DNA of 64,000 nucleotides, taken from Macrostomum lignano (lineage: Eukaryota). Where the stretch lies: contig NIVC01000587.1 of the NCBI GenBank assembly GCA_002269645.1, positions 186,001 through 250,000 of the forward strand, in the 5' to 3' direction. A program made the translations under genes and the position numbers. The notes below the pieces were generated by a model that saw only the letters and a program-made list of their open reading frames with translations, had not been told where the DNA came from and searched no databases. Shown here one piece after another: positions 1-64,000 of this stretch; within the stretch, counting starts at the first letter, position 1; each line of letters starts with the position of its first letter.

Positions 1-62
1 AATAGCAGAAACACTAGGGAGATGCCGTAGCCAATGTGACCGATGCTGTGAATCACCCTGAG
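1..62 (-). CDS. Class B1 GPCR exon encoding start of TM1 (truncated by window edge)
   Basis: After acceptor TAG reads LRVIHSIGHIGYGISLVFLL, matching the class B TM1 pattern (GY.xSL). Phase 0. Confidence 0.8.
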
Positions 63-131
63 CTACTCGATGGCAGTGTAGGAATGATGAAGTTGAACAA
101 AATTGATTAAAGTTGAACAGAGCTTGCCTAC

Positions 132-149
132 CTGAGGCACAAAAGTATG
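132..149 (-). CDS. Possible 18-nt micro-exon (HTFVPQ) of the GPCR stalk
   Basis: Strong donor CAG|GTAGGC at 131 opens a 69-nt intron ending in TAG at 63. The acceptor is a weaker AAG. Phase 0/0 preserves the frame. Confidence 0.35.
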
Positions 150-159
150 CTTCAGGTTG

Positions 160-610
160 GGCACGGTAATTAGCAGCCCCACCTCAGCCTGCACCTGATT
201 CAGGCACGGTAATTAGCAGCCCCACCTCAGCCCTCATCTGATTCGGGCACGATAATTAGCAGCCCCACCTCAGCCTGCACCTGATTCGGGCACGGTAATT
301 AGCAGCCCCACCTCAGCCTGCACCTGATTCGGGCACGGTAATTAGCAGCCCCACCTCAGCCTGCACCTGATTCGGGCACGGTAATTAGCAGCCCCACCTC
401 AGCCTACACCAGAGTCGGGCACGGTAATTAGCAGCCCCACCTCAGCCTGCACCTGATTCGGGCACGGTAATTAGCAGCCCCACCTCAGCCTACGCCAGAG
501 TCGGGCACGGTAATTAGCAGCCCCACCTCAGCCTACACCAGAGTCGGGCACGGTAATTAGCAGCCCCACCTCAGCCTACGCCAGAGTCGGGCACGGTAAT
601 TAGCAGCCCC
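160..610. repeat. 43-bp minisatellite, ~10 copies (GPCR intron)
   Basis: Unit gggcacggtaattagcagccccacctcagcctgcacctgattc. Confidence 0.95.
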
Positions 611-631
611 AAGCCTGGCCCAGCCGCTCAC

Positions 632-967
632 CAGTGCAGTGCTGGGCGGGTCGCTCACTGAGCAGGCGGTGAAATTGGTCCAGCCCTCTCCGCGGCCGGG
701 CTTGCCAGCCGGTCGGTGCCAGCTGCCATTGCCAAGGCAACGCCGCCAGGCGAGGCCCCGCCTGTTGAGCTCGTTGACATAGTCGGGACAGGACATGTAC
801 ACTCGAGTGCCAGCGGGAACTCCAGGCCAACAGATGGCGTTGTCGAAGGTTGGCAGACAGCCGGTGGCATTGGCGGCCATGGCGTCTTCAATCAGGGCCT
901 GACAGGTGCGGTTCTCCAGCTCCAAGCGCTTGTACTGCAGCATCTTGGACACCTTGGTCACTTGCAG
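632..967 (-). CDS. Class B1 GPCR, exon encoding HRM ectodomain 2
   Basis: LQVTKV...RTCQ...GCLPTFDNAICWPGVPAG..MSCPDYVNELNRRGLAWRRCLGNGSW...WTNFTAC closely parallels the PTH1R motif [24 protein letters not shown]. Acceptor ttccAG, donor GTGAGC, 336 nt, phase 0/0. Confidence 0.9.
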
Positions 968-2849
968 CTGGAATTTGGGAGGTTCAGCTGGTGAAAAAAT
1001 CCGCCATAGAAGCCTTGAAAGTGTTTATTTATGTACATGTAAGTTTTAAACAGCATGGGATTAATTATCTGTAGCAGTCAGTCAGTGTGTTTGCAATGGA
1101 GCAAGAAATCTGGGCAAACGCATATGGATTACAACGACACACGCTCACACAGCGGCCTTGACTCTCGTGGCCAATACGAGTATTTATGCACGGACACCTA
1201 CACGTTCGCAGCTGTATAATTAAAAAACAATATCATAGCTTGACTCTGCAAAATTCCGTTAAGATGAACTTTTTCTAGGCTTCTCTGAGCGAAGAATATT
1301 AAGTAACCAGGTGGCCTATTTGTCTTCTGTCTGCTTGCATTGCCCTTCCCTACCACCGACTGGCACTCAAATTCTGCTCAGCGTCCAAATGTTTTGCTTC
1401 CTTTTCCACTCTAGGGGAAAGCTCTGTCTATCAGCCTACCCATCTGCCTCAGATTTTTGCCTGTCTCATCTGAGACTCAGCTGAGAAGAAGAGACCGGAG
1501 CAACCAACCTATAGAGGTAGTGTAGAGGTAGGAGAGACTAGGATGATGGAGAGGCGGGGAGGCTGGGGATGGGCTATTTGTCGATTGACGTGAAGCAGAG
1601 GGAAGCGAGAGAGGCCCACCAGAGGCCCATCAGGTATTTGCTCGGCAAACTGGTCAGGCAAATGCTAAGCCGCAACGAAGAGCAAGAAAGGTCTTTTGGG
1701 AAGAAATTTGAATTGCGTAGAAGGAAACGGTGCGGACTGGAAGATGGGAAGCAGAAATTCTTTCGCTGCATCAATTTCTTGACAAGGCTCTGTTTGGCCT
1801 GGCTTAAATTCGGTGTGCTGAAGAGGTGCAGCGGGTGTCTGCCTGGGGTAGGGGGCTTCGGCCATCGCTGCTTCATCAGGATTCTGTTCGCCCGGGCACT
1901 CGCATGTGCCAAACACTTGCAAAGGAAAAGAAGTCGTTTATGAAGGAACTCGCATAGAAACAGATTGAGGATGGGGAAGAGAATTCTGATATTAGCAGTT
2001 GGAGAAGATCAAAGGCAAAATTATCGCGATTCTCGCCGTAGGCATATAGTAGACGAGCGTACAGAAACAGCCGCTCAGAGAACAGGGCAGGGAGGCTGAG
2101 CTTTCTTTCACGATGCAGACAGCAGGAAAGGTCAGTAGTTTCTGCAGGAGAAAGTTCTGGCTATCGAGAGGTGTACAGCTTGTCCTGACTTTCTGATCGT
2201 GGTCAGGCGAGGGTCGGACGCACTCTGCCTAGTTGCTCTCCAGCTGGTGCTGCAGTTAGGGGTGCGGTCTCGCTGCTAAAAAACCAGAGATACTAGAGGG
2301 TTGCCCGCAGCTCTCGTGTGAATATTTATTGATTGCACCCCCTTGGGAAGGGGGTGGCTATAGCTGCAAACTAAAGAGCCACTAGATAGGAAGTATCAAT
2401 TCGATACCTTCACCTGAGCTCTGCCTTTGAGCGGCTTTAAAAACAGGAGAGACGAATAGAAAGGGGAAATCGGCTCTCTGCCTAAACAGGTGGCATAATG
2501 CAAACACAACGGTCGGAGCTCTTAATCAAAAAAACTTCCTCTCTCTCCGACAGAGAACTCTCATCAGCTCTCTGGAGTTTTCCAAAGTCAACAAGTGGCT
2601 GTGGCCAGCGCAGTCAGTCAGTGCGGGACCAAGTTCCATTCTCTAACGATTAGTCTCGAGAGATTATGGGAACACTATGGCTCACTGGGATTTTCGGATT
2701 GGATTTGCGTGTTGCGGATTTGGGACTACTTTGATTGCTAATCTAGTCCTATCAAGAGTAGCAATATTCATTAGTGCTTTTCATACCTGCTAGTTAAAAA
2801 ATTAACTCTCATAGCAACCTCACACTACGCAGTGCTAGTTCTATTAATC

Positions 2850-3716
2850 AGAGTGCAACCACAGGGATATCAGAGTGCAATCCATAAAGATCAGAGTGCA
2901 ATCCATAGGGATCAGAGTGCAACCCCCAGGGATCAGAGTGCAACCCATATTGATCAGAGTGCAACCCCCAGGGATCAGAGTGCAACCCATAGGAATAAGA
3001 GTGCAATCCATAGAAATCAGAGTGCAATCCATAGGGATCAGAGTGCAATTCATAGGGATCAGAGTGCAATTCATAGGGATCAGAGTGCAATTCATAGGGA
3101 TCAGAGTGCAACCCACAGGGATCAGAGTGCAACCCCAGGGATCAGAGTGCAACCCATAGGAATAAGAGTGCAATCCATAGAAATCAGAGTGCAATCCATA
3201 GGGATCAGAGTGCAATTCATAGGGATCAGAGTGCAACCCACAGGGATCAGAGTGCAACCCCCAGGGATCAGAGTTCAACTCATATTGATCAGAGTGCAAC
3301 CCATAGGGATCAGAGTGCAATCCATAGGGATATCAGAGTGCAACCACAGGGATCAGAGTGCAATCCATAGGGATCAGAGTGCAATCCATAGAGATCAGAG
3401 TGCAATCCATAGGGATTAGAGTGCAATCCATAGGGATCAGAGTGCAATCCATAGAGATCAGAGTGCAATCCATAGGGATTAGAGTGCAATCCATAGAGAT
3501 CAGAGTGCAACCCCCAGGGATCAGAGTGCAACCCCCAGGGATCAGAGTGCAACCCACAGGGATCAGAGTGCAACCACAGGAATCAGAGTGCAACCACAGG
3601 AATCAGAGTGCAATCCATAGGGATCAGAGTGCAACCCACAGGGATCAGAGTGCAATCCATAGGGATCAGAGTGCAACTCACAGGGATCAGAGTGCAACCC
3701 ACAGAGATCAGAGTGG
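2850..3716. repeat. 21-bp minisatellite A, ~41 copies
   Basis: Unit gggatcagagtgcaatccata with variants. Confidence 0.95.
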
Positions 3717-3724
3717 GCCACTCT

Positions 3725-4785
3725 AGGAATCCAAGTGAGAATTCCAAGAATCCGCGTGCGAATTCCAAGAATCCGAGTGCGAATTCCAAGAATCCGAGTG
3801 CGAATTCCAAGAATCCGAGTGCGAATTCCAAGAATCTGAGTGCGAATTCAAAGAATCCGAGTGCGAATTCCAAGAATCCGAGTGCGAATTCCAAGAATCC
3901 GAGTGCGAATTCCAAGAATCCGAGTGCGAATTCCAAGAATCTGAGTGCGAATTCAAAGAATCCGAGTGCGAATTCCAAGAATCCGAGTGCGAATTCCAAG
4001 AATCTGAGTGCGAATTCAAAGAATCCGAGTGCGAATTCCAAGAATCCGAGTGCGAATTCCAAGAATCCGAGTGCGAATTCCAAGAATCCGAGTGCGAATT
4101 CCAAGAATTTGAGTGCGAGTTCAAAGAATCCGAGTGCGAATTCCAAGAATCTGAGTGCGAATTCAAAGAATCTGAGTGCGAATTCAAAGAATCCGAGTGC
4201 GAATTCCAAGAATCTGAGTGCGAATTCAAAGAATCCGAGTGCGAATTCCAAGAATCTGAGTGCGAATTCCAAGAATCCGAGTGCGAATTCCAAGAATCTG
4301 AGTGCGAATTCAAAGAATCCGAGTGCGAATTCCAAGAATCCGAGTGCGAATTCCAAGAATCTGAGTGCGAATTCAAAGAATCCGAGTGCGAATTCCAAGA
4401 ATCCGAGTGCGAATTCCAAGAATCCGAGTGCGAATTCCAAGAATCTGAGTGCGAATTCAAAGAATCCGAGTGCGAATTCCAAGAATCCGAGTGTGAATTC
4501 CAAGAATCTGAGTGCGAATTCAAATAATCCGAGTGTGAATTCAAAGAATCTGAGTGCGAATTCAAAGAATCCGAGTGCGAATTCAAAGAATCCGAGTGCG
4601 AATTCAAAGAATCCGAGTGCGAATTCAAAGAATCCGAGTGTGAATTCCAAGAATCTGAGTGCGAATTCAAAGAATCTGAGTGCGAATTCCAAGAATCCGA
4701 GTGCGAATTCAAAGAATCCGAGTGCGAATTCAAAGAATCCGAGTGTGAATTCCAAGAATCTGAGTGCGAATTCAAAGAATCCGAG
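3725..4785. repeat. 21-bp minisatellite B, ~50 copies
   Basis: Unit aagaatccgagtgcgaattcc, with GAATTC in nearly every unit. Confidence 0.95.
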
Positions 4786-4824
4786 TGCGAGAAGCGCAAG
4801 CCGCAACTTGGAAGAAAGACGCAC

Positions 4825-5253
4825 CCGTTTAGCCAAATAATCGAACGATTCCTTTGACCGGCAGGCGCTGTAGTTGCTATACGAGCTGCCAATCACCATT
4901 GACGCTGTCGAGTTACGCAACGCCGAAGCCACCGCCGGCGATGCAGCCGAGGCCGGGAATTCCCAACGGCCGTCTGGCTGGCAGCGACGCCAGGCGAAGC
5001 CGCCGCTCTCGAAGACAGGCGTCGGGCAGGGCACGCGGGCCTCGGCTCCCGCCGGGGTGCGCGGCCAGCAGGCGAATCCGTCGAATGCGGCCGGGCAGAA
5101 TCGCCGCCGAGACGACGAGGCGGAGCCGCCGTCCAGCGCGGCCAGCAAGCGGAACGCCGCCGATCGGACAGTCTGGACTGAGCAGGCCGCCTCCTGGCGC
5201 CGGAGCTCCTCTTCCGCTTCCGTTGGCGAGGAGGCGGCCACGGCTCCAGCCAG
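4825..5253 (-). CDS. Class B1 (secretin-family, PTH-receptor-like) GPCR, exon encoding hormone-receptor (HRM) ectodomain 1
   Basis: Translation LAGAVAASS...EAAC...RFCPAAFDGFACWPRTPAG..VPCP...FAWRRCQPDGRW...YSNYSAC has the six Cys and the Asp/Trp/Pro residues of the HRM fold. Acceptor ctcataccAG before 5253, donor GTGCGT after 4825, 429 nt, phase 0/0. The upstream signal-peptide exon was not located. Confidence 0.85.
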
Positions 5254-6345
5254 CTGGTATGAGAGTAAAGGGGAGTTTCATGCTATTCAGCATCCGTCTC
5301 CATCTCTCACTGATGTTCCATCTTTTCCTTACTAAAGTTATTTTATCTTTCTTCGCCTTTTGGTTCCTTCTGGCGCCCTTCATTACCTTCTTGCGCCCTT
5401 CAGTCTCTTCAACCAACCCTCTTTTTTGAGGCAGGGGGCACCTGGGCGCACTTTAAGCGACATTGTCGCACTACCGGCGAGAGGCATTGCTGCCCATTTC
5501 GCCGACTCCCCTGAGCAGGCACACAAGCGCGCGGATACGTACGCAGTCATACGCACAGGCACACACTCACACAGGAGTGTACAGCGGCCCTAACTTTATT
5601 TATCGCTAGGTATGTACACTTCACTGTGCCTTGGGGGTTGGTTCTCAAGCGCCGCGCTGGACCACTAGGCTACGGAATCCCTTTTACCATCCCTCTCCAA
5701 CCGGCAAATCTCCAGCTGCCTCCTTCATCACTGTCCCCGCCCTACAATCCAGCATCTGTGCTTGCGAATCCCAGTCCAGTCAGAATCAAGTACAGTGTGT
5801 AAAGTCCTTTTCTGCCGCGATTTTATCCCAGGATTTGACAGGAGAGGCTCCGGTCTCCTTATTCGTCATCTGGCTGTGTGGGATTTTCGACAGGTGGCTT
5901 TTTGGCGTATAAATGATGGAATAGGGATGGAATAAAGAGAGTGAAAAAATAAGTTTCTGGCTAGGGGGTATGCATGTCCCCTTCAGTTTTGCACTTTCTG
6001 TGAGCTGTTTCTAACAAAAACTTCTAAGAAAGTTTTGTTCTGAAGAAACAAGAGCCTGTTTATCACCTGTCAGCTTCTATCCATCATCTTGAGTTGGCAC
6101 TCGCATCTGGTGAGAGAGAGGCAAGCAGATGGTGGCTATCAGTAGCTGGATTGGATTTATCTTTTTGAGAATCCCGGATGTTCGTGTGCAGCTGATGCGG
6201 CTGCTTAAGCCCTTCTTGATCTAATTTTGTACCTCTGCTTGGACTTTCTGAACTCCATTTGAAGAGTTTTAAATATAGATGGGGATGCGCGCAGAGACTC
6301 GCAGTATTTTCAGGGCACCGAATTTATCAGTTTATCAATCTACCT

Positions 6346-6880
6346 AACAATCAATCAATAGGGCGCCAGTCTGACCAATCAATCAATCAATAGGGTGCCA
6401 GTCTGATCAATCAATCAATCAATAGGGCGCCAGTCTGATCAATCAATCAATCAATAGGGCGCCAGTCTGATCAATCAATCAATCAATAGGGCGCCAGTCT
6501 GACCAATCAATCAATCAATAGGGCGCCAGTCTGATCAATCAATCAATCAATAGGGCGCCAGTCTGATCAATCAATCAATCAATAGGGCGCCAGTCTGATC
6601 AATCAATCAATAGGGCACCAGTCTGATCAATCAATCAATAGGGCGCCATCTGATCAATCAATCAATAGGGCGCCAGTCTGATCAATCAATCAATAGGGCG
6701 CCAGTCTGATCAATCAATCAATAGGGCGCCAGTCTGATCAATCAATCAATAGGGCGCCAGTCTGATCAATCAATCAATAGGGCGCCAGTCTGATCAATCA
6801 ATCAATAGGGCGCCAGTCTGATCAATCAATCAATAGGGCGCCAGTCTGATCAATCAATCAATAGGGCGCCAGTCTGATCA
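6346..6880. repeat. 28/32-bp minisatellite
   Basis: Unit (caat)n-agggcgccagtctgat with a variable number of CAAT. Confidence 0.95.
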
Positions 6881-7369
6881 CACGCCTCAAAGCAGACTGA
6901 CTGTCTCTCGCACATTGTCACGTTGTTCTCACACAAATGTCTCCAATTTAGGCTATCGCTTTCAACGGTACACTAACATCTTTCATTTTGCAAAGGTATA
7001 ATTTTTTCCGGAAAAATCCCGGTAGCCTTGAACGTCTCAATTGGGCGAACAGCCGCAGGTGTCTGCCGTGCCGGTCAAGAACTCCGCACTTCCGGCTAAG
7101 GTGGAACTGATAACCGTCGCTTCTTCAAGGATGTGGAGGCGGGGAAGGCAGCAGCGGGGATCGGGGAGGGCTGTGTCAGTGTGGGGTGCCCGAGAGGGGT
7201 CGAAGACCCCAGGAGAGGCTACATGTCAGATTAACATTGTGAGTTAATATTGGCAGGCAAAGAGACAAAGAGTTCATCACGAAAAATGATAATCATTTCA
7301 ACTTCGTGCATCCTATATGAGCGGTGAATGGAAAGTTGGGAGCATTGTAAATATGATTAATAATACATC

Positions 7370-7730
7370 CTGGTAATCTATGAGGATAATGGATTATCGA
7401 TGTTGTTAATCTATGAGAAATAATGGATTATCGATGTTGTTAATCTATGAGAAATAATGGATTATCGATGTTATTAATCTGTGAGGAATGATGGATTGTC
7501 GATGTTGTTAATCTATGAGAAATAATGGATTATCGATGTTGTTAATCTATGAGAAATAATGGATTATCGATGTTATTAATCTGTGAGGAATGATGGATTG
7601 TCGGTGTTGTTAATAAATGAGGAATAATGGATTATCGATGTTGTTAATCCATGAGAATGGATTATCGATGTTGTTAATCCATGAGAATGGATTATCGATG
7701 CTGTTAATCCATGAGAATGGATTATCAATT
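7370..7730. repeat. 34/30-bp minisatellite
   Basis: Unit ggattatcgatgttgttaatctatgagaaataat, shortening to 30 bp at the right end. Confidence 0.9.
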
Positions 7731-8099
7731 AGTCTTTGGGTATCTTATTTGGCAAAGGTAGGAAGACACTTAACCAAAAACAGCTCGACAAAAACAGGAT
7801 GCTATTGAGGAACCTCAAACAATTTTTGACTCAAATTTCAGTCAAAGACCCAACTAGCTCGTAGCTCTGTTCGTGCTGTGCCGTATTTCTTTTTGAGTTC
7901 ATCAGTTTGGCTAATCAAACACTGACAGTAAACTCAGGCAGCCTGCTTTGTAACCCTAGCCAGCTAAGCTTAAAATCTTAGATAACTGCTGTGGCTCGCT
8001 GACATTAGCGGGAAAATATCGGCGGAAAGGAAACTTGCAGTAAAAGACGCGAGGTGCTGCATGCTTTATACGCTCGTAGTAGCTCGTAGAAGGGAGAAG

Positions 8100-8812
8100 G
8101 TAGGATGGGAGAGGGAGAGGGCGGATGGGAGAGGGAGAGGGCGATTTGGAGAGCAGGGAGCGGATGAGAGAGGAGGGAGCGGGTGGAAGAGGGAGAGAGC
8201 GGATAAGAAAGGAGAGAGCGGATGGGAGAGGAGAGAGCGGATGGGAGAGGAGGGAGCGGGTGGAAGAGGGAGAGAGCGGATGGGAAAGGAGAGAGCGGAT
8301 GGGAGAGGAGAGAGCGGATGGGAGAGGAGGGAGAAGCTGGGAGATGAGGGAGCAAATGGGAGAGGAAGAGAGCGGATGGGAGAGGAGGGAACGGTTGGAA
8401 GAGGGAGAGAGCGGATGGGAGGGGAGGGAGCAAATGGGAGAGGAGGGAGCAAATGGGAGAGGAGGGAGCGGATGGGAGAGGAGGGAGCGGATGGGAGAGG
8501 AGGGAGCGGATGGGAGAGGAGGGAGCGGATGGGAGAGGAGGGAGCGGATGGGAGAGGAGGGAGCGGATGGGAGAGGAGGAAGCGGATGGGAGAGGAGGGA
8601 GCGAATGGGAGGTAGAGAGCGGATGGGAGAGGAGGGAGCGGATGTGAGAGGGAGAGAGCGGATGGGAGAGGAGGGAGCGGATGGGAGAGGGAGAGAGCGG
8701 ATGGGAGAGGAGGGAGCGGATGTGAGAGGGAGAGAGCGGGTGGGAGAGAGAGAGAGCGGATGGGAGAGGAGGGAGCGGGTGGGAGAGGTAGAGAGCGGAT
8801 GGGAGAGACAGC
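8100..8812. repeat. 19-bp purine-rich minisatellite
   Basis: Unit gagggagcggatgggagag. Confidence 0.9.
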
Positions 8813-9294
8813 AGGCTAAAGGAGAGAAGTTTTAAACAAATGCGCCGATAGCAGCAAGGATCGAAAATCTGAGTACCTGAGGTGGCTAGGAGAAGATAAG
8901 TTGGCAGGAATATAAAATTTGGGAATACAAAGATCACTCTTCTAAACTGAATCGGATTTCAACACCACAGATCTGCGCGGCCTCACCAAGCAGACTCCGC
9001 AGAGCTGATGAAGCAGCTGGGCGCAGAGCCAGAATCCTAAAATGCTTCGTCGCATTTCTGGCGCGTCTAAGACTTTATTGATTTTGTCAGAGTCCTTTAA
9101 GCGAATCTTGGTGAAGCGTTGCAGCTGATTGTGTCGAAGCCGAAATGCTTCATCCAAGCGTCTAAATCTGCCTTTAAAGCCAATCCACTCACTGACCAAT
9201 GGCGGACCGGGGGGTAGCTGAGAGGGTTTCGGGTTGGTTCTCACGGCGTGAACTATTAAAAAACAGGGATATGAGATCATTGGTTAAAATGGAG

Positions 9295-10240
9295 GTAACT
9301 GTGGTAGAAGGAGGAGCTGCAGGAGTAGATAGGGGTGCAGTGTTGTGGTAGAGGGAGGAGCTACAGGAGTAGATAGGGGTGCAGTGTTGTTGTAGAGGGA
9401 GGAGCTACAGGAGTAGATAGGGGTGAAGTGTAGTGGTAGAGGGAGGAGCTGCAGGAGTAGATAGGGTGAAGTGTAGTGGTAGAAGGAGGAGCTGCAGGAG
9501 TAGATAGGGGTGCAGTGTTGTGGTAGAGGGAGGAGCTACAGGAGTAGATAGGGGTGCAGTGTTGTGGTAGAGGGAGGAGCTACAGGAGTAGATAGGGGTG
9601 AAGTGTAGTGGTAGAGGGAGGAGCTACAGGAGTAGATAGGGGTGCAGTGTTGTGGTAGAGGGAGGAGCTACAGGAGTAGATAGGGGTGCAGTGTTGTGGT
9701 AGAGGGAGGAGCTACAGGAGTAGATAGGGGTGCAGTGTTGTGGTAGAGGGAGGAGCTACAGGAGTAGATAGGGGTGCAGTGTTGTGGTAGAGGGAGGAGC
9801 TACAGGAGTAGATAAGGGTGCAGTGTTGTGGTAGAGGGAGGAGCTACAGGAGTAGATAGGGGTGCAGTGTTGTGGTAGAGGGAGGAGCTACAGGAGTAGA
9901 TAGGGGTGCAGTGTTGTGGTAGAGGGAGGAGCTACAGGAGTAGATAGGGGTGCAGTGTTGTGGTAGAGGGAGGAGCTACAGGAGTAGATAAGGGTGCAGT
10001 GTTGTGGTAGAGGGAGGAGCTACAGGAGTAGATAGGGGTGCAGTGTTGTGGTAGAGGGAGGAGCTACAGGAGTAGATAGGGGTGCAGTGTTGTGGTAGAG
10101 GGAGGAGCTACAGGAGTAGATAGGGGTGCAGTGTTGTGGTAGAGGGAGGAGCTACAGGAGTAGATAGGGGTGCAGTGTTGTGGTAGAGGGAGGAGCTACA
10201 GGAGTAGATAGGGGTGCAGTGTTGTGGTAGAGGGAGGAGC
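9295..10240. repeat. 44-bp minisatellite, ~21 copies
   Basis: Unit ggtgcagtgttgtggtagagggaggagctacaggagtagatagg. Confidence 0.95.
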
Positions 10241-10789
10241 GGTAGAAAGTGACACAGGAAAGGTATGATTGAGATGCATAGAAGTCAGAGAAAAGTATCT
10301 CATTTTCACAAAACTGACAAAAAGACGGTGCCTTTTAAGCGACTTTTACTCTACATTTTACCTCTCCAGGAGGCAAAGATCGAGAGGCAGTCAATGAAAC
10401 TCGACAACAAAGCGGGGATAATCTGCAATTGAACGAATTCTTGGACAATAAAACTGCTCAGAGCTGGAGTAAAGTATGATAATACAGGCTTTAATCTTCA
10501 ATCAAAAGGCAACATCCGCAAAGCAGGCAGCGGTTATTTAATTCTCATGAATAGAATGCTAAATATAACCCTGGGCTTTGTTTTGTACATCACAGCATTC
10601 TCCCATGCCGCTCAGTCAGAGGAATTCTGCCTGTGACTGCTGTTCATAGCCGGTGAAGGGAAGATAAAAAGATACCGAAGCCCAGGCAGGATGAGGCAGG
10701 GACGCCATGAACAAGAAGCTGGACTGGCGGCTTTTCCCCCAGTTGTCTTTTTATGCTTTGAAGGGGCCTTTGGGGGCTGCCGCAAATCA

Positions 10790-11245
<456 letters not shown>

Positions 11246-11527
11246 CGTCAGACATTTCTCGCAATGCGCTTAAAGTGCAATCTTGATTCGCCTGCCCATT
11301 CGGGCAAATGGAAGCTGTCAGACTAAAAAGGGATTCTTCATGACGAATCGCCGGATATGGCATTGAGGAATTGAGGAAATTTCAACTGCCATTTAGCAGT
11401 CAGGAAGTTTTACTGGATGCTGATATCGGGCTGGGGTTGTAAAAAATAAAGTTTTTGTCGGTCAAGAACGTGTGCGCCATGCCGAGACCGCTAATTGAAA
11501 TGTCAGGTCTGTAGGATGCTCAGGTCT

Positions 11528-11705
11528 GGGCGATGACTATAGGGAACTGGGGAATCACAGGGCGGTGACTATAGGGAACTGGGGAATCATTGGGCGATGA
11601 CTATAGGGAATTGGGAATCACAGGGCGGTGACTATAGGGAACTAGGGAATCATTGGGCGATGACTATAGGGAACAGGGGAATCATTGGGCGCAAGGACTA
11701 TAGGC
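11528..11705. repeat. 33-bp minisatellite, ~5 copies
   Basis: Unit atgactatagggaactggggaatcacagggcgg. Confidence 0.85.
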
Positions 11706-12000
11706 AACGGGAAAATTACAGCCTCAAAACACCGAGCATCTGGGCATCAAAATTTGATGCATAGTCCAAGTCGTTGCAGCTGCGAAATGCTAAATAATTC
11801 ACCACCACCAGAGGAGCCGTCTGCATCCCCTGGTGTACTTCTCTCTCCTTCCCAATCCCATCAAAGTTTCCGCTGGAAAAAAATAAGATAAAGTTCGCAT
11901 AGTGAAGTAACTCTTCGAGCCAACCACTAATCGAATTGGGCACAGAGTGGCACGGACCAGGAATTCATTTCAAGGAGGTCGCATACATGAGGATTTTATA

Positions 12001-12015
12001 GTCTGTCTGTCTGCG

Positions 12016-12052
<37 letters not shown>

Positions 12053-12055
12053 TAG

Positions 12056-12104
<49 letters not shown>

Positions 12105-12107
12105 TAG

Positions 12108-12184
<77 letters not shown>

Positions 12185-12269
12185 GCCTGTCTGTCTGTCT
12201 GTCTTAGTGTCTGTCTGTCTGTCTTAGTGTCTGTCTGTCTGTGTCTGTCTGTCTGTCTGTCTGTCTGCC

Positions 12270-12303
<34 letters not shown>
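12001..12303 (-). repeat. (GACA)n microsatellite on the minus strand
   Basis: (GTCT)n with several CTTAGTGT interruptions. Confidence 0.97.
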
Positions 12304-12304
<1 letters not shown>

Positions 12305-12963
12305 TCCAAGTGAATAAGCACGCATCCCAGGACCACCCAGAGTAAAGTTGAGGAATTGATCCCTCCGGTTTGCCTTCTCTGCTCGCGCTGCCCTGCGCTG
12401 CGGGCCGGAGGCAAACAGGCCGATCATCTCTGGCTGCTCAAACTTGGAGCCGGGGCAAGAAAGGCGATGAGCACGCATTCAGGAAAAGCAGGGGATTCGA
12501 AGATCTGCTGCTTTCCCCGCTCTCTCCCAACCTCCCATCTCTCTTCATCCCGATGTCAGGCTCTCCGTTGCCTTTCTGCACCAATTTGATTCGCTGGAAA
12601 GTGCTCCGGCGGCTCTCAGATATTCCCAACTGCCGCTGCGGGATGCGGCAAGCCAGGCGGGAGAACAGAAGTCTGAAGAGTTGACCTTCAGAGTATTCTC
12701 ATTTATATTCCACTTTGAAAACAAATTTATCATCGAACAAAAATGTGAAAGTCGGCAAGCTGTGTGGCCACTGTTGAAAACTTAAAAATTCAGTTTCACG
12801 GATGAGCCCACGGCTTCACTTCCTGATTAAGCAGGGGTTTGGGGCGGCATCTGATTCCGGGATTAAATGACCATCTGAGGCAGTTCTTTCTGCTCAAAAA
12901 CAAACAGCAATGGCAACGTGAAATTATGAAAACAGATGTTTTGACAGAAAAGGCGATTGCAAC

Positions 12964-13461
<498 letters not shown>

Positions 13462-14147
13462 GCACCAAGCTTCTCCCGCATTCACAAAACTGCAATTGCG
13501 GTGTCTGTCAGATCGATGGCCGGCAAAGCTGTCAATTCTCCACTTTTTGGCAGGTTTTCTCCTTGAGTTTTTCTCCCTAATTAATAACTGCTACGGGCAT
13601 CAATCATCAGTTTGCGCTCTTTACGCTCGTATGTGAAAAAAGTTCCGGTGGCTTGAAGCAAAAATATTTCTTACTGCAAGTTTTTGCAGCAATCTAAAAG
13701 AGTCGCAGAGCGTCTCAGCCTCCGCGCCTCATCGATCAGCCCCGTTCCCCATTCGGTCAAAGCCATGGCCGACAAGTACAAATTGAAACTCGGAATTTTT
13801 GACAAAGTTTAGAATCTTCCCACTTAGAATTGATGACGTCTTTGTCGCAAAGCGAATGAGTAGTCTGCTCAGCTTTCCTCCAAATTTTCGCAAATGCAAT
13901 TTTTTTCAGGAGAAATCTCCCTCGGGGCTCTTCTTCATATTTCTCGAAATGAAGTCAATATTTTTGCTTCAAATCCAATTATTTTTCTGATTTCCAGGAA
14001 TTCGCATCGCGGCATCTAATAGATTAGATTTATGCTCTATAGTGACTACTGACGCTTTTGCTTGCCTAGTAGAGTGTATCGATTCTTTTATTGCGGTAAT
14101 GCACTGCAAATTCAGAGACAGGAAGATCAAAACTTGTGGGTGGCACC

Positions 14148-15205
14148 GGCTTCACAACTTGTGAATGGCCCCGATTTCAAAACTTGTGAATGGTGCCATC
14201 TTCAAAACTTGTGAATGGTGCCATTTTCACAACTTGTGAATGGTGCCATTTTCACAACTTGTGAATAGTGACTTTTTCACAACTTGTGAATGGCGTTGAC
14301 CTCAAAACTTGTGAATGGTGCCATTTTCACAACTTGTGAATGGCGTTGACCTCAAAACTTGTGAATGGTGCCATTTTCACAACTTGTGAATGGTGCCATC
14401 TTCAAAACTTGTGAATAGTGCCATTTTCACAACTTGTGAATGGTGCCATCTTCAAAACTTGTGAATGGTGTCATTTTCACAACTTGTGAATGGTGCCATT
14501 TTCACAACTTGTGAATGGTGCCATTTTCAAAACTTGTGAATGGCGTTGACCTCAAAACTTGTGAATGGTGCCATTTTCACAACTTGTGAATGGTGCCATC
14601 TTCAAAACTTGTGAATGGTGCCATTTTCACAACTTGTGAATGGTGCCATTTTCAAAACTTGTGAATGGTGCCATTTTCAAAACTTGTGAATGGCGTTGAC
14701 CTCAAAACTTGTGAATGGTGCCATCTTCAAAACTTGTGAATGGTGCCATTTTCACAACTTGTGAATGGTGCCATCTTCAAAACTTGTGAATAGTGCCATT
14801 TTCACAACTTGTGAATGGTGCCATCTTCAAAACTTGTGAATGGTGTCATTTTCACAACTTGTGAATGGTGCCATTTTCACAACTTGTGAATGGTGCCATC
14901 TTCAAAACTTGTGAATGGTGCCATTTTCAAAACTTGTGAATGGTGCCATTTTCAAAACTTGTGAATGGTGCCATTTTCAAAACTTGTGAATGGTGCCATT
15001 TTCAAAACTTGTGAATGGCGTTGACCTCAAAACTTGTGAATGGTGCCATTTTCACAACTTGTGAATGGTGCCATCTTCAAAACTTGTGAATGGTGCCATT
15101 TTCACAACTTGTGAATGGTGCCATCTTCAAAACTTGTGAATTGCGCCGACTTCAAACTTTGTGAATGGCGCCATCTTCAAAACTTGTGAATGGCGCCGAC
15201 TTCAA
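14148..15205. repeat. 25-bp quasi-palindromic minisatellite, ~42 copies
   Basis: Unit aacttgtgaatggtgccattttcac, with degenerate edge copies. Confidence 0.95.
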
Positions 15206-16473
15206 AATAAAGAATTGATTTAGTGAACTCTTGAATCTATTGTTAATTTTTATAGTGCAAAGTGTCAACAGATGTTAATTTGAAAAACAGGCAATACTAT
15301 TTGAAAACAACTTAATGGAATTAATTTTTGAGGTTGCTAATATTCAATACCAACCCACGCAATGCCCCAGCCCCAGCGCCTGAGAATTTTTGGCTGGCAA
15401 AAGTTCACCTGTGCACTACGAGACAGGATGATGGCAGCTCTGAGGTGGCAGCAGGGAAAGTGTGAGGCCATATGCAGAAAAATATCACGTGGCATCCCTA
15501 CAACAACCCTACAATAGGCAATTGCTTCTCCAGATGGCTACATTGGGGAAGAATTGCTTTAAAAAACTACCTGACATTTGTATATTCTGCAGTTGGCACT
15601 CAGCTGTTATCTGGAAGCCTTATATCGATTTTTTTCGCTATCCCTGACAAAGTTTTAACAAAAAAGCACTTCTTGCAGAAAATTTGCTCAATCGATCTGA
15701 ACGCCAATACAATCTGTAGATACAAATGAACATTAACTTTATTCCCTACTCAAGTGTGCTCAAGAGCCTGGCTGATAGTCAGCGGGACTGGCATGAGGAT
15801 TCTCTTTGGTCTGCTTTTTTTCACCCACTCCACCCCCAGTTTATGGATTTCTCCCAGAGCAACTGGTATTTTTATTGCACCGCATTGCAGAAGTTCAATG
15901 GGATTTATTTCCCAACCACAGGAAGCAGCCACCCCCACTCCTCTCCGGTTCTGCTCTGGTGGGCCAACAGTGAGGGGAACCCTGGGGCATGGGGGGGGTG
16001 GTGGGGAAAAGCCAAAGCACAATAGACTACCTCTAATCCCATTCTCCCGTCTCTCAACCCCACCTCTCCCTCTGTCCCATCTGCTCCTACGGTAGCCTAC
16101 CCTCAGGACCCCCGGGTTGCCATGGCAACACCTGCTGGAGGAGGGCGAGAGAGAAGCTCTGTTGGAAAGTATGAGACAGGCAGGCAGTGGAGCTGGGGTG
16201 GGAGGGTGAGGCGGCGGGACAGAGCGGGGCAATACGGAAGCAATGCAAAGCAATGGACAGGCAGGCAGCAAAGCCGGGAGCAAATGCCAGCAAGAGGAGC
16301 AGGAAGAGCCGCTCTCGCAGACGCATAAATTCACTGAGACAGCGCAAGTGTCCGGGGAAGGCAAACAAAAAAACTGACAAAGAAACTTCCTCAGCCGCAG
16401 AAGGTCACAGCGCGGCATCCTGCCTGACCGGAGAGACACTTAATTAAACTTGACGTCCGCCGTTCCTCAACAG

Positions 16474-17571
16474 ACCGTTGCCATTCAACCCGCTGCGTCC
16501 GCCAGCAGCGCCGTCCCCATTGCTAGCCGGTGGAAGGCCGCCAGCAGCGGCTGCTGCGAGAACAGTCAGCAGCGGCAGCTGGCGGAGACGACGGCAGTTT
16601 TTGATGTCCAAGAGGATGACGAACAACAGAAGCGGCAGCAGCCGGAGGTGCAGGACCTGCCAGCAGGCCTGACCGAGTACTCGCACCAGGTGGGCGGCAA
16701 GGGCCTGCTGTTCTGGCGGAAGTCGCCGATTCTGTCCGGCCAGTGCGGCGATCTGTACAAGCCGGTGCAGCGGCCGCCAAAGGGACCTCGCGAGGTGGCC
16801 TTCTATCGAGCGGCGGCCGCCGCCGGCAGCGATGCCGACTCGCCAGTGTTGGAGGGACTGCGGCCGTTCCTTGCTGACTTCCTCGGGCTGTACAGATGTC
16901 GGCAGGGAGGCGGGCAGCTGTACCTGGGACTCGGCGACGCCTTGAAGCACCTTCGCAGACCGTGCGTGATGGACTGCAAGATGGGCGGCCTGTCAGCCCC
17001 GCCGGGCGCCCCGGCCTCCAAGCGGCTGCTGCAGCGGGCGATGTACTCGCACCGAGGCCAGCTGGGCTTCGTCATCACGGGCTTCCGGGTGCCGCTGATA
17101 GGCCGATCGGAGCCTCGAGTCTACTCCATCTTGCACGGCCGCTCCCTGGATGCTGAGGCCGTGTACAGCAAGGGCTTCCTGCCGTTCCTGGCCGCGGCTG
17201 GGTCTCCCGGCCGAGCCGGCGCCGTGGCCTCCGCAGTGGCCGCCAGACTGGAGCAGCTGGACGCCTGGTTCGCTGTGCAGCGGTCCTTCCGGTTCTACGC
17301 CAGCTCGCTGCTCATCGCCTACGAGGCGGCGCCTGTGCAGCAGCCGCAGGAAGATTCTGACTGCTCCGGTTTCGCTGTAGTGGTCCGAGCTGTCGATTTC
17401 GCTCACGTGCACCGGTGCCGAGCCGATACGTCGTCAGAAAAAGTCAGCGGCGATGAAGCCACTTCCACAGATGCAGGCGGCGGCACAGATGAGAACTACC
17501 GTGCCGGCCTGGCCAGGCTTATCGCCTACTTCAAGCGGGCCTCTGCCGATCTTAGCGGGACCACAGCTTGA
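16474..17571 (+). CDS. IPMK: Inositol polyphosphate multikinase (IPK family), main coding exon
   Basis: Motifs HQVGG, REVAFY, PCVMDCKMG (PxxxDxKxG), FYASSLLIAYE (SSLL), VDFAH (IDF) and DENYRAGL in correct order. Acceptor ttcctcaacAG at 16473, stop TGA at 17569-17571. No in-frame ATG upstream of the catalytic core, so the start lies on another exon. Confidence 0.9.
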   Translation, partial: TVAIQPAASASSAVPIASRWKAASSGCCENSQQRQLAETTAVFDVQEDDEQQKRQQPEVQDLPAGLTEYSHQVGGKGLLFWRKSPILSGQCGDLYKPVQRPPKGPREVAFYRAAAAAGSDADSPVLEGLRPFLADFLGLYRCRQGGGQLYLGLGDALKHLRRPCVMDCKMGGLSAPPGAPASKRLLQRAMYSHRGQLGFVITGFRVPLIGRSEPRVYSILHGRSLDAEAVYSKGFLPFLAAAGSPGRAGAVASAVAARLEQLDAWFAVQRSFRFYASSLLIAYEAAPVQQPQEDSDCSGFAVVVRAVDFAHVHRCRADTSSEKVSGDEATSTDAGGGTDENYRAGLARLIAYFKRASADLSGTTA

Positions 17572-17596
17572 CTTTCAGTCCTTGTATACCGGAAGT

Positions 17597-17970
17597 GCTC
17601 CTGATGTCGCTGCTCCTGATGTCGCTGCTCCTGATGTCGCTGCTCCTGATGTCGCTGCTCCTGATGTCGCTGCTCCTGATGTCGCTGCTCCTGATGTCGC
17701 TGCTCCTGATGTCGCTGCTCCTGATGTCGCTGCTCCTGATGTCGCTGCTCCTGATGTCGCTGCTCCTGATGTCGCTGCTCCTGATGTCGCTGCTCCTGAT
17801 GTCGCTGCTCCTGATGTCGCTGCTCCTGATGTCGCTGCTCCTGATGTCGCTGCTCCTGATGTCGCTGCTCCTGATGTCGCTGCTCCTGATGTCGCTGCTC
17901 CTGATGTCGCTGCTCCTGATGTCGCTGCTCCTGTGTCGCTGCTGCTCCTGATGTCGCTGCTGCTCCTGAT
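17597..17970. repeat. 15-bp perfect minisatellite in the IPMK 3' region
   Basis: Unit gctcctgatgtcgct, more than 20 identical copies. Confidence 0.97.
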
Positions 17971-18062
17971 GTCGCTGCCGTTTTTGTAGTTTTCGCTTCT
18001 GAACCCATTTTCTCCAGTCTGCTTCTTTGCCGCCTTTAAATGCGTGGAAGCCGATGCTGTAT

Positions 18063-18068
18063 AATAAA
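18063..18068 (+). promoter_or_regulatory. Candidate polyadenylation signal of IPMK
   Basis: AATAAA ~490 nt after the IPMK stop, beyond the 15-bp array. Confidence 0.45.
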
Positions 18069-18325
18069 GTCCTTTTACCGTTAGTTCTGTACAGTTACAA
18101 GGATAGCATTCAAAACCTGGTGGAGTATATAAACAATATCAGGGGCAGAACAGCTAAGTCGTAATTATTATCATATCATGTCTAGTTGCAAATAGTAAAA
18201 ATTAATTAAAGTTTTTCTAGTAAAACAGTTCCTCTTCGAATCGGTAGAACAATTTGCGCTAATGCTCAGAGATACCGGTAGATAACAATTTGCTGGTACT
18301 GCTCTGCCTCAATCCTTACTTTCTA

Positions 18326-18517
18326 CTAACTTATAGTCTGCTTTTTTCCGGAATTTGCCAATAGCAATTTTTGCTTCAAGTCATGCATTGCTTTCGCTTC
18401 CGCCGCCCTATCTTTTCTGCTGCCAAAAGAATTAAAGTTACTTCGCAATTCTTCAGGTGAAAGTTTATCTGGCCATTGTGGCTCGCCGCCTTCAGTCTTT
18501 TTTGTTTTTTTAACCAT
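18326..18517 (-). CDS. Short ORF/exon of unknown gene, weak helix-extension-helix (SAP/LEM-like) resemblance
   Basis: 63-aa ORF MVKKTKK...DKLSPEELRSNFNSFGSRK...LKQKLL. A possible acceptor (catcctAG) lies upstream and a possible donor (GTTAGT) at 18330. Not recognised with certainty. Confidence 0.3.
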   Translation of the reverse strand: MVKKTKKTEGGEPQWPDKLSPEELRSNFNSFGSRKDRAAEAKAMHDLKQKLLLANSGKKQTIS

Positions 18518-18811
18518 TCCACGAAGTCTAGGATGAGTTCAGTTCTCTATGCATTATGAAAGCGTATCAGTTTGAGTACTTGGACTCGGGTTTCAACGCT
18601 TTAGTCTCAAGTTGGAATCAAGATTGCTATGGTAGATTGCTCACCAGAGTGTAAATAGTGGCCTATTCAAGTTGCTCAAACTTAAAAAACCCGCTACCGC
18701 CACTGCCTTAAGCCTATAGAAACCCGCGCATTTTGCTGTAGGATTTCAGTTCGACTGAGTGCCCATGCTGCACCGGTTATTACATGCGGGTATGGGACCC
18801 GCACCGGTACA

Positions 18812-20040
18812 GATACTACTGACACAAACACTAATGACACAAACAAACACTACTGACACAAACACTACTGACACAGACACTACTGACACAGACACTACTA
18901 ACAAAACACTACTGACACAAACACTACTGACACAGACACTACTGACACAAACAATCACAACTGACACAAACAATCACTACTGACACAAACAATCACAACT
19001 GACACAAACAATCACTACTGACACAAACAATCACTACTGACACAAACACTACTGACACAAACAATCACTACTGACACAAACACTACTGACACAAACACTA
19101 CTGACACAAACACTACTGACACAAACACTACTGACACAAACACTACTGACACAGACACTACTGACACAGACACTACTGACATAAACACTACTGACACAGA
19201 CACTACTGACACAGACACTACTGACATAAACACTACTGACACAAACACTACTGACACAGACACTACTGACACAGACACTACTGACATAAACACTACTGAC
19301 ACAGACACTACTGACATAAACACTACTGACACAAACAAACACTACTGACACAGACACTACTGACACAGACACTACTGACATAAACACTACTGACACAAAC
19401 AAACACTACTGACACAGACACTACTGACACAGACACTACTGACACAGACACTACTGACACAAACAACCACAACTGACACAAGCAATCACTACTGACACAG
19501 ACACTACTGACACAGACACTACTGACACAGACACTACTGACACAAACAACCACAACTGACACAAGCAATCACTACTGACACAGACACTACTGACACAGAC
19601 ACTACTGACACAGACACTACTGACATAAACACTACTGACACAAACAAACACTACTGACACAGACACTACTGACACAGACACTACTGACACAAACAACCAC
19701 AACTGACACAAGCAATCACTACTGACACAGACACTACTGACACAGACACTACTGACACAGACACTACTGACACAAACAACCACAACTGACACAAGCAATC
19801 ACTACTGACACAGACACTACTGACACAGACACTACTGACACAGACACTACTGACATAAACACTACTGACACAAACAAACACTACTGACACAGACACTACT
19901 GACACAGACACTACTGACACAGACACTACTGACATAAACAATCACAACTGACACAAACAATCACTACTGACACATGCAAACACTACTGACAGACACTACT
20001 GACGCAAACAAACACTACTGACAGACACTATTGACACAAA
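18812..20040. repeat. 15-bp minisatellite (with 19-bp variants)
   Basis: Unit actactgacacagac / actactgacacaaac. Confidence 0.95.
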
Positions 20041-20391
20041 GTTCGAGCTATTAAAACCACCAGCTACACTGCCAACCCTCTTTCAGAGTGAATTAATCCA
20101 GTGTGGTTGCATGCGTATTCTACAGGCTGGTCTACAATTTGCGCATGGTTCGGAAAAACGAATGAATTCACTCCATCCTGTCCTCCTTTTACCTCTCTGT
20201 CGATGTGCCTGAGTGGTAGGCAAAGTCAGCACTCATTTCTAACTGTGTTTACTCAACTTTGGCAAATAGAGCTTTTTGCCAGAAATTCCCTAATCCAGTC
20301 ATTCCTGCGACAGAGTTTAAATAGCTCGTAGGTAGCATCTACGACGCATATTCTGAGCATTTAGTACGTAGTCAAGAAAAGTTCAGGTTTG

Positions 20392-21140
20392 ACCACAGAT
20401 ACTAAAATAACTAGATGGGCCAGTCAGGCATATATGCTTAGTAAAACAGCTTTCTACTTTCAGTTCAGTAGCAAAGAAGAATACATAAGCTATTTTATAA
20501 AAAAGCTGAAATGACTGATAAGTTTAGAAGCCCAAGCTTACAGACGTAAACAGCTTGCTAATTGGTTCCGCAATAATGTACATTAGCCAGTCCACTGAAA
20601 TGTACATGGCAGCTTTAGGCTGGAATTCCGAGAAAGGCAATAAAAATTGGGGCGGGGCGGGGGGGAGTGTGGAAAGGTGCGGTTGGAGGGTTTAAGCTGG
20701 TGTAGGGCACAGATATTAGACGGGCCACTCAGCACATTTGCGTGTAAGCTACTTTCAGTTCAGTAGTAAGTTAAACAGAAGTATACTTTTAAAGCCAAGG
20801 CTCATCATTTATTCGCTCTTGCCCCCAGCTTAAACCCTCCAACCGCGCCTTTCCACACTACCCCCGCCCCGCCCCAATTTTTATTGCCTTTCTCGGAATT
20901 CCAGTCTAAAGCTGCCATGTACATTTCAGTGGATTGGCTAATGTACATTATTGCGGAACCAATTAGCAAGCTGTTTACGCCTGTAAGCTTGGGCTTCTAA
21001 ACTTGTCAAAGTCATTTCAGCAGCCTTTATTCTTTAAAATAGCTTATGCATTCTTCTTTGCTACTGAACTGAAAGTAGAAAGCTGTTTTACTAAGTTTAT
21101 ACGCCTGAGTGGTCCATCTAGTTATTATAGTATCTTTGGT
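20392..21140. repeat. Long imperfect inverted repeat (arms ~20392-20700 and ~20826-21140)
   Basis: Arms are reverse complements by eye over ~310 bp with scattered mismatches, around a ~125-bp spacer. Confidence 0.92.
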
Positions 21141-21186
21141 GTAGGGCTTTGGTGTAGAGTAAGAGCCAATAAATGAACCTTGGCTT
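20792..21186. mobile_element. MITE-like non-autonomous element with ~29-bp imperfect TIRs and TA flanks
   Basis: Left end aagccaaggctcatcatttattcgctctt and right end aagagccaataaatgaaccttggctt are inverted, with TA directly outside both. No coding capacity. Confidence 0.5.
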
Positions 21187-22599
21187 TACAAATACATTAA
21201 AATGCTTCTGTTTATTCTATTTTATTATGCTATTGTATACGAGCTAGTAGTATCTGTGGATTAGACAAAATTGAGCCTTATGGTCGCTATGGCTGCATGA
21301 ATCTCTCAGACCGCTTAATCATGCTTATTATATGAAGTCCTGGCCCATTGTTCGGGGATAGTTGATTGGCTCTCTAATTGTGATTACAAGTAGGCATTCA
21401 AGTATAGATATATTATTATTTATTTATTGCTAAACTATTCAATTGTGAAACTGACTGCCTATTTAATTGCGGTGGTATGAATCCTCTCGAGGAAGTCGGT
21501 GATTAATTTCAGCAGTTCAGCGGTGAACGCGTCCGACTCTCGCGCGCCACGACGCCCATGAGGGCCAGTCCAACTTTTTAGGAGGCCGATTTCCTGGAAA
21601 AAAAATACACCGCAGAGATAGGAAAAAATCATTTTTCAACACAAATCAATGATTACATTTGGGGAAGTGAAGATCGCCATCTCCATCTGTTACTCTGCTG
21701 TATTTTTATAAAGTTGTGCAGAGAAAGTTTCAATTTAATATTGTTTTCTTTTTATTTTATAAGCCGAAGCCAAATTTGTTTCTTGCATTTTGAATCAAGT
21801 ATATTTGTAATGAAATTGTTGCAATGCAGACACTCTTACCCTTAAGCAAGGCCTTGGCTTATAAATGGATTGCTTTCTAAAGGCTAGCTTAACAACAATA
21901 TGAAAAATGATATTAGTAAACATTGTCTGCACTTAATTATTTAGACAGGTCTAGGAACTGTACCTGCAAGAATGGCTTAATGGCTATCTCCGCTGTGTAT
22001 TTTTTCCATGAAAGTTGAGTATTACTACAGTGCTGGTCCTTGAGTATACATACCTGACTGCCATGAGCTACTATAAGTAGTAGCAGCGGATACACACTCG
22101 AGGCAAAACAGCCAAGCCAAGTCACTCAAAAGACAGCCGCATCTGCTCCAGATGTCTACACAGTGTGTGGGGTGTCTGTTCAGGCGCGGTTGCGCAACGC
22201 TGAGACCCCAGGCCCGCTGGGACAAAAGATGCTTATCAGCGACCTTCTCCAACCTTCAGTCCCCTCACAGATCCCGCTAATTTCGGGAAATCCTCTAGGG
22301 ATCAAATTAACTTGTTCCTCCTCTCCCCTCTACCACCCTCTTCCTGACTAGCTCTGCTGGGACAATATTTGAAAAGAAAATGCAGAAGCCATGCAGGCAA
22401 CCAAGTTGTATTGAGTGGGGCACTAAAGGCCTGGGAACCGCGTTGGGCAAAGAGAATTGTTGATAAAATGACAGAGCTGTTTTGCAAGGCCTGCTGTCTA
22501 GAAATTCTGTCTGTCTGTATTCTTGTGTCTCTGTTCATTGTGTCTGTCTTGTCTTTCTCTGCGGCAAAGGCTTTATTGGTTAATTAGAGTTGCCAAATT

Positions 22600-23197
22600 A
22601 GGATGCAGGCATGGATGCAGGATGTATGTAGGGATGTATGTAGGGATGGATGAAGGGATGTATGTAGGGATGGATGAAGGGATGGATGAAGGGATGTATG
22701 TAGGGATGTATGTAGGGATGGATGAAGGGATGTATGTAGGGATGGATGAAGGGATGGATGAAGGGATGTATGTAGGGATGTATGTAGGGATGGATGAAGG
22801 GATGTATGTAGGGATGTATGTAGGGATGGATGAAGGGATGTATGTAGGGATGGATGAAGGGATGGATGAAGGGATGGATGAAGGGATGGATGAAGGGATG
22901 GATGCAAGGATGTATGTAGGGATGGATGAAGGGATGGATGAAGGGATGTATGTAGGGATGGATAAAGGGATGGATGAAGGGATGAATGCAGGGATGGATG
23001 CAAGGATGGATGCAAGGATGGATGAAGGGGTGGATGCAGGGATGGATGCAGGGATGGATGAAGGGATGGATGCAGGCAATTGATGAAGGGATGGATGCAA
23101 GGATGGATGCAGGGATGGATGAAGGGATGGATGCAAGGATGGATGCAGGGATGGAGGAAGGGATGGATGAAGGGATGGATGAAGGGATGGATGCAGG
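22600..23197. repeat. 12-bp minisatellite
   Basis: Units gggatggatgaa / gggatgtatgta / gggatggatgca. Confidence 0.95.
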
Positions 23198-23528
23198 GTT
23201 TTATGTTTACTATTATCCTTCACCTACTTTTTAAACTCTAGGCAAAAAAAGTTTAAGGAAACGCATCTTACGAGCTGAAACATGCCAAGCTACATTGCAA
23301 TGCTTCTTCGTATGTACATTTACATGACCAAAAAAGCAATTTATATTTATATTCCTTCTTCTGATGCACTATAAATTCTTGTCTGTCCAGAACTGAACAT
23401 GCCCTAAAACTCCTACGAGTAAACTGGAGTCTGATAAACTGAGAAAAAAAATTAATTCGACAGAAAATTGAGAAAAGTGGCAGAAAGATGAACAAACTGG
23501 CCGTTCAACAGTGTTAGAAAAAAACCAC

Positions 23529-25457
23529 ACAGCCATCATCCCATCAGAGAAGTGCAGCAATGATCCAGGCACCCATTCAGCCATCATCCCATCAGAGAAG
23601 TGCAGCAATGATCCAGGCACCTATCCAGCCATCATCCCATCAGAGAAGTGCAGCAATGATCCAGGCACCCATTCAGCCATCATCCCATCAGAGAAGTGCA
23701 GCAATGATCCAGGCACCTATCCAGCCATCATCCCATCAGAGAAGTGCAGCAATGATCTAGGCACCCATCCAGCCATCATCCCATCAGAGAAGTGCAGCAA
23801 TGATCCAGGCACCCATTCAGCCATCATCCCATCAGAGAAGTGCAGCAATGATCCAGGCACCTATCCAGCCATCATCCCATCAGAGAAGTGCAGCAATGAT
23901 CCAGGCACCCATTCAGCCATCATCCCATCAGAGAAGTGCAGCAATGATCCAGGCACCTATCCAGCCATCATCCCATCAGAGAAGTGCAGCAATGATCTAG
24001 GCACCCATCCAGCCATCATCCCATCAGAGAAGTGCAGCAATGATCCAGGCACCCATTCAGCCATCATCCCATCAGAGAAGTGCAGCAATGATCCAGGCAC
24101 CTATCCAGCCATCATCCCATCAGAGAAGTGCAGCAATGATCTAGGCACCTATCCAGCCATCATCCCATCAGAGAAGTGCAGCAATGATCTAGGCACCTAT
24201 CCAGCCATCATCCCATCAGAGAAGTGCAGCAATGATCTAGGCACCTATCCAGCCATCATCCCATCAGAGAAGTGCAGCAATGATCTAGGCACCTATCCAG
24301 CCATCATCCCATCAGAGAAGTGCAGCAATGATCCAGGCACCTATCCAGCCATCATCCCATCAGAGAAGTGCAGCAATGATCTAGGCACCTATCCAGCCAT
24401 CATCCCATCAGAGAAGTGCAGCAATGATCTAGGCACCCATCCAGCCATCATCCCATCAGAGAAGTGTAGCAATGATCTAGGCACCCATCCAGCCATCATC
24501 CCATCAGAGAAGTGCAGCAATGATCTAGGCACCTATCCAGCCATCATCCCATCAGAGAAGTGCAGCAATGATCTAGGCACCTATCCAGCCATCATCCCAT
24601 CAGAGAAGTGCAGCAATGATCTAGGCACCTATCCAGCCATTATCCCATCAGAGAAGTGCAGCAATGATCTAGGCACCTATCCAGCCATCATCCCATCAGA
24701 GAAGTGCAGCAATGATCTAGGCACCTATCCAGCCATCATCCCATCAGAGAAGTGCAGCAATGATCTAGGCACCTATCCAGCCATCATCCCATCAGAGAAG
24801 TGCAGCAATGATCTAGGCACCTATCCAGCCATCATCCCATCAGAGAAGTGCAGCAATGATCTAGGCACCCATCCAGCCATCATCCCATCAGAGAAGTGCA
24901 GCAATGATCTAGGCACCCATCCAGCCATCATCCCATCAGAGAAGTGCAGCAATGATCTAGGCACCTATCCAGTCATCATCCCATCAGAGAGGTGCAGCAA
25001 TGATCTAGGCACCCATCCAGCCATCATCCCATCAGAGAAGTGCAGCAATGATCTAGGCACCCATCCAGTCATCATCCCATCAGAGAGGTGCAGCAATGAT
25101 CTAGGCACCTATCCAGCCATCATCCCATCAGAGAAGTGCAGCAATGATCTAGGCACCCATCCAGTCATCATCCCATCAGAGAGGTGCAGCAATGATCTAG
25201 GCACCCATCCAGCCATCATCCCATCAGAGAAGTGCAGCAATGATCTAGGCACCCATTCAGCCATCATCCCATCAGAGAAGTGCAGCAATGATCTAGGCAC
25301 CTATCCAGCCATTATCCCATCAGAGAAGTGCAGCAATGATCTAGGCACCCATCCAGCCATCATCCCATCAGAGAAGTGCAGCAATGATCTAGGCACCTAT
25401 CCAGCCATCATCCCATCAGAGAAGTGCAGCAATGATCTAGGCACCCATCCAGCCATT
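23529..25457. repeat. 48-bp minisatellite, ~40 copies
   Basis: Unit agccatcatcccatcagagaagtgcagcaatgatctaggcacctatcc. Confidence 0.97.
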
Positions 25458-25574
25458 ACTTTTGGGCTCAATTGCATGAAGTCACAATCCAATAACAACC
25501 CAGTGTCAGCACACCCTGACTGTCTAGTCACCTGTCAGTCATTAAACTGAGGTCCAGAAACTCGCCAGCTCCGG

Positions 25575-27041
25575 TCAGGGATGTCTGACAACAGCCCGCA
25601 ATTCGTCGTACTCATCGGCCAGGTCGCAGGTGTGGACGTCCTCCAAGTCGCCGCCGAGAGTCCAAGCGGATCGGCGATCGATCTCGGCGCAGGAGTCCCT
25701 GCCGCCGCTGCTGCCGCCGCTGCTGACTGGGTTTCTCCGGACGCCGCCGCTGCCGCTGCTTGGGCTTCTGCTCTGTTTGCTGCTGCCGATGCTTCGACTT
25801 TCTTCGCTGCCAATCGGCGGAGTCAGCTGGTCGAGCAGCAGCGCCAAGAAGTTGTACGACCCAACGGATGATGCGGTCGTTGAGGCAGACTGCCGATGGG
25901 GTAGCGCTGGAGGCTGGGGAAGAGGAGGCGGTTGGGCATTCAAAGATTCAGAAATCGGTGGAGGCATTGTGGACGAACGAGAGGGCGGCTGAAGAGGCGG
26001 TGGAGGCAGAGCGGATGCTGGCTGCTGGGATGGTGATGGTGCAGGCATCAGCTCTGACGGTGTTTTTGAAGACTGAGTCAACAAAGTCAACGCCGTGGTT
26101 GGAATTTGCGAATCGTTCTGAGATGCCTCGGAGATCGGAGATGCAGCATCCAGGCTGGCACTGGCCAGGGAGAATCTGGTGCAGACGCTCAGCGGCGCCA
26201 GGACGATCGGACCGGACGGGCCGAGCGGAATCGAGGCGGGCACTGACTTTGGCGCCGTTTGACCCGACGGCGACTCTCCGACGGCGGAATCGACAGGCCT
26301 GATCAGCTGGCGGCTTCGGTCCGGCTCGCAGCTGCTGCAGCTGGTGGGGAGCTCGGAACTTTCCCAGTCGGTGCAAAACAGCTCTGAGTTTGTTATAACC
26401 AGCAGGGGCACCCACTGGTCTTGCGATGGCGGCGGCTGCGGCTGCTGCTTTGGTGGCTGAGGTGGCAGCGGCTGCTGCTTTTGTGGCTGAGGTGACAGCG
26501 GCTGCTGCTTTGGTGGCTGAGGTGGCAGCGGCTGCTGCTTTGGTGGCTGAGGTGACAGCGGCTGCTGCTTTGGTGGCTGAGGTGGCAGCGGCTGCTGCTT
26601 TGTTGGCTGAGGTGGCAGCGGCTGCTGCTTTGGTGGCTGAGGTGACAGCGGCTGCTGCTTTGGTGGCTGAGGTGACAGCGGCTGCTGCTTTGGTGGCTGA
26701 GGTGACAGCGGCTGCTGCTTTGGTGGCTGAGGCGATAGCGGCTGCTGCTTTGGTGGCTGCGGCGATAGCGGCTGCTGCTTTGGTGCCTGAGGCGGTAGCG
26801 GCTGCTGCTTTGGTGGCTGAGGCGGCAGCGGCTGTTGCGGTGGTAGTTGAAGAGCCGACGGCTCGGGCGGAAGAGGTTCAGCCACCAAGGACGCCTCAGT
26901 GGAGGCGCCGGTCGCCGCTGACAGGCGACAGATGGCGGCACGGAAAGCGGCGGCAGCTTCGGGCGGAAGACCGGCCAGGTGGCTGCCGAGGCGCTGCAGC
27001 TCGGAGGCGAACTCGCTGGAGCCGTCGCGGCTCTGGTCCAT
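25575..27041 (-). CDS. Pro/Gln/Ser-rich low-complexity protein of unknown function (~488 aa)
   Basis: GC-rich ORF from gccATGG at 27041 to TGA. About 400 nt is repeat, while the flanking unique coding sequence stays open. A probable 5'UTR intron (GTAAGT at 27189 to tandem AG acceptors at ~27059) supports this ATG. Confidence 0.65.
   Translation of the reverse strand: MDQSRDGSSEFASELQRLGSHLAGLPPEAAAAFRAAICRLSAATGASTEASLVAEPLPPEPSALQLPPQQPLPPQPPKQQPLPPQAPKQQPLSPQPPKQQPLSPQPPKQQPLSPQPPKQQPLSPQPPKQQPLSPQPPKQQPLPPQPTKQQPLPPQPPKQQPLSPQPPKQQPLPPQPPKQQPLSPQPQKQQPLPPQPPKQQPQPPPSQDQWVPLLVITNSELFCTDWESSELPTSCSSCEPDRSRQLIRPVDSAVGESPSGQTAPKSVPASIPLGPSGPIVLAPLSVCTRFSLASASLDAASPISEASQNDSQIPTTALTLLTQSSKTPSELMPAPSPSQQPASALPPPPLQPPSRSSTMPPPISESLNAQPPPLPQPPALPHRQSASTTASSVGSYNFLALLLDQLTPPIGSEESRSIGSSKQSRSPSSGSGGVRRNPVSSGGSSGGRDSCAEIDRRSAWTLGGDLEDVHTCDLADEYDELRAVVRHP
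26425..26830 (-). repeat. 30-bp coding repeat (QQPL[S/P]PQPPK x ~13)
   Basis: In-frame within the 25575-27041 ORF. Confidence 0.9.
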
Positions 27042-27424
27042 GGCTGCAGCTGCTGCTACTAGAGGAAACAACCTCCGCTCTTATTGCAATGATCCTCATG
27101 AATTCATCCGATTTGGCTTTTCGTTGGAATTTCAAATCCAACTCCAACTCCAGCCAGAATTTGTTTAACTCTTCCCAGTCAGAACTTACGCCCACTGTTT
27201 AAGCTGCTATGTTCTTCGTCTTTCTATTGCGCCTTTTTGATCAAGAAAGAAATCTATTTACTTCAAGGAAGTTTGTGAAGATTGGAAATAACTTAAAAAC
27301 GGATCTTTGCATTTTTTGTCTATGAGCAAGCCTTAGACGTATAACCAGAGCAGCTGAGCGGTTTAGTGTCCAAATTTAAACGTAATAAGTACTTGGTTCG
27401 GCAAGTGTGTGCTGCGCGATTGTA

Positions 27425-30400
27425 TAGAGAGGTGTGGTAGAGAGGTGTGGTAGAGAGGTGTGGTAGAGAGGTGTGGTAGAGAGGTGTGGTAGAGAGGTGT
27501 GGTAGAGAGGTGTGGTAGAGAGGTGTGGCAGAAAGGTGTGGTAGAGAGGTATGGCGGAGAGATGTGGTAGAGAGGTATGGCGGAGAGATTTGGTAGAGAG
27601 GTGTGGTAGAGAGGTGTGGCAGAGAGGTGTGGTAGAGAGGTGTGGTAGAGAGGTGTGGTAGAGAGGTGTGGTATAGAGGTGTGGTAGAGAGGTGTAGTAG
27701 AGAGGTGTGGTAGAGAGGTGTGGTAGAGAGGTATGGCAGAGAGATGTGGTAGAGAGGTGTGGTAGAGAGGTGTGGTAGAGAGATGTGGTAGAGAGGTGTG
27801 GTAGAGAGGTGTGGTAGAGAGGTGTGGTAGAGAGGTGTGGTAGAGAGGTATGGCAGAGAGATGTGGTAGAGAGGTGTGGTAGAGAGATGTGGTAGAGAGA
27901 TGTGGTAGAGAGGTGTGGTAGAGAGGTGTGGTAGAGAGGTGTGGTAGAGAGGTGTGGTAGAGAGGTGTGGTAGAGAGGTGTGGTAGAGAGGTGTGGTAGA
28001 GAGGTGTGGTAGAGAGATGTGGTAGAGAGGTGTGGTAGAGAGGTGTGGTAGAGAGGTGTGGTAGAGAGGTGTGGCGGAGAGATTTGGTAGAGAGGTGTGG
28101 TAGAGAGGTGTGGCGGAGAGATTTGGTAGAGAGGTGTGGTAGAGAGGTGTGGCGGAGAGATTTGGTAGAGAGGTGTGGTAGAGAGGTGTGGTAGAGAGGT
28201 GTGGTAGAGAGGTGTGGTAGAGAGGTGTGGTAGAGAGATGTGGTAGAGAGGTGTGGTAGAGAGGTGTGGTAGAGAGATGTGGTAGAGAGGTGTGGTAGAG
28301 AGGTGTGGTAGAGAGGTGTGGTAGAGAGGTGTGGCGGAGAGATTTGGTAGAGAGGTGTGGTAGAGAGGTATGGCGGAGAGATTTGGTAGAGAGGTGTGGT
28401 AGAGAGGTGTGGCAGAGAGGTGTGGTAGAGAGGTGTGGTAGAGAGGTGTGGTAGAGAGGTGTGGTAGAGAGGTGTGGTAGAGAGGTGTGGTAGAGAGATG
28501 TGGTAGAGAGGTGTGGTAGAGAGGTATGGCAGAGAGATGTGGTAGAGAGGTGTGGTAGAGAGATGTGGTAGAGAGATGTGGTAGAGAGGTGTGGTAGAGA
28601 GGTGTGGTAGAGAGGTGTGGTAGAGAGGTGTGGTAGAGAGGTGTGGTAGAGAGGTGTGGTAGAGAGGTGTGGTAGAGAGGTGTGGTAGAGAGATGTGGTA
28701 GAGAGGTGTGGTAGAGAGGTGTGGTAGAGAGGTGTGGTAGAGAGGTGTGGTAGAGAGGTGTGGTAGAGAGGTGTGGTAGAGAGGTGTGGCGGAGAGATTT
28801 GGTAGAGAGGTGTGGTAGAGAGGTGTGGTAGAGAGGTGTGGTAGAGAGATGTGGTAGAGAGGTGTGGTAGAGAGGTGTGGTAGAGAGGTGTGGTAGAGAG
28901 GTGTGGTAGAGAGATTTGGTAGAGAGGTGTGGTAGAGAGGTGTGGCGGAGAGATTTGGTAGAGAGGTGTGGTAGAGAGGTATGGCGGAGAGATTTGGTAG
29001 AGAGGTGTGGTAGAGAGGTGTGGCAGAGAGGTGTGGTAGAGAGGTGTGGTAGAGAGGTGTGGTAGAGAGGTGTGGTAGAGAGGTGTGGTAGAGAGGTGTG
29101 GTAGAGAGATGTGGTAGAGAGGTGTGGTAGAGAGGTATGGCAGAGAGATGTGGTAGAGAGGTGTGGTAGAGAGATGTGGTAGAGAGATGTGGTAGAGAGG
29201 TGTGGTAGAGAGGTGTGGTAGAGAGGTGTGGTAGAGAGGTGTGGTAGAGAGGTGTGGTAGAGAGGTGTGGTAGAGAGGTGTGGTAGAGAGGTGTGGTAGA
29301 GGGATGTGGTAGAGAGGTGTGGTAGAGAGGTGTGGTAGAGAGGTGTGGTAGAGAGGTGTGGTAGAGAGGTGTGGTAGAGAGGTGTGGTAGAGAGGTGTGG
29401 CGGAGAGATTTGGTAGAGAGGTGTGGTAGAGAGGTGTGGCGGAGAGATTTGGTAGAGAGGTGTGGTAGAGAGGTGTGGTAGAGAGGTGTGGTAGAGAGGT
29501 GTGGTAGAGAGGTGTGGTAGAGAGGTGTGGTAGAGAGGTGTGGTAGAGAGGTGTGGCGGAGAGATTTGGTAGAGAGGTGTGGTAGAGAGGTGTGGCGGAG
29601 AGATTTGGTAGAGAGGTGTGGTAGAGAGGTATGGCGGAGAGATTTGGTAGAGAGGTGTGGTAGAGAGGTGTGGCAGAGAGGTGTAGTAGAGAGGTGTGGC
29701 AGAGAGGTGTAGTAGAGAGGTGTAGTAGAGAGGTGTGGTAGAGAGATTTGGTAGAGAGGTGTGGTAGAGAGGTGTGGTAGAGAGGTGTGGTAGAGAGGTG
29801 TGGTAGAGAGGTGTGGTAGAGAGGTGTGGTAGAGAGGTATGGCAGAGAGATGTGGTAGAGAGGTGTGGTAGAGAGATGTGGTAGAGAGATGTGGTAGAGA
29901 GGTGTGGTAGAGAGGTGTGGTAGAGAGGTGTGGTAGAGAGGTGTGGTAGAGAGGTGTGGTAGAGAGGTGTGGTAGAGAGGTGTGGTAGAGAGGTGTGGTA
30001 GAGAGATGTGGTAGAGAGGTGTGGTAGAGAGGTGTGGTAGAGAGGTGTGGTAGAGAGGTGTGGTAGAGAGGTGTGGTAGAGAGGTGTGGTAGAGAGGTGT
30101 GGCGGAGAGATTTGGTAGAGAGGTGTGGTAGAGAGGTGTGGCGGAGAGATTTGGTAGAGAGGTGTGGTAGAGAGGTGTGGTAGAGAGGTGTGGTAGAGAG
30201 GTGTGGTAGAGAGGTGTGGTAGAGAGATGTGGTAGAGAGGTGTGGTAGAGAGGTGTGGTAGAGAGGTGTGGTAGAGAGGTGTGGTAGAGAGGTGTGGTAG
30301 AGAGGTGTGGTAGAGAGGTGTGGCGGAGAGATTTGGTAGAGAGGTGTGGTAGAGAGGTGTGGCGGAGAGATTTGGTAGAGAGGTGTGGTAGAGAGGTATG

Positions 30401-31416
30401 GCGGAGAGATTTGGTAGAGAGGTGTGGTAGAGAGGTGTGGCAGAGAGGTGTAGTAGAGAGGTGTGGCAGAGAGGTGTAGTAGAGAGGTGTAGTAGAGAGG
30501 TGTGGTAGAGAGGTGTGGTAGAGAGGCTTGGTAGAGAGGTGTGGTAGAGAGGTGTGGTAGAGAGGTGTGGTAGAGAGGTGTGGTAGAGAGGTATGGCAGA
30601 GAGATGTGGTAGAGAGGTGTGGTAGAGAGATGTGGTAGAGAGATGTGGTAGAGAGGTGTGGTAGAGAGGTGTGGTAGAGAGGTGTGGTAGAGAGGTGTGG
30701 TAGAGAGGTGTGGTAGAGAGGTGTGGTAGAGAGGTGTGGTAGAGAGGTGTGGTAGAGAGATGTGGTAGAGAGGTGTGGTAGAGAGGTGTGGTAGAGAGGT
30801 GTGGTAGAGAGGTGTGGTAGAGAGGTGTGGTAGAGAGGTGTGGTAGAGAGGTGTGGTAGAGAGGTGTGGTAGAGAGGTGTGGCGGAGAGATTTGGTAGAG
30901 AGGTGTGGTAGAGAGGTGTGGCGGAGAGATTTGGTAGAGAGGTGTGGTAGAGAGGTATGGCGGAGAGATTTGGTAGAGAGGTGTGGTAGAGAGGTGTGGC
31001 AGAGAGGTGTAGTAGAGAGGTGTAGTAGAGAGGTGTAGTAGAGAGGTGTAGTAGAGAGGTGTGGTAGAGAGTTGTGGTAGAGAGTTGTGGTAGAGAGGTG
31101 TGGTAGAGAGGTGTGGTAGAGAGGTGTGGCGGAGAGATTTGGTAGAGAGGTGTGGTAGAGAGGTGTGGCGGAGAGATTTGGTAGAGAGGTGTGGTAGAGA
31201 GGTGTGGTAGAGAGGTGTGGTAGAGAGGTGTGGTAGAGAGGTGTGGTAGAGAGATGTGGTAGAGAGGTGTGGTAGAGAGGTGTGGTAGAGAGGTGTGGTA
31301 GAGAGGTGTGGTAGAGAGGTGTGGTAGAGAGATGTGGTAGAGAGGTGTGGCAGAGAGGTGTGGTAGAGAGGTGTGGTAGAGAGGTGTGGTAGAGAGGTGT
31401 GGTAGAGAGGTGTGGT
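27425..31416. repeat. 13-bp satellite, ~300 copies
   Basis: Unit gagaggtgtggta with recurring variant blocks. Confidence 0.98.
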
Positions 31417-31442
31417 AAAGAGGAGAGTAGAGCGAAAAGAGA

Positions 31443-32062
31443 GCAATCCATTCTATTCCTGTATTGATAAGCCAGACTAGCAATCCATTCTATTCCTGTA
31501 TTGATAAGATAGACTAGCAATCCATTCTATTCCTGTATTAATAAGCTAGACTAGCAATCCATTCTATTTCTGTATTAATAAGCTAGACTAGCAATCCATT
31601 CTATTCCTGTATTAATAAGCTAGACTAGCAATCCATTCTATTCCTGTATTGATAAGATAGACTAGCAATCCATTCTATTCCTGTATTAATAAGCTAGACT
31701 AGCAATCCATTCTATTTCTGTATTAATAAGCTAGACTAGCAATCCATTCTATTTCTGTATTAATAAGCTAGACTAGCAATCCATTCTATTTCTGTATTTA
31801 TAAGCTAGACTAGCAATCCATTCTATTCCTGTATTGATAAGCCAGACTAGCAATCCATTCTATTCCGGCATTGATAAGCCAGACTAGCAATCCAATCTAT
31901 TCCGGCATTGATAAGCCAGACTAGCAATCCATTCTATTCCGGCATTGATAAGCCAAACTAGCAATCCATTCTATTCCGGCATTGATAAGCCAGACTAGCA
32001 ATCTATTCTATTCCGGCATTGATAAGCTAAACTAGCCATCCATTCTACTCCTGTATTGATAA
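31443..32062. repeat. 37-bp minisatellite, block 1
   Basis: Unit gactagcaatccattctattcctgtattgataagcta. Confidence 0.95.
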
Positions 32063-32487
32063 ACTATTGATATTGGAGAATTTGGAAATCTAAACGCTAA
32101 GGTACCCAGGTTGAGCAAGTGCGCATTGCGTACATTTTGGATGATGAATACTGAGTCAAAGAGATTTGAAAGCACAGTCAATATAAACATACAATGTATA
32201 TTTGTTTAATCGATGAAAAAAATCAAATTTTGAATCTTTTATATTTTGCGTATGAATAATATTTACAATAATTAGCGCACATTACAAATTTTAGGGATAG
32301 TTGGTAAGTAGAGAGCCAACAATTCTACTCTAGAACGAATGAAACAAAATCTAAAAAGATGCTCAATTCGCTGTACAGGCAATTTCCGTTTCGTCTCAGT
32401 GTTAAACAGCTTCATTTCGTAGCTTTCCGAGCGTGTTCTACAGTGAAATATTGAAGCAGAGCGGAAAGGAGAGTGGAGGGCTAGCGT

Positions 32488-32848
32488 AGAGAGAGGTGTG
32501 GTAGAGGTGTGGTAGGGAGGTGTGTTGGGAGGTGTGTTGGGAGGTGTGGTAGGGAGGTGTGGTAGGGAGGTGTGGTAGGGAGGTGTGGTAGGGAGGTGTG
32601 GTAGAGGTGTGGTAGGGAGGTGTGGTAGGGAGGTGTGGTAGAGGTGTGGTGGAGAGGTGTGGTGGAGAGGTGTGGTAGGGAGGTGTGGTAGGGAGGTGTG
32701 GTAGGGAAGTGTGGTAGGGAGATGTGGTAGGGAAGTGTGGTAGGGAGATGTGGTAGGGAGGTGTGGTAGGGAGGTGTGGTAGGGAGGTGTGGTAGGGAGG
32801 TGTGGTAGGGAGATGTGGTAGGGAGGTGTGGTAGGGAGGTGTGGTAGA
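32488..32848. repeat. 13-bp satellite variant (gggaggtgtggta)
   Basis: One-base variant of the 27425-31416 unit. Confidence 0.92.
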
Positions 32849-33224
32849 CAGGGGAGGATAAGCTTCAAGAAGTCAAACCAGGATGGAGGGAAATGAACGG
32901 CGGCAAACATCGGGAGAGGCAAAACAATCAAACTTTTAAAATGGTTTCAAAAATCCAAAGTGGGCAAAACATTCCAGGTACAAAATATCAGTTAACCACA
33001 CGGGCGGGAAAGACTTTTTGACAGCATCGAAGAATAATGCTAGAGCCGCCTCATGCTAGTGCGATAAGCAGGCCTTTGAGCAGGGCTGAGCACACAGTGA
33101 GGCTGACTATTAAAGCTGAGTTGCCTGCGCTGACTGAGCTCCCAGTGATGAGGCTGAGCTGCTGCTGGTAACGCCTGCGGTCCTTGTCTGTTGATTGAGC
33201 AGTTGGGGTTGGAATGGTGTTGGA

Positions 33225-33745
33225 CTAGCAGTCCATTCTATTCCTGTATTGATAAGCTAGACTAGCAGTCCATTCTATTCCTGTATTGATAAGCCAGACT
33301 AGCAGTCCATTCTATTCCTGTATTGATAAGCCAGACTAGCAGTCCATTCTATTCCTGTATTGATAAGCTAGACTAGCAATCCATTCTATTTCTGTATTGA
33401 TAAGCTAGACTAGCAATCCATTCTATTCCTGTATTGATAAGCTAGACTAGCAATCCATTCTATTCCTGTATTGATAAGATAGACTAGCAATCCATTCTAT
33501 TCCTGTATTGATAAGCTAGACTAGCAATCCATTCTATTCCTGTATTGATAAGCTAGACTAGCAATCCATTCTATTCCTGAATTGATAAGCTAGACTAGCA
33601 ATCCATTCTATTCCTGTATTGATAAGCCAGACTAGCAATCCATTCTATTCCTGTATTGATAAGCCAGACTAGCAATCCATTCTATTCCTGTATTGATAAG
33701 CCAGACTAGCAATCCATTCTATTCCTGTATTGATAAGCTAGACTA
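33225..33745. repeat. 37-bp minisatellite, block 2
   Basis: Same unit as 31443-32062. Confidence 0.95.
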
Positions 33746-34562
33746 TGAACCAACTCATTTAAAAACGCCATTAGTCAAGTAGGTTGTATTAGTATTTGAA
33801 AGCCATTGTTCAAATTGAGTCAGCGATAGTTATTAATTCATAATCCATTAACAGGCTTCACCAGTTGTCTTCGAGTGACTCATTTAAAACGGCAATAAAA
33901 TTCAGCTGCATTGCTGCACCAGCTAGTACGAGCGTAAAAGCATATCCCAGATAGAGAATACAGTTCAGATATGGTCTTTGTTCCTATCTGCAAAATTTCA
34001 CTTGTATAAATATGAATTGTATTTTGACTGTATCCAGCCAGCAGATACAGCTGGGGAACAAAGACTAGATGACAAACTAATTCCAAAATTCGTATCCGCC
34101 TTGATAATGAACTGATTGATTGATTGATAAATCCATGCCTTAGACTGATAATCCCTTATTTAAGCTGCTCGGTAATCCTGAACCTCTGAGCTCGATCCCC
34201 CCGTAGAATTTCGATGCCCTGGGGCGACAGAGCTCGAAGCCCCGGGACTGTGCGGTCGGTCAGATCAGCCGAAATGATGACCAAACTGTGGAAGCCAGTT
34301 TTTGCCCCGAGGGCTGCGAGACTGCGACCACTGGATAAATAGGATAAATAAACAGATATGTGAGACTCGTGGATGCAAGAGAGTGTGATAACTGAGGGAG
34401 AAACATATTACCGCTTACCCTCTTAATCTCCCTGGCCTCTAATGTAGGTTCCGCCCCGGCTTGAGGGAAGTTACGTCACACAATTTGAGTTGCTAGTTTT
34501 CTAGTTTGCTAGCAATATTTGTAAACTAAACTTTTCAGTTCTATCTTAGGTAGTTGATGCCT

Positions 34563-35130
34563 GAATTCATGACTGAGTTTATGGCTGAGTTCATGACAAG
34601 GACTACTTAAGTTATCCGTTACTTTAGTCGTCCTTGGTTCGTGACTGAGTTCATTTGTGAGTGAGTTCATGACTGAGTTTATGGCTGAGTTCATGACAAA
34701 TTTCATTACTGAGGGAATTAATGACTGAGTTCATTTTAGAGTGAGTTCATTTGTGAGTACATGAGTGAGTTCATGACTGAGTTCATTTTAGAGTGAGTTT
34801 ATTTGTGAGTTCGTGACTGAGTTCATGACTGAGTTCATGACTGAGTTCGCGACTGAGTTCATGACTGAGTTCATGGCTGAGTTCATGACTGAGTTCACGA
34901 TTAAGTCCATTACTGAGTTCATGACTGAGTTCATGACTGAGTTCGTGACTGAGTTTGTGACTGAGTTCGTGACAAAGTTCATGACTGAGTTCATGACTGA
35001 GTTCGTGACTGAGTTCGTGACTGAGTTCGTGACAAAGTTCATGACTGAGTGAATTAATGACTGAGTTCATTTGTAAGTGAATTCACAATGAAGGAGTTCA
35101 CAACTGATTTGAACTGATGACTGAGTGAGT
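34563..35130. repeat. 12-bp minisatellite (degenerate edges)
   Basis: Unit gactgagttcat, core ~34770-35070. Confidence 0.88.
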
Positions 35131-37149
35131 TCATCAGGAGGTATCAGAGTATCTATCTGAGTTTATCATTTTAAAAGCAATAGAAGAATCTAAACTTCAT
35201 TTTCGTAGTGAAATTGCTTTTTAATTACAATTTTATATCGTTTTTAACCAAATACACGAGGCAATGACAAATGATACTAAAACTTATAGCGAAACATTGC
35301 CTGAGGCCACCAACTGCTAAGAATGGGTGCTGTTCGTGAGTGCCGCCATGCCTCCCATAAAACCAGTTTTTCAAAACTATTTAGTTGCCAAGCAGATAAT
35401 TGGCCTGTCTGGAAAATTCGCTACACATGTCTGCAGAGAGACGAGGCCATTTATTGAGCAAGTTATTCCAGCTGATAATGCCAGCCCAGTGGTGCATGAA
35501 TTTGAATGCGAGTATGAATAATGGAGAATTGCTTGTTGAGCAAGACTGCTCACTGCTGCTGTAGGGGGGGTTTGCCAACTGCTTATGCAAAATTGATTAA
35601 CACTTTGCAGAAACGCGACTCTTCTTGTCAATGAGGTGGTTAAACAATTTTCCTTAAGTCTTCGCACCTTGTTCCACTCCTCCCATTTTATGAATTCCCC
35701 AATGCGGCTTCCTCACTTCTCTTTCCCTGTCGCTCTTCAGTTCCAATAGTTGTTTTTTGCTGCTTTCGCTCTCTCTCTCTCCCACTCTTTCCGTCTCTTT
35801 TGTAAAATCTTGCAGTTTTTCTAACTTGTATCGACCACAGCTTCCTACTCTGCTACGTAGCCAAACACTACTCATCTGGTTTTTTTGCTGGGGACTTGAG
35901 TCACCACCCCCTTCCTCTCTTCTCGGGCAGGTCTGTAAGCTACTGGCTATGCTCAGACTCAGGAAGCCTTATGAATAGAATAAGCCAGAATGAGGCATTG
36001 AACTGGTGCTCCCCCGTCTGAATTGTTAGATGAATGAGGAGTTGGAAATTGGACTGAGCCTCCTTTGTTTCTGTTAGGAGGAACTCAAGAGGATAGCGGG
36101 TTAGGCGAGGGGGCAGAGGGGCGTGGCCATAGAAGCCACCGGGGGGGGAGGGTCGAAGTCCGCCTTCTCCCAGATCCCCACAGAGCGGTGTGTAATTAAC
36201 AACGAGTTGCGCACACTTGCAAAGTGTTAGCAGTGAGAGTTTGACGCTGAGAAGGGCACGAGAGCACAGCACCGAGACCTCCGAATGAGTCAGTCTTGCC
36301 CAGTCAATCATGCCTTGCGTGGACCCGCATTCACCAGTTCTCCTATTGCTTTTTTCTCCCGCTTATTTTACTTAACTCCCAACTCCTGCTGTGTAGGCGA
36401 GAAAGCTGCGTGCCAATGAGACACAAAGTAATTCCCTGTTTGCTCTGGCAAACAAAATGTGTTTTTTTCTCTTCTCTTCTACCCCCCTCCCCCACCACCG
36501 GTCTCTTTCCAGGCGTGCATTGGGCAGCTTGGGCCTGACTGGCTATATGGCAATTTCATTACTCCCAAGGGTGTTGTTGGGAACTGCAACAGCAAACCCA
36601 GTCCAGGGCTTCAGCCATCTATCCATTAACCCATTGCTGCTGGCCGCCACTGCGCATGGCGTGGAGCCTATTAGCCAGAGAAACAACTGGGGATTGAGGA
36701 CACACTGCTGCCTGTGCATGCATGGTATTCTTTTGCCATTGCCAGCAAGCCATGCAGACTGTGGAGGCTTCTGTCTCTCTCTCTGAGCAGCCAAGCTTGA
36801 GAATTTGATAATATAAGAAACCAACATCAAGGCGTGTCGGGGCCAAGGAAGCCTAAAACTAGACTCTAGAAGGGATATCTGGATTCCCTTTAAGCTGCGC
36901 AGAGTAAGACTGTTAGTCCAGACTGTCCTTGAGTGAACTGCAGCAGGTTGAGTCTTCGAACTGCAACATCCTCCTCTCATTTCTTAGCCAGCCATCTGCT
37001 TTAAAATTGTCCCAGAAACCAGTCACTAGGAGTTCTTGACGAAATTAGCTCCAGCCAGCATGTCAAAATCTATCCAACTAACTAGTTCATTTCGCTACAC
37101 TGCTTTTTTGAGGCTCTGTTTTATTCAATTTCAAAGTGGTTGTTGCTGA

Positions 37150-38143
37150 TTGACTGTGGTCTGACGGTCTGAATGATCTGTAGTCTGTCTGAATGGTCTG
37201 TAGTCTGTCTGAATGATCTGTAGTCTGTCTGAATGGTCTGTAGTCTGTCTGAATGGTCTGTAGTCTGTCTGAATGATCTGTAGTCTGTCTGAATGATCTG
37301 TAGTCTGTCTGAATGATCTGTAGTCTGTCTGAATGGTATGTAGTCTGTCTGAATGATCTGTAGTCTGTTTGAATGGTCTGTAGTCTGTCTGAATGATCTG
37401 TAGTCTGTCTGAATGGTCTGTAGTCTGTCTGAATGATCTGTAGTCTGTCTGAATGATCTGTAGTCTGTCTGAATGATCTGTAGTCTGTCTGAATGATCTG
37501 TAGTCTGTCTGAATGGTCTGTAGTCTGTCTGAATGGTCTGTAGTCTGTCTGAATGATCTGGAGTCTGTCTGAATGATCTGTAGTCTGTCTGAATGATCTG
37601 TAGTCTGTCTGAATGATCTGTAGTCTGTCTGAATGATCTGCAGTCTGTCTGAATGATCTGTAGTCTGTCTGAATGGTCTGTAGTCTGTCTGAATGATCTG
37701 TAGTCTCTCTGAATGATCTGTAGTCTGTCTGAATGATCTGTAGTCTGTCTGAATGGTCTGTAGTCTGTCTGAATGGTCTGTAGTCTGTCTGAATGATCTG
37801 CAGTCTGTCTGAATGGTCTGCGGTCTGTTTGAATCATCTGTGGTCTGTCTGAATGGTCTGTAGTCTGTCTGAATGACCTGTAGTCTGTCTGAATGACCTG
37901 TAGTCTGTCTGAATGGTCTGTAGTCTGTCTGAATGATCTGTAGTCTGTCTGAATGGTCTGTAGTCTGTCTGAATGGTCTGTAGTCTGTCTGAATGGTCTG
38001 CGGTCTGTCTGAATGATCTGTAGTCTGTCTGAATGGTCTGTAGTCTGTCTGAATGGTCTGTAGTCTGTCTGAATGATCTGTAGTCTGTCTGAATGATCTG
38101 TAGTCTGTCTGAATGACCTGTAGTCTGTCTGAATGATCTGTAG
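37150..38143. repeat. 20-bp minisatellite, ~50 copies
   Basis: Unit gtagtctgtctgaatgatct. Confidence 0.96.
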
Positions 38144-39619
38144 AAAGAAAAAAGGAGTTTAACGTTCAAGATAGATGCATACATAGATAGGCACTTTGAA
38201 GTGCTTGTCGGCAACATTGAGGATAATCCCATTGAGTGGATGCGAGCTTATTGGTGACTAAACCCTCACCACCCTTAGCTATATACAGTAAAGTATTCAC
38301 AAAGAGATCAAACCTTGAAGGTGAAGATTATTTTCAAAGTGGAGGAGGGTCTGTCTTGTCTCGAGCGGTCAGCCATTAAGACACGGTGCTTACTTAGTAA
38401 TTCCTGGTCTGCCGAGAGCCTAAGCCTGGTGTTTACATGAATTACAATGACGGCATCTGCTACAGGACGCAGTTCTGAGGTCAGGGAAGACGCGGCCACT
38501 CCCTGCGACCCCCTCATGCGTGACGCGCAATGCGTCAATGGTGTCAAGTGTTTCGCATTTAGCCATAATTTTTCCCTTATGACCCCCCAAAACTGACAGG
38601 GCTGGGCTCATGTGGGTCTTTGTCTTGTTTCTGATCGCGGTTTAAACAAGAACTAGCCACAAAGAAATTTTGTTTGACATGTTTGACGTTTTTGTAAAAA
38701 ATTAATAAGCTAGTCAGAGAATTTTCTGCAGAAAATGATACGTCAATAAAGCAGAGGTCATTGAGAAATTACAAATTTTATAATACACAGGATGACCTAC
38801 CTACAGAGGAACTGTGAATGACCTCTACAGTAACCTCTGAGTTACCGCAGAACTACCCGAAAATGATCAGTGAGTTACCCCAATGAGCGGTGTGTGTCTG
38901 AGTCAAACGGCGTCATCCATGCTACAGCAATTTTGTTGAATATGTTTGTTGCCCAAAGCAGAATTATGATAACACTGACCGAAAGACCCATGGTAGAAAC
39001 GGGTTGCATTACCAGCAACAACAGATCCTGGGTATCCACATTGGGGAGTGAGTCATACCCAGCACCCAACACCTTTCTGAATTGCCGGTCTTCTTCTGCT
39101 GCTGCTTGGGTGGCAACCAAAAGGTGGCAGCACACGAACAGCGCCGCCTCAGATCTTGTCCGCCATATTTTGCCAAGATATTCTTCCCTGGCATGGGCTT
39201 GAACGGAGGGCGAGGGTAAATTAATATCCCAATCTGCGCCGGGATCTGGCCCCGGGAGAGCCATTTTGGCAGGCAGCTGAAATCCCATCCGGGCTCTCCC
39301 TAAGCAGCGTCTCCCCCCCCGGCCCACCTATGGCGAATTCTTGTTATGACAGAGCTCTCCGCGGGATATGGCGGCAGACTTAGCAAAAGCTCTCTTCCCC
39401 AACGGATCCTTGGGCGGATGCGAGTCTCCAACACCTGTCTAATTATCAGTCTGTAGCTGCCTCTTCCAGCCTGTCAGTCAGTTCTTAATCTGACATTCTT
39501 TAGCTTTTTTAACACTCTGCAGATATTTATGCGGCAAGTTTCTAATGATGTGCGATACTCATCAAGGCGCAGAGTGTGTAAGATGCCTGAGTATGGGTAT
39601 CAGTCATCGCAGAACTTAC

Positions 39620-39727
39620 CGGCAGAGGGTCTGGATGTGAGCAGCATTCCATTGTTAATATTCGATGACGGTTGAGAAGGAAGCTTGCCCGGCGCGTCAG
39701 GAACTTCCTCCACGGCTGCCGCGTCAG
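39620..39727 (-). CDS. Ephrin, probable exon 5 (Ser/Pro-rich stalk)
   Basis: Acceptor attttctccacAG, donor GTAAGT. The phase 1/1 frame reads ADAAAVEEVPDAPGKLPSQPSSNINNGMLLTSRPSA and is compatible with exon 4. Confidence 0.6.
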
Positions 39728-39806
39728 CTGTGGAGAAAATGAGAAATCCAATTATCATTGATACTTGCTCTTTGCTTTGTGTGCTGGTGAAATGCTTTGA
39801 TAAAAA

Positions 39807-40547
39807 CCAGCTGAAGTCAGCAGTGGGTACACCAGCTGGAGTCAGCAGTGGGTACACCAGCTGGAGTCAGCAGTGGGTACACCAGCTGAAGTCAGTATGG
39901 GTACACCAGCTGAAGTCAGTATGGGTACACCAGCTGAAGTCAGTATGGGTACACCAGCTGGAGTCAGCAGTGGGTACACCAGCTGAAGTCAGTATGGGTA
40001 CACCAGCTGGAGTCAGCAGTGGGTACACCAGCTGGAGTCAGCAGTGGGTACACCAGCTGAAGTCAGTATGGGTACACCAGCTGGAGTCAGCAGTGGGTAC
40101 ACCAGCTGAAGTCAGTATGGGTACACCAGCTGGAGTCAGCAGTGGGTACACCAGCTGAAGTCAGTATGGGTACACCAGCTGGAGTCAGCAGTGGGTACAC
40201 CAGCTGGAGTCAGCAGTGGGTACACCAGCTGGAGTCAGCAGTGGGTACACCAGCTGAAGTCAGTATGGGTACACCAGCTGGAGTCAGCAGTGGGTACACC
40301 AGCTGGAGTCAGCAGTGGGTACACCAGCTGGAGTCAGCAGTGGGTACACCAGCTGGAGTCAGCAGTGGGTACACCAGCTGAAGTCAGCAGTGGGTACACC
40401 AGCTGAAGTCAGCAGTGGGTACACCAGCTGAAGTCATCAGTGGGTACACCAGCTGAAGTCATCAGTGGGTACACCAGCTGAAGTCATCAGTGGGTACACC
40501 AGCTGAAGTCAGCAGTGGGTACACCAGCTGAAGTCATCAGTGGGTAC
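39807..40547. repeat. 24/25-bp minisatellite
   Basis: Units cagctggagtcagcagtgggtacac and cagctgaagtcagtatgggtacac. Confidence 0.95.
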
Positions 40548-42319
40548 CACCAGGGAAAATCTAACCAATGCCCCCAACATCCGTGAACTGCTTTCCGAGC
40601 TGCTCTCTTGCGTGGGAAAACGTTTTTGTTCTCTGCTAACTTTCCTCTTTTAGCCTTTGCAAGCAAGCCCGGTTGTTTTTCGACACGGCGAGCTGTTGAG
40701 GCATAAAGGAATTCCAGTTTTTTAGCAACCTTTCCCGAAAAAATATGAAGATGCCATTTCCAGTGGGCAATGAAGATGTTTTACTCGCACACAAGATTTT
40801 TTTGACTTGGGCTCGAACTGCCAACTCTCTGGGGAGGGAAAGATTGGCTGCATTCTTAACTCGACTTATCTTCTCTCTCTCTCTCTCTTTCCCTCTGTTT
40901 TTCCCTCGGTCTTTTGGTTCAAAAATCTTCTCCAGAGCCGAACGAAGCCCAAGAAGTGAAATAAGCGATGGGCACGAGGCATCCAGACAGCCCCCCTTCC
41001 CGGATGGAATCCCAGCTGGCTTTGTCCGAAACTGAGGCAGGTAAAATGCTTTATGGGCACACTTGGGAGGGAGAACGGACTGCAAATCAATCAATCAATA
41101 TCAGTAGGGGTAGTGGGGAGGTTGGCATTATATATGAGGGCCGATTGGGGGGGGGGTCTGGGGAATGCAAAGAATGGCTTTTTGTGTCAGCGAGCGGGTT
41201 GGGGTCTGGGGGTCTGCCTGATATTCGGAGAAATTATGTATAAATTGCGTCACCTCTGATTTCCCAACTCGATCCTTCTCTTTCCTTTTCTCTCTCTCTC
41301 TCTCCCTCCCTCATCCCGTGGTATTCTAATAACGGAAGTCGCAGACAGGATGACAGACAGACAGTCCAGACAGACGGTGAAGGGGGCTTGAGGATTTATT
41401 AAGGATCTGTATATAAATTTTATGGGCAGAGCTTGACCGCCCCGGGAGTGCTGATAGTTATTGAAAAAGACTTAGTCATTGCGCTGAGTGTGACAGCAAT
41501 GCGAGTGCTGAGAGATCTTCATGGAATTGAGTTTTAAGGCTCATGATCTTGACATTATCCAAATAATACACTACCTAGATATGGAGAACTTTTCATTGCT
41601 TCAACATGCATCTTCTTGCGATTAGTGTTGGTTTCTAAGCGGGTTGTATGGGCACTGCCGCAAGTCAAGGCGGCTTTTAGCTGCATGTGCAAGTACCAGC
41701 CATACCTGCCTAAAGGTAATTTGAGATGGATTATTAAGGGAAAATAGGCACACACACAGAAGGGAATATTTGAGATTGATGAGGCTTCGCAATGGGGCAA
41801 GCCTTGTAGCAATTTGCTCCCACTAATCAATGGGAGGTGGGGGGGGGTGGGTCCCAGCTTCCCGACGTCATCAGCTCAGTCCCTGTCATTAACAAAAAGT
41901 TGCGGTTTCCGCTTCCAGCCGGGCAGACCGCCCGCTCTTTAAAGCAGACTTCTGGCACCCGCCTTTTTTCTGTCACTCTCCTAGCAGAAAATATTGGCTT
42001 CAGAGCTGATGCTTCTGCCGCTTGGTCAGAAAAAAATGAGTGCCAATTTTTGTTCATTTCCTGAGCAGCCCCCATCAGTCTCGACCCCGCTTCGGTTTTG
42101 TTATTTTTCCCACCCATTGTTTAACGAACAGCTTCAGTTTTTGCTAAACTTTTTTTCTATTAGGGAGTTGGCGAATTCATTAAATAAACTGGGGAAGTTT
42201 TGTTTTAACTCAGTGAAAAATCGTGTTTTTTAAATAGGCATTTAGAGATTGCTCCTGCGTGAACTCATGAAAGCTTTGAGCCGTATTTGAGAGCGAGGGA
42301 GAGGGAGATCGATAAGTTA

Positions 42320-42550
42320 GAGGGTAGAGAGGGAGAGAAGGGTAGAGAGGGAGAAGGGTGGAGAGGGAGAGGGTAAAGCGGGAGAGGGGTAGAGAGGGAG
42401 AGGGTAAAGCGGGAGAGGGGTAGAGAGGGAGAGGGTAAAGCGGGAGAGGGTTAGAGAGGTAGAGGGTAAAGCGGGAGAGGGGTAGAGAGGGAGAGGGTAA
42501 AGCGGGAGAGGGGTAGAGAGGGAGAGGGTAAAGCGGGAGAGGGAGAGGAG
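42320..42550. repeat. 31-bp purine-rich minisatellite
   Basis: Unit agagggtaaagcgggagaggggtagagaggg. Confidence 0.85.
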
Positions 42551-42921
42551 AGAATGGAGAGTAATTAGGAGAAAGGATAGTGGACATTGCATAGAGAAAG
42601 AGAGGCATAGTGAGTATGCCAGTTCTAAAAACCCCGGGATCAACATTAGATTCTCATGAAATGCACAGGGCTGTGAGCGACCTTACTGGCAAGCGGGAGC
42701 ACTCAGCGAAAACCGGAGAGAGAGAGAGAGAGAGAGAGGGGGGGGTCAGAGCAGCCCAAGTAGAATACCTGGAAGTGCTGCTGTCTCCAACCAGGGAATC
42801 GGATGCATTTTTAATTCCGGGCTAAGCGAAAAAGGGGATTTAGCGAAGGATTGGCAGTTTCAGAGGATAAAATTCTACTCTGTTACTCTTTTTTATTCAT
42901 CACCAACGCTGCCGCCCTTAC

Positions 42922-43011
42922 CGGAGACGACCGCCTTGAGCCGCATATTCCTGGAAAGGCACGCGCCGCCCTGCTTTTGATCTACGCCCAGCGGACTGCC
43001 GGTTGATGGAG
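42922..43011 (-). CDS. Ephrin, exon 4
   Basis: Acceptor ctcattccAG, donor GTAAGG, phase 1/1. TPSTGSPLGVDQKQGGACLSRNMRLKAVVS matches ephrin-B type STSNGSLEGLDNQEGGVC...MKILMKV (Cys4). Confidence 0.88.
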
Positions 43012-43659
43012 CTGGAATGAGCGGGGTTGGGCTGAGGATGTGTAGCGATATTATACAAATACATCATGCGCGCATCTTCTTGCCTAGCGCCTGCAGGTCA
43101 AATCTGGGACATTGGGGGGGGGGGGGCACCACGAAGCTGAGGAAGCTGCTACTTCTCCAAGCCCCTGCCTTCATCACCTTCTGAGCAGTTGGGAGACGGG
43201 GAAGAGGTGGCCACTTCTGAATCTGACCAAGCACTCCAGCCTGCAGCATTCTTCAAGTCAGACTGTTAATATATTGTCCCTTGGAAAAGCTTTTGCCTCT
43301 TAATTTTGGTTGTGCCTTCCCGTTCGTTCACTCAGCTGTTTCTCTTGCCAGCCTCATTCTATCCAATGCATGCAGCCTCTTGATGAGGTGTACGCGGAGG
43401 GAGGCCCGGTGTGGTGAGAGATGAGGGCATGCGGCTATGGCCTCGGGGGGGGGAGGGGCATCCCGTAATGTTGTTGACGCGCCAGAGATTCGAGGAGTTG
43501 GAAAGAAAATTTGAGCAGATTCTCGAGCAAGATGGGTAATGCAGAAGGACCAGGCCATGGCGCTAATGAGGGCGCTGGTTTGCAGGGTCCTGGCAACCCT
43601 TGGAGCTGAGTTTCTGTTTGATTTATGATTTTCAAACATATCAAAGGACTGCGCGAAGC

Positions 43660-44812
43660 AAGAGACAGAAGCAGGGGGAGAGGCAGACAGAGAATCAGAG
43701 AGAAGCAGAGGGAGAGGGAGACAGAGAATCAGAGAGAAGCAGAGGGAGAGGCAGACAGAGAATCAGAGAGAAGCAGGGGGAGAGGCAGACAGAGAATCAG
43801 AGAGAAGCAGAGGGAGAGGGAGACAGAGAATCAGAGAGAAGCAGAGGGAGAGGCAGACAGAGAATCAGAGAGAAGCAGGGGGAGAGGCAGACAGAGAATC
43901 AGACAGAAGCAGGGGGAGAGGCAGACAGAGAATCAGACAGAAGCAGGGGGAGAGGCAGACAGAGAATCAGACAGAAGCAGGGGGAGAGGCAGACAGAGAA
44001 TCAGACAGAAGCAGGGGGAGAGGCAGACAGAGAATCAGACAGAAGCAGGGGGAGAGGCAGACAGAGAATCAGACAGAAGCAGGGGGAGAGGCAGACAGAG
44101 AATCAGACAGAAGCAGGGGGAGAGGCAGACAGAGAATCAGACAGAAGCAGGGGGAGAGGCAGACAGAGAATCAGACAGAAGCAGGGGGAGAGGCAGACAG
44201 AGAATCAGACAGAAGCAGGGGGAGAGGCAGACAGAGAATCAGACAGAAGCAGGGGGAGAGGCAGACAGAGAATTAGAGAGAAGCAGAGGGAGAGGGAGAC
44301 AGAGAATCAGAGAGAAGTAGGGGGAGAGGGAGACAGAGAATCAGAGAGAAGCAGAGGGAGAGGCAGACAGAGAATTGGAGAGAAGCAGAGGGAGAGGGAG
44401 ACAGAGAATCAGAGAGAAGCAGAGGGAGAGGGAGACAGAGAATCAGGGAGAAGTAGGGGGAGAGGGAGACAGAGAATCAGGGAGAAGCAGGGGGAGAGGG
44501 AGACAGAGAATCAGGGAGAAGCAGGGGGAGAGGGAGACAGAGAATCAGAGAGAAGCAGGGGGAGAGGGAGACAGAGAATCAGGGAGAAGCAGGGGAGAGG
44601 GAGACAGAGAATCAGAGAGAAGCAGGGGGAGAGGGAGACAGAGAATTAGAGAGAAGCAGGGGGAGAGGGAGACAGAGAATCAGGGAGAAGCAGGGGAGAG
44701 GGAGACAGAGAATCAGAGAGAAGCAGGGGGAGAGGGAGACAGAGAATTAGAGAGAAGCAGGGGGAGAGGGAGACAGAGAATTAGAGAGAAGCAGGGGGAG
44801 AGGGAGACAGAG
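43660..44812. repeat. 34-bp purine-rich minisatellite
   Basis: Unit gagaatcagacagaagcagggggagaggcagaca. Confidence 0.95.
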
Positions 44813-45369
44813 ACAGCACCCCCAATTCCGGTAGTTGAGCTCAGTGCAACAGTAGCGAAGCAGGGATCTGAACTGGAATGCAGTGCAATTTGCATGCCAA
44901 TCTCCATCCCTTGTGCACCCGCATTCCGTTTCGCTGCTGCCTGCTGGTCAATTAATTTTCGAACCACTCAAGGATGAATGGCCGTGGCCGTCCCATCACG
45001 CTGCGCAGCCCACACTTACTAGAGCGAATATCTCCCGTTGCAAATGTCAGCTATGTTGCAAATGTTCGCTCTGGGGTTTCGGTTTGGGCAAAGGAAATTG
45101 ATTGAGTTGACAGGCCGGCTTCGCCGTGCATCACCTCGTAGCGCTTCATCATGGGAAGCTGGAGCAAATTGAAACCAATGCCGTGGCGACGGGGGGGCTA
45201 TCTGGGGTCAGCCAGACTGCCGCTCCGATGGGTTCGGGGAGGAAGGGGGATCTAGAGAGCGGCTTCTCGAAATGGGATTCGAGTAGCGAGTAGGGAAACT
45301 TAATCAGCTATTCGAGTACGAATGCATCGTGTTTGTACAATGCCACATTAAATTTAGCGCACTGTGGGC

Positions 45370-45649
<280 letters not shown>

Positions 45650-46409
45650 TGCCCGGGAAAAAAAGCAAAGAAAAAACCAATGCTTTCACGGTTGCCCTCC
45701 CCTCTGGAATAACCGAGGCGAGAACTGAGAGCAGTATACAGTGTAGGCAAGGATATGGGTGAGTCCCCAGACACCTGATGCTTCTCCCCCCTGAGCTGGC
45801 TCTATCAGGAACAGCAACAAGAGTAAAGCAACAGAGAAAGAGGCGCAGAAATTGATGAGCCTAGCGCTCAATCGATGCTCAGATTCGGGTGAAAAAAAAT
45901 GATTACTCAACTCAGCAGAGGCGGCACCTGAGCTACTAGTGCGTGAACTGTTCGGTTCGCGAGATGAAAAATGAGAACCAGGCAGCGTCCTTTCTCTCTC
46001 TTTCTCTCTCTGCTTTTCTCTGAGCACTATTGGAAGCAGCAGAAAATTGTGAACGGGTTTTCAAAGCGTTTGCTTGATTCTCTCCCTATCTTTCTGTGCC
46101 TGCCTGCCTGATCTCTATCTCTAGGAGCTGCCAGTCATGCAGCAGGAAAAGTAAAAAAAGCCATGCTTGCTTTTGCGCTGCTGGGTATGTTGAGTGAAAT
46201 TCAATAATAAAAGGGTCTGCAGAGTGGCATACGGCTTCTTTTCTATCATTTCAATTAGATTTATTTTAAATTTTAAAGCTGAATTTTCCCGAGTCAATTT
46301 TTTCCGTGATATTTAAATGCCAAGCGATGAGCACAAGCAATATTGATCCGTTAGAGCATACTCTTGATGAGAGGCAGAATAAGGCAGAGAGAAAGACAAG
46401 ACAAAACCA

Positions 46410-47195
46410 GAAGACAGGACGAGTCAGAGACAGACAGGACGAGACAGAGACAGACAGGACGAGACAGACAGGACGAGACAGACAGGACGAGACAGAGACA
46501 GAGAGAAAGACAGGACGAGACAGAGACAGACAGGACGAGACAGACAGGACGAGACAGAGACAGAGAGAAAGACAGGACGAGACAGAGAAAGACAGGACGA
46601 GACAGAGAGAAAGACAGGACGAGACAGAGACAGACAGGACGAGACAGACAGGACGAGACAGAGACAGAGAGAAAGACAGGACGAGACAGAGAAAGACAGG
46701 ACGAGACAGAGAGAAAGACAGGACGAGACAGAGACAGACAGGACGAGACAGACAGGACGAGACAGAGACAGAGAGAAAGACAGGACGAGACAAAGAGAAA
46801 GACAGGACGAGTCAGAGACAGACAGGACGAGACAGAGAGAAAGACAGGACGAGACAAAGAGAAAGACAGGACGAGACAAAGAGAAAGACAGGACGAGACA
46901 GAGACAGACAGGACGAGTCAGAGATAGACAGGACGAGACAGAGACAGACAGGACGAGACAGAGAGAAAGACAGGATGAGTCAGAGATAGACAGGACGAGA
47001 CAGAGACAGACAGGACGAGACAGAGAGAAAGACAGGACGAGACAAAGAGAAAGACAGGACGAGACAGAGACAGACAGGACGAGTCAGAGACAGACAGGAC
47101 GAGTCAGAGATAGACAGGACGAGACAGAGACAGACAGGACGAGACAGAGAGAAAGACAGGATGAGTCAGAGATAGACAGGACGAGTCAGAGACAG
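46410..47195. repeat. Variable-length purine-rich repeat with GACAGGACGA core
   Basis: Core gacaggacga joined by variable (GA/CA) linkers. Confidence 0.9.
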
Positions 47196-47235
47196 ATTGA
47201 GATCAGAACAGATCGAAAGCAGCCCCAGTACTCAC

Positions 47236-47380
47236 TGTAAAAGTACACCGGGCCATTGAAGTTCGGCACCGTGGGATCGGCAGAGTAGAGTCGCATAGGC
47301 AGCATGAAGTACTCTCTGTGACGACAGCTGAACATCAAAGTACCGTTGGTGCAGTGACGCCAATCAGCGGCTGAATAAGT
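47236..47380 (-). CDS. Ephrin, exon 3
   Basis: Acceptor caacttcAG, donor GTGAGT, phase 0/1. TYSAADWRHCTNGTLMFSCRHREYFMLPMRLYSADPTVPNFNGPVYFY contains Cys2, Cys3 and the G-H receptor-binding loop region. Confidence 0.88.
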
Positions 47381-47544
47381 CTGAAGTTGGATTTTATGGT
47401 GTTGGCAGTGTGTGGTATCGGTTTATTAAAATAATCTTTCAACGCTGAGTTGCAAGTAGCCAAGGAGGAATTACGTTGCATCATACATACAAACAACACG
47501 TCAGTTGTAGTATATAGAGAGTTCATATACTCTATGAACTCGGC

Positions 47545-48450
47545 TGTTGACCGCCGCTACCACCTCTCAGACACTTTGATGTTGACCGCCGCTACCACCT
47601 TTTAGATCCTTTGATGTTGACCGCGGCTACCACCTCTCAGATCCTTTGATGTTGACCGCCGCTACCACCTTTTAGATCCTTTGATGTTGACCGCGGCTAC
47701 CACCTCTCAGATTCTTTGATGTTGACCGCGGCTACCACCTCTCTGATCCTTTGATGTTGACCGCGGCTACCACCTCTCAGATCCTGTGATGTTGATCGCT
47801 ACCACCTCTCAGATCCTTGATGTTGACCGCCGCTACCACCTCTCAGATCCTTTGATGTTGACCGCGGCTACCACCTCTCCGATCCTTTGATGTTGATTGC
47901 TACCACCTCTCAGATCCTTTGATGTTGACCGCCGCTACCACCTCTCAGATCCTTTGATATTGACCGCCGCTACCACCTCTCAGACACTTTGATATTGACC
48001 GCCGCTACCACCTCTCAGATCCTTTGATGTTGACCGCCGCTACCACCTTTTAGATCCTTTGATGTTGACCGCGGCTACCACCTCTCAGATCCTTTGATGT
48101 TGACCGCCGCTACCACCTCTCCGATCCTTTGATGTTGATTGCTACCACCTCTCAGATCCTTTGATGTTGACCGCCGCTACCACCTCTCAGATCCTTTGAT
48201 GTTGACCGCGGCTACCACCTCTCAGACACTTTGATGTTGATCGCTACCACCTCTCAGATCCTTTGATGTTGACCGCCGCTACCACCTCTCAGACACTTTG
48301 ATATTGACCGCCGCTACCACCTCTCAGATCCTTTGATGTTGACCGCGGCTACCACCTCTCAGACACTTTGATGTTGATTGCTACCACCTCTCAGACACTT
48401 TGATGTAGATTGCTACCACCTCTCAGATCCTTTGATGTTGACCGCTACCG
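47545..48450. repeat. 35-bp minisatellite (32-bp variants)
   Basis: Unit gttgaccgccgctaccacctctcagatcctttgat. Confidence 0.95.
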
Positions 48451-48783
48451 CCTTTCTTTGACTTCTTGTGAGCAGACTAGCATCTGAGTTCACCATAGCC
48501 ATTTTAGCAAGGGCTATTCTGCAGGCCATAAATATTTTGGCTTCCATAAATTAGCATATTATCAAATCTAGCCTGACAGTTGAGCCTTATCAAAAACTTT
48601 ACAGCTCATATATTTTCTCAATATCGCATTTCGAAGTCAACACCGGAAGAAAAAATCTGACTCATCGATAAGTTTATACCCGTTTATATCATCTGCAAAT
48701 CTATTAATTGAATTCCTATTCAGCCACAGAAGCTGAACTGCAATAATTCATAATCCGAAGAGAGTCCTTATCAATTTTCTCAC

Positions 48784-48886
48784 CCAGTAAATTGCGTAGA
48801 ATTCCAGACCGCCTTTCGGACACACAAAGATCAGCTCGTTTGTTTCTCGCTGGATCTTCAGCAAGTTCTCTCCTGATGGCTTGAAG
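48784..48886 (-). CDS. Ephrin, exon 2
   Basis: Acceptor tttcctcacttcAG, donor GTGAGA, phase 2/0. FKPSGENLLKIQRETNELIFVCPKGGLEFYAIYW corresponds to the ephrin D.LDIICP...YY.VYMV segment (Cys1). Confidence 0.88.
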
Positions 48887-48937
48887 CTGAAGTGAGGAAA
48901 ATTAAATAGCGATTATTCTAGAGCAACTGCTACGAGT

Positions 48938-49760
48938 GGTCATTTGGGTTCCGGCCGCTGCTATCTATGGTCCTTTGGGTTCCGGCCGCTGCTATCTATG
49001 GTCATTTGGGTTCCGGCCGCTGCTATCTATGGTCATTTGGGTTCCGGCCGCTGCTATCTATGGTCCTTCGGGTTCCGGCCGCTGCTATCTATGGTCATTT
49101 GGGTTCCGGCCGCTGCTATCTATGGTCCTTTGGGTTCCGGCCGCTGCTATCTATGGTCATTTGGGTTCCGGCCGCTGCTATCTATGGTCATTCGGGTTCC
49201 GGCCGCTGCTATCTATGGTCCTTCGGGTTCCGGCCGCTGCTATCTATGGTCATTTGGGTTCCGGCCGCTGCTATCTATGGTCCTTTGGGTTCCGGCCGCT
49301 GCTATCTATGGTCATTTGGGTTCCGGCCGCTGCTATCTATGGTCCTTTGGGTTCCGGCCGCTGCTATCTATGGTCATTTGGGTTCCGGCCGCTGCTATCT
49401 ATGGTCCTTCGGGTTCCGGCCGCTGCTATCTATGGTCATTTGGGTTCCGGCCGCTGCTATCTATGGTCCTTTGGGTTCCGGCCGCTGCTATCTATGGTCA
49501 TTTGGGTTCCGGCCGCTGCTATCTATGGTCATTTGGGTTCCGGCCGCTGCTATCTATGGTCATTTGGGTTCCGGCCGCTGCTATCAATGGTCATTCGGGT
49601 TCCGGCCGCTGCTATCTATGGTCATTTGGGTTCCGGCCGCTGCTATCTATGGTCATTCGGGTTCCGGCCGCTGCTATCTATGGTCCTTTGGGTCCCGGCC
49701 GCTGCTGTGCTATATATGGTCCTTTGGGTTCGGACCGCTGCTATCTATGGTCCTTTGCGT
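48938..49760. repeat. 31-bp minisatellite, ~26 copies
   Basis: Unit tgggttccggccgctgctatctatggtcatt. Confidence 0.95.
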
Positions 49761-49814
49761 TTTGGCCATAGTGGGCGTCCCTGTCTATTGATGTTCGCCC
49801 CTATCTTTTGGTGG

Positions 49815-50022
49815 ACGTCCCTGTCTCTTGGTTGGCGCCCCTATCTCTTGTTAGCGCCCCTGTCTCTTATTTGCGCCATTGTCTCTTGATTGGCGCCACT
49901 GTCTCTTATTGGCGCCACTGTCTCTTATTGGCGCCACTGTCTCTTATTGGCGCCCCTGTCTCTTGGTTGGCGCCACTGTCTCTTATTGGCGCCACTGTCT
50001 CTTGGTTGGCGCCACTGTCTCT
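49815..50022. repeat. 19-bp minisatellite
   Basis: Unit gcgccactgtctcttattg. Confidence 0.88.
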
Positions 50023-50877
50023 TTGTCCTAGGCCGATGGATACCATGTAGAAGACAGAAGGCAGAATTTCAGCTCTATTCATTCATTGAGCTTGGTTTGC
50101 CTCTTTCATTTAGTTTTTGGACCATCTATCTATCACGATTCTATCAATAGATTTTCACTCCTCCACAAGCGCTACTGATTGTGCAGAGCCAAGAATTGAA
50201 AAGCCTGGTCTGTCAGTCACAGAAAAACGCACACATTTTTTTGCGAGAGAAAAGTAACGAATTAAAAGAGAGAAAGCTCTGAGGAGAGGGGGGCGATGCA
50301 ATGAAAGTCTGCAATTGCTGCATTTGAGCTGGGGGCAGCAAGAGCTTCAGTTTTTTCCCCAGTCTCCATTCAGCAATGAAAGCAGCTGCACTGCTGGGCC
50401 TGCAGACTGGAGACGAGCGGAATTGCAGAACATTTTTTTCTCTAAAGTCGCCAGCAGCTTTCTTTCTCTCCACTTTTACCCTTCTCTGGCTGCTGCTTCT
50501 GGCTCTGATTTCTGGGGTGGGTGAGCAGCTTCTCCTGAATAGGGGTGTGGATCTTTCATAATAGAATCCCCCAGAATCCCAAAGAGTCTGGGGATGACGA
50601 AAAGAGATGGAGAGCAAAATATGGGGGAGGGGTGTATGGAGGATTTAATAGAAGAACTAGAGCTGGATGCAGGATGTAAAAGCCCAGATGAAGAAGGGAA
50701 GCTGCAATGATCCTGATATTGCTAGAGCAAGCTAACTTCTTTTCCTACCCTGTGCAGATGGCAATGGCTATCCATATCTGCTTTTCGCCCCGCTTCCTCA
50801 TCTAATTATCCCATTTTCCAATCCCACTGAGCTGCTGCGCTTCACTGCTCGCTTGAAACTTCGGGGAAATCTGGTGA

Positions 50878-51603
50878 ACACCTGGGACACCTAGGACACC
50901 TGGGACAACTGGACCACCTAAGACACCTGGGACACCTGGGACACCTGGGACAACTGGGACACCTGAGATACATGGGACAACTGGGACAACTGGGACAACT
51001 GGAACACCTAGGACAACTGGGACACCTGGGACACCTGGGACAACTGGGACACCTGGGACACCTGGGATACCTGGACACCTGAGACAACTGAGACACCAGT
51101 GACACCTGGGACACCTGGGACACATGGGACACCTGGGACACCAGTGACACCTGAGACACATGGGACACCAGTGACACCTGAGACACCTGAGACACCTGGG
51201 ACACCTGGAACACCTAAGACACCTGGGACAGCAGTGACACCTGAGACACCTGGGAAACCTGGGACACTTGGGACACCAGTGACACCTGGGATACCTGGAA
51301 CACCTAAGACACCTGTGACACCTGGGACACCTGGGACACCAGTAACACCTGAGACACCTAAGACACCTGTGACACCTGGGACACCTGGGACACCAGTAAC
51401 ACCTGAGACACCTAAGACGCCTGTGACACCTGGGACACCTGGGACACCAGTAACACCTGAGACACCTGGGACACCTGGGACACCTGGGACACCAGTAACA
51501 CCTGAGACACCTAAGACACCTGAGACACCTGAGACACCTGGGACATCTGAGACATCTGGGATACCTGGGATACCCGGGACACCTGGGATACCCGGGACAC
51601 CAG
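50878..51603. repeat. 9-bp-based minisatellite
   Basis: Unit acacctggg with variants. Confidence 0.92.
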
Positions 51604-51728
51604 GTTAGCTATCTGCTAGTACATTTTCTATTGATTTGGAACTTGAGTTTTAAAAGATTCGCTGGGGGACTGCGGGCAGCCTGGCGCAACGCCTTCGGTG
51701 ACATCGTCCTAAACGAGTGTGTTTCGCA

Positions 51729-51804
51729 TGGAATCGAACCAGGGATCGTGGCGCGGATCGTGGCGCGAGAGTCAGCCGCATTAACCGCTGAGCTGCTCTG
51801 CCCC
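51729..51804 (-). mobile_element. tRNA-derived SINE-like head / tRNA pseudogene
   Basis: A-box-like CAGCTCAGCGG and perfect B-box GGTTCGATTCC, with an internal 12-bp duplication and no proper acceptor stem. A related sequence occurs at 21511-21552 (+). Confidence 0.5.
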
Positions 51805-52267
51805 ATAATTTCGAACTTTGTCAGAACAGAAATTCCAGAAAATTTCTGCGTTAAAATTCTTCTGAACATAAGGGAGAAAGTCGGTTGAAGTGTAAAAGCA
51901 AATGGGGAGTTTTCTTGTGACCTCGTCTGTCAGGCATTTTTCATCCCGCGTGTGCTTTTCTTTTCAACTAACAGGTGAACTTCGCTTTGCCAAATGTTTG
52001 TTCCCGCTGACGCCTTTTCTTACTCTCAGCCTCCTGCCTCATCGGCACCCCTATGGACTTTCAAGGTGCGAAGGATTCTAACTGGGAAAATCCTTCCCTT
52101 CGTTCTTGCAGCACTTATGGATGATTGCTTTTGAAGGATTGGTCGCGTTTTCACCTTGTTTAGCTCGAATATAATAACTAGGACTTCTTTGCGTTTTCTT
52201 AGAAATATGTCAACGAGGTGATTAGAGACGGGTTCTTAATTTATTATTTGCCAAATGATTAGCAGAG

Positions 52268-53975
52268 AGCCGATTCTCCTGAGTCTTTATCTACCTGCCT
52301 AATAGATAAGGGCGCCGATTCTCCTGAGTCTTTATCTACCTGCCTAAGAGAGATAAGGGCGCCGATTCACCTGGATCTTTATCTACCTGCCTAAGAGAGA
52401 TAAGGGCGCCGATTCTCCAGAGTCTTTATCTACCTGCCTAAGAGAGATAAGGGCGCCGATTCTCCAGAGTCTTTATCTACCTGCCTAAGAGAGATAAGGG
52501 TGCCGATTCAACTGGATCTTTATCTACCTGCCTAAGAGAGATAAAGGGTGCCGATTCAACTGGATCTTTATCTACCTGCCTAAGAGAGATAAGGGTGCCG
52601 ATTCACCTGGATCTTTATCTACCTGCCTAAGAGAGATAAGGGTGCCGATTCACCTGGATCTTTATCTACCTGCCTAAGAGAGATAAGGGTGCCGATTCAC
52701 CTGGATCTTTATCTACCTGCCTAAGAGAGATAAGGGTGCCGATTCTCCAGAGTCTTTATCTACCTGCCTAAGAAAGATAAGGGCGCCGATTCACCTGGAT
52801 CTTTATCTACCTGCCTAAGAGAGATAAGGGTGCCGATTCTCCAGAGTCTTTATCTACCTGCCTAAGAAAGATAAGGGCGCCGATTCACCTGGATCTTTAT
52901 CTACCTGCCTAAGAGAGATAAAGGGTGCCGATTCAACTGGATCTTTATCTACCTGCCTAAGAGAGATAAAGGGTGCCGATTCAACTGGATCTTTATCTAC
53001 CTGCCTAAGAGAGATAAGGGTGCCGATTCACCTGGATCTTTATCTACCTGCCTAAGAGAGATAAGGGTGCCGATTCACCTGGATCTTTATCTACCTGCCT
53101 AAGAGAGATAAGGGTGCCGATTCACCTGGATCTTTATCTACCTGCCTAAGAGAGATAAGGGTGCCGATTCTCCAGAGTCTTTATCTACCTGCCTAAGAGA
53201 GATAAGGGTGCCGATTCAACTGGATCTTTATCTACCTGCCTAAGAGAGATAAAGGGTGCCGATTCAACTGGATCTTTATCTACCTGCCTAAGAGAGATAA
53301 GGGTGCCGATTCACCTGGATCTTTATCTACCTGCCTAAGAGAGATAAGGGTGCCGATTCTCCAGAGTCTTTATCTACCTGCCTAAGAAAGATAAGGGCGC
53401 CGATTCACCTGGATCTTTATCTACCTGCCTAAGAGAGATAAAGGGTGCCGATTCACCTGGATCTTTATCTACCTGCCTAAGAGAGATAAGGGGTGCCGAT
53501 TCTCCAGAGTCTTTATCTACCTGCCTAAGAGAGATAAGGGTGCCGATTCACCTGAGTCTTTATCTACCTGCCTAAGAGAGATAAGGGTGCCGATTCTCCA
53601 GAGTCTTTATCTACCTGCCTAAGAGAGATAAGGGTGCCGATTCACCAGGATCTTTATCTACCTGCCTAAGAGAGATAAGGGTGGCGATTAACCTGAGTCT
53701 TTATCTACCTGCCTAAGAGAGATAAGGGTGCCGATTCACCTGGATCTTTATCTACCTGCCTAAGAGAGATAAGGGTGGCGATTCTCCAGAGTCTTTATCT
53801 ACCTGCCTAAGAGAGATAAGGGTGCCGATTCACCTGGATCTTTATCTACCTGCCTAAGAGAGATAAGGGTGCCGATTCAACTGGATCTTTATCTACCTGC
53901 CTAAGAGAGATAAGGGTGCCGATTCACCTGAGTCTTTATCTACCTGTCTAAGAGATAAGGGTGGCGATTCACCTG
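52268..53975. repeat. 47-bp minisatellite, ~36 copies
   Basis: Unit gataagggtgccgattcacctggatctttatctacctgcctaagaga. Confidence 0.97.
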
Positions 53976-55221
53976 TCTTTATCCTAGCCGAAATCTTAAG
54001 CCATTTAGCGCAGAAATTTAACCAGATTTATGCAGCTTTAAATCAGGAACCATTTCCGACCCCAGGTGTGAGTCATGCACTCAATTTTTGCGATCTCAAC
54101 TCTCACCCTCTCAATTCCCAATTTCGGGAAGAAATCGAAGTTCGAAATTTTAGAACTCGAGTTGCACGAAAGGCAGACGACAGAAGATTGCAGGTGAGCG
54201 AGGCTTTCGCAAAGGAATTTTTGTCAACCTCAGAACTCTCCTCTCTTCGCCTCTTCCTAAAAGCAGCGAATTGGTTTTACGATCCTACTCAAAACTTCGA
54301 GAGAAGATTCTGCTCCATTCCAACTGAGCGGCTATGACTCGGAAGAGATAAGAAAATTTTCTTTTGCTTGAAAGCGAAAAAAATCGACTTGAAAAATCAA
54401 TAACCCGTGTTAAATTAACGCGGGCCATTCTGTTGAGGGGCTGTTCTCAGGTGCGCTCTTAGAACCGTTCCAATTATGCACGAGCGCAAATCTAAACTCA
54501 CTCGGCATTACAATATTTTCTATGTCACAACAAGCTCTGCTTTCACTGGCGTCTTCCGCTCCCGTAGTAAGAGCAGCTCATACTAGTTTTTTTCTTTCTC
54601 CGAGAACTGAGAAATCCCGCTTTTGCATTGTTTAATCAGGCCGCAAGCCGACCCTACAGCCGCAGTTCTGGCAAGACACGAAACACGGCAAAAAAAGCAA
54701 GCCAGAGACAGAAGCCGAACAAGAGTCTGCTTTCGGACAAAGAGCGCCCCCCACCCCGGACGCATGTTGCTTGTGTGTGTTTTTTATCTGTTGGCTTTTG
54801 CGTTTGTTCAGAGAGCTGGCCCTATGCTAATAATTCACTCTCGCTGTATTGCAGCATATATCTTTATTTAAGCAGGCCAAGTCAGGGTCCCCTCCGCCAG
54901 TGTTGCCAGCTTCATCAACAAGCGCGCCAAACAATTGGCCATCTTCTTACAATAGACAGCCGCCTCCCCTATTGACTCAGTTGCTCTGCGCTGTCCTCTC
55001 TTCCCTTCCCCCTCCCTACACTGCCAAGTATTGAGTCGCAAGCCTCGCCGAATCCATTTTGTGTAAGCTCTCGTCTGGTTACGCTTCAGTCTGCACCCGA
55101 GCATCGTTTGGTCAAATAAGCCTTGCTGTTCTGCTGTACCGGCTTTAAAAAATGGTGCGTCTGTGTGATCTGTCTTGTCTGTGCATCTAGCCACTGTTCT
55201 CTAACTTGACTACTGTCTACT

Positions 55222-55757
55222 CTGCCTGCCTGCCCTGCTCTCTACCCCCTACTCCACTCTCCCTACTCCACTATCCCTACTCTACTATCCCTACTCCACT
55301 CTCCCTACTCTAATCTCCCTAATCCACTCTCCCTACTCTAATCTCCCTAATCCACTCTCCCTACTCCACTCTCCCTACTCCACTCTCCTACTCCACTCTC
55401 CCTACTCCACTCTCCCTACTCCACTGTCCCTACTCCACTATCCCTACTCCACTCTCCCTACTCCACTCTCCCTACTCTAATCTCCCTAATCCACTCTCCC
55501 TACTCCACTCTCCCTACTCCACTCTCCCTACTCCACTCTCCCTACTCTAATCTCCCTAATCCACTCTCCCTACTCCACTCTCCCTACTCCACTGTCCCTA
55601 CTCCACTCTCCCTACTCCACTCTCCCTACTCCACTATCCCTACTCCACTGTCCCAACTCCACTCTCCCTACTTTACTCTCCCTACTCTACTCTCCCTAAT
55701 CCACTCTCCCTACTCCACTCTCCCTACTCTACTCTCCCTACTCCACTCTCCCACTCC
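55222..55757. repeat. 14-bp pyrimidine-rich minisatellite
   Basis: Unit tactccactctccc, starting ~10 nt into ephrin intron 1. Confidence 0.93.
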
Positions 55758-55769
55758 CCAGAAACTCAC

Positions 55770-55894
55770 AGCGGATTGCTGGCATTCCAGTAGACCCTGA
55801 GCTGCTCCGCAGCCTGTCCAGCAGACGCGACCAACAGTTGCAGCAGCAGCAGCAGCAGCAGGCCAAGCTCAAACTGTTTTCCAATCCTGCTCAT
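55770..55894 (-). CDS. Ephrin, exon 1 (signal peptide + VYWNASNP)
   Basis: MSRIGKQFELGLLLLLLLQLLVASAGQAAEQLRVYWNASNP, a signal peptide plus the ephrin N-terminal WN.SN motif. Donor GTGAGT, phase 2. Confidence 0.88.
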
Positions 55895-56339
55895 GCTCCC
55901 GTTTCTGGGCTTATAAAAATCTCTGGTTTACGTCAATAACTTGGCTTAGGGGCATTTCAGAGCTATAAGTATTGTAAATTTATGACGACTCTGCTTGTTG
56001 AAGTCTCTCTTAATGCTTGATGCTAGAGTTCAGTTCCTTATGAAATATCCCAATTTTCATAGTGTTTACCATCTCCAACTCCTATTGGCTAGCCAAGAGC
56101 AGACAAATCAGCCTTCATGACTTGCTTAAACCAATTGATTCAATATCATTAGTTATATTGCTTCACCTTCCTTTGGCGTCTACTATTAGTAGCATATTAT
56201 CACGCGAACACTTGAAACACGAAAAGATCTTTTTAATATCATGGTGTCATAGAGTTTTGTTAAGTTAAAATGTTAGGGAATCAGGCAGCACAGCTTGGTT
56301 CTCACTTCTCAGCAACCCCTCTTGAGCATTGACTATTTC

Positions 56340-56915
56340 AGGCACCAGGACACACTGAGACAGGCACCAAGACACACTGAGACAGGCACAAAGACACACT
56401 GAGACAGGCACAAAGACACACTGAGACAGGCACAAAGACACACTGAGACAGGCACAAAGACACACTGAGACAGGCACAAAGACACACTGAGACAGGCACA
56501 AAGACACATTGAGACAGGCACCAAGACACACTGAGACAGGCACCAAGACACACTGAGACAGGCACCAAGACACACTGAGACAGGCACCAAGACACACTGA
56601 GACAGGCACCAAGACACACTGAGACAGGCACAAAGACACATTGAGACAGGCACAAAGACACATTGAGACAGGCACCAAGACACACTGAGACAGGCACCAA
56701 GACACACTGAGACAGGCACCAAGACACACTGAGACAGGCACAAGACACACTGAGACAGGCACTAAGACACACTGAGACAGGCACTAAGACACACTGAGAC
56801 AGGCACAAAGACACACTGAGACAGGCACTAAGACACACTGAGACAGGCACAAAGACACACTGAGACAGGCACAAAGACACACTGAGACAGGCACAAAGAC
56901 ACATTGAGACAGGCA
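56340..56915. repeat. 22-bp minisatellite, ~26 copies
   Basis: Unit gacacactgagacaggcacaaa. Confidence 0.95.
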
Positions 56916-58085
56916 CGTTAATACATTAATACATAAATACAGTCAGTGATTAAGAAATATAAAAATCTTAAAACTCTTTAATAACTATCATTTTCTCTGC
57001 TAAAGTCCAAGATTGTTCAGAAAATTTGCTCACAGATCTGTCCAAAATTCCCAAGCTGTGCGCGTGTGTATTTCTCCAGTTGGAACATAGAAGATAAGAA
57101 CCAGCGCTAGCAGACTGTGAAAAATAACCCTATTTATCAATATTTTGGAAGCGGACAACAGAATTTGGGAAATTAAAGTCAGTTTTGTACTTTATTTTAC
57201 GAGAATTGAGAACAGCCAAGTAAACAATAAAGAGACGAGCGCAAATTGAAAAAAGCAGATGATACCACAGTCGCAGAGACAGAAAGCAACAAAAAGGGGA
57301 AAGCAGTTCTATTTGTGTACCAAAAAGCTCCACTGAAAGCATTGAATCAGTATATAAAGTAATAAAATCGATGTTATTCCAAGAATCGCTCGCCGCAGAC
57401 TTCTATAAAATTGGAAAAAGATCACAACGAATACAATCAGAAAATAAAAAACTTTTGTAAAGGGAAGATCTAGATTTGTGTCTTAGGTCAGCAGTGCAGG
57501 TATTTTGGAACCCAATATAGAAAATAAATTTGTTATAATTAATACCTAGCTTCTTTACAGTACCGCAAAGTCGTCAGTTTTCATTTTCCGCAGAGAAACT
57601 TGGAAAAAAGCAATTAAATTACGCTATCGAAAATTTGGTTTGGTAGCTAAAAGAAGAAACCAAAAAGTCCACAGAAAAGAAATATTGGCTTGAAAGAAAC
57701 AAAATAATACCCCTGGATTTGTAAATAAACAATGAAAACACGCGGTTCGCAGGGAGTTTAGGTCAGATTGGCTGCACTCTAGTCAGGGGTCTTTACTCTT
57801 TTTTTTAGAAAATAAATAGTGAAGTTAGAGGCCTATCTTAATAGTTACAACAATCCATTCTGTCTCTTACTGCTTCTGTAAATCGTCAATACAAGTTTAC
57901 AACGGGTCAAAGTTCTGTGTCAACAAAATATTAAGTGAGCAAAGCAGATAATAATTTGACAAGTCACACAAGAGTCTTTCTAACACAGTTGCTGCTTGAA
58001 AGTTCTGCTTCTCAACATTTACGAGAATATGTCAGGTCAAAATTGTTCTGTGGCTCTGGATAGCCACAGTAGATCTTCGGTCCAA

Positions 58086-59393
58086 TCACTCCAGATCGGC
58101 ATCAGTGATGGACTCGCCCTTGTACTGCGAGTGACGAATACCGAAGCTGCAGCTAGGGGCCGACTTGCGGGTGAAGTTGTAGCCCTGAAGATGAGAATGA
58201 GGGCGTTTTGATTTAGCAATCGGCTTTATTATCCACGATATCGAAATGCTTGACTGCCTGAAAGCCGCCCGAGTGGCTATTTTCAGACAAGCGGGCTAGC
58301 CAATGGCTGGGCAGGTAAGGGGGTGGGTGCAAGCGGGCTTAGCCAATGGCTGGGCAGGGAAGGGGGTAGGTGCAAGCGGGCTAGCCAATGGCTGAGCAGG
58401 GAAGGAGTGGGTGTGGAAAGAAAGTAGACTAGCCAATGGTTGTCTCAGCGACGAGGTATTTACGCTTGAGTCTTTTAATTCTAATTTGAATTCCAGCTGT
58501 TTGGAATATCTGCCACTGATGTCTGCCAAATATAACTCACCGGCTCAGGTGAGTGGGCTCCGGGACCCGGCTTGGTGGTGCTGTCACCCGGCATGGCGTT
58601 GCGGCTGGTCATGCTGAAGGCAGGCGGGGAGTTCTTGTACTTGCCAGGCGAGGTCACACTGTAGGCGCCTGGGCCCGGCGTCTGCGGCGGGAGAAACAAA
58701 AGAATTATTTGATATTCTCTTCAACCATAAGCAAAGATCGTAAAAAATTAAAAGACAAGACACCTTCTGCAGATCCTCGTGGAAGCCGCCAATCTTGGAG
58801 CGGCCAGTCAGCGACGCAGCTGGGGCGGATTTTTTCTCGCTGCGCAGAGTCTTGCCCATCATCGGGTCAGGTGTGTAGGCGTTGGGTCCTGTAGATTGAG
58901 TGTGTAAGTTTGTATAACAACGAATTGTTACCCACAGATTTCCCAAATCCTAAGTGGCTATTGATTTACTAGCTATCGCTCTCTGACGCTCACCGGGGGT
59001 GTTGTCAGTGCGGAATTCCATGTGGCGGACGCCGAAGCTGTAGGCCGGTGCCTTGCTGTAGATCTCCTTGTTGGTGTTGTCGGTCTTGTAGGCGCCGGGT
59101 CCGGGAGCCGAGAACATTGTGCCATCCTTGGGCCGGCCGTACAGCGAGTACTGCGGAGTTCCGTCCTTGCCATCGCGGAAAATTCTCGCACCGGGCAGGT
59201 AGCAAGGTCCCGGGCTCGAGTCGTCGCTGAACTTTCCGTGTCGCATACCGAATTGATAGGCGGGGCCGCGGTTGTGCACGGAGCGGGGGTCGTGGTGTGG
59301 CTGGCCCACCAAGCCGGGCAGGCCGTATTTGGGGCCCGGGCTGCTGTACATGGCGGCTACGGGACCGCGCGGCTTTGTGTAGTTGTACACCAT
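58086..59393 (-). CDS. ODF3: Outer dense fiber protein 3 / CIMAP1-like SHIPPO (PGPG.Y) repeat protein, 254 aa, 4 exons: 59393-58994, 58888-58764, 58681-58541, 58184-58086
   Basis: Repeated SPGPKY/SPGPCY/APGPGAY/TPGPNAY/TPGPGAY/KPGPGAH motifs with APAYSFG-type linkers. All three introns (105, 82, 356 nt) are GT-AG with matching phases. The spliced CDS is 765 nt ending ...SFGIRHSQYKGESITDADLE*. Confidence 0.93.
58290..58440. repeat. ~43-bp repeat, 3 copies, in ODF3 intron 3
   Basis: Unit gcgggctagccaatggctgggcagg...gtgcaa. Confidence 0.8.
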
Positions 59394-61564
59394 GGCTAAT
59401 GGAAAATTTTTAGCTGAAAAATGAAAAATAAGCCAAGCAGTTAGGAAAAGACTGTTTCTGTTTGTGGCCAATATTAAATATGATGGAAAGCTCAGTATCG
59501 AACGAACACTTTTCCATATATCTATTGTTAAAATTTTAACTCTGATTTCGCATGAAATATTTGTCTGCAAAATTGCACTGTACTGACTGAACAATAATAG
59601 AAAGCAACTAATGAAATATTTTATAGTATATAAATAAACATTTGGTGTGTGTTAACCAACTTGAGAAAATAAATTTAGTGCTATTTACATGCAATACAGA
59701 TGGAGCGCTTCATTAAGTATTGTTTGTATCTTGGCTTGAAGAATTACTCAAGAACCAAGTCAATAGGAGTAACGGTAACAACTTCTAGTTGGGTCCTTTA
59801 TGTTACTAATCTGTCAGTAAATAAAGGTTAGAGTTGAATTTAAATTGCCTAATTATTCTTTGAACGAAACTATGAAACTTTAATCCTACTTCCTAAAAGT
59901 TATGGTTATCATTCGTAACAATATTTTTTTCATGATACTTAATCTTGTCTCTCAGCCAGCGATTCTATAATAAAATCTTACTTTTAATTCGAAATACTTT
60001 ATTCAGCACATTACCGTCAATTAGTGTATCAACACTGTTGCTGTACCTTGGATGTATTCTTAAAATCCGAAGAGATCTGCTACAGATAATGTCTGTTGCA
60101 AAGAATTCAAATTCAGTGGCTGGTTACGATTGCCATGTAAGTTGCTATTTCCATATTAATTTTCTTTTGTTATGGTTTATATTAGTAAAAAATAAAGTAA
60201 AAAAAACAATAATTTACACCAGGATGCTTCTTAAACTTTTACAATTTATAAAAAACTGTTTTCATTTGTTAAGGCCAAGTAAATCGTCATTTTAAAAAAG
60301 TACGGAAATTTATACGTTTAATAAGTACAAATGTATAACGGCGTAGACTAGCCTAGAGCCTCGATACCAAATTACATTGAATTGAAGTATTCTTAAAAAT
60401 ATGGTAATGAAGAAGAGTAGAAAACAGAAGTCTAATCTTAGAAATTTGGGTGCTCGTGGATAAATGTTAGACATGTAATTTTGCAAGTATTGCCTTGATT
60501 TGACTTACAATAATAACGTTGCTAGGCCTAACCAACAAAAAATGGCATTGCATTGTATATATAAATCGAATAATTTGGTAGTGTAAAACAGTTATACTAT
60601 AATAATTGATATTGACACTTCTTCTTTATTGCCAAGCCTTTGGCCTTCTCAAATGTTTTGCCACTTGTCTAAAAGGCAGCTATTTGTCTTTGATATTTTT
60701 TAAGTATTGTAGGCTTAGTACAAGAGCTATAGATAAGATTTTAGTATATAGGATATAGACATAGTAGCTTGGTCTTTCAACTCTATCTTTTTCCTTATAT
60801 ACTCTTATTTTGCCTATAACACTTGAGTCTATGATAAGTTCTAAATCTATTTAGCAACTTTATAAGCAACTCTTTCCAGGGTGAAATTCATCCCAAAAAT
60901 AAATAGTTAATAACATGTTTTGCATAGAAAGTAAAAAAATTAAATACATAGGCCTAGTATGCACAAGACTTGATAATTTTTTTCTTTGACTCTGAAAGAG
61001 CTTTAGTAAATAATTATTGGTATTAGAGCTACCATTGCTAATATTTAATTCCAACAAGATGCATATTAAACCATATTTTTATAATAAAAAATTCATTGTT
61101 CTGTAAGGCTTTCTTGGTTAAAATTTTTTTGTTTTTTGTTTTGTGTGCTTGATATATGAACCCTGGCTCATTTTCCCTTTCTATTTTCTTTGCTTCTCTT
61201 TGTCTTCTTTGTTATTTTAGACAGCTTTCAGTTATATTATAAATATAAAAATGGCAATGTCCTAGTTTCCCGTGTTTAATTATTTTGACCCAATTTTTGC
61301 TATTTTCAGCATAAATCATGGCTGGACAACCTTGCTTAAGCACCTGTAAATATTGATCTGGTATTATTAATAGATTGATGCTAAGCTGACGATATATTGG
61401 CTAGCAACCTGTTGCTAAGCTATCATCTAATAGCTAATTCACAGTGCCAACTTTATCCAAAAATAGCTTTGGCAACTTTCTGTACTGGCTGACACATTAC
61501 TATGCCATGTAATATTCCTTTAAAGTTTTAACCTCTATTTGACTGCAGTTTTAGGTGCTTATAA

Positions 61565-63936
61565 CCGTTCCCAATGGATAGGCTGAAAACAGCCATAGAC
61601 AGTTTTCAAATTTACGATCATAAATGTTGCTGCTACCACTGTTCCCACCTATATTCTTGCTTAAATTTAGTGTCTGTTTGCTAATTTAATTCATTTATAT
61701 GGACTGCTTTATATGATCATTTTACTTTTAGTTTAGTTTTGACTAGTTATGGATCTCATTTACACGTCGGACTCGGAGGACAATTTTCTCACTGACGAAG
61801 AGGACGGATCATTTTATTTTGATGAAGAGCCAGGTGAGGATGGTGACAACGTTGAAAGTGCCAGCAGCTCAGATAAGGACATCAAAATGGAGGAAGAACA
61901 CAAGTGGCACCAAGCTATCGAAGGGATGGACGACAGGCCCATGGCTATCCCAGAGTTCATGGGCACCCCAGGTTTTTGGCTGGACTGGGTACTACCATAA
62001 TCAGCGAATGGCAGTGAGTCAGAGTTTTTGCATCAATACCTAACCGACGAGCTGTTCGAGAACATTGCAAAGTGGACAAACAAACAGGCCTAGAGTTTTG
62101 CTCAGGAAAGGTCAGCTAATGAGTTACCAAAGGTTGTGTCTACATGGAAGGATTGCAGTGTTGACGAGGTGAAGAAGCTGATCGGCATCGTGTTGCTTAT
62201 GGGCATTGATAACAAGCCGGAGATCAGCTCATACTGGGCAAAGGATCCTGTGTACCACTGCACGTTTCTGGCTCAGCCACATTCACTTTCCCGCGATCGT
62301 TTCAAGCAGATTCTCTCCTGCCTTCGCTTTTACAGTAGCGCTGGTCCCGCTCCTCAAAGCCCTGTGGACAAGATCTCTCCATTCCTTGCTCTTGTGCAGC
62401 ACGCCTGTCGGAACAACTACATGCCCGATCAGAATCTATCAATTGACGAGACTCTGTTCATGTACAAAGGACAGGTACAGTTTAGGCAGTACATTCCTTC
62501 TAAGAAGAGCAAGTATGGTATCAAGTTATACTGCCTGTGTGAGGCCAAGTCTGGATACCTGTGGAACTTTGCCGTTCACACATCACAGCAGGAGAATGCC
62601 AGGTTTGGTGCCAGACTGGACTGTGAGGCCCTGTCCTTTAGTGAGCGAGTCGTAGCTGAGCTATGCCGCGACATTCTACATCTTGGCCATTGCATCTTCA
62701 TCGACAGTGGGTTTACATCGTACCGACTGGCTTTGTGGCTACTGGCCTGCAACACCATGCTGACTGGCACCGTGTGCAAAGATCGTGGACTGCCGCCACT
62801 GCTGCGAGACACTAACCTGCACCCTACATCATCAGTATTCGCAAGGTGTGGCAATGTGCTGGCATGCAAGTTTGTAGACTCCAAGTACAGTGGCAAGAAG
62901 ACTGTGTACTTGCTAGACACGGCAGGTAACGCGCAGTGCCCCAATGTAGCCCGCATTTGCCCTGGTGGTCAGCAGCAAGTGGTGGCAAAGCCGGTCAGCA
63001 TCACCACGTACAGTCGTTGTACAGGCTTTCCATATGATTGTGCTGCTTGTCCGCAACGCCTGGATCTTGTACAATTACCACGGCAGCAGCATGTCCTTCT
63101 TGCACTTCTTGCGCAAGGTGTTAGATATTCTTGTTGTGGAAACCGGTGTTGCCAGATGCCGAGGTCCTTCAGCTGCTCCAGTTGCTGTAGTGCCAACTGG
63201 CGCAGGTGATGGGCCACCTGCTGTTCCTCGACATTTGCCTACTAAGGCGCCCAAAGAAGGAGCCCTGGCCCGACCTTGCAAGCAGTGCAGAATGTGCAAA
63301 AGGAGAACCATCTTTGTCTGCTCCATGTGTCCAGGGAGGCCATCTCTGTGCCTTGGTGCGTGCTTTAGTGCCAGCCATACATAAAAAACAATTGTATTGG
63401 ACACTTCTAATGTGTACGTGTAATCATTCCTGTTTAGTTTATTAGTTTATACATTTCATTCAGTAAATTACTTCTTGCGTTGTGCATTACTATACTATTA
63501 TAGTCAACCTCAGTTTACATTAACTGCATTGTTTTTCCGCATTAAAAATACACACTCGTTAAGTCTAGCAGCCACAGGAAACATTTTTTTCAGTCAGAAC
63601 AGTCTTTTGGCACTTGTTTCTTGGCAGCTGTTAATTGACTGTAAACCATTCTACTCTGTGCATGTTACTTTATCATTCACTATGAGAAACTATTGTTGCT
63701 TTATTGGTGTGTTAAATATGTAGATGAAGGAATGAAGTTCTATTGATTATAAATATGGTTATATATAGCAGTCAGTAGTCCTTATACATAATATCTATAT
63801 GGCCGTTTTCGGCCTCTAGTTGTTGGGAATGGCTGTGGTAAAAAATCCAACAAATCTGGCCCATAGAGATTGATTTTATGCCATCTAGCTTGGAGGTAGA
63901 CAGAATGGACGAAAACAGCCATCCATCTGCCTATGG
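61565..63936 (+). mobile_element. piggyBac-family DNA transposon (degenerate)
   Basis: Contains a piggyBac transposase. The right end abuts TTAA (63937-63940). The putative left end ATAA|CCGTTCCCAATGGATAGGCTG partly matches the inverted right end, and the subterminal ggctgaaaacagccata / tatggccgttttcggcc pair is inverted. Boundaries are approximate. Confidence 0.65.
61749..63384 (+). pseudogene. piggyBac transposase (DDE_Tnp_1_7 / PGBD4-like) pseudogene
   Basis: Acidic N-terminus, LLMGI, LSRDRFKQIL, SIDETL, QYIPSKKSKYGIKLY, FIDSGFTS, LTGTV and a C-terminal Cys-rich domain (CKQC..CSMC..C..C..H). In-frame stops at 61998 and 62091. Frameshifting deletion at ~63026. Confidence 0.92.
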
Positions 63937-64000
63937 TTAAGACTTAAGACTCATTTTAAATCTTTAACAAACTTGCTTTTGTTTGTTCATTTCAAATTTT

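Follow-up and report, generated by a model that had tools for sequence, protein, structure and literature searches.

A PTH-receptor-like class B1 GPCR gene with two tandem HRM ectodomain exons in the flatworm Macrostomum lignano

The present study describes a gene in the Macrostomum lignano genome in which two complete ectodomain exons, each encoding an HRM domain, stand in tandem and in frame before a single seven-transmembrane (7TM) core. The tandem exons are a real, conserved feature of this gene, which lies at the left edge of the window analyzed here, a stretch of 64,000 nucleotides from contig NIVC01000587.1. Class B1 receptors follow a textbook two-domain model in which one ectodomain captures and one core activates. 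We think it probable that the gene in the window encodes a PTH-receptor-like class B1 receptor whose whole-ectodomain exon was duplicated in tandem, that both HRM domains are part of its default mRNA, and that the membrane-proximal domain acts as the canonical one and the distal domain as an accessory.

Results

Both ectodomain exons are on the minus strand, the distal one being exon A (4825..5253, 143 aa, with a stop-free translation) and the membrane-proximal one exon B (632..967, 112 aa). Against the Pfam HRM model (PF02793, cut-off 26.2 bits) exon A scored 49.7 bits (E 4.9e-13) and exon B 61.1 bits (E 1.4e-16), in each case over nearly the full model. Exactly six Cys are found in each exon together with the core FD..CWP / CP / RRC / G.W, and the two are 40% identical over 70 aa. 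Exon A contains an N-terminal helix that bears Cys1, a beta core and the tail SFDYLAKR, and its Cys5 and Cys6 are separated by an Ala/Ser-rich insert of ~30 aa, predicted to be disordered; exon B, with the motif string CLPTFDNAICWP...CPDYVNE...AWRRC..NGSW..GWTNFTAC, is strongly PTH1R-like. The borders read from the sequence are ccag/CTGGCT...AAACGG/gtgcgt for A and ccag/CTGCAA...GCACTG/gtgagc for B, so that both exons have AG/GT borders and phase 0/0, with lengths divisible by 3, and join in frame as ...FDYLAKR/LQVTKVSK.... An earlier sequence-only reading of this DNA had described two complete six-Cys HRM exons of phase 0/0 with an in-frame splice, and the Pfam scores and the borders bear it out.

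The intron between A and B (968..4824, minus strand, 3857 nt) contains two 21-bp satellite arrays identified with TRF (2847-3715, 41 copies; 3727-4790, 51 copies) in addition to unique sequence amounting to about 1.9 kb. All ORFs in the region reaching from 10 kb left of the window as far as position 12000 were compared with a profile built from 42 class B1 receptors. In this search A and B matched one and the same part of the ectodomain (profile 44-142 and 38-143), each TM exon was matched once, giving a single collinear set of TM1-TM7 in order, and no receptor-like or TM-like ORF was found within the A-B intron. The matches to A, B and the TM exons cannot be chance. Nor did that intron contain a signal-peptide-like first exon, with no ATG-plus-hydrophobic ORF leading to a phase-0 donor. 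Downstream of exon B, an intron at 63..631 (minus strand) is mostly a 43-bp satellite (159-611, 10.5 copies by TRF) and is followed by the start of the TM1 exon (1..62, minus strand), which reads LRVIHSIGHIGYGISLVFLL..., has its acceptor tag at 65-63 in phase 0 and runs past the left edge of the window. The remainder of the gene, from the end of TM1 to the stop codon, was located left of the window at C587:185974-176656 by tblastn and manual splicing, and 7tm_2 (PF00002) matches at C587:185278-185668, just left of the window. The borders and the single collinear TM1-TM7 set uphold the earlier claim of an intact ligand-capture module duplicated in frame before one 7TM core, and the two intron searches agree with its statement that neither a TM exon nor a new signal peptide separates the copies.

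Upstream, a putative exon 1 (8987..9055, minus strand), identified by its sequence pattern, has a start codon and the candidate signal peptide MRRSILGFWLCAQLLHQLCGVCL, with a phase-0 donor TTG/gtgagg. It is the sole signal-peptide-like ATG-plus-hydrophobic ORF with a good phase-0 donor in the ~10 kb upstream of exon A; spliced to exon A it reads MRRSILGFWLCAQLLHQLCGVCL-LAGAVAASSPTEAEEE, and it is likely the signal-peptide exon of the window gene. The copy at locus C330 is 100% identical and hence gives no independent support.

An HRM with six conserved Cys combined with a 7tm_2 core places the gene in the class B1 (secretin) family of GPCRs. The spliced model matched PTH1R with E 1e-68, and among PDB entries exon B plus the TM core ranked PTH1R at 235 bits, PTH2R at 187, VIPR1 at 184 and CALCR at 140, in keeping with the earlier description of the proximal copy as PTH1R-like. 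For the distal copy, the divergence and the Ala/Ser insert described earlier were both found, but it is not an unrelated HRM, since exon A is also PTH-receptor-like, with the ectodomains of PTH2R and PTH1R as its closest solved relatives. The nearest named database relatives of the gene are PTH-receptor-like proteins from molluscs, lamprey and Schistosoma. In a TM tree that sampled two subfamilies, PTH-receptor and calcitonin-type, the window gene was sister to a single-HRM Schistosoma PTH-receptor-like protein (97/96 support) and split from the multi-HRM calcitonin-type clade at 100/100. Judged by similarity and phylogenetic placement, the window gene is thus PTH-receptor-like. Membership of the calcitonin/CLR type was also considered and is ruled out by the 100/100 split and by the scores of 140 bits for CALCR vs 235 for PTH1R. 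The P-x-x-G activation-kink motif of TM6 is absent, the window gene reading STSVLVIVFG with Ile for Pro and the Gly retained. The same string occurs in the Schistosoma relative P0015, and the corresponding string in 18 other receptors is (I/M/V)P(L/M/T)F(G/A); this is a lineage variant and no reason for exclusion from the class B1 family.

Structure prediction, one of the checks proposed in the sequence-only reading, was run with AF2 and gave a confident core for exon A (pLDDT 83-90) and values of 91-97 for exon B. With the exon A model as query, the top Foldseek match was the PTH1R ECD (E 4e-5), with a TM-score of 0.69 when the ECD-only entries 8d51_A and 7uzo_A were used for normalisation, and the fold of exon A is accordingly predicted to be PTH1R ectodomain-like. 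No confident A-B interface was found in the AF2 model, in which the linker had pLDDT < 50 and pTM was 0.51.

The order A-B-TM1-TM2 with phase-0 borders is common to four paralog groups at 12-13 loci in the Macrostomum lignano genome (C587/C330/C1406; C875/C894/C754; C61/C1134/C391; C1814/C4081/C493, with C4709 as a possible further member of the last). Orthologous A-type exons are present in the three groups other than that of the window, and all B-type exons from the four groups fall into a single clade (97/84 support). With window exon A as query, scores were 87.8, 65.1 and 48.9 bits against A-type exons and 57.4, 45.4 and 37.4 against B-type exons; with window exon B they were 100, 81 and 69 bits against B-type and 40, 42 and 38 against A-type. 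That A-type exons best match A-type and B-type best match B-type indicates that the duplication predates the gene family and that both copies have been retained. The ends of A and B are distinct, type-specific and conserved in all four groups, and the phase-0 GT donor after exon A stands at a homologous position in 4/4. The conservation of this layout across four groups is stronger support than the sequence-only reading had.

There were some features of exon A that could be expected of a decaying pseudo-exon, a relic of the duplication spliced into no mRNA. A-type exons are more divergent than B-type exons (mean identity 39% vs 45%), Cys5 and Cys6 are separated by a low-complexity insert, and in the C1814 group the G.W motif that follows Cys5 has been lost from the A-type exon, whose score is only about 29 bits, a degeneracy that hints at relaxed constraint on A. 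However, we find such a relic scarcely credible, given an open frame and intact splice sites, the confident AF2 core, and the six Cys and core D/W/P/R kept in four groups at 12 loci despite ~30-45% identity between groups. Among near-identical copies exon A is less changed than the flanking introns, with 0 differences in its 429 nt among three copies whose flanking introns differ, and pN was below pS in 5/6 comparisons showing any difference, the counts being very small.

An alternative explanation could be that exon A is a separate upstream unit, in which read-through into the intron would yield a secreted decoy or binding protein composed of the signal peptide and HRM-A; the receptor would then begin with exon B, through trans-splicing or an unseen promoter. 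Trans-splicing is widespread in M. lignano, and the exon A donor is followed 2-4 codons later by a stop in two groups, C61 and C1814, so that an unspliced transcript would encode a compact secreted HRM. For the window gene, however, read-through past the donor would add 413 more codons through the satellites in a 564-aa stop-to-stop ORF, and the donor is retained in all four groups. Exon B has no start codon before its domain, its first in-frame Met being inside the N-terminal helix with no signal peptide after it, and the A-B intron yielded no signal-peptide exon that could supply one. A separate unit is on these grounds highly improbable.

Discussion

The 7TM core and HRM-B of the window gene resemble vertebrate PTH1R and PTH2R and the protostome PTH-receptor-like class B1 GPCRs of 'cluster B' (Cardoso et al. 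2014, PMC3961327), and Schistosoma SMP170560, a further receptor of this type, is reported to have an HRM domain (Zamanian et al. 2011, PMC3261222). The PTH-receptor-like relatives examined have one HRM each, whereas the Macrostomum genes have two, and the window gene with its two HRM exons in frame departs from the usual single-HRM state of the subfamily. At the genomic level it belongs with receptors that carry two or more HRMs and one 7tm_2 in one frame. The uniqueness implied by the earlier reading was overstated, since the order HRM-HRM-7tm_2 is also found in arthropod 'calcitonin gene-related peptide type 1 receptor-like' proteins (Cloeon, Ischnura, Penaeus, Centruroides, Nymphon), and a teleost calcitonin-type receptor (Stegastes) has four HRMs before one 7tm_2 (HRMx4-7tm_2), these precedents being RefSeq models of arthropods and a fish recognized by Pfam scan plus protein names. 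A pufferfish calcitonin receptor with four hormone-binding domains was reportedly described by Nag et al. in Gen Comp Endocrinol in 2007, under the title 'Fish calcitonin receptor has novel features'. These multi-HRM calcitonin-type receptors are of a different subfamily and share with the window gene the architecture of complete tandem HRM ectodomains before one 7tm_2 core. Given the 100/100 split in the TM tree and the contrast between the CALCR and PTH1R scores, the Macrostomum HRM duplication is most simply regarded as independent and convergent, the HRM-only tree being too poorly resolved for proof. Two HRM matches in one predicted protein also occur in Haliotis rubra (XP_046553576) and Tachypleus (XP_076330114), but there the order is HRM-TM-HRM-TM with 7tm_2 in 2-3 stretches, which means fused neighbouring genes in a mis-merged annotation, and no TM exon separates the HRMs of the window gene.

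Mutually exclusive exons often arise from tandem exon duplicates, and it is possible that A and B are alternatives of this kind, or that one is a skipped cassette, producing single-ectodomain isoforms that differ in ligand selectivity. The two are neighbouring homologues, each spanning the N-terminal helix to the post-Cys6 tail, and the joins from exon 1 to B and from A to TM1 are both in frame. The tail of exon A, SFDYLAKR, together with LRVIHSIGHIGYG, seems to resemble the PTH1R stalk before TM1, so that a direct attachment of A to TM1 is plausible. As both exons are symmetric, A only, B only and A+B are all in frame, and the genomic data are silent on which isoform dominates. Nevertheless, inclusion of both exons is in frame and the intron between them is long, so neither NMD nor steric hindrance would enforce exclusivity, and the unequal sizes of A and B together with their type-specific ends in four groups fit fixed positions better. 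The RefSeq arthropod and fish models also include their HRMs in tandem, and a public automated M. lignano model (P0003) joins A to B, which counts for little because that model reads into the 43-bp satellite, lacks TM1 and probably contains a false exon. On balance we consider alternative use of the exons rather unlikely.

The two-ectodomain receptor that we favour would have arisen by tandem duplication of the whole-ectodomain exon before the gene family expanded. Its default mRNA would run from the signal-peptide exon through exons A and B to TM1-7, and the protein would have two HRM ectodomains with a flexible link between them and one 7TM core. HRM-B, better conserved and most PTH1R-like, most likely captures the C-terminal helix of a PTH-like peptide, whereupon the peptide N-terminus would enter the 7TM core as in the two-domain model. 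HRM-A, which keeps the full disulfide and core-residue set but evolves faster, is most likely an accessory, for adjusting ligand capture or selectivity or for binding a partner or second ligand. That A and B share one mRNA, that the signal-peptide exon is used and that the domains divide their labour in this way is what we infer from the genomic data. The sequence-only reading had proposed that such a receptor could bind two ligands or carry an autoinhibitory cap, and both ideas are hypothetical. A stronger version, in which the Macrostomum PTH-type receptor lineage independently evolved an obligatory second ectodomain with its own function, as a RAMP-like selectivity module or a second peptide-binding site, is speculative and in our estimation unlikely; if true, such receptors would act as sensors of a bivalent or dual-ligand kind, and nature would have replicated the multi-HRM calcitonin receptors by convergence.

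Extra ectodomains are rare among natural receptors and, as far as we found, are recorded only in the calcitonin-type branch. What is new here is a two-HRM layout in the PTH-receptor branch, apparently an independent second origin. For annotation, the in-frame intronic satellites badly distort flatworm gene models of the PTH-type receptor family. The finding is relevant to the reshaping of receptor pharmacology by exon duplication, and a set of four two-HRM paralog groups in a laboratory flatworm amenable to RNAi and transgenesis offers a tractable system in which to ask whether an extra ligand-capture domain serves affinity, selectivity, autoinhibition or partner binding.

Results

Exon A (window 5253-4825, minus strand), encoding the distal HRM ectodomain, and exon B (967-632, minus strand), encoding the membrane-proximal one, are both open, with 143 and 112 amino acids respectively, and each on its own aligns with the Pfam HRM model PF02793 over nearly its full length (exon A, 49.7 bits, E 4.9e-13; exon B, 61.1 bits, E 1.4e-16; cut-off 26.2 bits). 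The spliced A+B piece matches the same family in two stretches with 99 bits in total, and the two exons share 40% identity over 70 residues. Translations were as written in the sequence-only reading, which had described two minus-strand HRM exons of phase 0/0 spliced in frame, and the borders are canonical, ccag and gtgcgt for exon A and ccag and gtgagc for exon B. Both lengths are divisible by three, each exon is phase 0/0, and across an intron of 3857 nt exon A ends in TTGGCTAAACGG and exon B begins with CTGCAAGTGACC, giving the join FDYLAKR/LQVTKVSK. A chance open reading frame in GC-rich DNA was ruled out by the Pfam E-values together with conservation across 12 loci.

The TM1 exon starts at window 62 (acceptor tag at 65-63) in phase 0, reads LRVIHSIGHIGYGISLVFLL and extends past the window edge. 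With 30 kb added to the left of the window, the remaining exons were assembled with tblastn and by eye as the end of TM1, TM2, TM3/4, TM4-ECL2-TM5, TM5-ICL3, TM6, TM7-tail and a last small exon that ends at about C587:176656 (C587 being the contig of the window, which spans C587:186001-250000). These have GT/AG borders throughout, and the TM exons carry class B motifs, including RLHC..N.IH.NLF, the ECL1 and ECL2 cysteines and the FQG..V...YCF-like FQGFFVSLLFCFVN. A profile built from 42 class B1 receptors was scanned over every ORF on both strands from -10000 to +12000; exons A and B matched the same ectodomain segment (profile 44-142 and 38-143), each TM exon then matched once in collinear order, and the interval from A to B and the sequence upstream of A contained nothing receptor-like. 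The earlier claim that no TM exon separates the two domains thus withstood a scan of all ORFs, and an arrangement of two tandem receptor genes was ruled out by the single TM set. Nor did a scan for first exons (ATG, hydrophobic stretch and phase-0 donor) bring up any candidate between A and B, as expected from the further claim that no new signal peptide lies there. Upstream of A the sole convincing exon of this kind is at 9055-8987 on the minus strand; it reads MRRSILGFWLCAQLLHQLCGVCL before the phase-0 donor gtgagg, runs on naturally into LAGAVAASSPTEAEEE of exon A and, by its sequence pattern, is a putative signal-peptide exon. HRM-A could instead be a separate secreted protein, but this is very improbable given that splice donors are conserved and that exon B has neither a start nor a signal peptide.

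The receptor gene's introns are dense with minisatellites, with periods of 43 bp (window 159-611), 21 bp (2847-3715 and 3727-4790), 28 bp (6348-6880), 34 bp (7374-7717), 19/39 bp (8103-8807) and 44 bp (9300-10240). The two adjoining 21-bp arrays are open in the frame of exon A, so that exon A lies inside a 564-aa stop-to-stop ORF, and such in-frame intronic minisatellites are a trap for gene predictors. UniRef A0A1I8IK20 (P0003), an automatic M. lignano model and the only close database protein, is identical to the window over the common exons, and its start coincides exactly with the exon A acceptor. It ignores the donor of exon B and continues into the 43-bp satellite of the intron (VSGWAGLGAANYRARLWCRL), is without TM1 and has an extra 33-aa segment that interrupts the conserved FQG motif before TM7; these errors were located against window 560-632 and C587:178104-178226, and the model needs re-annotation. 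The A-to-B join is present in it, which is a weak pointer to joint inclusion. No transcript of the A-B junction was found in protein searches, whether the query was the entire model, a piece across the junction or the four-paralog alignment; matches were limited to two flawed UniRef models, P0003 and P0004, and one unrelated snail fragment, with zero RNA-derived contigs.

Elsewhere in the window, a 375-aa open frame at 16444-17571 (plus strand) with an inositol polyphosphate kinase domain (PF03770, 99 bits) is a neighbour gene on the strand opposite to the receptor gene. The 371-aa open frame at 62094-63209 (plus) has a piggyBac-type transposase domain (DDE_Tnp_1_7, 179 bits) and is a predicted transposon or domesticated copy, and an open frame at 58950-59651 (minus) with sperm-tail PG-rich (SHIPPO) repeats (PF07004, 37.8 bits) is probably an exon of an ODF3-like gene. 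Minisatellite arrays of about 4.2 kb (27320-31526, minus) and 2.1 kb (23472-25550, plus) are open in several frames, with ORFs of about 1389 and 692 aa; there is a strong GC skew over window 28-32 kb. A 501-aa open frame at 25575-27080 (minus), consisting of a Pro/Gln-rich repeat block (PQPPKQQPLS...) with non-repetitive flanks, had no Pfam match and is possibly a real low-complexity coding exon.

A genome-wide HRM search of the 764-Mb assembly, with paralogs compared on loci of about 3 kb, showed that nearly all strong HRM matches are same-strand pairs, each followed by 7tm_2 matches. They sort into four groups of paralogs, each with two to four nearly identical copies, on contigs C587/C330/C1406 (including the window gene), C875/C894/C754, C61/C1134/C391 and C1814/C4081/C493(/C4709). 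All four have an A-type exon, a B-type exon, TM1 and TM2, with TM3/4 next where the compared DNA extends, and phase-0 AG/GT borders occur at homologous positions in every A and B exon. Window exon A matched the A-type exons of the other groups with 87.8, 65.1 and 48.9 bits and their B-type exons with 57.4, 45.4 and 37.4, while window exon B matched B-type exons with 100, 81 and 69 bits and A-type exons with 40, 42 and 38. That A pairs with A and B with B across groups implies a duplication older than the four-way gene expansion. Mean identity was 39% among A-types, 45% among B-types and 35% between A and B, and the number of cysteines was exactly six in all eight domain types. A-type exons start with a conserved, type-specific ELR..EA.C and end in a conserved hydrophobic-acidic tail particular to the type, and B-type exons start with their own conserved T.VS...Q..RL.LER..C.

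Within the group of the window gene the whole locus is present in three copies (C587:186-195 kb, C330:298-310 kb and C1406:152-161 kb), in which exon A DNA is identical (0/429 differences, with differing flanking introns), exon B has one amino-acid difference and introns have diverged by a few percent. The two to four copies per group would fit either recent large-scale duplication or uncollapsed assembly haplotypes. Six of the A-exon comparisons show any difference; five of these have pN below pS, in copies too alike for a real dN/dS test, and between near-identical copies the differences are too few for dN/dS to decide.

Discussion

The patterns detected in M. lignano are those of a PTH-type class B1 receptor in which a duplicated ligand-capture module is real at the gene level. 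Since the layout of A and B ahead of TM1 is conserved in four paralog groups, the observation stands and has far better support than a reader of the window alone could have known, and the interpretation given with it is upheld in part. Both copies are intact in all lineages since the duplication, with partial decay of A in the C1814 group, where the G.W motif is lost and the HRM score is about 29 bits. Exon A might on the contrary be a dead pseudo-exon, but its frame, cysteines and core residues are deeply conserved and we find this hardly credible.

As to receptor type, exon B and the TM core among all solved structures matched PTH1R best (235 bits, E 1e-68), followed by PTH2R (187 bits), VIPR1 (184), GIPR (182) and CALCR (140), in keeping with the PTH1R-like character first proposed for the proximal copy. 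The distal copy had been called divergent, which the lower identity among A-types bears out, but PTH2R and PTH1R ectodomains (37 and 31 bits) were still the top two structures for exon A alone. In a search of a 1.84-billion-protein library with P0003, the nearest named relatives were mollusc 'PTH/PTHrP receptor-like / secretin receptor-like' proteins, a Schistosoma receptor and a lamprey PTH1R-like protein, all with a single HRM near the N-terminus, whereas the window gene has two. A tree of the TM region separates PTH receptors and calcitonin-type receptors with 100/100 support; the window gene falls with the former, as the sister of the Schistosoma protein (support 97/96). In TM6 the window gene (exon C587:179023-179174) and the Schistosoma intercalatum protein P0015 have STSVLVIVFG in common, with I-V-F-G at the P-x-x-G kink motif whose Pro is kept in 18 other aligned receptors; this may be a flatworm-specific change of the activation hinge. 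W-x-N-Y-S was dropped as a marker of the PTH type because it is present in CLR too. The motif precedes Cys6 in Tribolium cluster B receptors and human PTH1R (PMC3961327).

The predicted full-length structure has two folded, flexibly tethered domains, and no interface between A and B is predicted with confidence. In this AF2 model of P0003 with 41 homologues, pLDDT was 91-97 for HRM-B, 78-91 for the beta core of HRM-A and about 80-90 for the TM bundle, and below 50 for the A-B linker and for the insert between Cys5 and Cys6 of A (pTM 0.51). Modeled with its paralogs, exon A (mean pLDDT 72.6) is predicted to form a long N-terminal helix and two beta hairpins, and its best PDB fold matches were PTH1R ectodomains (E 4e-5; TM-score 0.69 with entries that hold the ECD only; for 8flu, rmsd 2.0 A across 127 columns), with other class B1 ectodomains next.

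The double-HRM architecture as such is not new. Among the best 150 representatives, eight besides P0003 had two or more HRM matches, and Pfam has HRM-HRM-7tm_2 in five arthropods (mayfly, damselfly, shrimp, scorpion and sea spider) and HRMx4-7tm_2 in the damselfish Stegastes; by their source names these are calcitonin or CGRP-type, in contrast to the PTH-type window gene. Haliotis rubra XP_046553576 (P0008) and Tachypleus XP_076330114 (P0103), with HRM-7tm-HRM-7tm and 7tm_2 in 2-3 stretches, look like two neighbouring genes fused by annotation and not true double-HRM receptors. Nag and colleagues are said to have described, in 2007, four hormone-binding domains in a calcitonin receptor from pufferfish; our literature search found no open-access text describing multi-HRM calcitonin receptors. 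No PTH-type or flatworm receptor with two HRMs was found in databases or searchable literature. In the TM tree single-HRM outgroups enclose the Macrostomum genes, and the second HRM would thus most simply have been gained independently in that lineage, in convergence with the calcitonin-type cases. In an HRM-domain-only tree (29 domains, 105 columns) A-types fell in a polytomy with arthropod HRM1 domains and long branches; being too weak to prove independence of the flatworm and arthropod duplications, it leaves that point to the TM tree.

Joint expression of A and B, and their function, we infer from this gene structure. The two exons could be alternatives, either mutually exclusive or used as a cassette, yielding single-ectodomain isoforms, and indeed all exon combinations are in frame. 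We regard this as rather unlikely, however, as the type-specific exon ends argue for fixed positions, and, with a long intron and a frame that survives inclusion of both exons, there is no apparent mechanism to enforce exclusivity. A default transcript with both exons is the reading we favor, with some reserve. The joined exons would then yield a receptor of signal peptide, HRM-A, flexible linker, HRM-B and 7TM core, in which HRM-B would make the canonical capture of the peptide C-terminus and HRM-A would serve as an accessory capture or selectivity module.
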